Source: Mustelus asterias (Eukaryota). Taken from it: a stretch of DNA of 64,000 nucleotides. How positions within the stretch are numbered: position 1 is the first letter of the stretch; each line of letters starts with the position of its first letter. The position numbers were made by a program, and so were the translations under genes. Positions 1 through 64,000 of this stretch are shown piece by piece. The stretch covers positions 248,001-312,000 of the forward strand of contig NW_027590175.1 of assembly GCF_964213995.1 (NCBI RefSeq). Reading direction: 5' to 3'. The notes beneath the pieces were generated by a model. That model saw nothing but the letters and a program-made list of their open reading frames with translations. It had not been told where the DNA came from and ran no database searches.

Positions 1-150
1 AACAATGGGTGGGGGCGGGGCTCCCGGGTCCGCGCGCCCGGGCCTGCTCACTGGAACCCGGAGACGTCACCGCGGAGCACAGTGATTCCTATTGGCTGAT
101 TCAAGGATGGCTCCGCTGTGACGTCACAAAGGGGAAGTTGGCCAATGATG
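1..150. promoter_or_regulatory. CpG-rich promoter-like segment (probably of a gene lying left of the window)
   Basis: GC box GGGGCGGGG near 12-20, ATTGG/CCAAT boxes near 91 and 142, and a CRE palindrome TGTGACGTCACA at 117-128. Confidence 0.55.
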
Positions 151-897
151 ATGTAATTTAAACAATGCCTGAGATCACTTCACTTCTTGGTCAGACCCCC
201 TTTTCAGTCCAGTGCTACTTGGAGTTTACCGTCAATTCAACAACTATTGGGTTACAAGTCCCTCACAGTTCTGATCTCAAATTTATGATAAAATAATTTA
301 AATAATGCATGAGAACGCTTCTTAACTAACTACCGACCACTGTTTGTTGATTGATCAGACCCCCATTTTACAGATTCGGGAATCTCAGCCACTGAACACC
401 AGCCCGTCCTGGAATAAGTTTAATTCTAACTCATTCTGAGTAAATATTCTCACCAGGTCCTCTGTCGGGGCCCTGCCAAGCAGCTTTAATAGTCCGTGAT
501 TGCAGAAACTGAGCAGTCACAGGAATGTGGTCAAGATAGTCCAGTCCCATAATGCCTCACATTCAATCTGTAGTCCTTCAATTATAACAGAATATGTGGC
601 TGTATGTAGCTGCCTCGGCCATGATCAGCGCCAACACTGCCTTCCTGAACTGTTACAATGCCTAAGGTGTAAGTACACCCACAGTGCTGTTAGGGAGGGA
701 TTTCCAGCTACACATTCCACACTTCCTCTAGACTGTGGGTGGATACGAGATTGATACATTTCATTCAACTGCACTCAAGCTGAGTTATTCAAATCCCTTT
801 ATTGTACGGGACAATATATTCATGATTCCTTTAAAACAGAAATTAAACATTCCCATTTGATTTCAGGTATTAACATATTCTGTTAGTTTGTTCTTTA

Positions 898-1200
898 TTG
901 TCAATGTCAGGCTGGGGATTGTTCCTCTTGGAGAAAAGGAGGTTGAGGGGAGATTTGATAGAGGTGGACAAGATTCTGACAGGTTTAGATAAGGTGGACA
1001 AAGAAAAGCTGTTCCCATTAGCTGACGGGACAAGGACGAGGGGGGACACAGATTTAAGGTTTTGGGTCAGAGATGCAGGAGGGATGTGAGGAAGAATATT
1101 TTGATGCAGCGAATGGTAATGACCTGGAACTCGCTGCCTACGAGGGTGGAGGAAGTGGAGACAATAAACAATTACAAAGGAAATTGGATGGGCATTGGGA
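898..1200 (+). mobile_element. CR1-type LINE 3' fragment
   Basis: Translation GLFLLEKRRLRGDLIEVDKIL...WNSLP is the typical CR1 ORF2 C-terminus. Confidence 0.85.
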
Positions 1201-1454
1201 GGCTTCAAACAGAAATAGTGACTCTGAACTTCCTAACATCCTGTCACTCTGTGATCCTTGTGAAATTTGAAACCAGGTATTCACAACAAGACTGAAAGAG
1301 CATCAGCCCACTGGAGGCAAAGTCATGAGACCGGCCAGTCCAGCAGAAAGAAACCCTCCGACCCTCCCCATTGACCAACTGTGAGAATGAACAAAATGCA
1401 GTCCTGGATGTAATTGAGGGCAGAAACAATAACAGCAGAATCCAACCCCTGGAA

Positions 1455-1850
1455 TCACTCGTGAACTTTTTGGTGTCTCAACAGATGGGATGAAAGACTG
1501 AATCTCTTCTCACACACAGAGCAGGAGAACGGTCTCTCCCCAGTGTGAACTCGCTGGTGTCTCAGCAGCCGGGATGAAACTTTGAATCCCTTCCCACACT
1601 GAGAGCAGGTGAACGGCCTCTCCCCAGTGTGAACTCGCTGGTGTATCTGCAGGCCAGATAACTGACTGAATCCCTTCTCACACTGAGAGCAGGTGAACGG
1701 CCTCTCCCCAGTGTGAACTCGTTGGTGTCTACGCAGGGTGGATAAATTCGTGAATGGCTTCTCCCCAGTGTGGCTGCGCCGATGAACTTCCAGCTCTGAA
1801 GGGGCTCCGTATCCCTTCCCACAGTCCGCACATTTCCATGGTTTCTCCAT
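1455..1850 (-). CDS. C2H2 zinc-finger protein (ZNF-A): 4 intact fingers plus one finger with an in-frame deletion
   Basis: ATG at 1850 (MEKPWKC...), repeated CxxC...HxxxH with TGERPF linkers; exon acceptor TTTTACAG at 2203-2202. Confidence 0.8.
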
Positions 1851-2889
1851 GGTGCAGGTGTCCTTGCCTCTCTCTTGGGTGGACAATCAGTTGAAGCCTC
1901 GTCCACACACAGAACACGTGTCCAGTCTCTCCCCGCTGTGAATGGTGTGATATTTATTCAGGCTATGTAACTGGTTAAAGCTCTTGAGTCTGTGAACTGG
2001 AACACTCTCACTCGAGTGTGACAGTGTGTTGGTGCTTTTCCAGTCACACTAATGTTTGAAATCTTTTCAAACTGACAGACCAGACAACAATTTCTCCTTC
2101 AAGATACAAAGGCCGATGATATTCAGGTCCCAAGGAATATGACTCTGTCAGATCTAGATGTGACGTTTGAGATTTCAGCCTGTGATTCCTCTTTCAATAT
2201 CCTGTAAAACAAGTTTACAGAAGTCATCAGTGTCAGTACAGGATCGAAATTCAGAACAGACAATTCTAGTTTCTATGGAACATTCTTTCCTCTCTCCAGA
2301 CTCGAAACATTGGCTCTTTTCTCTCTCCATCTGGGGGATAGCGTGGGAAATGATGCTGCGGTAGATCAGCCAATTCTCAATGAATGGTTGAGGCAGTTCG
2401 ATGGGCTGAATGGCCAACTGCAGCTCCTGTTATGATTTCTGAGTCGTGGACAGGAAGCAGTGAGCGTGGATCTGTCAATCAGCCTCAATCAGCACCTTCA
2501 GGAGAATTGGGAGGGTGAATATTAGATACAGCAGAGTGAGAATGGAGGGAGAGTGTGTGGGATGGAGATTCACAGCTTTTGGGAATGAGAGGGGAAAAAA
2601 TGTTCATGAGAATCATAGAGTTCTTACATCTTATCAACCGTCCCTGAGCCTTCACAATGAGGACACTCTTATCTCTGACTTGTCTGTGCTGCTGGCAGTC
2701 TCACAAAGCAGCTGCCTGTGTGTTAATACAAGGGGCCCTGCTCGGCAAGTTTAATGCTCCATGGCTGTGTCTTTAATGACTGAATAACTATAGGAATATG
2801 GTCAAGTCAGCTAAATCACATGATGCTTTATATTACGGTTAGTAACTGCCCATTTTGTTAACATAGCACATTTGGATATATAAATACAG

Positions 2890-3070
2890 ATAAAAGCAAA
2901 ATATTGCGGATGCTGGAATCTGAAACAAAAACAGAAAATGCTGGAAAATGTCAGCAGGTCTGACAGCATCTGTGGAGAGAGAATAGAGCCAACGTTTAAA
3001 GTCTGGATGACCCTTCATCAGAGTTCTGACAAAGGGTCATCCAGACTCGAAATGTTAGTCTATTCTCACT
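2890..3070. mobile_element. Palindromic Penelope-like/MITE-like element with decayed hammerhead cores
   Basis: Inverted arms 2986-3021 and 3026-3060; related copies at about 43940-44035/45276-45400 and 52177-52388. Confidence 0.6.
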
Positions 3071-3714
3071 CTATAAATATATATACGACAGCTGCCTCAG
3101 CCTTGGCCCACTCTAACACATGCACGAAGCAGGGCTGACTATGTGGAAATGCTCAGATTAAAGTTTCCTGCCTTCTCTTTAACAGCGAGTGAAAATGTTT
3201 ATCGGCTTGCAGACCTTCAAAGGAGTCAGTGTCTGCTATTTCAGCATGAACAGGCTAATCTTCACCGACGTAGGCCCCAGAACATTCTGCTTTTCGGCCT
3301 TCACCAGAGGGTGAGCAAGACCAGATTTCTCCATAACAAATACCAAAGGCGAGATATGGGGATATGCTATGCAAATAAAAGATTAGCAGAAGTCAATTTT
3401 GAACGCGAAAGGGCGAAAAGCTAGGATTTAATTGGCGAATATGTCTGTCAATGAAGTATTAGAAACATTCCTGGTTTCTGATTTGCTGTAATTGACTATT
3501 ATTGCCAAGTTATTTTTCTGTAACATCAGAACCACTTGCGGGACAGCTGCACAGGGTTTCTCCTTGTGCACAAGTTATTAAAGGCCCCACATTGGATTGT
3601 GCGTGGTGTCCAGTGCTGTTTGTACTCAAGTTGACTAAGAATGCTTAAAGTTGCTGGTACCCAGGATCTCTGACAACTCTCCCTAACCAGACCTTGATTA
3701 CCCAAAGGTTGGCC

Positions 3715-3930
3715 AAATCCTCTCCAGTAACTTACCCGCCACTGTTGTCAGGTTCACCGGCCTGTAATTACCAGGCTTCTCTTTGCAACCCTTCTCCAAC
3801 AATGGAATAACATTAGCCACACTCTAGTCTTCCAGAACTTCACCGGTGGAAAGGGATGAAGCAAATATTTCTGCAAGAGCCTCTGCAATTTCTTCCCCAA
3901 ACTCCCACAAGATCAGAGGATGCACTTGAT
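3715..3930 (-). mobile_element. CR1 LINE internal fragment
   Basis: Reverse complement resembles the CR1 ORF2 region (PEDW..ANV.PL..KG..KPGNYRPV). Confidence 0.7.
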
Positions 3931-4320
3931 TAGATTTATTACTGTCACATGTACTAGTATACAGTGAAAAGAATTGTTTCTTGCACACTATCAAGACAAG
4001 GCATACAGTTCATAGAGAAGGAAAGGAGAGAGTGCAGGATGTAGTGTTACAGTCATAGCTAAGGTGGACAGAAAGATCAACTTAGTGCGGGGTAGGTCCA
4101 TTCAAAAGTCTGATGGCAACAGGGAAGAAGCTGTTCTTGAGTTGGTTGGTACGTGAGCTCAGACTTTTGTTTCATTTCCCAAAGGAAATAGGTGGAAGCG
4201 TGAATGTCCGGGGTGCGAGGGTTGATTATGCTGGCTGCTTTTCCGAGGCACCCGGATGTGTACACAGAGTCAATGGATGGGAGGCAGGTTTGGGTGATGG
4301 ACTGGGCTTCATTCACAATC
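3931..4320 (-). mobile_element. Rex1/RTE-like non-LTR retroelement 3' fragment
   Basis: LPSIDSVYTSGCLGKAASII-type translation; same family at 12018-13260 and 52660-52965. Confidence 0.6.
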
Positions 4321-4324
4321 CTTT

Positions 4325-6390
4325 GAGGAATCCTTTGTTGAGAAAAGCATGGATGTTAGGGAACTTGAGGAAATAAATAGTGATGTCTTCAGGAGTGCAC
4401 ATGTAACAGAGAAGGAGGTGCTGGAAGTCTTAAAGTGCATCAAGGTAGATAAATCCCCGGGACCTGATGAAATGGATCCCAGGACATTGTGGGAGGCTAG
4501 GGAGGAAATTGTGGGTCCCCTAGCAGAGATATTTGAATCATCGATAGTCACAGGTGAGGTGCCTGAAGATTGGACGGTGGCAAATGTTGTGCCTTTGTTT
4601 GAGAAGGGCTGCAGGGAAAAGCCTGGGAACTACAGGCCGGTGGATGAGCCTCACATCTGTAGTGGCTGAGTTGCTTGAAGGAATTTTGAGAGACAGGATC
4701 TACAGGCATTTAGAGACGCAAGGACTGATTAGGGACAGCATGGCTTTGTGAGTGGAAAATCATGTCTCACAAATTTGATTGAGTTTTTTAGAACTTAGAA
4801 CATAGAAAAAAATACAGCACAAACAGGCCCTTCGGCCCACAAGTTGCGCCGGTCATGTCCCTACCTACCTAGGCTTATATATAGGCTTACCTATAACCCT
4901 CAATCCTATTAAGTCCCATGTACTCATCCAGAAGTCTCTTAAAAGACCCTATCGAGTTTGCCTCCACCACCCTGACGGCAGCCGATTCCACTACCCACCA
5001 CCCTCTGAGTGAAGAACTTACCCCTGACATCTCCTCTGTAGCTACTCCCCAGGACCTTAAACCTGTATCCTCTCATAGCAGCCATTTCAGCCCTGGGAAA
5101 AAGCCTCCGAGAATCCACTCGATCTATACCTCTCAACATCTTGTACACCTCGATCAGGTCACCTCTCATCCTTCGACTCTCCAAGGAGAAAAGATCTTCT
5201 CTGCACCCTTGCAATCATTTACACATCCCTCCTGTAATGAGGTGACCAGAACTGAGCACAGTCCTCCAAGTGGGGTCTGACGAGGGTCTTATGAAGCTGC
5301 ATCATTATCTCCCAACTCCTAAACTCAATCCCTCGATTGATGAAGGCCAGCACACCATACGCCTTCTTAACCACCTCCTCTACCTGCGAGGCCGATTTAA
5401 GAGTCCTATGGACCCGGACCCCAAGGTCCTTCTGATCCTCTACACTGCTAAGAGTCTTACCCTTGATATTATATTTTTGAAGGGGTAACCAAGAAGGTAG
5501 ATGAGGGCAGTGCAGTTGATGTTGTCTACATGGACTTTAGCAAGGCCTTTGACAAGGTACCACATGGTAGGTTGTCGCATAAGGTTAAATCTCACAGAAG
5601 CCAGGGTACGGTAGCCAAATGGATACAAAATGGGCTTGATGACAGAAGATAGAGGGTGGTTGTGGAGGGTTGTTTTTCAAACTGGAGGCTTGTGACCAGC
5701 AGTGTGCCTCACGGATCGGTGCTGGGTCCTCTGTTATTTGCCATTTATATTCATGATTTGGATGGGAATATAGGAGGCATTGTTATTAATTTTGCAGATG
5801 ACACCAAGATTGGTGGCATATTGGACAGTGAAGGTTATCTAGGATTGCAACAGGATCCTGGTCAATTGGGTCAGTGGGCTGATGAATGGTAGATGGAGTT
5901 AAATTTAGATAAATGCAAGGTGATGCATTTTGGTGGATTGAACCAGGGCAGGACTTACTCAGTTAATGGTGGGACTTGAAGAGAGCTATAGAATAAAGAG
6001 ATCCAGGAGTACAGGTTCATAGCTCCTTGAAAACGGAGTCACAGGTGGACAGAATGGTGAAGAAGGCATTCAGCATGCTTGGTTTCATTGGTCAGAACAT
6101 TGAATACAGGAGTTGGGACGTCTTGTTGGAGTTGTAAAAGACATTGGTAAGGCCACACATGGAATACTGTATCCAGTTCTGGTCACCCTATTATAGAAAG
6201 GATATTATTAAACAAGAAAACGTGCAGAAAAGATTTACTAGGATGCTACCGGGACTTGATGGTTTGAGTTATAAGGCTGGATAGACTGCGACTTTTTTCT
6301 CTGGAGCGTAGGAGGCTTTGTAGTGACCTTATAGAGGTCTATAAAATAATGAGGGGCACAGATCAGCGAGATAGTCAATATCTTTTCCCA
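4325..6390 (+). mobile_element. CR1 LINE ORF2 (RT) remnant, interrupted by a second CR1 in the opposite orientation
   Basis: KSPGPD, NYRPV, GSVLGPLLF, FADDTK motifs; sequence breaks at about 4789 and resumes at about 5473. Confidence 0.9.
4790..5468 (-). mobile_element. Nested CR1 LINE 3' fragment
   Basis: LFSLESRRMRGDLIEVYKML translation; TAGAAC-type tail at the left end. Confidence 0.85.
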
Positions 6391-6630
6391 TTCCATTGTG
6401 ACCTCACACTCCGACCCATTCCATTGTGACGTCACACTCCCACCCATTCCATTGTGACGTCACACTCTCACCCATTCCATTGTGATGTCACACTCCCACC
6501 CATTCCATTGTGACGTCACACTCTCACCCATTCCATTGTGATGTCACACTCTCACGCATTCCATTGTGACGTCACACTCTCACCCATTCCATTGTGATGT
6601 CACACCCTCACCCATTCCATTGTGACATCA
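6387..6630. repeat. 28-bp minisatellite, 8 full units plus 1 partial, containing CRE palindromes
   Basis: Unit CCCATTCCATTGTGA(C/T)GTCACACTC(T/C)CA read directly. Confidence 0.97.
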
Positions 6631-6839
6631 GGGCTTCACTCTCCGGTCACAATCCCTGCCGGTCTCCCACATGCAGCCTCAATGGCGGCAGTCAGCCCGG
6701 GTCTAACACTACAAGCTGCCGCTCCATTTGGTACAAAGGGGGGGAACCGGGAAGTTCATTTCCGGGGTTTGGGTTTGAACAACATGTTTACAAAGTCTCT
6801 CCACCCACCCGCCACATTTATCATTCCCCGCACACCGCC

Positions 6840-7220
6840 CTCTACCTCGTATTGATCTCGGTTCCGAGTCAAAACCGTCCATCCGTCGCCATTACCGGCA
6901 CTGCGCATGCTTCAGGTCGCGCCCCCCATTCACTCCGATTGGTTGGAGGACCAGCCGCTCCCGCTCGGTCCTCCAGGCCCGCCCCCTCTTCCTATTGGTC
7001 CGAGCTGCCGTCAATCAGTCCCCCTGGCATTGTGATGTGGAGCATGCGCAGTGTCATTGCTGTCCTTGGCGCTTGTTTGTCCCGGAGAAGCGGAGTCAGC
7101 GTTAGGCGGTGGCTGCGAGGATTTGGAAACACTTTGTGGATCCGCAAACCCTTCAGAATCATTGTCAGCTCCCTGGTTTGCAGCTGCGGGGCTTCTCCCT
7201 CCCGGGAACAGGCCCAGGTT
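6840..7220. promoter_or_regulatory. CpG-rich bidirectional promoter between head-to-head ZNF-A (-) and ZNF-B (+)
   Basis: NRF1-type TGCGCATGC (about 6902) and GCATGCGCA (about 7042), two ATTGG boxes, GC box CCCGCCCC; lies between divergent ZNF exons. Confidence 0.7.
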
Positions 7221-8041
7221 AACGGCCCCATCCTGGCTCAGCCACTGGAGGATGGTTCACATCAGAGGATGGGGGAGGGGGACAATAAATAAGAGGTTAC
7301 ACTTTGGCCTCAAATCAATGAGGACTCTGATCTCTGGGAAGGAAGGAAACCCTGGGAGGTGGGCGGGGAGGATTCACAAACACCCGCTGGAGGCCCCAAC
7401 ACCCCCAGTAAGACCCATTGGTTTTATTGTCAGTCTGCAGACAGGAGCTGGAGAACTGAACCCAGACAGAGGAGAGGGAGGGAGAAAACTGGGAGTGGAG
7501 GAAAGAGATGGTGAGATGGGTTTGGATTTCAGCCCAGGGAGGAGGGAGAGAGAGTGGGTGGGACGGGGATTTACAGATTTGGGGGAACAAGAGAGGAAAA
7601 AATGTTCCTGACAAACTAGAATTGTCTGTTCAGAGTTTCTATCCTGTTCTGACAGTGATGACTTTTCTGAACTGTTTTTACAGGATATTGGAAGTGAAAG
7701 AATGGCAGACAGAAAACTCAAACCGAACATCATAACTGGCAAAGTCATTCAGTTCCTTCAGAGCTGAATATCATCGGTCTTTGAATTTGGAAAGAGAAAT
7801 ATTTGTCTGTTCTGCCTGTGGGCAAAGAAATTAAACATCAGTGTGACTGGAAAAGCATCGAGACAAACACACACCCGAGTGAGAGTGTTCCAGTGAACTG
7901 ACTGTGGAAAGATCTTTAACCAGTTACACAGCCTGAAAAAACATCACAGTTCACAGCAGGGTGAAACTACGTGTGTGTTGTGTGTGTGGATGAGGCTTGA
8001 ACTGATCATCCAACCTGGAGAAACACAAGGGCACCAGCACC

Positions 8042-9022
8042 ATGGAGAAACCGTGGAAATGTGTGGAGTGCGGGAAAGGAATCAGTTTCCCATCACAACT
8101 GGAAGTTCATCGGCGCAGTCATACTGGGGAGAGACCATTCACCTGCTCTGTTTGTGGGAAGGGGTTCACCCATTCATACAACCTTCTGACTCACCAACGG
8201 GTTCACACTGGGGAGAGGCCGTTCACCTGCCCTGTCTGTGGGAAAGGATTCACTCGCTCATCCCACATTGTGACACACCAAGTTGTTCACACTGATGAGA
8301 GACTGTCTCCATGTTCTGACTGTGAGAAGAGTTTTAAATGCAAAAAAGATCTGCTGACGCACCAACGTATTCACACTGGGGAGAGACCATTCACCTGCTC
8401 TGTGTGTGGGAAAGGATTCATTCAGTCATCCCACCTGCAGACACATCAACTTGTTCACTCTGACAACAAACTTTTTAATTGTTCCGACTGTGCAAAGAGC
8501 TTTAAAAACAAAAAGGATATGTTAATGCACCAATATACTCACACTGGGGAGAGGCCATTCACCTGCTGTGTGTGTGGGAAGGGATTCAGCCACCCATCTG
8601 GCCTACTGAACCACCAGAGAATTCACACTGGGGAGAGGCCCTTCACCTGCTCAGACTGTGGGAAGGGATTCATTAATTCATCCAATCTTTTGATACACCA
8701 GCAGCTCCATACAGGGGATAGACCGTTCACCTGCTCTGGATGTGGGAAGGAATTCACCCGTTCATACAACCTTCTGACACACCAGCAGGTTCACAGTGAG
8801 GAGAGGCCATTCACTTGCTCCGTGTGTGGGAAGGGATTCACTCGTTCATCCAATCTATTGAATCACCAGCGAGTTCACACTGGGGAGAGGCCATTCACCT
8901 GTAACGTCTGTGGAAAGGGATTTATTCAGTCATCCCACCTGCTAACACACCAGCGAGTTCACAAACGACTGCAAGGTTTGGATTCTACACTTATTGATGC
9001 TGTTAATCATATCCAGGTCTGA
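8042..9022 (+). CDS. C2H2 zinc-finger protein (ZNF-B), 326 aa, 11 tandem fingers
   Basis: Uninterrupted ORF; acceptor TTTTTACAG at 7683; AATAAA at 9070-9075. Confidence 0.93.
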   Translation: MEKPWKCVECGKGISFPSQLEVHRRSHTGERPFTCSVCGKGFTHSYNLLTHQRVHTGERPFTCPVCGKGFTRSSHIVTHQVVHTDERLSPCSDCEKSFKCKKDLLTHQRIHTGERPFTCSVCGKGFIQSSHLQTHQLVHSDNKLFNCSDCAKSFKNKKDMLMHQYTHTGERPFTCCVCGKGFSHPSGLLNHQRIHTGERPFTCSDCGKGFINSSNLLIHQQLHTGDRPFTCSGCGKEFTRSYNLLTHQQVHSEERPFTCSVCGKGFTRSSNLLNHQRVHTGERPFTCNVCGKGFIQSSHLLTHQRVHKRLQGLDSTLIDAVNHIQV

Positions 9023-10059
9023 ATCATGTTCACTCTGACTTTTTTCTTCTGTTGAGGTTTGATATTCTGAATAAATGTGAAATAGACATTTGATTGAATC
9101 ATTGTTGTAGATTTTTGTCTTTTCCATTTGAGTGTTTAACGTCACCAGGCTGGAGCTCAGAAAGGGCAATCTGAGGGAGGATCATACAGTTGGAACAGAA
9201 CTTCATTCTTGACACAGTCCTTCAGGGTCACGCTGAGAGGGACAAACAGCACTTTGTTCTTTTTCGTCACTTTTCACTGACAACAAAGTCCCCGTGTGGG
9301 TGAATCCTGAGGAGTGTAAGAAATGTGTCCCAGTCGTTCTTTTCCATGGTTCAGAGCTCCTAGACACGGAACAGAAGCTCCTTCACAACTGTGTTTAGAG
9401 TCAGGAAGAACAATGGTGAATGCACCCAGAGGAAACACACATAGACACGGGGAGAACGTGCAAACTCCACACAGATAGTGACCCAAGCTGGGAATTGAAC
9501 CCGGGTCCCAGGCGCTGTGAAACAGCTGCCCCTCAATGTTGGTCTTGGAAATAGGGCAGTGCTGACCCAGTCAGTTCTGGAATGTAAGTGGTCAGTTATC
9601 CTATTTACAGCAGCACAGCCACACCAGAAAGAGACCATTCAGGTATGTTGTGTGTGTAAATGGATTTATTCATTTTCCCCTTCTGTTAACATATTTAAAA
9701 GTTCAAAGGATTTGATCAACCATGAGTTCATTCTTATTTTCAAGTCCGTGTGTGTGTGTGTGTGTGTGGAGAGGGGGTGGATGGTAAATCAATCAGTTTG
9801 TTACACCAGCTGACACTCCAAGGAGTTCATCTTCAGATGTAGACGTTTGTTCCGCTATTAATTAAACTCAGGACAGAGCTGTGGTGCCTGTTGACATTAG
9901 CTGCTGTATTAGTTATTTGCATTTTATACCTTGATGCTTTGGCTTCAGTTGTAATTGAATCACAAAACATAATTTTTTAATATGCAAGAACATACTTCAA
10001 TGGTGGCTATCTTACCCAGCATTCACAGTGAATCAGAATATGATCTATCCTTACAACAG

Positions 10060-10370
10060 ACTTTGCGCACGCGCATTGTAGATCCAAAGTGCATGCGCAG
10101 TGGATGTTGCTGCCGCAGTAGCAGCAGGGCGGTTATATCGGCTCCGGGTTTCCAGGGAAACGGCTTATTCTGGAGGGTAATGCAGGCGGCGGGGTGGATG
10201 GGGAGGCTTCATAAGCACCCAGTGGAGACAGGAGAACCCGAATAATAACTGCTCAGTGCCGCGTTCCTACCATTCGGGGCCGCGACCGCAGATGCCGAGT
10301 TGGAGGCCCCGAGTTGACGGAGACCATCTTTCTCAGAGCGATGGGCAATAGCGCGCATGCGCGCTGCTCC
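10060..10370 (+). promoter_or_regulatory. CpG-rich promoter/first exon, probably of ZNF-C
   Basis: NRF1-like GCGCACGCGC, GCATGCGCA, GCGCGCATGCGCG; first-intron-like sequence resembles that after the ZNF-B promoter. Confidence 0.6.
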
Positions 10371-10439
10371 CTGTCAGCAGGAGGAGAGAATGTTGTGAAT
10401 TTCTCTCCTGGACTGACAGGGATGGACTTTGGAAACTCC

Positions 10440-10700
10440 TTTTACAGGGAGTGATAAGGGGAGGATTTACACACAGAAAACTCAACCCAAGAGAAATGTT
10501 TCTCACTTAATTTCTATTCTTGACTGACAGTGATGATCTTTTTTTACAGGAAATTTGACGACAAAATTTGAAGGGAAACTCAAACCAGACATCAGATCAA
10601 AACCTGCCAGAGTCACTCCATTCATCAGAACCTGATTGTAAGTGTGTCTGTAGAAAAAGATTCAAACATCTGTGTGACTGGAAATACGGAACAATAATGT
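10440..10700 (+). pseudogene. Truncated copies of the ZNF exon 5' part (possible non-coding exon 10550-10637)
   Basis: TTTTACAG acceptors at 10447 and 10549 followed by GAAAACTCAA/GTGTGACTGGAAA motifs shared with ZNF-A/B exons; GTAAGT at 10638. Confidence 0.45.
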
Positions 10701-10779
10701 CATGGAAGGATTTGCAAAAAAAGATGCAATGTTTTAAATTGAGTTGTTTAACTGGGAGCCTGTGTGGGTCAGTGTTTTA

Positions 10780-11020
10780 AACTTTATTTATTAGTGTCAC
10801 AAGTAGGCTTAGCCTATATTAACACTGCAAGTTCCTGTAAAATTCCTCTAGTTGTCACACTCCGGCACTTGTTCGGGTCAATGCACCTAACCAGCAAGCC
10901 TTTCTGACTGTGGGAGGAAAACCATGCAGACATGGGAAGAATGTGCAGACTCCACACACACAGTCACCCAAGCCATGAATTGAACCCACTGTGCGGCAGC
11001 AGTGCTAACCACTGCAGCCC
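10780..11020 (-). mobile_element. tRNA-derived shark SINE (HE1-like)
   Basis: GTGGTTAGCACTGCTGCC head, GGTCACTGTGTGTGTGGAG core, AATAAA tail on the minus strand; further copies at about 9424-9520, 22100-22435, 50945-51430, 53720-53990. Confidence 0.8.
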
Positions 11021-11729
11021 CATGGTGAGGACATGGTGATGGGTGAGTGTGTGGGACTTGATGCAGAGGACAGGGGTTTATATACAGCAACGTTTTTCAT
11101 GGGTTAAATGAGGGACACTGACAGTCAAGTCTAAAGAAAATAAAGGAATGAATGAAAGTTCTAGAAACCTCAGCTGAGACAGGGATTTAGCGAAACTCAA
11201 GTTGGTAATGAATAGATGAGGCTGTCCAGTCAAGTCAGGAGGGAATGCATGAAATTTTCAGAAACAACACTAAGACAGGGCCAGGGTGAGCCATGTTAGG
11301 GGGATATGTTATCTACAGGAGGGGCGGAAGGTAACTTATTCCACATTGATTTCTCATCTCACATCTGTCTGTGACCAGAAAGATGTTTTTGATTTGATTC
11401 GTCCTTTATAAGCAGTGGCATACTACCCAATACTTCAAGGCTTACTCCTGCTCGTAATTCATACATCCGTATGTATGTTCACTAATGTCCTTTAGGGAAG
11501 GAAATGGGTACGATGGCTATAGAGGGATATGGGCCAAATGCGGGCAATTGGGACTAGCTTAGGGGTTTAAAAAAAGGGGTGGCATGGACAAGTTGGGCCG
11601 AATGGCCTGTTTCCATGCTGTAAACCTCTATGACTCTAAGTTAGAATTAACTTTAGTTTACTCACAGACACTCCAAATGTGGAAACTCAATGTTGCGCCA
11701 TTTGATTTGATTTATTATTGTCACACAAA

Positions 11730-12016
11730 GTTTATTTATTAGTCACAAGTAGGCTTACATTCAGACTGCGATGAAGGTCCTGTGAAAATCCCCTCGTCGC
11801 CACACTCTGGCACCTGTTCAGAGGGAGAATTTTAGCATGGCCAATTAACCTCACCTGCACATCTTGGGAGTGTGGGAGGAAACTAGAGCTTCCGGAAGAA
11901 ACCCATGCAGACACAGGGAGAATATGCAAACTCCACACAGACAGTGAGCCAAGCCGGGAATCGAATCTGGGTCCCCAGTGCTGTGAGGCAGCAGTGCTAA
12001 CCACTGTGCCACCATG
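11730..12016 (-). mobile_element. tRNA-derived shark SINE (HE1-like), near full length
   Basis: A-box TGGCACAGTGG, B-box-like GATTCGATTCC, conserved body and TAAATAAA tail. Confidence 0.85.
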
Positions 12017-12017
12017 C

Positions 12018-13260
12018 ATTAGTATGAAGTGAAAAGTATTGTTTCTTGCATACCATAGATAGAGGAAGAAAGGAAGAGTGCAGAATGTTGTGTTACAGTC
12101 AGAGCTAGGGTGTAGAGAAAGATAAACTTAATGAAAGGAGGCCCATTCAAAAGTTTGATGGCAGCAGGGAAGAAGCTGTTCTTGAGTCGATTGATACGGG
12201 ACCTCAGAGACTTTTGTATCTTTTTCCCGACGGAAGAAGTTGGAAGAGAGAATGTCTGGGGTGTATGGGGTCATTGATTATACTGGCTGCTTTTCTGAGG
12301 TTGCGGTAAGTGTAGACAGAGTCAATGGTTGGGAGGCTGGTTTGCGTGATGGACTAGGCTTCGGTCATGACCTATTGTAGTTTCTTGCGTTCTTGGACAG
12401 AGCAGGAGCCACGCCAAGCTGTGATACAACCAGAAAGAATGCTTTCTATGGTGTATCTATAAAAGTTGTTGAAAGTCATAATGGACATGCCAAATTTCCT
12501 TAGCTTCCTGAGAAAGCAGAGACATTGGTGGGCTTTCGTAATTGTAGCATTGGCATGGAGGGACCGGGACAGGTTGTTGGTATCTGGTCACCTAGAAACT
12601 CAGCTCTCGACCATTTCCACTGCATCCCTGTTGATGTAGACAGGGGCATGTTCTCCTTTACGATTCCTGAAGTCGATGACTATCTCCTTCATTTTGTTGA
12701 CATTGAGGGAGAGATTATTGTCACCAGTTCACCAGATTCTCTGTCTCATTCCTGTCTCTGTCTCATCATTGTTTGAGAAATGACTCACTGCGGTGGTGTC
12801 ATCAGCAAACATGAAAATCAAGTTGCGGGGGAATTTGGCCACACAGTCATAGGTGTATAAGGAGTATAGTAACGGGCTGAGGACACAGCCTTGTTGGGCA
12901 CCGGTGTAGAGGATGATTGTGGAGGAGGTGTTGTTGCTTATTCTTACTGATTGCAGTCTGTGTGTTCGGAAGTCTTGGATCCAGTCGTAGAGAGAGGAGC
13001 TAAGCCCCAGGCCACGGAATTTGGAGATGTGTTTCGTAGGAATAATGGTGTTGAAGGCTGAGCTGTAGTCAATACATAGGAGTCTGAAATAGGTGCTTTG
13101 TTATCCAGGTGGTTCCAGGGTTGAGTGCAGGGCCAGGGAGGTGGTGTCTGCTGTGGACCTGTTGTGGCAGTAGTGAACTGTAGTGGATCCAGGCAGTCTG
13201 GGAGGCCGGACTGATTTGTGCCATGACTAACCTTTCGAAGCACTTCATAATGATGGATGC
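12018..13260 (-). mobile_element. Rex1/RTE-like non-LTR retrotransposon remnant
   Basis: Degenerate RT ([17 protein letters not shown]-like, KFADDT-like); TTTGA tail at about 11700 separated by the SINE. Confidence 0.75.
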
Positions 13261-14654
13261 ATTCATACATAGAAGATGGACAGAGAAAGGAAAGATTTAC
13301 AGTGCAGAGATCACAGAGAACAATTGTGTTTCACATGATCCAGAATCAAAATGTCGCTTTTGGGAGAATGAGGTGTGAGTTTCTTTGTGTCTCCCAGATT
13401 GCTCCATTTGTTCAGGGGTCAGAGACACTCACAGATTCAGCTATTTCTCCCATTTTAATAATTTTAGAAATAGCTATGAGGATATCAATACATGTTTTCA
13501 AAGAAGTATGCAGTGTGAGGTCCCAGCCCCCTCACCGATGGAAACCCATTCTTGGAGATGGGACAGGTGTGTGGTTGGAAGGGCATCGAGGGAGTGAGAC
13601 CCAGGGTAATGTTCTGGGAACCGAGGTTCAAATCCTGCCACGGCAGGTGGTGGAATTTACATTTAATAAAAGTTTAAATTTGAAAAGCTAATGATGAGCA
13701 AAAAACCATTATTGATTATCATTAAAGCCCATTGGGTTCACTAGTGCTGTTTAGGGAAAAACAAATCTGCCATCTTCACCTGGTCTGGCCTACATGTATC
13801 TCCAGATCTGCAATGTGGTTGAATCTTAAATTCCCTCTGATATGGCACAGCAAGCCACTCAGTTATACCCAACTGGTACAAAGTTACTAAAAAGGTATGG
13901 AAATGGGCAGACCAGGCATAGGCCTTGGCACAGGAAACAGCCTTGTCGACCCTGCAAAGTCAGACTTAGAAAATAAATATTTGAACCTGGTTGTAAACAG
14001 CCTGCTTCAGCATCAGAGTGGGATGGTGTCAGTGTCCACGGGGTGGAGTTTGTAGCGTGGACTGAAGACAATTGTTTCATGTTTCTCACTCTTTAAATGG
14101 AGGAAACTTCTCCTAATCCAGGACAGGATCTCAGTCCAGTCGCGATGCTGTGTGACTTTGAGGTGATGATGTTCACATTCACCTGTGAACCTGGTCTTTC
14201 TAAATGGTGGAGGTTGAGGGTTTGGGAGTTTCTGTCTGGTTGTAGATGTATCCACTCCTTCACCTCTTCTCCTCCCACATCTCTTAATCCCGCCCATCCG
14301 CTGCCTCTTCACATTGAAGCTCTGGTCTTGTATAGGTTCAGACTGGCTCAAAGGTTCCCTTCCCTGAAGGACATTAGTGAACCAGTTGGGTTTTTGTGAC
14401 AATCCATCAGTTTTCTTGGTCTCTTTTTCCCAGTGCCGGCCCCACAAATTACCAGATTCATTCAGCTCAATTTCACAACCTGCCTTTGTGTTTTTGTGGG
14501 TTCTCTCTCACTCTCTTTTTTTTCTTTTTTAAATCAATTTCACAGCATATTCAAAGGTGAGGATTTGCAGTCGGAAAACTGAAACCAAACATCACATCAG
14601 GATCAGACAGAGTCGCCCAATTTATCGTAATATGCGTATCATTGGATTTTGAAC

Positions 14655-15416
14655 ATGGAAGGAAAAAGCACCGCTCACAGTGGGGAGAAACTGTACACGT
14701 GTTCCGTGTGTGGACGAGGATTCAGCCGTTTATCTGGCCTGTCAAAACATAAATGCAGTCACAACGGAGAGAAATTGTGGAAATGTGAGTATTGTGGCAA
14801 GGGATTCAGTTCCCCATCAGAGCTGGAAATTCATCGACGGTGTCACACTGGGGAGAGACCGTTCACCTGCTCCGAGTGTGGGAAGGGATTCACTCAGTTG
14901 TCCCACCTGGTGAGACACCAGCGAATTCACACTGGGGAGAGACCGTTCACCTGCTCTGTGTGCAAGGTGGGATTCATTCAGTCAGCCCACCTGGTGTCAC
15001 ACCAGCGAGTTCACACTGGGGAGAGACCATTCACCTGCTCCGAGTGTGGGAAGAAATTCAGCCGGTCGTTTCACCTTCTGATTCACCAGCGAATTCACTC
15101 TGGAGAGAGACCATTCACCTGCTCTGAGTGTGAGAAGGCATTCATTACATCAACAGAACTGTTGACACACCAGCGGATTCACACTGAGGATAACCCGTTC
15201 ACCTGCTCCAAATGTGGGAAGAAATTCGCTAACTCTTCGAACCTGATCTGCCATCAACGGATTCACACTGACGAGAGACCTTTTAAATGCCCAGACTGTG
15301 GAAAGTGCTTTAAAAGTTTTGGGAACTTGATGACCCATCAACGGGTTCACACTCGAGTCCGTTCAGATGCTTTCACTGTGGGACTGAGTTCAGATAATCA
15401 TCTAATCTCACTGTAA
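14655..15416 (+). CDS. C2H2 zinc-finger protein (ZNF-C), 8 fingers, C-terminus frameshifted
   Basis: ATG 14655, acceptor CACAG at 14545, 8 CxxC..HxxxH units; frameshift at about 15354; AATAAA 15613-15618. Confidence 0.85.
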
Positions 15417-16177
15417 ACCAGCGAGTTCACACTGGGGAGAAACCATTCATCTGCTTCAAGTATGGGAAAGGATTCAATCAGTCATTCAACGTGCTGACAA
15501 ACCAGCCAGATTGGAGTTTGCTGTTAATCACATCCAGAACTGAACTATATTTATTGGGGTCTGTTGTTAACAATATCCAGTGCAGATTTAGATATTGGTA
15601 TTCTGGGTTAAAAATAAAATAAAAAATCAACTTTGTTTTAATTTTTGAATGACTGCATCTTCATTTGGGAGGCTGGGATTATCCCCGTTTCGAGGGAACT
15701 AAGGAATAGACCATAAGCCGTAGGAGCAGCATTCGGCCATTCAGCCTTCATTATAACAATGATCTCATTGTGATTTCTGCTGGTTGGGAAATGTGCGATA
15801 TTAATGCCAGTCTGTCTTTCTTTAATTATCTTCAGTCCCAGTCCTCTGGTTACTGACCCGCATCAGTGGAACAGTTTCTCCCGATCTGCTCTATCAAACC
15901 ACCCGTCCCCACCCCCATAATCTTGAACAGATCCATGAAATCTCCATTTCAGCTTCTTTGTTCCAAAGGGAACACATTTGGGGGAGGCGATGCCTAATGG
16001 TATTATCGATAGACTATTAATCCAGAAACCCAGCTAATGTTCTGGGGACCCGGATTCAAATCCACATTTTGAAAAAGATGAATAGTGTCTGTGGTACCTG
16101 CTGGATGTGGTGCAGCACATTTCCCAGGACATTGGAGCAGTAATGAATGAGGCCAGGATGACAGAGTCGAAACAACA

Positions 16178-17400
16178 TGGTTACGGAGGCAAATGCCTTC
16201 TGGAAATCCAGATACAGCACATCCACAGGTTCCCCGTTGTCCACTGTGCACGTAATGTTCTCAAAGAATTCTACCAAATTAGTCAAACATGACCTGCCCT
16301 TCATGAACCCATGCTGCATCTTACCAATGGGACAATTTCTATCCAGATGTCTCGCTATTTCTTCCTTGATGATAGATTCAAGCATTTTCTCTACTACAGA
16401 AGTTAAGCTAACCGGCCTATTGTTACCTGCCTTTTGTTTACCTCCTCCTTTAAACAGTGGCATCACATTTTCTCTTTTCCAACCTGCGGAAACCACCCCA
16501 GAATCCACCGAATTTTGGTTAATTACCACTAGTGCATTTGCTATTCCTCCCACCATCTCCTTTAGTCCCCTGGGATGCATTCCATCAGGGCCAGGAGACT
16601 TGTCTACCTTTAGCCCCCATTAGCTTGACCAACACTATCTCTTTCATGATGTTAGTTTCTATGCCCTCACCTGCCATAGCCTTCTTGTCATCAATTTTTG
16701 ACATGCTTTTTGTGTCTTCCACTGTGAAGACCGACACTGAACGCCTGTTCAAATCCTCAGCCATTTCCTCATTTCCTGGTCTGACCAATTGACATGTAGA
16801 TTAAAATCCCTCATGATAATTGCTGTACCAGTTTTATATGCTGTTTATATGTTGTTTATTTCTCGCCCCACTGTGATGTTATAATTTGATGGCCTATAGA
16901 GTACGCCTATCCGTGACCTTTTTCTCCTTTCTATTTCTAATTTCCACCCAAATGGATTCAACCTTTTTTCCATGGAACCTATATCATCTCTCATTACCGC
17001 CCTGACGTCATCCTTAAATACTCTTGAAGAGATGCGTGGATACTGTTTCTGTTAACTTCCTGTCCCTCCAAACAGCCGGATACCCCTGGATATTTAATTC
17101 TCAGTCATGTCCATCCAGCAATCATGTCTCCTCTCTATTAACTTTTTTCCCCTGATTCCCGATGTAGTTGGAACCTTCTCTCCACATGCTAACCTGCTGC
17201 TTTCTTTCTGTTGATCGTTATATTTCCCGTAGTTTTACTCTTCCCTTCCCCCCTAAGTTGTTAGTTTGAAGTCCTTGTGACCACCGAATTTATCCATTTC
17301 GCTAGAAAACTTGTCCCAGATCAGTTCAGGTGAAGACAGTCCCAACGGTACAGATCCCTCCTGTTCCAATACTGATGCCAATACCTCATGAATTGGAACC
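16178..17400 (-). mobile_element. CR1 LINE ORF2 remnant
   Basis: GMHPRGLKE...NNRPVSLTSVV...QHGFMKGRSCLTNL...YLDFQKAF. Confidence 0.85.
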
Positions 17401-18571
17401 TGTCAGCAAAGACTAAAGGTGGGTTGTTAACTAAGCATCAATGCATTTTTAATATAGTTGCAAGTTAAAAACCAACTGCGGCTCAGCTGTTCTTGAGTGT
17501 TGTGTTTTGTTTTGATTTTTTTATGCTTCGGTGACACTCGTTGTTGAGACTGAATTGTTGTTTCTGTTTATCAGTGTGAGCCCGCCCTCTGCTGATCATT
17601 AACTGGAACTCCCAGTCTGGGGTCTCTGTGCGCGGTTCGCTAAATCTCTGTGGGCTCCATGACACAGAAATACACCACGGTGTCAGAAAGAAGAGCTCTA
17701 GTGACATTTAAAGGAAAAGTGTTGTTCCCTTTGTGTAAATTAGCCGACAATCTATCTGGGAAATGTGGAGTCATATCGGTATTGCCAAGCTACATGTCTT
17801 CATCAAAAATCTCAGAGCTTGCCGGGGATACTGGATGTACCTGTACAGAGTTTGAAGAGCAGCAGTCGAGTATTTAAAGTCCAATGTTATGTTCTGTCCT
17901 TCCAGAAACCTGAATTCTGATCGATCTTCAAGCACTGAATCTTTAGCAATTGTCCCTGTCCTATTCCTGCTTCTAGTTTCTATGTTTCCATGTACTAAAC
18001 ATCCAAAAGCAAGAAGAAAATTCAGAGGTTTTGAGGGAGAGCATTTCAGAGATTAAATACTCAAAAGCTAGACATAATCGCTAGACATTAATATCAAAGA
18101 TGCTCAGTAGAGCAGGATTGTAGATACGCTGAGATCTCAGGTAGTTGTAGGAAGTAACAGCGAGGGGAGGGGTGAGACAGTGAAGGTGATTGACAATTCA
18201 AAGGATGAGGATGTTAAAACGCAGACGTTGCCGGACAGGGAGCTAATGCACATCAGCGAGTAGGGGCTTGATATGGGCTTGAATAAAGGCAGTGGGACCA
18301 AATGTTTCGGATAATCTTCCGCTGCACAGTGAGCCCCGTGGATTGATTCAGGAACCAGAGGGCAGAGTGTGTGACGGGGACTGATTGGAATGGTGACTAT
18401 ATTGACACGTTTCACCCACCAGTGGGTATAGAACAAACACCAATAGCTTTGGAAGATTTGTAACCTGGAGCTGGCAAAGGGAATTGTCAGCAAGTATTCA
18501 GATTAGACGGGGCAGTAGCTGGTGTTTGGAGTTTGCGCGGTGATATCTCTCCATGTTTTTATCGCTCACAG

Positions 18572-18865
18572 CCAACATGTTGGTGATTATAATCGTATCC
18601 CGAGGACGTTACGGAATCTCCCGGTGCATCACCTACTACCTGGTGCCGATAGCGATGAGCAATTTCCCGATCATCATCATTGCCGTCACCCTCAACCATG
18701 TCGGCCGCATCTACTTTTCTAACAATGTTCTGTCCACCACCCTGACGAGTGCAGTGGGCATCATACTGGTCTTTGCAACACAGGATGGGTCAGTTTGGCT
18801 GACGGTAGCGTTCACTATCGACTGTTCTGTGATCATCTGCTTCCAGAGCCTGAAGACCAGATGCT
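18572..18865 (+). pseudogene. GPR139/GPR142-like class A GPCR fragment (end of TM1 to TM3)
   Basis: After acceptor CTCACAG (18571): ANMLVIIIVSRGRYGISRCITYYLV...SVWLTVAFTIDCSVIICFQSLKTRC; DRY-type motif decayed to DCS, TM4-7 missing. Confidence 0.7.
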
Positions 18866-19039
18866 TCATTATACTCCATTGTGTCAGGCTATGAGGCAGC
18901 ACAGTCCTGCTCTGTAATGGAAACCCATATGTGAACGTAACGGATTAATAATTGAATAAAGTCAGCAACGTGTTCCCGCTGACTGTTTCGTCAATTGCTT
19001 CTGCCACTTAATATGAAAAGGCAGATGTAGAGGTGTCTT

Positions 19040-19800
19040 TACACAAATGGGATTTATACAGTAAATGGAGAACCCTTAAGAATATTGATAGGCAGAGGGA
19101 TCTGGGTGCATAGGTACACAGGTCACTGAAAGTGGCAACGCAGGTGGAGAATGTAGTCAAGAAGGCATAAAGCATGATTGTCTTCATTGTCCGGGCCATT
19201 GAGTTTAAAAATTGGCAAGTCATATTGCAGCTTTATAGGACCTTAGTTAGGCCGCACTTGGAATATAGTATTCAATTCTGGTCGCCACGATGCCAGAAGG
19301 ATATGGGGGCTTTGAAGAGGGTGCAGAAAAGATTTACCAGGAAGTTGCCTGATATGAAGGGCATTAGCTATGAGGACAAGTTAGAAAAACTTGGTTTAAT
19401 CTCACTAGAACGACGGATGTTGAGGAGCGAACTGGTGGAAGTCGACAAGATTATGAGGAGCATGGACAGAGTGGATAGTCAGAAGCTTTCTCCCAGGGTG
19501 GAAGAGTCAATTAGTAGGGAGCATCGGTTTAAAGCGCGAGGTCAAAGTGTAAAGGAGATGTACGAGGCAAGTTTTTTACACAGAGGGTTGTCGGTGCCTG
19601 GAACTTGCTACGGGGAGGTAGTGGAAGCAGATACGATCGTGACGTTTTAGGTGCTTGTCAAATACATGAATAGGATGGGAATAGAGGGATATAGTCCCCG
19701 GAAGGGTAGGGGGTTTTAGTTCATTTGGGCAGCATGGTCGGTGCAGGCTTGGATGGCCGAAGGGCCTGTTCCTGTGCTGTAATTTTCTTTGTTCTTTGTT
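19040..19800 (+). mobile_element. CR1 LINE 3' fragment
   Basis: LYRTLVRPHLEYSIQFWSP; TTCTTTG tail. Confidence 0.9.
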
Positions 19801-20518
19801 CTTTGGGACACTGGATGGCGCAGCGGCACCTTTACTGAAGTGTCGTCGGGTTGATCAAAATCCAAACAGGATTGATTACAAAGCCCTATCGGTTGAAAGG
19901 GGCGTCGTGAGTGAGGGAGCGTTCGGATTGGAAAATCGAGTGATAAGGTTATGCCGTGGAGCTAAGCATGTAGCAACTTCTGAGTCATTTAATTTGTCAT
20001 TCAAGATTTATTTAAAATTTCACAGAGAACATTTTACAATAAGATACAATTTAAAGTTGACCCCAGGTGAATACACAAACTGAGCGTCACAGTGAGAACA
20101 TAACATTGTCGCCTAAACTGACAATTGTCTACAACTGTAATTAACTAAAGAAAGAAACAACACTTTGCACTGTATGCTAATACTTGTGACAACAATAAAT
20201 CAAATCAAATCAAGAAATCAGGGCCTCCACATAAAAGGCAGTGAATAATTCTCAATAAGAAATAACCACTAACTTACACATTAATTTGAACAATGGTGAA
20301 ACTCCAAATTACAATTATATTGTCGACACGATTATCTCATTCATTTTAAACAGAAACAAAAACGAAATCCAGCTTATATTCTATCTCAGTTATGGATTCG
20401 AATCTGTTCACTGAAGGCACATTAACTTTGAGGATCACAATGATAACGTATTTTTATTCCACAGCACCACACTGTGAACGGAGAGATGGGCGAAAACCAC
20501 AAGATTTCCTAAATTCAA

Positions 20519-20527
20519 TCACCCGAC
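20519..20527 (-). CDS. IGHM: IgM TM2 exon (Val-Gly-stop)
   Basis: Pyrimidine tract TTTCTCTTTTGCAG|GTC GGG TGA; AATAAA at 20458-20453. Confidence 0.75.
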   Translation of the reverse strand, partial: VG

Positions 20528-20669
20528 CTGCAAAAGAGAAATAAAATAATTCAACAGCCATTTTATGTGTTTGAGACATTTATCTAAAGGCTCTTCTAAA
20601 TTGAGACTTCTGGATATTTTTCAAACCTCTCCTATCTGATTCAAATGTGGGTGGATTGAATCATCTCAC

Positions 20670-20794
20670 CTTCACCAGAGTGACGGCAGCGCTGTAGGAC
20701 ATGCTCAGGAAGAACAGGACTATGAATGTCGAAGCAGTTGTCCAGATATTGCTGTTATCATCCTGGTCTTCAATCCAGGTGGATTCTGTGGAAT
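20670..20794 (-). CDS. IGHM: IgM TM1 exon
   Basis: CCCCGTAG|AT..DSTESTWIEDQDDNSNIWTTASTFIVLFFLSMSYSAAVTLVK|GTGAGA; CART-type antigen receptor transmembrane segment. Confidence 0.95.
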
Positions 20795-20994
20795 CTACGG
20801 GGAGAGGGAATACTTTCAGATTTTTTTTCTCGTCATGGATATTATTTTGGTTATTCATTTTCCCTTCTTAAGGTATTATTTTGTTCTCTGATATACTTTT
20901 CAAACCCTATGTGTTATTAACTTAAACGCTTAATAAAATTGTCAATGCATATGTTATTAAATTAATCTCTCTCAGTAATATAATCTACAATTAT

Positions 20995-21530
20995 ATAGGA
21001 CGTTGGTGGGTCCGCACCTGGAGTATTGTGTGCAGCTTTGGTGTTCTTATCTGACGAACAATGTCCTTGCTATAGAGAGAGTAAAGCGAAATTTTACAAG
21101 GCTGATTGCTGGGATGCAGTTCTGTCATATGAGGAGAAATTAAGTCGGTTAAGATTATATTCACCGGAGTTTAGAAGACTGAGAGGGGATCTCATAGCAA
21201 CTTATCAAATTCTAACAGAGTTAGACAGGGTAGATTCAGAAAGGATGGTGGATAAGTCCAGAACTAGCGGTCATGGCTTGAGGATAAGAGGTAAACCTTT
21301 TTGAACTGAGGTGAGGAGAAATTTCTTCACCCAGAAGATGGTGAATGTATGGAATTCACTACCACAGAAAATAGTTGAGGACAAAACAATGTATGAATTC
21401 AAGCCCTTAGGGCTAAATGGATCAAGGTATATGGGGTGGGGCGAGAATCAGGATATTGAATTCGTTGATCAGCCATTTTCAAAATGAATGGCGGAGCAGC
21501 TCGAAGGCGTACACCCGTTTCTAGTTTCTG
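20995..21530 (+). mobile_element. CR1 LINE 3' fragment
   Basis: LSYEEKLSRLRLYSPEFRRLRGDLI. Confidence 0.85.
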
Positions 21531-24500
21531 TGTTACAAATTCCGCACCCGTCCTTCCAATATGTTCCTCATACTGGATTTGAACATATGTATTTGAACAT
21601 ATATTTTATTATTTAACCTTAGGCGATCGTTTAGTCTTGTTTAATTTTGTACCAACTATCAGTAACTAATATTATGAAGACCAAACGACTGAAGATAACT
21701 GACGCGGACTGAGCAACTTGGGTCTACATTCTCTTTAGTTTAGAAGAATGAGAGGCGATAACATTGAGACAAAATAATCCGAATGGGTTTCACAAGTTGG
21801 ACACTGAGATGCTGTTACCTCTGGATGGGGAATTTAAAATAACGGGCGTTTGAATAGGTGTGCTCTCGTTTAGGGCTGAGATGAGGAGACATTCCTTCAC
21901 TTAGGGATATGACTCTTCTGAGTTGACTGCCCTAGAGGACTGTGGATGCCCCATCATTGAATATTTTTAAGGCTGAGGCAGATATAGTTTTGGTTTATCG
22001 GGTAATAAAGGATATGAGAAGTAAGTGGGAACTGGAATAAGAGGCAATATCAGACATCAGCTATTTGAATATTGAAGTAACGCACATTGGACCTCTGGTC
22101 AAGTCGTAGAATTATGGAATTACTACAGTGCTGAAGAGGCCATTCGGTCCATCGAGTCTTCACCGAAATTGGACCTAGCCACCCTATCTCCATAACTGCA
22201 CAATAGTCCCATGGCTAATCCACATACCCTACAATCTTGGGACGCCAAGGGGCAATTTGGCATGGCCAATCTAATTAACCTGTACATTTTTGGACTGTGG
22301 GATTAAACGGGAGCTCCTGGAGGAAACCCATGCAGGCACGCAAACTCCGCACAGGCAGCCACCCAATAATGGAATTTAACTTGGGTCCCTGGAGCTGTGA
22401 GGCAGCAATGCTAACAATTGAGCCACCAAGCTGCCCTGATAGTATTTATTTTGCTCTTCGAATCGTCCTGGATGATTTTAGAGATAACTTCAGACAGTTA
22501 TTCATTGAGGTACTGTAAATGATGATCGATAACAGATGGAAAGAATTATACTCTTTGTTTGTTTGGATTTGGCAGTTAATTTATTCACGTCAGTTTCGAA
22601 AGGAGAACATGGTTTTAGGCTTTGATACAGCAGCACGGACCCCTTAGTAAAAACAACTGAATTTTAATTTTCCTGAAAGCCTTCCATTTTTGTTTGTGCT
22701 TTAGCCTCTGTATATGTGCAAATGGGGATGTACTGATCTGTTTTAATCTTTGTTTGTGTGCCCCTGTGTGTGAGAATGTGTTACGTTACCGTGATGTCGA
22801 TATAAATATGTTTGAAAGAGATATGTTGACGTTTTTTGTCTTGTAGTCAGAGGACAATGGCACAAACATCAAACGCAAATGGAGCAATAATTAATACTTC
22901 ACGAGAAAACAGTACATGTTGGTTGACAAGTGGACTGTGATTAGTGGAGACATTCCATGATGAATGTACCAGTTAAACGTTGACTGAGAGTGAACTGCCA
23001 AGCTTTGTTTAAGTTCAGAGCAGACACATTCACAGTAATTGGTCAAGTTATTGCCCTGAGAAAGGAATCAGATCTTGGCTGTCTCCTATTTTGTTCAGAT
23101 GATACAAACACAATGTCTGTATGTGTTATTTATCTCTGCAAAGAATAGGGTGTTGTGCTTTAATGCATGCAGCTTCTCGCACAGTTAGATGCATTGCATT
23201 CGCCACTCTCTCCCTAAGAATTATAAATTGCTGTTCCCGTGATAGTTGTTATTCCTGTGAAGAGCCTGGGGAATGCAAGATGAAAAGCTTAAACATCTTT
23301 CTTTTTCAGCGATATTCAATTTCTGTTCTGCCATATAGATATCGAAATTAAAGTATGTTTTATTTGGAAATTAAGTCTATCATGTGGATATGTTGACCAT
23401 GTGTGTATTTTAGTGTTTATCCATCTCTATGAATTAATGTGTGTGTTAATGTGCCGTCTTCTGTGTGTACCCCTTTTCACTGTGAGGGAGTGAATATTTA
23501 TTGGTGAGTTTATGTGATGGGTCAGAGAATCCGTTGACCTGTGTTTATGGAAGGATGTTAGAGTTTGTTAATGCATGTGTATGAGTGGTCACCCGTGTCA
23601 ATGTTTATGATAGTCTTAATTGGAATGCTTTAGTTTTAATTTGCGAGGGGGCATGGGTTATTAATGTTTATGTTTGTATTTTCTTCTGGTCTGTGCTGTG
23701 TTTGTGGAGATGTATATGTGCGTGTTTATCTCTGTTTCTGTGTGTCTGACAGTACGTGAACATCATTATTATTGCTCCAAGTTTTACTAAATAAACCGAA
23801 CCGGAACTGTCCCTGTCAGACGATATTAATGGAATATTCGCCTCTTTCTGGGAATTCATGTGGTGTAATGTGAGCTGCAATGTGACAACAAGCTGAATGA
23901 AAGAAGCATTTCAATCAGCAGTCCTCAGAACATCAGGGATAGAACGGGAAAAAGCCAGAAGAATGCAAACACCAGTGAAGTTTTCGGCTGTTAGTATTTA
24001 ATACATCATACCATTAGAAACTTTGAACCAATATAAACTGAGTCCACAGAAATAGGGAGCGGTGCCTTTCCACTCTGTCTCCTTGGCGAGGCGGAGTATA
24101 ATGGGTTAACCATCGCCCTTTCCCCTCTCTCTGTTGGCACAGTGAGTTTAATGGGTAAACAATTGCTCTTTTCCCCCTCTGTCGGGTAGGTGAGTGGGGA
24201 CAGTGAGTTAAAAAATCAATTTTCTCGCCTCTCTATCAGGCGAGTTGATGGAGGATTGATTGAACAGCCTCGTGCCCTATCTGCGACTGGGGATGAGAGT
24301 TTCCGTTGTTATTCTTGTGTCGCTCTGACTCCAGTCCCCACTGGGTGCGATTCTGCAACGAAGAAATGATCAAAACTTTGATGGGATTGACGAGTCGTCT
24401 ATATTTAAAAGTGAATCATTTGTTGCTCGGAATTAGAACGTTTTCGCATCAACCAGTAACTGGATGAAATTTGCTGAACTTACTCAGGGTAATCACTGAA

Positions 24501-24584
24501 TTAATTCGCGCCAATCCACCTTAATTCTGTACTCTATCTCAATTTGGAGCGCTGGGTCTCTAAGATTGAGGTTTATTTTTTATG

Positions 24585-24876
24585 GCTTTTTTTATTAGTG
24601 TCACAGTAGGCTTACGGTAACACTGTGATAAATTTTCTGTGTAAATTCCCTAGTCGCTACATACCGTTGCCTGTTCGGGTACACTGGGGAAGAACCTAGC
24701 GTGGCCAATGCATCTAAAAAGCACGTCTTTCAAACTATGGGAGGAAACCGAAACAGTCAGAGGAAACCCACGAAGACACGGGGAGAATGTGTAAACTCCA
24801 CACAGATAGTCACCCAAGCCAGGAATCCAACCCAGGTCCTTGGTGTTGTGAAGTAGTAATGCTAACCACTGTGCCA
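24585..24876 (-). mobile_element. tRNA-derived shark SINE (HE1-like)
   Basis: Same head and core as the other copies. Confidence 0.8.
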
Positions 24877-25038
24877 TAGGGAGGCAAGACACTGGTAAGT
24901 ATCTGCTGTCGGAGGAGCATTTATGCCCATAGCTAACAGAGGAATCAAAATGAATTAGCAGGTTGGATGTTTAACTCATAAGCAGATGAAAAAAGCTTTA
25001 TTATTTTTCTTGCAGCTCGAAATATAACCAATAAATTC

Positions 25039-25430
25039 TCATTGACATGAACTAACGGGGTCCACCAGTACAGGAGAAATGTTCACAAAACTGGGTTTAC
25101 CGCTGGATTTGTCAACTGTTTTGTTGATGATCTTCAAGGGGAGTGCTTCATGTCCCACCACGCAGGAGTAAGAAGTGCCGCTGGCCCACTCCTTCGCTGC
25201 AATGGATAACAGGCTGTACATGAAGAAGGAGCCATTCCCGTTCTCCGCCACCACCTCAGTGTTCCTGTAGTTCCCGGGATTCACGGGCTTGTCATTGACG
25301 GTCCACTTGACGAAGACCTCTCGCGGTGAGAAATCTCTCACTAAGCAGCTGAGGGAGACGAATTTCTGAGCGGATATTTGTTCTGCCGAGGGCAGGAGGA
25401 CAGAGACGGACGGTTCCCGCGGATTTGGAT
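25039..25430 (-). CDS. IGHM: IgM CH4 exon plus secretory tailpiece
   Basis: TTTTCTGCAG|AT; C1-set domain ([22 protein letters not shown]); tail [20 protein letters not shown]; internal donor G|GTAAA at 25101/25100 for the membrane form; AATAAA at 25002-24997. Confidence 0.97.
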
Positions 25431-25906
25431 CTGCAGAAAATTGCAATAAATGTCAATAAACTGGAGAACTCTGCAAACAATGAAACCACTGGTTAGATAT
25501 CAGAAAATTATGCTTTGCTTTCGAATTTAAATGTTTCCATTTTTGACTTCCAGCTTCGAGGAGAGGGGAACACAATCGCTTTCTCAAATAACTCGGGGCT
25601 AGACTGGAAAGTTTCAGAAAGATTACAACGCAGAAACAGGCTATTCGGCCCAACTGTTCTGCGTTGGGTTTTGTGTACCACACCAGACTACTCCCTACTT
25701 ATTCGATCATAAACCAATACCATTCTCTTCAGATCACTGTTCATTCATCAACATCCCACGCAAAAATATCTACAGGCCCAGAGCATTTAGTTAGCAGAGT
25801 TACCACTCAGAGGAGTGGTAATGCACTGAATACTAAGTATTGAACATTACACTTACACTGGAAATAGACACAGTGACGCATTTATTGCTTCAATCTCTCA
25901 GCTCAC

Positions 25907-26215
25907 CTCTTTCCTTGTGGATGGATTTTCTTAAAGGAGTCGGCAGATCCTGATGGCTCACCATGCAGTCAAACACAGCCCCACTCAGCCAGGCTTGTGT
26001 CGAGATGTTTAAGTTGCTGACCACGCTGTCAGGATCCTCTTCATGCTTTTCTGCAATCTCTGATTTCAAATAATTCCTGTCTCGGATCCAGGACACGTTG
26101 ACTCCGGAAGGAGAATTGAAAATGATACAGGTTAAGGTCACGGTCGCCTCGAGTAAGACTTGTTCTATTGGTGGTGGTTGTATTGTCACTGTGGAATCCG
26201 GGCACTGGGAAGGAC
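25907..26215 (-). CDS. IGHM: IgM CH3 exon
   Basis: CACAG|[36 protein letters not shown]|GTGAG; 309 bp, phase 1/1. Confidence 0.95.
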
Positions 26216-27105
26216 CTGTGAATGAAAAATGAAAATCAACTCGAGTTCTCCTTCAGAAGCAGGACAGCAGTATTCAGCCTAAAGGAGACGAATCGCCTTC
26301 GAGTTATCAAACTCTAACTATCGCCTTTCAACTTCTATGGTGAATGGAAAACCAGGTTGCTCTGTGAAATTATTCTCTTTATTAAAGTATTGTAGCAGCG
26401 GGATCATTCTCATGAATCAGCATTGCAGCATTCCCACACAAATAGACCATCCTGAACTCAGGAAAAATTAATGGCCGTTGGTTTATAAATAGGGTGGATG
26501 CACTTTCCAACATTTTACCCCTACGCTGTGACCTGTGAAACAGTCCGACACCTACTTTTCTCCAAATTTTACCAGCTGTGTCAGGAGAAGCTGACATCAA
26601 GTCCGCCTCGGTCACTATATTACTTCAAATTAGAAGGGCGCATTGTTTCAAGGAGAGGCAGTGGCATGGTGGTGTTATCAATGGGTTTGTAACCTAGGGC
26701 AAAAGTCTGGGGTCATAGATTCGAATCTCACCACCACAAATGGTCAAATTTGATTTGATTAAAAAACGATATTTAAAAGTCTAACGATCATTATGAAGCC
26801 ATTGCTGTAAATGGTTCACGAATGCCCTTTTAAAATGTAAATCTGCTGTCTTTATCTTGCTCTGGCATGCATGTGACTCCAGATCCACAGCAACGTCGTC
26901 GACTCTTAAGTGCTCTCAGGGATGGGCCATGGAGAACATCTCATGACAGAATAAAAATAATTGCTGATGTGATGAAATTCTGAATGAGGCGCTATCCGAC
27001 TGCAGCAAACTACATGACAGCTCTATGCTTCGCACGAACTTCAATAAATCTCTAATTCCGATTACCAGATGAATGATTTGTTTCCCCTCGGTTTGCATCC
27101 CTTAC

Positions 27106-27411
27106 CCAGAGATCCGGTGATGTTCTGACTCTGAGTGAGTCCTTGATGAGTGACCTGGCAGGTATAGACCGTTTTGCTGGACCATTCCCCAGCGGAGACT
27201 GTCAGCCGACTGCTCGCCGAGAAGTTTCCGTTCACTTCACAGGCAGGAGAGGTGACAATTCCTGTATCCACGGGTTGCCCATTCTTCAGCCACTCCACCG
27301 TCATTGACTTTGGCTGGAAATCGATGATTGAACAGACGATGGTTGCAAATTTCCTGCTTGTGATTTCTTCACTGGAACTCACGGTGAGGATAACGGTTGG
27401 GGGGATGTCGC
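27106..27411 (-). CDS. IGHM: IgM CH2 exon (5' boundary inferred)
   Basis: [38 protein letters not shown]|GTAAG; best phase-1 acceptor is TTGTTGAAG at 27412. Confidence 0.9.
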
Positions 27412-27489
27412 CTTCAACAAACACACGTTTAGACGTTACTTGAAGGTTCAACTGACAACAAATAAAATTATAACTTTTATTTTAGCACC

Positions 27490-28260
27490 GGAGCTGCCAA
27501 TTTGGGAATTATATCCATGGTTTGGTTGAATTGGTAGGGAAATAGCGAATGGAATTCAACCGTCAAAAGTGCCACGCAATGAATTTGGGAGGGCAAACAA
27601 AGCAAGGGAATAGTCGATAAAATGGAAGATTTTGAGGGATTGAGGAAATGCAAGACCTTAGAGTGCATGTCCACAGGTCCTTGTAGATGGGAGGGCAACT
27701 GGAAAAGTTGATCAAGAAAGCATATCGGATTAGTTCCTCTATTATGTGAGATATTGAATGCAAAAACAGTGATGCAATGATGGAGCTGTATAAAACGCTA
27801 GTTAGGCTACGTTTGGAGTTTGCTGTTCAGTTCTGGTCACCACGTTGCAGGAATGACGTTATGGCTCTAGAGAGAGATGACGCTGACAAGAATGTTGCCA
27901 GGGACTGAAAATTCCCGCCATGAGGCGAGATTGGATAGGCAGGGGTTTTTCTCCTTAGAAAAAGAGGAGGCTGAGGCGTGACATAATTGTGGTTCACAAA
28001 ATTAGAAGGGACGTAGGCAGAAATAATTCATTCCCCAAGTCGAGGGCTCAATTACCAGGGAGCATGGTCATTTAAAAGGTCATTACGTCTGCATCTCAGG
28101 TGCTTTAACCTGCACGGCTACGGCGCAAGGGCTGGAAAATGGGCTCCAAATGTCTGGCTAGTTTATTTGTTCTCCCTTTTGGCCAGCACAGACATGATGG
28201 GCTCAATGGCCTCATTCTGCACAGTAATAGTCCTGTTGTTCTTTGGTTCTGAACAACTTT
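27490..28260 (+). mobile_element. Degenerate CR1 LINE in the CH1-CH2 intron
   Basis: LYKTLVRL.LE..VQFWSP-like sequence and CR1-type 3' end. Confidence 0.75.
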
Positions 28261-28391
28261 TCAGTCAGTAGACACTTACTTGGATTTTGAATAATTCAAT
28301 TTTTTTCAGAATGCTACAGATCAGTTATAACTAAAGCCTTATACAGTTCAATCACAGCGTTCCTGTCTTGCCCAAGTTCCACAACACTTAC

Positions 28392-28691
28392 ATTGCATTC
28401 CAATGCTCTTGACGGAGTCGCTGTGTCGAACCTCACAGTCGATTTTGCTGCACTCTCCCTCTGACTGGGTGATGGTTAACTGGCTGCTCAGGGTATAGGT
28501 TCCCTTCGCGTTTCTCACTGATGGATAAGTCTTAAATCCAGTGGCGATCAGCTGCCCATTTTTCTTCCAGGTCAGTTTGGAGACATCTGGAGAGTAGTCC
28601 ATCGCCAAACAGCCGTAGGTGATGGAGCCAGCGGAGTTGTGTTGCTGACAGGAAGAGACGAGGCTGTAGAGAGTGGGCGGAGACGGTGTCG
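28392..28691 (-). CDS. IGHM: IgM CH1 exon
   Basis: TTTCCCAG|[51 protein letters not shown]|GTAAGT; 300 bp, open. Confidence 0.96.
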
Positions 28692-29654
28692 CTGGGAAAG
28701 AATAGTCGATTCAACAAGTTAGACTATTACCTGCGTTTATTAATTAGTCAAACATATTTATACAAGTATGTTTCTATATTAGGTATAACTCTTGGGGCTA
28801 AAGGGATCAGTGGATATGGGTAGTAGGCGGAGTCAGGATATTGATGAGCCGTGATCAAAGTGAATGGTAGAGCAGGGTCAAAGGGCCGAAGAGCCTCCTC
28901 TTGCTTCTATTTTCTATGTTTGAACGTCACAATTTGACTAGAATTATGAACTTAAGTTAATATTTCCCGATTAAAACCTACGCACACCTTTGAGCTTCTG
29001 TTACTCCTATCATTTGGGAATCGCCATCTTTGGAGAAACTCACATCACTGTCTCCACCTCTATCAGATTGGAAAGAGAAAAAACATTTTGATGTCATCGT
29101 AATGACATACCATTCACTGGATTAACAGAGAAGTGTAAAGAGTTTCTCCATTACTTCAGGCACTACCTATTTCTCAAACAACAGAAGTTGTCTCTTCATT
29201 CATATCAGCCACTCGCCTGATGAAAGAGCTCCAAAAGCTCACGATTGCAAATAAGCCTGTTGGAGTTCAACCTGGTGTTGTCAGACTCCTTACTGTGCCC
29301 ACCCCAACCTAGCGTCGGCATATCCACATTGTAGTTTTGGACATTGCCTGTGTTCAAACTAACTGATGCCCCTTCCTCTCTCCAACTCACTGCCCCTCAC
29401 TCCACAAAACGAAGATTGGTGACTTTGCTTCAAAACTACCTTCGGAATGAATACTTACTGAATGACCAGGAAACTCTCAATGTGATTACAAATTCAAATA
29501 ATTGCAACATTGACGAATTGAAGGGTCATACATTAATAGCAAGAGTTGGCCATTCGGGCCCTGAAGTCTCCTCCATTATTCACTGAGATTACAGATGATC
29601 TGGTTGTGGTGCTAGGTCTATTTTGCACATCCTCACTCCGCCCGTCGATCACCC

Positions 29655-30200
29655 GCTCTCTGCCCATTTTCCCCGACTCTCTGCGCTTTCCTCTGGCTCT
29701 CTGCTATTCCCTCTAGCTCTTTTCCCCTTTCACCCGGCTCTCCGCACTTCCACCTGGCTCTCTACACTTCCCTCCAACTCTGTCCCCTCTCCCCCGGCTC
29801 CCTGCCCTTTCCCTCAGCTCCCTACCCTTTCCTCTGGCTCTCTGCCCTTTCCCCCTGACTCCCTGCCTTTCCCCTTGACTCTCTGCCCTTTCCTCTGGGC
29901 TCTCTGTCCTTTCCCCGGCCTCCATGCCCTTTATCCTGGCTCTCTCCTCTTTCCCTGGTCTCTCTGTCCTTTCTCCTGGTTCTCTGCCCTTTCACCTGAC
30001 TCCCTGCCCTTTCTATTAGCTCTCTGCCCTTTCTTCTGGCTCTCTGCACTTTCTCCTGACTCTCTGCCCTTTCCCGGCTCTCAGCCTTGTTGCCCGGCTG
30101 TGGGCCCATTCCCCAGGCTCTCTGCCCTTCCCCCCCGGCTCTCTGCCCTTTAGCACGCCTCCTGTTCTCCCTGGCTCTTTGCCATTGTCCTTGGCCCTGA
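29655..30200. repeat. Pyrimidine/purine-asymmetric minisatellite, about 20-bp unit (GGCTCTCTGCCCTTTCC..)
   Basis: Roughly 25 degenerate copies read directly. Confidence 0.9.
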
Positions 30201-30319
30201 GCCCCCAGGGATTCCCCCCAGCTCTCCACATTCGCAGGGCAGCTCCCACATTTGAACACCAAACTGCCGCTTGAGATCTTTCTTCTCTCTCGTTGCAGAC
30301 CTCAACACACAGATTTAGC

Positions 30320-31832
30320 GAGTGTGAGTGAGAGAATGTGAGTGCGTGAGGGTGAGTGATTGAAGGAGTGAGAGTGGATGAGTGATGGTGTGTGAGTGAC
30401 GGAAGGTGGGTAAGTGAGGGTGAGTGAGTGAAGTTCTTTCAGTGAGGATGAGTGATTGAGGGTGAGTGAGTGAGTGTGGGTGAGGGTGAGAGAGCGTGAG
30501 TAAACGAGGGTGTGTGAGAGAGGGTGGGTGAGTGAAGGTGGCTGAATGTGTGAGTGAAGGTGGGTGAGTGAGTGTCGGTAAGAGAGAATGAATGAGGGTG
30601 AGTGAGTGAGGATGCGTGAAGGTTAGTGAAGGTGGGTGAGTGAGAGCGAGTGAATGAGGGTGAGGAGTGAATGTGACTTAGTAAGTGAGGGTGAGAGAGT
30701 GAGTGAGTCAGGGTGTGTTATTGAGGGTGGTGTGTGAGAGTGTGTGAGGGAGAATGAATGCGGATGGGTGGATGAGTGAAGGTGAGTGAGTAAAGGTGTT
30801 TGACTGAGGATGAGTGATTGAGGATCTGTGAGTTAGGGTGGGTGAACGTGAGTGACGGTGAATATGTGAGGGTGTGTGAGTGAATGTAGGTGCGTGAGTC
30901 TCAGTGAGTTTGAATGGGTCAGGTGGCGTACGTGAGAGAGAGAGGGTAATTGAGCTTGAGTGTGTGGGGGTGCGTCTGGGTGAGTGAGGGAGGGTAAGTG
31001 CGGTGAGTGAGTGAGGGTGAGTGAGAGAGATTGAGACTGGATGAGTGAGGGAGGGTAAGTGTGGTGAGTGAGTGAGAGTGATTGAGACTGGATGAGTGAA
31101 GGTGGGTAAGTGGGGTGAGTGAGGGTGAGTGAGAGTGAGTGAGACTGGATAAGTGAGGGTGGATAAGTGGGCTGAGTGAGTGAGACTGGGTGAGTGAGGG
31201 TGGGTTAGTGGGATGAGTGAACGAAGGTGACTATGAGTGTTGGTGAGTGACTGAGGCTCTGAGTGAGTGACTGAGGGTTAGTGAGTGAGGTTGAGTGAGT
31301 GATAGCGTGTGAGTGTGGGTGACTGAGTGACAGTGAGTGAATGAGGATGAGTGAGTGAGGGTGCGCGAGGGCGAGTGAGTCTGAGTGAGTGAGTGAGTGC
31401 TGGTGAGTGAATGAGGGTGTGAATGTGAGTGAATGAGGGTGAGTGAGTGAGGATGGGTGAGAGTGAGAGAGCAAATGTGTGTGAGTGATTTTGAGTGAGT
31501 GAGGGTGTGAGGGTGTGAGGTTGAGTGACTCAGGGTGAATGAGGATCAATGAGTTTCTGAGGTTGAGTGCGTGAGATTGAGTGTGTGAAGTTAAGTGTAT
31601 GAGATTGAGTGCATGAAATTGAATGTGTGAGGGTGGATGAGTGAGCAAGGGTGAGTGAGTTGGGATGAGTGAGTTGGGATGAGTGAGTTGGGATTTGTGA
31701 GTGGGGATGAGTGAGCGAGAGTGTGTCAGCGAGGGAAGGTGGGTAAGTGAGGGTGAGTGAGTCAAGTTCTTTGAGTGCAGATGAAACATTGAGGGTGAGT
31801 GAGTAAATGTGGTTGAGGGTGAGAGAGTCAGT
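30320..31832. repeat. (GTGA/GAGG)n low-complexity array
   Basis: About 1.5 kb of GTGAGTGA/GAGGGTGA variants. Confidence 0.95.
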
Positions 31833-32459
31833 GGGCCACCTCCACCTCTTCCTCTCCATCGATCTTTTCCCGATTCTCCACATTGATCAGCTTTCTGTAA
31901 CAGGGATGTGTAAACCACCGGGCAGCTGCTTTAATGTCGGTGTCTTTCTTCAAGAAACACGTACCAGTGAACATATAGTCAGACTGAGGGAGCTGTAGGG
32001 AAGCTGACAGCAAAACTAGGATGCGTCGCACAGGAATCAAACACCAAGTTTACACCAGTATTGGGGAGCCAGGCGGCCTTGGTCTCAGCCAATTCCCTTC
32101 TTATTTTTTGGGTGTTTTTGTCCGGTGTAACACATGGAAATTCCAACTTCTGACCTCATGTTGGAGGGTATTGTCACTGTTGAAGCAGTAGAATATTGTT
32201 GGTCCCAGAACAGTCCCCTGCCGAAATCCTGCAGTGAAATCTGAACTTAGATGTTTGACCTCCAACCACCAATACCATGTTGCTTTGTGCTAAGTATGAC
32301 TCCAAACAGAGAAGAATTTCCCGCCGATTCTTATTGACTAGTTTTACTCGGGCCCCTTGATCCCACCCTCATTCAAATGCTACCGGGGTGGGGGGGGGGG
32401 GGGGTAGGGGGGGGGGGCTATCGGGGTGGGGGGGTATCGGGTGGGGGGGGGGCGGTGGC

Positions 32460-32770
32460 GGTGGCACGGTGGCACAGTTATTAGCGCTGCTGCCTTAGAG
32501 TTGGATTCCCGACTTGGGTCACTGTCTGTGTGGAGTTTGCAAGTTCCCCCCGTGTCTGTTTGGGTTTCCTTAGGGTGCTCCTGTTTCCTCCCACAGTCCA
32601 AAGATGTGCGGGTTCGGTGGATTGGCCGTGCTAAATTGCCCCTTAGTGTCAGGGGGACTAGTTAGGGTAAATACATGTGGTTATGGGGATAGGGCTTTGG
32701 TGGGATTGCTGTTGGTGCAGACTCGATGGGCTGAATGGCCTCCTTCTGCACTGTAGCATCCTATGATTCT
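32460..32770 (+). mobile_element. tRNA-derived shark SINE preceded by a poly-G tract (32385-32460)
   Basis: GGCACGGTGGCACAG head, GGTCACTGTCTGTGTGGAGTTTGC core. Confidence 0.8.
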
Positions 32771-32799
32771 ACTCCATGGTGTCAAGGACAGACACTCTG

Positions 32800-33036
32800 N
32801 NNNNNNNNNNNNNNNNNNNNNNNNNNNNNNNNNNNNNNNNNNNNNNNNNNNNNNNNNNNNNNNNNNNNNNNNNNNNNNNNNNNNNNNNNNNNNNNNNNNN
32901 NNNNNNNNNNNNNNNNNNNNNNNNNNNNNNNNNNNNNNNNNNNNNNNNNNNNNNNNNNNNNNNNNNNNNNNNNNNNNNNNNNNNNNNNNNNNNNNNNNNN
33001 NNNNNNNNNNNNNNNNNNNNNNNNNNNNNNNNNNNN
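32800..33036. other. Assembly gap
   Basis: Run of N. Confidence 1.
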
Positions 33037-33526
33037 TGATAGAATGCGTTTGCACGTGGGTGAGACAGTGGGCTGTGCGTGCAAGAGGAGAGAGTGTGCG
33101 TGAGGGAAAGGATATGTGAGATAATGTGTGTGTGAGAGACAGAATGTGTGTTTGAAGAATTATTCTTTGTGTGTGACAGTGTGTCTCTTCTTGAAAATGT
33201 ATGTGTGGAGGGGCGGGGAGAGTGTGTGTGGGGAGTCTGTGTGAAAGAGTACTTCTGTGTGTGAGTGTGTGTATGTTGATGTGAAAGGGAGTGTGTCTAT
33301 TTGAGATACACGATGTCTGTGAAAGAGAGTGTGTGTGCCTGAGAGGGAGGTTATGTGTGTGGGAGAGTGTTGTGTTCATGTGAAAGACAGTGTGTGTGAG
33401 AGGGAGTGCCTATTGGAAAGCAAAATAATATGTTCATCAGTGTGTGAAACTGTGCATGGGATGGCGTGTGAGTGCGAAAGATGTGTACAATGTGTGTGGG
33501 AGATAGAAGCAATGTGGGGTGTTTGA

Positions 33527-33568
<42 letters not shown>

Positions 33569-34610
33569 AGGGGCGGGGAGAGTGTGTGTGAGCGAGAAAA
33601 AGTGTGAAACTTAGACAGAATGGATGCGTGAGTGTGTGTGAGAAATGACTGTTGAGAGAACATGTGTCTGTGATAGGTGGAGTGTTTAAAGAGAGATACA
33701 TTGGATATACATGTGTGTTCGTGTGTAAGAGAAGGAGAGACTGTGTGCGAGATTGTGTGCGTGTGAAAGGGAGGGTGTTTGTGAGAGACAGTGTTTGAGA
33801 GCAAGATTGTGCGTGTGTGAGATAATGTGTAACGGATTGAGCGTGTGAAAGAGGGAGAAATATGTACCTGTGTGAGAGAATGCGTGTGCAAGTGTCCGTA
33901 TGAGAGAGAGAGAGCATGGGAATGTGTGTGAGATTAAGTGAGAGTGTACGGAAGAGGGAATGTGAGAGGCATAGTGCATGTGTGTGTGTGAGAGAGAGAA
34001 TGTGTGCGCGAGACTGTGCTTGTGTGAGAGACTGTGTCTGTGTGTAAGAGTGTGTGTTAGAGTGTGTGCATGTTCTATGTTTGTGAGAGAGTGTTTGTGA
34101 GAGAGCCAGTGTGTGAGAGCAAGAATGTAGAGGTGTGAGATAGTGTGTGCAAGAGAAATAGAAATATGTGCGTGTCTGTGAGCGAGAGAGAGATGCGTGT
34201 GCAAGAGGAATTGTGAGAGAGCGTGTGAAGAAATGTGAGACAGCTTGAGCATGTGTGACAGAGAGTGGGGGAGAGAGTGCATGTGAGAGTGCGTGCGCGA
34301 GAGTGTGAGACTGCTTATGTGAGAGTGTGTGTCTGTGTATAAGAGAGAATGCGTGGGTGTGTGGGATGTGATTGCTTTTGTGTATAGGGGTGTGAGAGAT
34401 TGATGGAGAGAGCGAGAGGAAGTATGTATTTGTATTTGAGAGAATGCATGTGTAACGTGAGAGAGAGAGAGAATGTGTATGGGTGTGTGAGAGAGATCGT
34501 ATGAGAGAGAAAGTAAGTGTGAGTATGTATGTGTGTGTGCATGTGTGAGAGTATATGAGAGTGTGTATGTGTGTATTTATGTGTGTGAGAGTGTGTGTGA
34601 CGTGTGAAAG
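33037..34610. repeat. (GT/GA)n low-complexity array
   Basis: TGTGTGAGAGAG-type sequence, with a pure (GT)n run at about 33532-33566. Confidence 0.95.
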
Positions 34611-37600
34611 TCTATATCTAGTTAATTCAGTTTGGAAATGCACCTTCACTCCAGACAAACTCACCCACTCTCACAGTAAATGGGAGTAACAAGTGAGCAC
34701 AATATGGAGCGCGGGGCAAGGGTTGGAAAAACATTTAAATCTTTCACAATCAGTCGCAATTGAATAATTTCCGCTTTTCTCAATGAGCGAAAACTGTAAA
34801 AACTTTTTTAAAAATGACACAATCCAGGGCAAAGCCACCCACAAGATTATGCGCCCCCTCATTCACCCTATTCGCTCTCTCCATCACTGACAAGCAGTGT
34901 CAGCAGTTTGTATTATATACAAGATGCACTGCAGCAACTCACCAAGGCTCCATAGTAAACACTGTCCAAACCCGCTGCCTTTACATCCTAACAGGTCAAG
35001 GGCAGCAGTCACATAAACACGACCACCTGCAAGCTCCCCTCCAAGACACACACCATCCTGACTTGAAACAGTATCTCAGTTCCTTCACAGTAGCTGGGTC
35101 AAAATCCTGGAATTTCCTGCCTAACAGCACGGCGGATGCCTGCAGCATATGGACTGCAGTTATTCAAGAATGCTTCACATCAACACTTTCATCAAGGAAC
35201 AATAAGGGAAGATTAAAAATTCTGGCCGAGCAAATGACTCTAAAATGTCTTTAGAAGATTAAAAATAAGATGCAAAAGAATTTGACCCTTCAACTGTCAT
35301 ACCAAACAGGTCAGGGACTGCTATAGTAAGGAGCACAATATAGTAAATCTCACTTTGCATTTGCTCATCGAACATTCCCAAGGTCGGTACATCAAAGCTT
35401 AAAAATCACCGAAATCTCCCTCTCCAGTCTGACGTTTCTGCTCTGCCTGATGGTCACAATATGCTTTAGGGATCTCATTTCTGAGACTACAAGTCAAACA
35501 TCAAGTCAAACTGTCATGTTTCTCACAGTTACAAGTTTATAAAGAAATAAATCAAATTTCACTCCCTGAAATACAGCAGAAGGAACCAGAAGGTTTGCAA
35601 CCAGCCAGGCAGATTCCTGGTCCCAGCACAGTGACCACGCGCACAGAAACAGAACAGACACAAACGGTGCAACAATCCAGTGCCCAGCAGATAGATCTGT
35701 TCAATCTGTCAATTTCATTCAAACTGTTGGATTCTAATTGATCAATGGTCAACTTACAACAACAGAAAATCAATAACCTATGTTAAATTAAACTGATATT
35801 CATTTCACAACTCCTTTCGACTTTTAATTATTTCTCTGTCTCACTTCTCGAAAACTATGTAAAAATGTAATTTCGCTGAAAATAAGCAATCAAAAATAAC
35901 AGGTTCAGGACAGTTCAATGTCCCTAACAGAGACGCAGTGACACAATAAGAAGTAAACAAATCAAGAAACATTTACATTAAAAATCATTATCTGATTCGA
36001 GTTAATTTCTTAACTAAATTAATGAACAAAATAATCAAGGCAAAACACTTTATCGAGCTGAGCATAGCTGAGTAAAGAAATGTTTTGTTTCTGAATTCAT
36101 TTTCGATACAATTAAATATTCTCAAAACGGATTGTATTTTGCACGCCTGTACAGTATCCAAGTTCTTTTGTTTTAAATTAATCAGCACCAATATTATATT
36201 TTAAGTTATTGTTAATTGCCAGTTAGTTCTCTTATCAGCTGATTTGAACTCTGTAATAAAATGAGTTTTCAATCATTCAAAACGCGCTTCTACCTCCAGC
36301 ATTGTTAAATAATTAGGTTACAATTAAATCTTATACAATGTTAAACAATAGTTTCAAATTACTGAATGGAAACATTCAGAATCTGTCATTCATTTACTTA
36401 AATCCAATCACATTGTAATATTTTACTTTTCCACTTTTACTACAAATGTCGTTTTATAACCTAGAAACGTGTTAAAAATGCATACTTCTGAATTTGTATA
36501 GGCTGTAACGGCCTGGCAGTTTGAAATCAATAATAATGCATTCTAGATTTATAAAGTTAGACCATCCATATAACTTAATTACTGAACACATTGTTTAATT
36601 AAAGAAAATCTGAATTAAACAGTGCAAACACAAAGAGGACAATTGATTCAAATCCTCTAAAGCACGATGCAGAATATAAGTCCAGACTTTTTCTTCATTA
36701 TAATATTTAACAAGTATTAAACATAAGGTTCAGATATAATCAATTCTTCTATTCTGTCATTTATTCTTCCCATAATTCTATCCTGAGTTCAGCAGTAATG
36801 GGAGACATGATGTTATTATTAAGTGCAGAGCTAATATTATTTTTATAATATCAGAATATTTTTATATAAATTAATCTTTTTGAATTTCAAGCATTAACTT
36901 ATCCATCTCTAGCCAGTTTGTGTTGACACTTTACTACAATTCAAACACAATCATATGAAAAATTGCTCGAGTGTCAGCGAATTTCACCTGTCAGAAAACT
37001 CTGTTCGCTCTGTCAAGTTTATACAAACTCTTTGATTCTAATTGATCAAAGGTCAAATTACAATAACAAAAAAAATCAATACATATTTTAAATTAACCTG
37101 ATGTTCATTTCAAAACTCCCTTCGCCTTTTAACTATCTCTCCCTGTCTGTCTCAAATCCCGAAAACTGGGCAAAAATGTATTTTTTCTGAAAATGAGCAC
37201 ATCAAATATAAAAGATTCAGGGTAGTGTAATGTCCCTAACAGAGATACGGTGACACAGTAAGAATTGTAATTCATGATTTATTTTAATCTGTAAGCATCA
37301 GTTAACATGAATAAAAGTCCTAACATCTAATTATTTTATTTTTCCGAAACCTGTTTACTTTACCCCTACAAGAATTTTCAAACGCAGTTTTATTTTCATT
37401 TAGCCAGAAAACGTGTAACCGTTCAGTATCACTGAGTTGAACCAATACAGAAACAATTGAGAAACACCAAACCATTTCACAAATTTTGAGATGAGATTAG
37501 TAATTAATTATCTCGGTATCCAATTACAAATTACTTGGAAGGAATAATCTTGTTGCGATTGCGCAGAAAAAAAATGTAGTATTCGGATACAAAAATAGCC

Positions 37601-39459
37601 AAAAAGCAACGTCTTATTCTGCAAAACTCGTATTCCAGTGAATGCGAACTTAATCTGGGATATAACGACTAATGCAAAGTATCTTGTTCAGCTGAGAGCT
37701 GCTGTGGAAACAGCATGTTATCATTGAAATAATTTCTGGAATTGTCACAAAATATTTGCAGTCTGGAAAATTTTCTGGTCATGTTAATAGTGTGAAAAGC
37801 ACAACAGAACTATTAAAGGGGATGACTGCTAAATTATATCAATACAAAGTAATCTTTGGTGAATATGGAGTTATATTACCGATTAATAATTGTTTGATTT
37901 ATATTAATTTTACTATTAAACTTGTTAATGAGAAGTTTGTGATTGCAGCAACGACGTAGTGTCCGAATGAGCGTTGTACGTCATGATTTATTTTAATTTG
38001 TAAGCGTTAGTTAAAATTTATAAAAATGCTGTAATATCTTTATTTTAGTTTTTTTCCAAAACCTGCTCCTTTTCTCCCGACAAGGATTTTCAAACTCAAA
38101 GATTGTTTGCGTTCAACCAGAAAACGTCTAACCGCTCAGTGGCACCGAGTTTGAACAATGCAGAAATAATGCAGCAAAGCCAAACTATTTCACAAATTTT
38201 AAACATTCATAGTGACCAAACCACAGAATCTCCTCAACGGAAACACACCAAAACACATCAATGAGGGAATGAATCCGTTTCATGGAGAAACAGCTCAATT
38301 ATCCATTGAACAGAATCAAATGCAACATTGCAAGAAAATCTCAATATCGAATCTAGCAAACCAGCTCTTAACCAATTGTTAAAGGAAACATAAATCTGGA
38401 ATAATAACAATAGCATTGCGAGGAGATGGAATATGCCCAACAAATTAGTATTGAAACGTTATCACATTTTATTCAGGTTGGAATATATTTCAAACATATT
38501 TAAACATTTGGATGGTAAAAGCTCCAGCCATCAAATGCCACCGAGATTAAACATTGCAGGTACCTCAGATTGTGAATGCCGTGACAAACTATGTTCTGAA
38601 CGAGCGGCGTAAACCGTGGTTTAGTTTAACTTGCTTAAAATTTTAAAAATACAAACACACTAAAGCCTGTCTGTTTTCTGCCTGCACTCATGCGTCAAGC
38701 AATTGTAAACCCGCAGACTGTTCATATTCAATCACAAAGCGTGTAACAGCTGTGTCACCGAGTTTAAACAATGCAGAAACACCAAACTATTTCACAAATT
38801 TTACTTACTTAAAGTCACCCAGATACATAATCTCCTCACCAGAAAAAACGCACCACTGAGAGTCTGAACCCCGCTTCCTGCAGAAGCAGCTCAATTCTAC
38901 AAACACTTTCAACAGAATCAAATGTAACATTGACAGAAATTTTTAATATAAATTCCAGCCAATCCACCCATCACCAAAGTAATTAATGTTTATAATAAGC
39001 AGAAATATTGCATAGCAGCACCAGCACTGCTAGTGAGTGGAACATGTTCACTGGATTAATCTAGAAATTTTAGAACTTTTTTAAAATATTGGGTTAGATT
39101 TCAAACACTTGTGCAGTTGATGGTACAACCCGCAGCCACTAGATGTCACCGAGATTAAACATGACCGACACGCTGAATTGTTTAACAGACGTCAGGCTTT
39201 TAAAGTAACCCAGCCACACAGTAGCCTCAAAAGATAAACACAAAATCACAATAATTAGGGATTGAATCGCTCAGCAGCCTCTATTGTCAAGAAACAGCGG
39301 AATTCTCGAACCCCTTTGCAGCAGAATCACAGGAAACATTGTAAAAATTCTCAATCCACCAAACCCACATTTAAGTAAACGAATTGATTATTAGTATAGA
39401 CAAAAATATAAAACAAAGACACATGTAAACCAATTATTCAATAAGTGCATCGCTCTTAC

Positions 39460-39507
39460 CTGCAGTCACCGTCACCATGGTACCTTGTCCCCAGTAGTCG
39501 AAGTAGT
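39460..39507 (-). CDS. IGHJ: IgH J segment (YFDYWGQGTMVTVTA)
   Basis: WGxG motif, donor G|GTAAGA at 39460/39459. Confidence 0.98.
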
Positions 39508-39546
39508 CACAGTGTCACATTCCCTGGGCTGTGTCGTACAATAACC
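39508..39546 (+). other. JH recombination signal, 23-bp spacer
   Basis: CACAGTG (39508-39514), 23 bp, ACAATAACC (39538-39546). Confidence 0.96.
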
Positions 39547-39873
39547 GTCCCTGCACAAAATAGACACAAAACCACCATTATTTTAAATATTCACAAACCA
39601 GAGGAAAAGCAAAGTCAATTAATGTTCATTAAATTATAATTGTATTTCTGGATACCATTCTCCATTTATAAATGAGCCGAATGTTTTATATTTCACAGCG
39701 GAACACATGAACATGTTATTGATAAACACCAACCGATAATTGAGTAATTATCACAGATTTTCCATGTTCATTCTCATCATGTGGTCAGTGCTGGACATAA
39801 ATAATACTGTCCTGTGATTAAAGTTGGAATTTAAAAGTGACACTGATCCAGCCTCAATCAATTAGTGCTGAGG

Positions 39874-39942
39874 TGTTTTTGTATTGACAGTAACTGCTGT
39901 GCCATTCCAGTTATCACAGTGAGACACAGCATGACAAATACT
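39874..39942 (-). other. IgH D segment (D2 type), 13 bp ATAACTGGAATGG at 39902-39914, flanked by 12/12 RSSs
   Basis: 5' RSS CACAGTG-12-ACAAATACT (39915-39942); 3' RSS CACAGCA-12-ACAAAAACA (39901-39874). Confidence 0.96.
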
Positions 39943-40252
39943 GCGGCAGATTATTAACTGTAAAATGCAGATAGGTCATTTCACTGCTATTTCAAAAGTC
40001 TGTTTCCATGTCGTTTAAGAATGAGTCAGTGAGATATTTCAATTTTTACTGGTCATGATATTGATAAAGGGGAATTAGAAACTTTTACACTCTCCGTGCA
40101 CATTCAGCATGTAAATCAATAACAATAAAGTTGAAGTATTTTATATCTTTTAAAAAACAATGCTGCTTCTACCTATTATTTTGTCTATTCCTCATTTTGT
40201 TTAGCATTCGGCAGTGGCACTGGTCACATATTTAAGCAAAGTCTTTCTCTGA

Positions 40253-40290
40253 GGTTTTTGTATGAGGATGTCGCTGTGCTCAGCACTGTG
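40253..40290 (-). other. RSS with 22-bp spacer 3' of the V(D1) exon
   Basis: CACAGTG (40290-40284), CTGAGCACAGCGACATCCTCAT, ACAAAAACC (40261-40253). Confidence 0.96.
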
Positions 40291-40606
40291 ACCCACTGCT
40301 GTATTGCACAGTAATAGATGGCGGTGTCTTCAATCTTCAGGCTCATCATGTCCAAAACGAAGATGCTCCTTGAAATGTCTTTGGACGGAGTAAATCGATT
40401 CTGAATCCCTGGGGCGTAGTAGATGGTGTTAGATGAAGTGTAGTAGAGAGTCAGCCACTCCAGCCCCTGTCCGGGAACCTGCCGGATCCAGCCCATCCAG
40501 TCGCTGCCAAGATTGAAGCCGCTGGTTTTACAGGTCAGTTTGAGGGAGCCTCCTGGACGCCCGGTCTCTGCCTCTGGCTGAGTCAACACAACCTCCGACT
40601 GAACAC
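40291..40606 (-). CDS. IGHV: IgH V exon, apparently pre-joined to D1
   Basis: TTTTTACAG|GT; [44 protein letters not shown] then TACAGCAGTGGGT; open frame. Confidence 0.97.
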
Positions 40607-40737
40607 CTGTAAAAATATATCAAAAACCCCGAGGATTAATCCGGGTGAAATGATTGCTGATTCTGCAACAATCCAGAGATAGACTAACACTGAGACAGTA
40701 GCAGTCAGGCTTGCACAATAAAAAAAAATCTACTCAC

Positions 40738-40783
40738 CGGATAAGAAAGTCAGCAAGAAACTGAGAGAAATCGCCGACCTCAT
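40738..40783 (-). CDS. IGHV: IgH leader exon (MRSAISLSFLLTFLS)
   Basis: ATG 40783, hydrophobic peptide, G|GTGAGT donor in phase with the V acceptor. Confidence 0.95.
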
Positions 40784-40859
40784 CCTTCTGGTAAATTGGG
40801 GGAAATGGTTGTGTCAGAAACTCAGTGAACAAACCAGCTCCCGGACTGTTGGATTCCGG

Positions 40860-40930
40860 TCCCAGTGAGCGGCATTTAAATACCCGGCAGAAGGGGGCGG
40901 CTTTCCAGGCGCCGCCTGTTGATTCCCTGC
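40860..40930 (-). promoter_or_regulatory. VH promoter with TATA-like TATTTAAA (40882-40875) and GC-rich upstream segment
   Basis: About 90 bp upstream of the leader ATG; no ATGCAAAT octamer seen nearby. Confidence 0.65.
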
Positions 40931-43900
40931 TGGAGGCGGCGACAGGATCCAGGTCCCACCTTCCACACCCCAACAGAATGGACTTCCAGATTTACAATGG
41001 GTGAATATTAAAATGGCCATTTTATCTGTATCGGGATATTTGTTTGGCTGAATATGTTCAATGTATTGTCTCCATTATTGCTGATGGTGATATTGCAATT
41101 CATCATTTCTTTATTTGAAATAACTGATTCCATTGTAAATATGGTGATTTTATTACCACGCCCCCAAGAAGAACACAAATCTAAAAATGATTAAATAACA
41201 TTTTTGGAAAATAAAGAGACCGTCAGTCTATGTTGCAACAATTCCGGGTCTGTCACATTACAATAATAAAGCATCATTTATCAGAAGAATTGTTATCGAT
41301 TTCTGTAACTAAATGCGGAGTATGAACAAAGTGATTGCATTTACAGTGCGGATGGCTATCACTGTACTGTTTGGGTTTGGAGATGAGAAGAAACTCTCAC
41401 ACAATACAATGTTTCTCCTTATATTTGTCAAACTGCCCAATCTCGAAGACAGCCCTTTGAAAATAATAAGAATCCCGCCTTCCTGATAATTAAGTAGTGA
41501 GTTGACAGAGAAACATAAATTTAACATCGACTTTTGACAGAGAAGTTAATGAATCGGAACGGACACGGAGATCATTAAAGTTCTCCTTCAGCATCCAAAT
41601 CGTGGCAGCTCACTCTATTGGCCACCGGCTGTCTAATATTCATTGGTATTGGGAACACAGGGTATCAGGCCTTTGCTGCACATTGCACAACATCACAAGA
41701 ATAAATGTTTTACCTTCCATTGAATCAGGTTATGAACTGATCATTTCTCCACTCATTAGCAGCTATGAGAGGAACTCTTCAATAATGGAAATCAGATTAT
41801 ACTGTACAATAGAACACGGTGTAAATCAGGTACAAGAGACGCTGCTGTTTAAATAGGGTGCAAAACTTTCAGTATATTCCAGGAATCCCTGTTGTTCGTG
41901 TCAGTTTTATGATGTTCTTTTAATATTATTTCGATGCATTTTTGCCATTACAGTGATCTGAATTGACTGGGGAAATGGGACCATCAACATCTCTCTCTCG
42001 CATTTCATGAAGTGGTTAATAAACAGCCTTTAATTATTGGAATGACATTTACTTGGAAGTTATACAAATGAAAAATCATCCGGTCACTTTACTGTTTTGC
42101 GATGCTATTTACTCACATAATGAACAGGACATTGAATGAAAATATTTGATTAGAATGATTCCGATTTAACATGTGTCATTCTTGTGGGAATGAAACATTT
42201 ATTCTTTAAATGGCTGAATCCCAATTTGTCCATTCAGGTTCACGCTAATCTGCCCCACACAGTATTTGGCAGCAATCCAGCCCGCTGTCAAATGCTCAAA
42301 GTTATTGACAGGAAGCATCTGGGGGTGTTTGTGCAGTAGATCTGTTTTCTCAGTACTGACCGCTTGGCTGCAAGCCAACGTCAAACCCTTCACATTGTCA
42401 ATGAGCCCTATTTGTAAAGAAATCTACCCAGCAACAGTACTGGAGGCAATTTAATATTTTAAGTTGTAAGTCTATATGGATTTGACCCATCTCTCAAGAA
42501 AGACAATTTATGCAGCTTCTCTGACACCCTGTTAGCAACAATGATGATTTTTCCAACACATCAGGATATTGTCATGGATGGATCGAAAGAATTACAGGCA
42601 GACTGAGAGATGACTCAGGTAGACGATACATGTTGTAATACATGAACATATATGCTTGTGTATTCTTTCCCTATCTCGTTCCATGAGATGTTTGAGTTGT
42701 TGGAACGACGAGAACATTATGCCTGTCCCAAATTCACTTGAACTGAATGGTTTTCTAGGCCACTTCTGAAGAGTCAGCCATTTTGTGTCCGTCTGTAGTC
42801 ACATTCTTGTGAGACCAGGTAGCAATGGCAGATTTCCCTCATTGGGGGATCAGAGAGGGTTCTATGGTCGCCATTAGAATGTATTCCATATTTATTAATT
42901 GAATTCAAATTCCACCAGCTTCCTCCGATTTAAATCCCTGTCCCTGTCCCATCATTGTCCTGGGCCTCTGGATCACTGGACCAATTAAATTAATATTACG
43001 TCACCATCTGCGCAAACAATAAATGAATGACTGTCTTGATGCAGGAATGAATGACAGTTGAATGAATGATAGTTGGATGAATGACAGTTGGATGCCTGAA
43101 TATTTTGATTGAGGAATCAGTGAATAAATTGATAGATGCATTGTTAAATGGTACTGAAAGATGTTGTTCTACATTCCCATATTTGTACTTCACTGGTCCA
43201 TAAATTGAAACAGCTCCTTTATCCCATTTCTGTCAGTCTAATAACGTCAATACTGCCAGAGGTTCTGGGAGAAATCCAACCCTAGTTGGACCAAGGAGCG
43301 GCACAGGCTTGGAGGGCCGAAGGGCCTGTTTCCTGTGCTGTACTGTTCTTTGTTCTTTGTTCTATGTCCTAGTTTCTAGGGAGCGTGCAAGCTGATCCTC
43401 ACGAAAATAAGAGGGGATTTTCCTGCGGCACGGATGGTTCCTTTCTCTGCTGATGCTGAATATTCATATCCAAGATCGAAAGAGGGAACATGATTTGGCT
43501 GAGGAGGGAGGATTGTAATATTTGAAACATGTGCAGCAAATCACTCAACATGCCCTCACCCAAATTAGTGAAGGTAACAAGCTGTAAAATAAATAACGTG
43601 GCAACAGATATATTGTGAAACTCACTGGAAAACTACAAGTGTTACATTATTTCCCAAAACTGTGTAATAATGAATCGGGATTTAAAGAATCAGTAAAATC
43701 ATATTTGGTGCAGGTAGTTTAATTTGTATGATTACTTTGGAAATCATCACACCAGTTATGATTCAGGAGTTTAAAGCGCAGAGACTGCTGGGTAGCTACT
43801 CATGATCCTCGGTCTGTATTCATTCAATTTCCAACTGAATTCTGGGACAGATTTTATCCTTGGTGACAAAAAGGTGTCAATAAATGTTAATATCAATAAA

Positions 43901-44280
43901 TTATTCAAAGCAAAGTTGTATAGAAGGAAATACTGGTAACAAACAGAAAATGCTGGAAAATCTCAGCAGGTCTGACAGCATCTGTGGAGACAGAATAGAG
44001 CCAACGTTTCGAGTCTGGGTGACGCTTCGGCAGAGTATTCCTGATGCGTTGGAGAGATCATCATTGTTTCTAACAAGGTGTCAGAGAAGCTGCATAACTT
44101 TCCTGTGAAATGGGAATAGTTCAAATAGATACTGTTTAATTATATGCACTATTTCGCGCCACACACAAGTTGCATCAATTTACATACCGATCCCAAAAAT
44201 CATCAACTTCTCCATGCTAACTAATCTAATCAACATCTCAATCGCTAACTATATCCTAATCCCTTTCCACCTCATCATTT

Positions 44281-45235
44281 ACATAAGAACATAAGAACAT
44301 AAGAAATAGGAGCAGGAGTAGGCCATCTAGCCCCTCGAGCCTGCCCCGCCATTCAATAAGATCATGGCTGATCTGACGTGGATCAGTACCACTTACCCGC
44401 CTGATCCCCATAACCCTTAATTCCCTTACCGATCAGGAATCCATCCATCCGCGCTTTAAACATATTCAGCGAGGTAGCCTCCACCACCTCAGTGGGCAGA
44501 GAATTCCAGAGATTCACCACCCTCTGGGAGAAGAAGTTCCTCCTCAACTCTGTCTTAAACCGACCCCCCTTTATTTTGAGGCTGTGTCCTCTAGTTTTAA
44601 CTTCCTTACTAAGTGGAAAGAATCTCTCCGCCTCCACCCTATCCAGCCCTCGCATTATCTTATAAGTCTCCATGAGATCCCCCCTCATCCTTCTAAACTC
44701 CAACGAGTACAAACCCAATCTCCTCAGCCTCTCCTCATAATCCAAACCCCTCATCTCCGGTATCAACCTGGTGAACCTTCTCTGCACTCCCTCCAATGCC
44801 AATATATCCTTCCTCATATAAGGGGACCAATACTGCACACAGTATTCCAGCTGCGGCCTCACCAATGCCCTGTACAGGTGCATCAAGACATCCCTGCTTT
44901 TATATTCTATCCCCCTCGCGATATAGGCCAACATCCCATTTGCCTTCTTGATCACCTGTTGTACCTGCAGACTGGGCTTTTGCGTCTCATGCACAAAGAC
45001 CCCCAGGTCCCTTTGCACGGTAGCATGTTTTAATTTGTTTCCATTGAGATAGTAATCCCATTTGTTATTATTTCCTCCAAAGTGTATAACCTCGCATTTC
45101 TCAACGTTATACTCCATTTGCCATATCCTCGCCCACTCACTCAGCCTGTCCAAATCTCTCTGCAGATCTTCTCCGTCCTCCACACGATTCACTTTTCCAC
45201 TTCTCCGTCCTCCACACGATTCACTTTTCCACTTC
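44281..45235 (-). mobile_element. Young 5'-truncated CR1 LINE with intact C-terminal ORF2
   Basis: Uninterrupted frame of about 280 codons; (ATAAGAAC)n tail on +. Confidence 0.93.
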
Positions 45236-45847
45236 CCAATGTCATCACCCTCTTCAATTTCCCCCAAATAAAAAGAAAGGGTCATCCCGACTCGAAACTT
45301 TGACTCTATTCTCTTTCCACAGATGCTATCTGACCTGTTGAGATTTTCGGAATTTATTGCTTTTGTTTCAGTTTCTAGAATCCACAGTATTTTCCAATTA
45401 TCAAAATGCTGAATACAATTGGTGAAATAATTGTTTATCTGTATGAATTGATGTTAATTGGTGAATTGGAACAACCCCGCTTGGATATTCCCCTCCAAGA
45501 CGCTTATAAACCTGACTTGGACATATATTACCATTCCTTTACTGTCGCTGGGTCGGAATCCATGAGAACCCTTCCTAACAGCACTGTGGGTGTACCTACA
45601 CTGCAGATTGTGCAGCGGTTCAAGAAGGCGGCTAACCACCAGCAACTAGCAATGTGAAACAAATTATAGCTTAGACAGTCGCCCACCTTCCATAAAGTAA
45701 TTTTAAATAGACTAACCTTTGTGAATGAATGAGAATTGGTGAATGCATTTATTAAATTGCGAATGGATGGTCATTGGGGAAATTAATTAGTATCTTTCTG
45801 AACATTTATGACATTCTCCTTATTTGCTGGAAGATTTAAGGTTTGTA

Positions 45848-46143
45848 GTTTATTTATTAATGTCACAAGTAGGCTTACATTAACACGGCAATGAAGTCAC
45901 TATAAAATCCCTGAGTCGCCACACTGTAGCGTCTGCTCGGGTACACTGAGGGAGAATTTAGCCTGGCCAGTGCACATTACCGGCATGCCTTTTCGGACTG
46001 TGCAGGAAACTGGACCACCCAGTAGAAATCCACGCATAAACGGGTAGAATGTACAGACTCCGCACAGACACTGACCCACGCCGGGAACCAAACCAGTGGC
46101 CCTGGCACTGTGAGGCAACAGAGCTAACCACTGTGCCACCATG
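45848..46143 (-). mobile_element. tRNA-derived shark SINE (HE1-like)
   Basis: Same head, core and tail as 11730-12016. Confidence 0.85.
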
Positions 46144-46849
46144 GCACCCACAATTCCATAAGACATGCATGATTCAAATTTATCACACTTTTTGCAAACT
46201 AAACCGATGGAAGAGGCTGTTACAACTGCAGGCATGTCTCAGTCATAACATCACGGGAAAGATCTTTGCTGGGGTCACACTTGAAATACATCATCTGCTT
46301 GCAGACCGGGTATATCTGATGTGCAGTTTAGTGATTGTATTGGAAGATTTACTCCAGCCAACAACTTCTCCATGTTCCATATATGTCCATATCTTTAACG
46401 TACTTCGGTCAATCTCGCTAAGACATGCAACACCGTCAGCAGGGCAAGGAATACAGGATTTTGGTGATAACTGGTTTTACACCAAAGCTCCTAATGTCCA
46501 TTCATGACACAAAAACAATAACACACAATGACGAATGGTAGCTTAATGGGCAGCACTTGTGGCCGAACTAACTTTTCAAACATTGGCCTCCTCAATCATC
46601 AGAAAAGGTGACATATGTAAAGGAAGCCAATCTGAATTGGATGTGTTTATTGTGTGTCCGTCATGTGGTGTAAATGGAACGATGCACGTGATCATTGTGG
46701 AATTAATTTGTATCAAACACGATGTATTTCACGCAACACACACACACACACACACCAAGATGCTCAATTTGGGTCCCGCACGGAGCACTCGATTCCAGAA
46801 ATGATTTGGAAAGAGTCCAAACATAGATTTTTAAAAATAAATTAAAAAG

Positions 46850-47730
46850 GTGAATAGAGAGTGCCTGCCCTTGACATCGACGCAGCGTCTGACCGTTTGT
46901 GGCATCAAGGAGCCCGAGCGAAACTGCAGTCAATGGGAATCAGGGGGAACAGAGTCCACTGCCTGAGTCATGCTGAGCACAAAGGAAGATGGTTGTTGAT
47001 GGTCAATCGTGCCATCATGCCAATCATGCAGGATTTCTTCAGGTAGTGACCTCGCCCCAAGCTTCATCTTTCATCAAAGTTCAGAAGTGGGATTTTCACA
47101 GGTGATTGCACAAAGTTCCGCACCAGTTGCGACTCCTCAGTTACTGACACAGTCTGTGCCCATATGCAGTAAGACTTAGAAAACATTCAGTCTTTGGCGA
47201 ATGAATGGCAAGGAACATTAATGCACCACAAGTGGCAGGCAATGACAGTCTCCAATGAGGGAGATTCCAAACCACTCCCAATGACATTAAATGGCATTAC
47301 CCATCGCTGAATGCGCCCACTATCAACATCCTATGAATTATAATTCTTGAAAATCTGAACGGAGACAGTCGTTTAAATCATGTGGCCACAGGAGCAGGTC
47401 AGACGCTCGGAGTTCTGCTGTGAACAACGCACCTCCTGAATTCCCAACTCCTTATCCATCATCTACAAGGCAAAAGGCTGGAGTATGAACAGATATCACA
47501 GAACAGTAAAGCACAGGAACAGGCTCTTCGGCCCACCAAATATGTGCCGACACAAATGATTGAATATTCCCTACTTGCCTGACTTGTGCCACTCAAAAGC
47601 TCAATGTCATTCTGGAGAAAGTAGCTGGCTCGAAGAACACCCCACCCACCAGCTTCCCAAAGCCTGCCGCCACATTCTCAAAGGAAATCATGGTTTGACA
47701 ACAAAAGCTGACTTTCCCAGTGACATCAAA
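46850..47730 (+). mobile_element. Ancient non-LTR retroelement remnant
   Basis: ALDIDAASDRLWHQG..KL.SMGIRG RT-like stretch; related fragments at about 34850-35230, 60510-61360, 62340-62580. Confidence 0.6.
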
Positions 47731-47779
47731 ATCACATGAAACGATTTTAAACATACCATATCTCTGCCTATATTCAGCT

Positions 47780-49430
47780 AGCCTCTGCGTCTGTCTATAT
47801 TACAGTAGGCTGCGCCTGGATCACATTCCAGGAGGTCATGTCTAAGCTTTTTCCTGCACTTGGCTCAATATCAGGTGTTCGTATATGAGACACAGGCCCT
47901 GTTTATATTATAATTTCTAAGTTATGGCTGTACTGAGCCATGCTTCTGCTGATCCGACAAGAGGCCGTGTCTCAATTCTTACTGCCTCAGAACATTTGCC
48001 ACTGCATACTAAACTGGAGCAACTGTTTCATGCATGACACATGGTTCTGTCACAGTTATTTTGCTAATAGTTCATTAGATTTTGATAAACTCGATCCTGT
48101 TTGCGTTAATGCTGCACCAGTCCATGTATTTATTTATTTCAGACTATATCACGTCTGAGCTATAATTGCATTTTGCAATACCTCCGAATTGCTGCATTGT
48201 CCGTATCTCAGTGTGTATCAGTCTAGGCCCTGTACCAGTAATTATTACAAATAAACTGGGCTCTGTCTCAGTTTACATCAGTCCAGGTGCTGTATCAGTA
48301 ATCATTACTAATACACTGGACTCTGTCTCAGTTTACATCTGTCACTGTCCTGTATCTATTAGTAATTATTACTAATGCACTTGACTCCGTCTCACTCTTA
48401 AGACATTTAGGTCCTGTATCATTAATTACTGGGCTCTGTCTCAGTTTATATGCATAAGCTCCTATGTCCAGTAAAACTGCACTAGACACTGTCTCAGTTT
48501 TATTTTCCTCGACATTGTCATATATATTTGTAATGTTTGTTTCATGGGATGTGGGTGTCACTGAAAAGATCAGCATTTGGCCTTTGACCATCCCCACATG
48601 GCACTCGGAAAGAAACCCATTTCTATTTTGCTGGATCAGGGTTTATGTTAAATTAGAGTCTGTCTCTGTTAATACACTGCTAGACTAGAAATCAGTTTTT
48701 ATTGCACTAGCCATACTCTCTGGTTAAGTAATATTTGATCCTGACCCTGTACATATTTCACTAGACTGTGTTAGTGTTATGCCTGTGCTTAACTTTGCCT
48801 CTATTTGAATGATGTCTGCATTTCTCCGCGGTTCTACGAGAAGAAGAGATATTATGTTGGATGAAAAACAGTGGTCTCTGGCAGGATTCTGAAACAGGCA
48901 GTATTGGATCGACAGTATTTGGTCGGTGCGGGGTTCCAGTGCCGAAGGGCCTGTTCCTCTGCAGTAACTTTTCTTGTTCTTTGATCTGTGTTGACAGTGC
49001 ATGCTATACAGGTCTGCAGAACCATTCTCAATGCAGTCAGCAGAAGTAGATTTCAGATAACACTGCTTCTTTTCCTTGTTTAAGAGGATGCAGAGAATTG
49101 TGTCCCCCTAAAACTTTCCTCATTACTGGCATTGTCCAGTGCAGTAAAAACTGAGACCATGTCCAATGCAATATAAACGTGGATAGGGTCAAGTGCAGAA
49201 ATAAGACTCCATCTAGTTTAATACAAACAGACAGGTCTAAATTAATACAAACCGATACAGCGTCTAGTTTGATATAAACTGAAACATGTTGATGCATAAT
49301 ATAAACAAGGACAAGGTCTAATTTAGTATATTCAGAGAAAGCATCTCGTTTAATATGTGTAGAGATAGGGTCTCGTGCAACATAAACCGAGGCATGACCT
49401 TATATAATAGAAGCTGACACAGGGTAAATT
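47780..49430. repeat. Degenerate arrays of about 25-bp units (CTAGACxCTGTCTCAGTTTATAT) in two opposite orientations
   Basis: + copies 47780-48780 (with a 60-bp higher-order unit at 48205-48450); reverse-complement copies 49150-49430. Confidence 0.6.
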
Positions 49431-49519
49431 TACTGTCTAATAAAGAAGCTGGTTCAATCTCCATGAAATTTGGAGAGACGGCCTACTGCCCCATCAAAAA
49501 TTCACAGGACAAGAGTAAC

Positions 49520-50120
49520 ATGGGGTTAGCTGTAAAGTTCCCCCATGCATTGCCAAATTTAACACTCCCAAGTCAGGAATAGCATGATTTTGATACAAAG
49601 TGAACCTCCCTCTCACTATCAAAATCAAACATTCCTGGAAAAGGGAGCCTGTCCAGAAAAAGAGTGGAACTCCCTCTACAAAGTCTGTTCAAATACAATG
49701 AAGGCATACAGACCAGGGACTCTCTTCTAGGTAAAACCACTTCTGCATTTTTCCTTCAGAGAATCGGGAGGCAAGTTTGAATTGGTGTTCGGTAGAGGGG
49801 GAAGATCCCTCGACACAGTCCATAAAATACACCCAGGTCAGGTACAGCAGAGATTAGATACGGATTAAATCTCCCTTTACAAGTAATATCAAACATTCAA
49901 AGGGCAGTTACGTGAGTTTAGATGCAGACTAAATATTCCTCTACAATGTCCAGTCAAACAGTCCAAGGGCAGGGATAAATACAGGGAAAATTTCTTTGGT
50001 ACTGCCACATCGAATCCTTGTTACGAGGTACAACACAGGTTAGATACAGAGGAAAATGTATAAAATATCCCAAGATCATAGAATGCTCAAGAGATCTTTC
50101 AGATTAAATCTCCCTCATGG
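49520..50120. repeat. Degenerate minisatellite of about 60 bp (TTAGATACAGAGTAAATCTCCCTCTACA..TCAAACA)
   Basis: Recurrent motifs about every 60 bp; short relic also at about 35300-35430. Confidence 0.65.
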
Positions 50121-52130
50121 ATTCCAATTCATTGCGTTGCATTCCTTACAACTCTGGCTGAGAGAATACATTGGGCAACATTGAATTCAGGTTATGGAGG
50201 GAAGACGATGAACTATCGTGAAGAGACAAGACACAGAACCAGAAGGAGAAAGACAGACAGAGAGAGATGAAACACAGGGAATTTCCACGAACACATTTGC
50301 CGTGTTATCACATTTCGGGATCAGATGGATTATTTCCTAATTCTGAACATAGATATTGTCATGATTTTTTTCCTCATATAATCGATGAATAACTAAAGTA
50401 CAAAAACAATCATTTCTGGAATCCGTTGATCGATTTGCATGTTTGTCTCTATTTCTGTGCTGTGTTGGTGGGGAAATATTTGTTGTGTTTTCGTCAGTCA
50501 ACAATCTAATCTGGGATTTCTATTTCTGTGTTTATTTACATAAACACCTCACTGTTTACAATGAAATGTTCATGGCAGCAAAAACAGATAAACCGTCACT
50601 TATTCATTCGTTTCAACTCAAAATAGCGGTTATTTTAAGAATATTAACAGTTGGTTCAAAATGAATAGAAATATTTTTTAACATACATTACATCAGATGC
50701 TATTTAATTAAATGAATAAATACATTCTATTTAAGAATTTGTTCTGAAAGTTCTGATGTCACAATAAATAAAGAATCTGTGAACAGGCTGGTATTCCATT
50801 GAACGTTAATTTGATTGATGATCTAAATTGCTTCAACTAGACAAGTTAAAACAAAGAGAACTGATGTGTGAAATATTCCTGTCATAATTAGTGATCAGAC
50901 TCACACGAGGGAAGAATAAAAAATCCAGTGTGGTTATCACTAAGTGATACAAGTAGCATTGCTGCCTCACAGTGACAGGGAAGCGGGTTCGATTCCAAAC
51001 TTGGGTGACTGTGTGTGGTTTTTCACATTCGACCATGTCCATGTGAGTTTCCTCCGGTGCTCCGGTTTCCTTCCACAGTCCAAGGATGTACGGGTTAGGT
51101 GGATTGGTATGATAAATTGCTCCTTTGAGTCCAAGGATGAGCAACGGAGAATCACAGAATCCCTACAGTGCAGAAGGAGACCATTCGCTTCATCAAGTCT
51201 GCACCAGCTGTCCAGCAGGGCATCATTCCCAGGCCCAAGGTGGATTGGCGATTCTAAATTGCCCCTTAGTGTCCAACGATGTGTAGGTTAGAGACATTAG
51301 CCTCTGAATATGTGAGGTTGTTGGGGTAGGGTGAAGGCTGAGCCTGGATAGGATGCTCTGCTGGAGAGAAGCTGCAGACTTGATGGACCGAATGGCCTCC
51401 TGCTGCACTGCACTGGATTCTATGATTCTATGCTGCTATGATCAGCAGAGGAATGAATATATTCGCATTAATCTCTCAGCACTTCCAACGTATTACAACT
51501 TTCATTTTGGTAGAGCTTACATTTATAATACGCTTTACCGGACTTCATGTAGTCCCAAAGTTCTTAAAACTCACTAATGTACCTTTGCTGAATTTAGTCA
51601 CTGCTATCATGTTGCAAATACAACAGGTAATGTACGTACAGCAAACTCCCACAAACCGAGATGTGATAAATTGCCAGTAAATTTGTGATTTTGTTTGAAG
51701 AATCAGTATTATGGTAGGATATTGGGGAGATCAGCCTTGCTCTTTAGAATTATATCAATGAGATTTTGCATCCCGGCATCGATTTTAAATGTGAATCTGG
51801 TTCTCGCTCTGCTGATGCATACTGATCTGCTGAGTAGCATTTGTGTTGCTTTAGTTTTAGATTTCCAGAATCGGCAGCACTTTACACTGTTGTTATTGAT
51901 CCTCTGGATGTGAGCATCACTGACAAAGCCAACATTTAGTTGTCCCTGCTGAGAAGGCGGTTGTGAACCACCTTGTTGAAACCTGCCCTCGGGATGATTT
52001 TATTATTTGTTTTTCCCTAGCAGCTTTGATACAACTGACTGGCCTGCCCGGCAATTTCAGTCGTGGTTAGGAGTCATTTTCATCATAGGAGAATTGGAGT
52101 CTGTGTAGGACAGACAGGGTCAAGGTAGAA

Positions 52131-52629
52131 ATCTTCGGTTTTCAGTTATTTCCAAAGAGAAGTTGTCGTTTGAAGTATAAAAGCAAATTACTGCGGATTC
52201 TGCAATTGAAACCAAAAGAGAAAATGCTGGAAATCTCAGCAGGCCTGGCAATATCTGTGAGGAGAGAAAATAGCTGACATTTCGAATGTTTTGACAAAGG
52301 GTAATCTGGAATCGAAAAGTCAGTTCTTCTCTCTCCTTACAGGTGCTGCCAGACTTGCTGAGATTTTCCAGCATTTTCTCTTTACTTTGTTTGAAGTGTC
52401 TTCGGGTGGAGTAAATTGATTCTGTATCCTGGGGCGGAGGAATTGTAGGCTGACCCAAGACTATCGTACTGAAGAAGACACTGTAAACACTGTTCAGGGA
52501 CCTGTCGGACCCAGACCATTCAGTTACTGCCAACATTGAACGCGTTGGCTTTACAGGTCAGTCTCAAAGAGTTTCAGGGACGCCCAGTTTCTGCCTCTCG
52601 CTGAGTCAACACAACCTCCGATTCGACAC
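52131..52629 (-). pseudogene. IGHV: Orphan VH pseudogene
   Basis: [39 protein letters not shown]; acceptor AG>AA; TGA at 52576-52574 and 52522-52520; split in FR3 by an insertion; YYC and RSS missing. Confidence 0.92.
52177..52388. mobile_element. Palindromic element inserted into pseudo-VH, with 9-bp target-site duplication
   Basis: GTTTGAAGT at 52168-52176 and 52389-52397; arms AGAGAAAATGCTGGAAATCTCAGCA and TGCTGAGATTTTCCAGCATTTTCTCT. Confidence 0.85.
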
Positions 52630-52659
52630 TTGTAAAAATATCAAAAATCCTATGAAAAT

Positions 52660-52965
52660 AAAACGCCACGCACTCCGGACATACTCGCTCACCTTTTTCC
52701 ATCGGGAACAAGATACAAAAGTCTGAGGACACGTATAAACCGACTGAAAAACAATTTATTTCCTGCTGCTATCAGACGTTTGAATGGACCTACGTCGCAT
52801 TAAGTTCATTGTTCTCTACACAACAGCTATGACTGCAAAATTACATTATTCACTCTCTCCCTTCCTTCCCTATATCCGTTATGCTCTGACTGTATAGTGC
52901 GCAAGAAACTATAATTTGCACTGTGTACTAATATATGCGATAATAATAAGTCAAATGAAATCAAA
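52660..52965 (+). mobile_element. Rex1/RTE-like 3' fragment inserted in the pseudo-VH leader intron
   Basis: Same family as 3931-4320; flanked by duplicated AAAATATCAAAAA-like sequence. Confidence 0.65.
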
Positions 52966-55811
52966 TAAAATATATCAAAAACACCAAGGATTATTCCCGG
53001 TGAATTGATTGCTGAACAATGGAACATTCCAGAGACAGACTAACACCGAGGGAGGAACAGTGAAATCCATTGTCATGTCTCTGCTAGTCCAAGAGGTGAA
53101 ATTGCATTTGAGCATCTGTTAGAGAAAAGAAACAATTTCATTGTAAATTAAGTGCCTTTATTTCTGCACCCCTTCACAAGGGAATGGACATACACAGATG
53201 ACATTACCTTATCAGGGTAAAGATGTCAGTCTGATTTGCAATAATTCTGTGTCTCTAACACTTTACAGCGAAATATAATTCATTAGAAGAATTATTATCG
53301 ATTTATGTAACTTAATGCTGGGATGATTGTGTTTCAGGTGTGGATAGCTATCATTGTAATTTGGGACTGGATATAAGAAGAAGGGAAGCAGTGGCCTCGC
53401 GTTATTATCGCTAGACAATTAATCCACAAACTCAACTAATGTTCTCAGGACCCGGCTTCGAATCCCGGAACGGCAGATGGTGGAATTTAAATTCAGTAAA
53501 AACGTCTGGAATTAAGAATCTACTTATGACCATGATATCATTGTCGAATGTGTAAAAACCTATCTGGTTCATTAATGTCCTTTCAAGCAGGAAATATGCC
53601 GTCCTTACCTCATCTAGCCTACATGTGATTACAGAGCCACAGCAATGTGTTTAGCTCTCAACTGCCCTCGACAATGGGTGGGCAATAAATATTGATCAGC
53701 CAGCGGCACCCATATCCATAGAATCCCTGCAGTGCATTAGGAGCATATCGGGCCCACACCGACAACGCTCCTAGCCAGGCCCTGTTCCCATCCCTGCTAA
53801 TTCATTTGATTCTATGGGACAATTCATCATCGCCAATCAACCTAATCGGCATATCTTTGGACAATGGGAATAAACAGGCAGACAATTGGAGAATGTGCAG
53901 ACTACACACAGACAGTGACCCATTCCGGGAATTGAAGCACGGTCCCTGATGCTGTGAAGCAGCAATGGTAACCACTATGCCACCGTGCCGCCCATGAATA
54001 AATTAACAAAATAAACTCCTTATCTGATACAATGTTACACCATATATTTCCCCAACAGCTCCTTAACCCTGTGAAAATTAACGGTGAAAGAAAACTTCTT
54101 GACTTACAATTAAGCATTGAGTTGACAGAGAAACATAAAATTGACATTGACTTTTGACAAAGAAGCTAATGAATTAGAACGGACACGGCAATCAGGAAAG
54201 TTCTCCTTCAGCATCCAAATCATGACAGATCATTGTATTGGCGAGCAGCTGGTATTGGGAACATAAGATATCAGGACTTTGCGGCATAATGCACAATATC
54301 ACAAGAATAAATATTTTATCTTTCACTGAACCAGGTTATGAACTGGTCATTTCTTCACTCATTGGCAGTTATGAGAGGGACTGTTAAAAAATTGAAATCA
54401 GATTATGCTGGACAACAGAACATGTTATACATCAGATATAAGTTTTTAATGAGGTGCAGAACATTGAGAATATTCCAGAAATCCCTGCTGTTCAAGGCAG
54501 ACATATGATTTTGTTTTACTTTTAATTATTTTCATTTTTGTGCCTTTTCACTGATCTCATGGGACTGAGGGATTGGGGACATCAGCATAAGTTGTTCATA
54601 AAGAGGCTTTAATTGTTGGAAGGACATTTCTTTGGAAGCGATACAAATGAAATAGCATCAAGTCAATTGACTAGTTTCTGATACTTTTTAATCACATAAT
54701 GAAAAGTGCATTCATTTAAAATATTTGCTTAGAAGAAAAACCATTTAAAATGTGCCTTCCTTTTGGGAATAAAACATTTATTGTATAACTGACGAAGTCC
54801 CATGTTATCCTTACAGATTCACGTTAATCTGTCCTACGCAGTATTTGGCAACAGTCCAGCCTGCTGCCAAATACCCAAAAATATTTACAGGAAGCATCTG
54901 AGGGTGTTTGTTCAGTAAATCAAAAACCTGTTTCCTCAGTACTGAACACTTGGCTGCAAGCCAACTTCAAACTCTCAGCATTGTCAATGGGGCCTATTTA
55001 TAAACAAATCTACCCAGCAACAGTACTGGAGGCAATGTAATTATTTTTAAGTTGCAAACATCTATGGATGTTTCCCATTTCTTCTGAAAAGAAAGTATTC
55101 AGCTTCTCCGGCACCTTGTTAGCAACAATGATGGTCTCTCCAACACAACAAAACATTGATGGATGGATATTAAAAAAAATACCGGCAGATTATGAGAGTT
55201 GATTCAAAGAGGTGATATATTTTATACTAGATAAACATGTATGCTTGTGTTTTCTTTCACTTCATTCTTCCATGGGACGTGAGAATCTCTGGAAAGGCCA
55301 ACATTTATTCCCTTTCCCTAATTTCTCTTGAACTGAGTGGTATGCTAGGGCATCTCAGAAGGCATTGCCCACTTAGTTATATTGCTGTCCGTCTGCAGTC
55401 ACATCCTGATGAGACCAGGTAGGGATGGCAGATTTCCTTCATTGGGGAATCAGAGAGGTTTATCTGGTCGCTGTCAGTATGTATTCCAGATTTATTGATT
55501 GAATTCAAATTCCACTAGCTGCCAGGGTCGGATTTAATCTCGTGTCTCCACATCATTGGCCTGGGCTTCTGGATTACTGGTACACTGGCATTAATATTAC
55601 GCCACCATCTACCCAACAATAAAGGAATACTTGCGTTGATGCAGGGATGAACGATAGTTGGATGCCTGAATGTTTTGCTTGAGAAATCAGAGAGTGGACA
55701 GATGGATGGGACGATAGCTGGTCCTAAACTTTGCTGTTCTACATTCGCATATTTGTGATTTACTACTTCAAAAATCGAAGCAGGTCCTTTATTCCAAGTG
55801 TGTCAGTATAT

Positions 55812-57800
55812 AAGACCATAAGTCCATAAGACATAAGAAATAGGAGCAGAATGAGGCCACTCGGTCCATCGAGCCTGCTCCCGCCATTCAATGATGGCTG
55901 ATATTTTTCTCATCCATATTCTCTTGCCTTTTCCCCAGAACCACTGATCCTCTTATTAATCACAAACCCATCTATCTCTGTCTTAAAAACACCCAATGAC
56001 CTGGCCTCCAACCTTCTACGTCAAGAGATCCACAGATCCACCACACTCTGGCTGAAGAAATTCTTCCTCAGCTCTGTTTTAAACGATCGTCCCTTTAGTC
56101 TGAGGTTGTGCCCTCTGGTTCTGGTTTTTCCTACGAGTGGAAACATCCTTTCCACGTCCACTCTATCCAGGCCGCGCAGTATACTGAAAGATTCAATAAG
56201 ATCTCCCCTCATCTTTCAAAACTCCAACGAGTACAGATCCAGAGGACTCAACCGTTCCTCATACAGCAAGCGCTTCATTCCAGGAATCATTCTTGTGAAA
56301 CTCCACTGGACCCTTTCCATGGCCAGCACATCCTTCCTTAGATATGGGGCCCAAAACTGCTCACAATACTCCAAATGGGGTCTGACCAGAGACTTATACA
56401 GCCTCAGAGGTACATACCTGCTCTTGTATTATAGCCCTCTCGAAATGAATGCTAACATTGCATTTGCCTTCCTGAACCTGAACTTTAACCTTAATAGAAT
56501 CTTGAACAATGACTCCCAAGTCCCTTCTTGTTTTTGATTTTCTCAGCATTTTCCCATTTAGAAAATAGTCTATGCCTCCATTCCTCCTTCCAAAGTGCAT
56601 AGCTTCACACTTTTCCAAATTGTATTCCAGCTGCCACATCTTTGCCCACTCTCCTAACCTGTCCAAGTCCTTCTGCAGCCCCCCCTGCTTCCTCAGTACT
56701 ACCTGTCCCTCTGCATATCTTTGTATCATCTGCAAACTTAGCAACAGTGCCTTCAGTTCCTTCCTCCAAATCGTGAATGCATACTGTGAAAAGTTGTGGT
56801 ACCAGCACTGACTCCTGAGGCACACCACTAGTCACCGGCTGCCATCTTGAGAAAGACCCCCTTTATCCCCTCTCTCTGCCTTCTGCCAGTCAACCAATCC
56901 TCTATCCATGCCAGGATCTTACCCTTAACACCATGTGCACTTAAAGTATTTAACAGTCTCCTATACGGCACCTTGTCAAAGGCCTTCTGGAAATCGAAAT
57001 AAATCATGTCCACTGGCTCTCATTTATCTAAATTCCTTGTTACCTCCTCAAAGGACTCTAACAGATTTGTCAGATATTACCTCCCCTTGACAAAGCTGTG
57101 CTGACTCAGTTCTACTTTATCATGCACTTCCATGTACTTTGCGATCTCATCTTTAATAATGGAATTTAAAGTCTTGCTAGTGACCGAAGTCAGGCTAACC
57201 GGTCTATAATTTCCCGTCTGCTGCCTCCCTCCCTTCTTAAACAGTGGTGTTGCATTCGCTACTTTCCAGTCCTCTGGTACATTCCCTGCCTCCAGTGATT
57301 TCTGAAAGATCACCACCAATGCCGCCACAATTTCCTCAGCTATCTCTTTTAGAACCCTGGGGTGTAGTCCATCCGGTCCAGGTGATTTGTCATCTTTCCA
57401 TTTCCCCAGAATCTTCTCCTTAGTGATGGCCACTGTGCCCCCGACTCTCCTGGAGCTCTGGCATTCCACTGGTGTCTTTCACCGTGAAGACTGATGCAAA
57501 GTAATATTCAGTTCCTCTGCCATTGCTTTGTTTCCTATTATTACTTCTCCAGGCTAATTTTCCAGTGGTCCAATGGCAGTTTCTGCGTCTTTCTTATCTT
57601 TTTTAATATTGAAATAAAACTCTCTCTGTCTTATTTTATATTACTAGCTAGCTTACACTTATATTTCATCTTCTCCCCCCTTATTGCGTTTTTACTGGTC
57701 CTCTGCTCGCTTTTCAATGCGTTCCAATCCTCTGGCTTCTCACTAATCTTTGCCGCTTTGTATGCTTTAACATTTGCTTTAATGCTGTGCTTGACCTTTA
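55812..57800 (-). mobile_element. CR1 LINE ORF2 remnant
   Basis: [48 protein letters not shown]; CATAAG-type tail. Confidence 0.92.
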
Positions 57801-57919
57801 CGCTGTGCTACAACCTTTAGTCCTTCCAGATTTTCTCGGTGAATTCAATCCCCGAGCTATCGGGAACGAATGAACTAAGAGCAGTCTGATTTTTGTTCCG
57901 TTTCCTGATGGTGAATAGA

Positions 57920-58478
57920 GTCATAGACGTAGAGGTTGACAGCATGGACACAAGCATTTCGGCCCAACTTGTCCATGCCGCCCTTTTTATTAACCACTAA
58001 GCTTGACCCAATTTCACGAGTTTGACCCATATCCCTCTGTACCCATCCTACCCGTGTAACTGTCTAAAACCTTTTAAAAAGACAGAATTGTACCCGCCTC
58101 TACTACCTCTGGCAGCCTATTCCAGACACTCGCCACCCTCTGTGTGAAACAATATCCCCTCTGAACCATTTTGCATCTCTCCACTCTCATCTTAAATCTA
58201 TGCCTTCTCGTTTTAGGCTCCTCAACCTTTGGGAAAATATATTGATTATCTAGCTGAACTATGCACCTCATTGTTTTATAGACATCCATAAGGTCCCGCC
58301 AAGCCTCCTACGCTCCGGAGAAAAAGTCCCAGTGTATCCAGCCTCTCCTTATAACTCAAATCATCAAGCCCTCGCAGCATTTTAGTAAATATTTTCTGTA
58401 CTCTTTCTAGTTTAATGATATCCGTTCTATAATAGGGTGACCAGAACTGTACACAGCATTCCAAGTGAAGCCTCACTG
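57920..58478 (-). mobile_element. CR1 LINE 3' fragment
   Basis: VRLHLECCVQFWSPYYRTDII. Confidence 0.85.
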
Positions 58479-59535
58479 ATAAGAACATAAGAACATAAGA
58501 AATAGGAGGAGGAGTAGGCCATCTAGCCCCTCGAACCTGCCCCGCCATTCAATAAGATCATGGCTGACCTGAAGTGGATCAGTTCCACTTAACCTCCTGA
58601 TCCCTATAACCCCTAAGTACCTTACCGATCAGGAATCCATCTATCCGTGATTCAAACATATTCAACGAGGTAGCCTCCGCCACTTCAGTGGGCAGAGAAT
58701 TCCAGAGATTCACCACCCTCTGAGAGAAGAAGTTCCTCCTCAACTCTGTCCTAAACTGACCCCCCTTTATTTTGAGGCTGTGCCCTCTAATTCTAGTTTC
58801 CTTTCTAAGTGGAAAGAATCTCTCCACCTCTACCCTATCCAGCCCCTTCATTATCTTATAGGTCTCTATAAGATCCCCCCTCAGCCTTCTAAATTCGAAC
58901 GAATACAAACCCAACCTGCTGAGTCTCTCCTCATAATCAACACCCCTCATCTCTGGTATCAACCTGGTGAACCTTCTCTGCACTCCCTCCAAGGCCAATA
59001 TATCCTTCCGCAGATAAGGGGACCAATACTGCACACAGTATTCCAATTGCGGCCTCACCAATGCCCTGTACAGATGCAGCAAGACATCTCTGTTTTTATA
59101 TTCTATTCCCCTTGCGATATAGGCCAACATCCCATTTGCCTTCTTGATCACCTGTTGCACCTGCAGACTGGGTTTTTGCGTCTCATGCACAAGAACCCCC
59201 CAGGTCCCTCTGCACAGCAGCATGTTGTAATTTCTTTCCATTTAGATAATAATCCAATTTGCTATTATTTCTTCCAAAGTGAATAACCTCCCATTTGTTA
59301 ACGTTATACTCCATCTGCCAGATCCTCGCCCACTCACTCAGCCTGTCCAAATCTCTCTGCAGACCTTCTACGCCCTCCAGACGATTCACTTTTGAACTTA
59401 TCTTTGTGTCGTCTGCATACTTTGTTACCCTACACTCAGTCCCCTCCTCCAGATCGTCTATATAAATGGTAAATAGTTGAGGCTCCAGAACCGATCCCTG
59501 CGGCACGCCACCAGTTACCATCTGCCAACCAGATG
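58479..59535 (-). mobile_element. Young CR1 LINE, same subfamily as 44281-45235
   Basis: GVPQGSVLEPQLF, KYADDTK, LYRALVRPQLEYCVQYWSP; (ATAAGAAC)n tail. Confidence 0.93.
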
Positions 59536-59762
59536 TCTTCAAAATCTTCAAATCCAAGATGGAAAGAGGGATTAGGTTGACGGGGGAGGATTGTAATATT
59601 TGGAACATGTGGCCCTTTCCCGTGCAACAAATCACTCAACATATCTTCACCCAAATTAGTGAAGGTAACAGGCTAACAAATTAATGAGGCAATTGAAATA
59701 TTGTGAAACTCACTGGACAGCTTCGAGTGGTAAATTACTTTCCAGTACTGTGTAAGTGTGCA

Positions 59763-60080
59763 AGGGCGGCACGGTGTCATAGTGGTTAGCCCTGCTGCCT
59801 CACAACGCCAGGAACCCGGGTTCAATTCCTCCTCGGGTCACTGTCTGTGTGGAGTTTGTAGTTTCTCTCCTTGTCTGCGTGGATTTTCTCCGGGTACTCT
59901 GGTTTCCTCCTGCAGTCCGAACATGTGCAGGTCAGTTTGATTGGCCATGCTGAATTAACCCTGTGTCAGGGGTATTAGTAGGGTTAATATGAGGGGTCAC
60001 GGGAATAGGGCCTGGGTAGGATTGAGGTCGGTGCAGACTCGATGGCCTCAATGGTCTCCTTCTGCACTGTAGATTCTTTG
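59763..60080 (+). mobile_element. tRNA-derived shark SINE (HE1-like)
   Basis: GGGCGGCACGGTG head, GGGTTCAATTCC B-box. Confidence 0.85.
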
Positions 60081-62619
60081 TTATATCAATAATCAAACTG
60101 GATTTTAAGATTTTATAACTTCACATTAAATATCATACATTATATATTACATTAAATACACATACCTTCAGTTATATATTCACTTTAAAAGTGGTTACAC
60201 ACTCCAGTTATGTATCAGGGGTTTATGTGTGATGAGGTGTTTGATGAGGTGATTACTTGTCAATTAAGCGTAGAGGCTGCTGGGTAGTTGCTCCTTCTCC
60301 TCGGTCTGACTTAATTCAATTTCCCGCTGAATTCTGGGACAGATTGGATTCTTTGGTGACAGAAAGGCCAACGTGACCTCAATAAATTTGAATCTCAATA
60401 AATCACACGAAATAAACTGCAATTATATTTGTACCAAATAAAATGCTGAAAATAATTTGTGAAATATTGATTTATTTTTGTGGTTTGGAGATTATTAGTA
60501 ATATTAGCGCCAGGCAATGACGATCTCCAAAAAGAGAGAATTTACCCATTGCCGCTTGTCACTCAATGATATTACGAGACTGAATCAGCCACTATAGTAA
60601 TCGTCGGGGCTACCATTGGCTAATCGCTGAATTAACTAGGTATATAAATGCTCCGGCTGGAATATCAGGTCAGCTTGCTGTGAGTAACCCACCTCATGAC
60701 TCCCCAAACCTGTCCACCACCTACAAACAACAACTCAGGATGTAATAGGCTTCTCTCCCCTTGCTTGAATGAGTGCAGCTCAAACAACATTCACGAAGCT
60801 TCATAGCATTCAGGACAGAGCAGCCGGCTTGACTAACATAGCATTTGCAAATGCTCACTCCCTCCACCACCGACAAACAACAGCAGCATTATACACCATC
60901 CACAAGTTTCACTTCAGGAATTCACCAAGACTCCTTCGGCATCACCTTCCAACCACACGGCTGTTACCATTTGGAGCTCCGAAAGCTTGTGTGGCTTTTG
61001 CTACCAAATAAACCTGTTGGACTTTAACCTGGTGTTGTTAAACTTCTTACTGTGTTTACCCCAGTCCAACGCCGGCATCTCCACATCATGACCATTTGGA
61101 AGAACAGGGGTAAGAGTTACCTGGGAATATCACCTGTAAATTCCGCTCCAAGTCAGTCATATAACTGACTTGGAAAAATATCGCCCTTCCGTCACTGTCG
61201 TTCGATTGAAATCCTGGAACACCCTCTGTAACAGCACTGTGTGAGTACATACACCACAGGCTTCGCAGCAATTCAAGAAGGCTCCTCACCACCAGTTTAC
61301 TAAAGGCAATTAGGGATCAGCAACAAATGCTGACCTAGCCAGGAACGACCACATCTCTTCAATTAAAACACAAATATATTAATGTTTATGAATGGTTGAT
61401 AACTGGTGAACAAAATTATGCAACTTTGTGAATGGATGGCAATTGGTGAAAATAAATACCAACTTTATGAACATTTATGATCTTCTCTTTCTTGATGGAA
61501 GATAGGATGAGCTCCACAGGGGATGCATGATTCAAAAGCACAACACTACCGGGAAAAAAGCCACCAGAGGACACTGCAACAACTACAGATATATATCTAT
61601 CATTGTCAGTGACACATCTGAAACCATTCATCTGTTTGAAGATCCGGATTATCCTGAAGCAGAAGGTTGTGTTTTTAATGGAAGATTGACTCTGGAAAAT
61701 ATCTGCTTTATATGCCCTATGTACTTATCTTTACCTTCGTCAATCTCATCAAGACATTCAACACCGGTAGCAGAGCAGGGACGACCATATTTCGGAAAAG
61801 GTCGCTCTCCATCAAAACTCCTCAGTCTCATTCATGACACAGAAAACGACAACATAAAACCACAATTGGTAGCTTCATGGGCAGCATTTGTAACAGAGCC
61901 AACCTCTCAAAATTTGTCCTTCTCAGTCATCAACAAAGGTGACATTTGAAAAAGAAACCATTCTGAAATTGATGTGTTTACTCTGCGTCTATTTTTTATT
62001 TTAAATGGAAGGACGCCGGTTATCATTGTGAAATTGATTTGTAAACAACATGACGTTTTTCAGAAAACGCACACACACACACACACACATTTTCCTTCAA
62101 CTTACGACTCCATCTTTGCTTCCTGGGGGGCTTAAGAGACAATTACCCCAACTATCTTTCAGATGGAATGAAGAACAAATACATTTTCCCCAGCACCATG
62201 TTTGCTGAACTGAACATTAAAGGTCCCATTGTCTCCAACAGCGCCCTGGCCAGCATTCCTCCTTCTAACCAAAATGAACAAACATACATTACCATGGATT
62301 GAGGCATTATGCTTTGATGCTGACCCGGCATCATAGGAAGATAGGAGCAGAAGTTCCCCTCCAAGCCACTCACCATCCTGACTTGGAAATATGTCGCCGT
62401 TCCTTCACAATCGCTGAGTCAAAATCCTTAAATTTCCTCCCTAACGGCATTGTGGATCTACCCACAGAACATGTACTGCAGCGATTCAAGAAGGCAACTC
62501 ACCATCACCTTCTCAAGGGCAACTTGCTCTGGGGAATAAATGCTGACCAGTCAGCGACGCCCATGTCCCAAGAATGAATACAAAAAGCAGACGCAAGTCA
62601 TTCACCTTCTCGAACTCGC

Positions 62620-63310
62620 CCCCCATTCATAAGATCATCGCTGATCTGTCGCCAAACTCTATGTACCTGCCCTTGGCCCATATCCCTTGATATCCCTGTT
62701 CAATAAAAAAATCGATCTCAGACATAAATTTAATAATTGAACCACCACCCACTGGCCTTTGCGGAAGAGAGTTCCTTAAGTCCACCACTCTCTGGGTGTA
62801 GAAATACTTTCTATCAACTCTCCTGAACGACTTGGCCCTGTTTTTTTTTAAATTATGGCCCTTTATTCTAGAGCCTTCAACTAGTGGAAAAAAAATTATC
62901 CGCCCTATCCTACCCCGTAAATATTTTGTAGATTTTTGTCAGAACACCCCTCAACCTTCTGAATTCGAGAGAAAAAGTCCCAATTTGTCTAATTTCTCCT
63001 CGTAACGTAACCCCTGAAGGCCAGATATAATTCTTGTGAACCTGCGTTCAACTCCTTCCAAAGCCAAAATCTTTCCAAAGGTGTGGTGCCCAAACCTGTG
63101 CACAGTTCTCCAGGTGGGCTCTGACCAGGATTTTGCATAATTGCAGCATAACATCTGCATCCCTATACTCCAGTCCTGTAGATACAAAGGCCAAAATTCC
63201 GGTGACCTACTTGACGATTTTCTGCATCAGTTCGTGGCATTTTAAAAAGCTATGCACTTGAAGTCCCAAATCTCGCTGAGCATCCACTAAATTTAATTTT
63301 GTGCCTTCTA
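62620..63310 (-). mobile_element. Degenerate CR1 LINE 3' fragment
   Basis: ILALEGVERRFTRIISGLQGLRYEEKLDKLGLF. Confidence 0.8.
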
Positions 63311-64000
63311 AAAACTACCCTGATCTCTCATTTGGATTATTTGACTTTTTGTGGCATTATCTAAGCCATTATGAGTATTGTAAATAATTGAGACCTCAAG
63401 ACAGATTCCTGCGGGACACAACTTAACCTGTATTATTCAGCAATGTACATCTAATCTATAATTCGTTGCACCTTAAATTTGGGCACTTTCTGCAGAAGGG
63501 GATGTGGTCTTATATTTATGAATGTGAATTCTTTGTATATTACTATCATAAATCATACCTGACAGCGATATATTTACAGTAACTGTAATTGCAGAATTTT
63601 GCCAGCAGATGGAATTGGCACCTTGATGGTTTACATTACATGAAGAAGGCACTGCCTCAATAAATACTACACTGGACCCTAACTTTGCAGTTCTGCCACA
63701 TGCAGTCCTGAATGGTGATGGACATTTAAACAAGTAACTGCAGCAGGAGCCTCAAACGAAAAGGAAAAGAAACAAGACTGAAACAATTGCTCCTATGTTC
63801 AGGCAGAAGATGTTCCATCTCTGCCTTCCCCTGATGCCCCGAACATCACAGATGCCAGTCTCCAAGGAGGTCAATTCATTCAACATGCTACGAGAGGACA
63901 CAGGTTTAAGGTGCTGGGGGGTAGGTACAGGGGAAATGTTAGGGGTAAGTTTTTCACACAGAGGGTGGTGGGCGACTGGAATCGGCTGCCGTCAGTGGTG

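Follow-up and report, generated by a model that had tools for sequence, protein, structure and literature searches.

Cartilaginous fish are known to carry IgH clusters whose gene segments are joined in the germline, either partly (VD-J, VD-DJ) or fully (VDJ), as set out in the openly accessible text of several reports (PMC5192425, PMC4279169, PMC8355894). In the accessible part of one of the papers on this subject, Lee et al. (2000) argued for RAG action in germ cells and reported that no expression could be detected for the joined H genes of horned shark (PMC2193156). Partial joining in the germline also has relatives outside this group, and opossum has a partly germline-joined VH (Wang and Miller, 2012, as cited by others). 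In the soma, VD-D-J is an abundant one-step intermediate in nurse shark thymus, at least in the portion of the description that is open (PMC2435157). Here, we describe a cluster of Mustelus asterias in which this very configuration is found in an assembled genome. It lies in a stretch of 64 kb, the whole of which was analysed and is called the window below, and it is a complete shark IgM heavy-chain minilocus in which a RAG-type joint between V and D1 has probably become germline, leaving D2 and J free.

The cluster resembles the partly joined clusters of cartilaginous fish (VD-J, VD-DJ) and the fully joined VDJ genes of horned shark and nurse shark (IgM1gj) in its minilocus arrangement, in the fusion of segments at their coding ends and in the loss of the signals between them, joining having been ascribed in those cases, so far as the accessible text goes, to RAG in germ cells (PMC2193156, PMC5192425, PMC4279169, PMC8355894). 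Unlike those clusters, it has undergone the first join (V-D1) only. Nurse shark type III IgNAR, with its germline D1-D2 fusion, is similar in having one partial join, fewer rearrangements and a restricted CDR3, but, as far as its available description shows, it belongs to another isotype and joins D to D rather than V to D (PMC4622739). Opossum VH and the VD-fused pseudogenes of chicken also have a V-D fusion in the germline; these belong to tetrapod translocon loci, and the chicken copies serve as gene-conversion donors without signals (PMC2193156 for chicken). The same configuration, in which the D1-D2 and D2-J intervals are both preserved, is that of the nurse shark IgM somatic one-step (1R) intermediate (Malecek et al., 2008; PMC2435157), which in the accessible part of that paper is seen in lymphoid DNA only, with germline bands in erythrocytes, whereas the joint described here stands in the consensus of an assembly. 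Germline VD-D-J was not found in the open literature, in which reviews name VD-J, VD-DJ and VDJ; the primary horned shark paper (Kokubu, 1988) may describe one. As a name, VD-D-J is used in a single paper of the open literature searched, and there for the somatic form (PMC2435157).

Leader, V, D2, J, the four Cmu exons and TM1 are all encoded on the minus strand, from 40783 to 20670, forming a minilocus of single orientation (Table 1). An earlier note, made from the letters of this DNA, had read it as a V fused to D1 with D2 and J still free, and every element was found in its place.

Table 1. Features of the IgM cluster, in window coordinates
Feature	Position	Strand	Basis
Leader exon, ATG at 40783..40781, donor GTGAGT	40738..40783	-	splice/sequence reading
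V exon to last V-derived base (GCAA)	40304..40606	-	Pfam V-set, E 3.5e-15
D1 coding sequence TACAGCAGTGGGT, 13 nt, fused in frame to V	40291..40303	-	sequence; free D1 counterpart in contigs
D1 3' recombination signal CACAGTG/22/ACAAAAACC	40253..40290	-	both motifs 0 mismatches
Parts of D1 signal: heptamer; 22-nt spacer; nonamer ACAAAAACC	40284..40290; 40262..40283; 40253..40261	-	
D2 5' recombination signal AGTATTTGT/12/CACTGTG	39915..39942	-	signal scan
D2 coding segment ATAACTGGAATGG, 13 nt	39902..39914	-	sequence
D2 3' recombination signal CACAGCA/12/ACAAAAACA	39874..39901	-	signal scan
J recombination signal GGTTATTGT/23/CACTGTG	39508..39546	-	signal scan
J segment YFDYWGQGTMVTVTA, donor GTAAGA	39460..39507	-	sequence
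Open frame with Cmu1 exon	28351..28710	-	Pfam C1-set, splice sites
Open frame with Cmu2 exon	27065..27481	-	Pfam C1-set, splice sites
Open frame with Cmu3 exon	25893..26252	-	Pfam C1-set, splice sites
Open frame with Cmu4 exon and secretory tail	25042..25452	-	Pfam C1-set, splice sites
TM1 exon, approximate bounds	20670..20794	-	splice sites, sequence

The V exon is intact. It is separated by an intron of 131 nt from a leader exon whose peptide, MRSAISLSFLLTFLS, matches shark IgH leaders among the proteins compared, and its end is TATTACTGTGCAA, framework 3 leading into TAT TAC TGT GCA A with the last A at 40304. From 40304 to 40303, V runs unbroken into D1, and scanning the window in full, on either strand, places no signal in between; the signals of V and of the 5' side of D1 are gone from the cluster together with the V-D1 interval, and the two segments meet coding end to coding end. 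The translation across this joint is open and in frame (...YYCAIQQW), as the earlier note had read it. D1 is thereby locked in the IQQW frame, its alternative frames being YSSG and TAVG; the latter is found at the place of D1 in two fetched proteins, P0022 from Mustelus asterias and P0029 from Scyliorhinus torazame. In a protein search with the read-through open reading frame of V, no V of the same species was found; the best match, at 77%, was from Chiloscyllium punctatum, and the M. asterias record P0022 was also returned.

Recombination signals were sought on both strands of the whole 64-kb window at up to three mismatches, with block shuffles as the control. At this threshold, 16 signal-like sites are present in the real window against a mean of about two in the shuffles. 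Only the D1 signal has no mismatch and only the J signal has one, and from V to D2 the D1 signal is the sole one detected. The spacers of 22, 12, 12 and 23 nt allow pairing under the 12/23 rule, and all four heptamers begin with CAC. The gaps between signals are 310 bp (D1-D2) and 327 bp (D2-J), in agreement with the earlier description of a single free D with 12/12 signals and a single J with a 23-type signal, spaced at about 310-330 bp.

The constant region is no less complete. The C1-set matches of the four Cmu frames have E-values from 5e-10 to 2.5e-22 (Pfam); the frames are bordered by AG acceptors and GT donors, and J splices to Cmu1 in frame. All exons are open, with a V-set and four C1-set domains, consensus splice sites and TM1, and the exons and the remaining signals are intact, as had been claimed. 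A retro-copy reading was rejected, because the gene retains its leader intron as well as its J-C intron. The frame with Cmu1 agrees with P0022, which is recorded at NCBI for M. asterias, at 114 of 114 residues, 15 of which are read into the intron. P0022 itself reads, from its protein letters only, as a fully VDJ-joined model in which the D1 of the window is used in the TAVG frame; when it was used as a protein query, further M. asterias proteins were not found. A 132-aa protein labelled 'Salmonella enterica' (P0044), from a contig of 480 bp, shares 81% identity with the constant region of shark IgM and probably represents contamination.

The J-Cmu1 intron, with a length of about 10.7 kb, contains long short-unit repeats and an N run. 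Tandem repeats at 29655-31762 and 33354-34670 extend over kilobases in units of 14-20 nt and are G-rich on the plus strand, that is, C-rich on the coding strand of the gene; the N run at 32800-33036 divides the tract. Upstream of the cluster by about 12 kb and in the same orientation is a broken V fragment with stops (52391-53061, minus strand), which is 75-82% identical to the V exon and leader intron and ends after the start of framework 3. It lacks a D1, and it is the only trace of a sister cluster within the window. Elsewhere in the window, C2H2 zinc-finger-like frames with HTGERPF-type linkers were seen by eye at 1458-1886 (minus), 8006-9019 (plus) and 14631-15413 (plus), as were reverse-transcriptase-like retroelement frames at 4298-4666 (plus), 16059-16619, 44386-45453, 57080-57478 and 59186-59635 (all minus).

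Unjoined counterparts of the fused segments were found in public data. Logan contigs of four public runs, three of them being three samples of organism A and the fourth organism B, were matched to 39200-41100 at a likeness of at least 90%, and 32 of 532 pieces were listed. Among the pieces listed, free D1 occurs in contigs of X1 (two), X3 (one) and X4 (one). These match the D1 side up to 40304 and continue beyond it as CACAGTG, 12 nt and ACAAAAACT; on the gene strand, the free D1 is ATACAGCAGTGGGT with a 5' 12-spacer signal and with a 3' side the same as that of the window. In organism B, a free D1 of slightly different sequence is found at 40294. The V side is represented by one X3 contig that matches down to 40304 and then reads GAGAC followed by the heptamer CACAGCG, so the sister V ends in GCAAGAGAC before a heptamer of its own. 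Since D1 exists free with a 12-spacer signal and a sister V has its own heptamer, the window, by comparison of these sequences, holds a true V-D1 coding joint and not an ordinary V terminus.

These copies also bear on the claims about the origin of the joint. The identity of D1 is borne out by the free copies, and a RAG-type joint that deleted the V-D1 interval agrees with the presence of both unjoined partners, RAG being the presumed agent. The earlier note had itself named the finding that would speak against it, namely that this V end with its 22-bp-spacer signal is the normal end of V; the sister V does not support this. As for trimming, a loss of a few bases from V (5-6 nt) and the lack of added nucleotides hold, but the supposed loss of two bases from D1 does not, as the free D1 indicates 0-1 nt. 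The loss is 5 or 6 nt for V and, correspondingly, 1 or 0 nt for D1 because the A at 40304 fits either segment and may originate from V or D1, and the count for V is approximate because the sister V is not necessarily the immediate parent.

Could the structure then be the normal unrearranged end of a V family, or an error of assembly? Either is scarcely credible. A normal terminus was rejected, given that the sister V goes on as GAGAC and a heptamer and that D1 exists free; moreover, of the 16 fetched proteins, 14 extend to the YYC motif, which is followed by CAR in seven and by CAIQQW in none. A misjoin, for its part, would not take out both signals with its breakpoints precisely at the two coding ends.

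A different question is whether the joint was made in the germ line or in a lymphocyte. VD-D-J is, in the accessible text, a documented and common somatic intermediate in thymus and spleen of nurse shark (PMC2435157), and since it is a regular one, the view that a one-step (1R) rearrangement of a lymphocyte or thymocyte was captured in the assembly, the germline being an ordinary V-D1-D2-J, must be taken seriously. In keeping with that view, bridging of 40303/40304 was seen in none of the 32 of 532 contig pieces listed, which are unitig-like. We nevertheless regard somatic capture as improbable. A consensus assembly reflects what most reads show, but somatic joints vary from cell to cell and would contribute about one read each; B cells, in the part of the report available, rearrange only a few clusters each, and somatic joints are described there with N-region addition, as opposed to the joint without added nucleotides seen here (PMC2435157). 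In addition, the consensus sequence around the joint extends over at least 64 kb, and its flanks are unique. Judged by this consensus, the joint would be a germline one.

Other contigs illustrate the surroundings of the joint in the samples. The D1-D2 interval at 40022-40279 is present in X1, X3 and X4 with 0-1 differences, long stretches of V and of the D2-J interval are identical in X4, and the D2-J interval adjoining D2 is also identical in X3; therefore, those samples contain the cluster of the window or an allele or paralogue that is nearly identical to it. At 39906 within D2, the base of the window is absent from every matched contig of the four runs, all of which read the other letter. 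Contig depth is highest at V, the D1 signal, D2 and J and drops in between, which fits elements that are common to many clusters. On intersegment DNA, a depth of about 160 in a run of 2.4 gigabases exceeds what plain whole-genome sequencing on that scale should give, and the runs may thus come from RNA or from enriched libraries. No match was obtained with a 57-aa protein query spanning the joint, and the exact 33-nt junction gave 0 matches in JGI metagenomes, two blanks of little weight.

At least three of the contigs listed join V through D1-like letters to the end of D2 while keeping the D2 3' signal intact (VDD-J forms), with joints from 39904 to 40304 in X1 and X4 and from 39904 to 40307 in X5. 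Such contigs may stem from sister clusters joined in the germline, or else from partly rearranged genes, as transcripts or as DNA. In P0002 from Chiloscyllium punctatum, YYCTR is followed by AVGSWI and then by letters compatible with a heptamer and nonamer (protein letters only), so the assembly of this bamboo shark may contain a VDD-J joined cluster.

How would a VD-D-J gene be completed? The V-D1 join would have removed the 23-type signal of V, the 5' 12-spacer signal of D1 and the DNA between them, the V-D1 interval being about 400 bp in nurse shark. Because the fused VD1 keeps its 22-spacer signal, two joins instead of three would complete the gene under the 12/23 rule. In a lymphocyte, VD1 would first be joined through this signal to the 5' 12-spacer signal of D2, and the 3' 12-spacer signal of D2 would then be joined to the 23-spacer signal of J. 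The start of CDR3 would be fixed as CAIQQ, followed by W unless it is trimmed, with the reading frame of D1 fixed as well, and one of the three sites of junctional diversity would be lost. Completion by two joins, the locked frame and the lost diversity site are thus expected from the anatomy of the cluster and established V(D)J rules, and the gene would presumably be put to use.

Such use could be disputed. A germline VD-joined cluster may also be a dead end that is never or almost never completed and expressed, a neutral by-product of RAG in germ cells. The junction letters of the VDD-J contigs differ from those of the window, and therefore none of the three joints listed derives from the window joint, as a dead end would lead one to expect; D2 also has a stop in one frame. 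All exons, however, are open around a joint that is in frame, the CAC of the heptamers is kept in all four signals and the D1 signal is perfect. Furthermore, the germline-joined genes of nurse shark are expressed early in life according to the accessible text on them (PMC5192425, PMC2193156, PMC4279169). We therefore hold a dead end to be possible but rather unlikely, and a germline VD-D-J cluster that can still be completed remains the preferred reading.

Taken alone, the cluster is probably one more example of a class known since 1988, perhaps in a configuration so far unnamed for the germline. The principal evidence for RAG action in shark germ cells comes from germline-joined antibody genes, which are thought to supply pups with a ready-made repertoire. 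As a tentative extension, the germline IgM clusters of this genome may form a graded series, halted at each possible first or second join (VD-D-J, V-DD-J, V-D-DJ, V-DDJ) and produced by RAG in germ cells without a fixed order, as in the soma, with the present cluster functional and contributing a semi-invariant CAIQQ start to the early repertoire. Such a series, if true, would be a fossil record of RAG joining without a set order in shark germ cells. A cluster halted after its first join with the rest intact provides a clean natural substrate for following whether such a gene goes on to completion and use, which of the D1 frames is tolerated and how frequent joining is in the germline.
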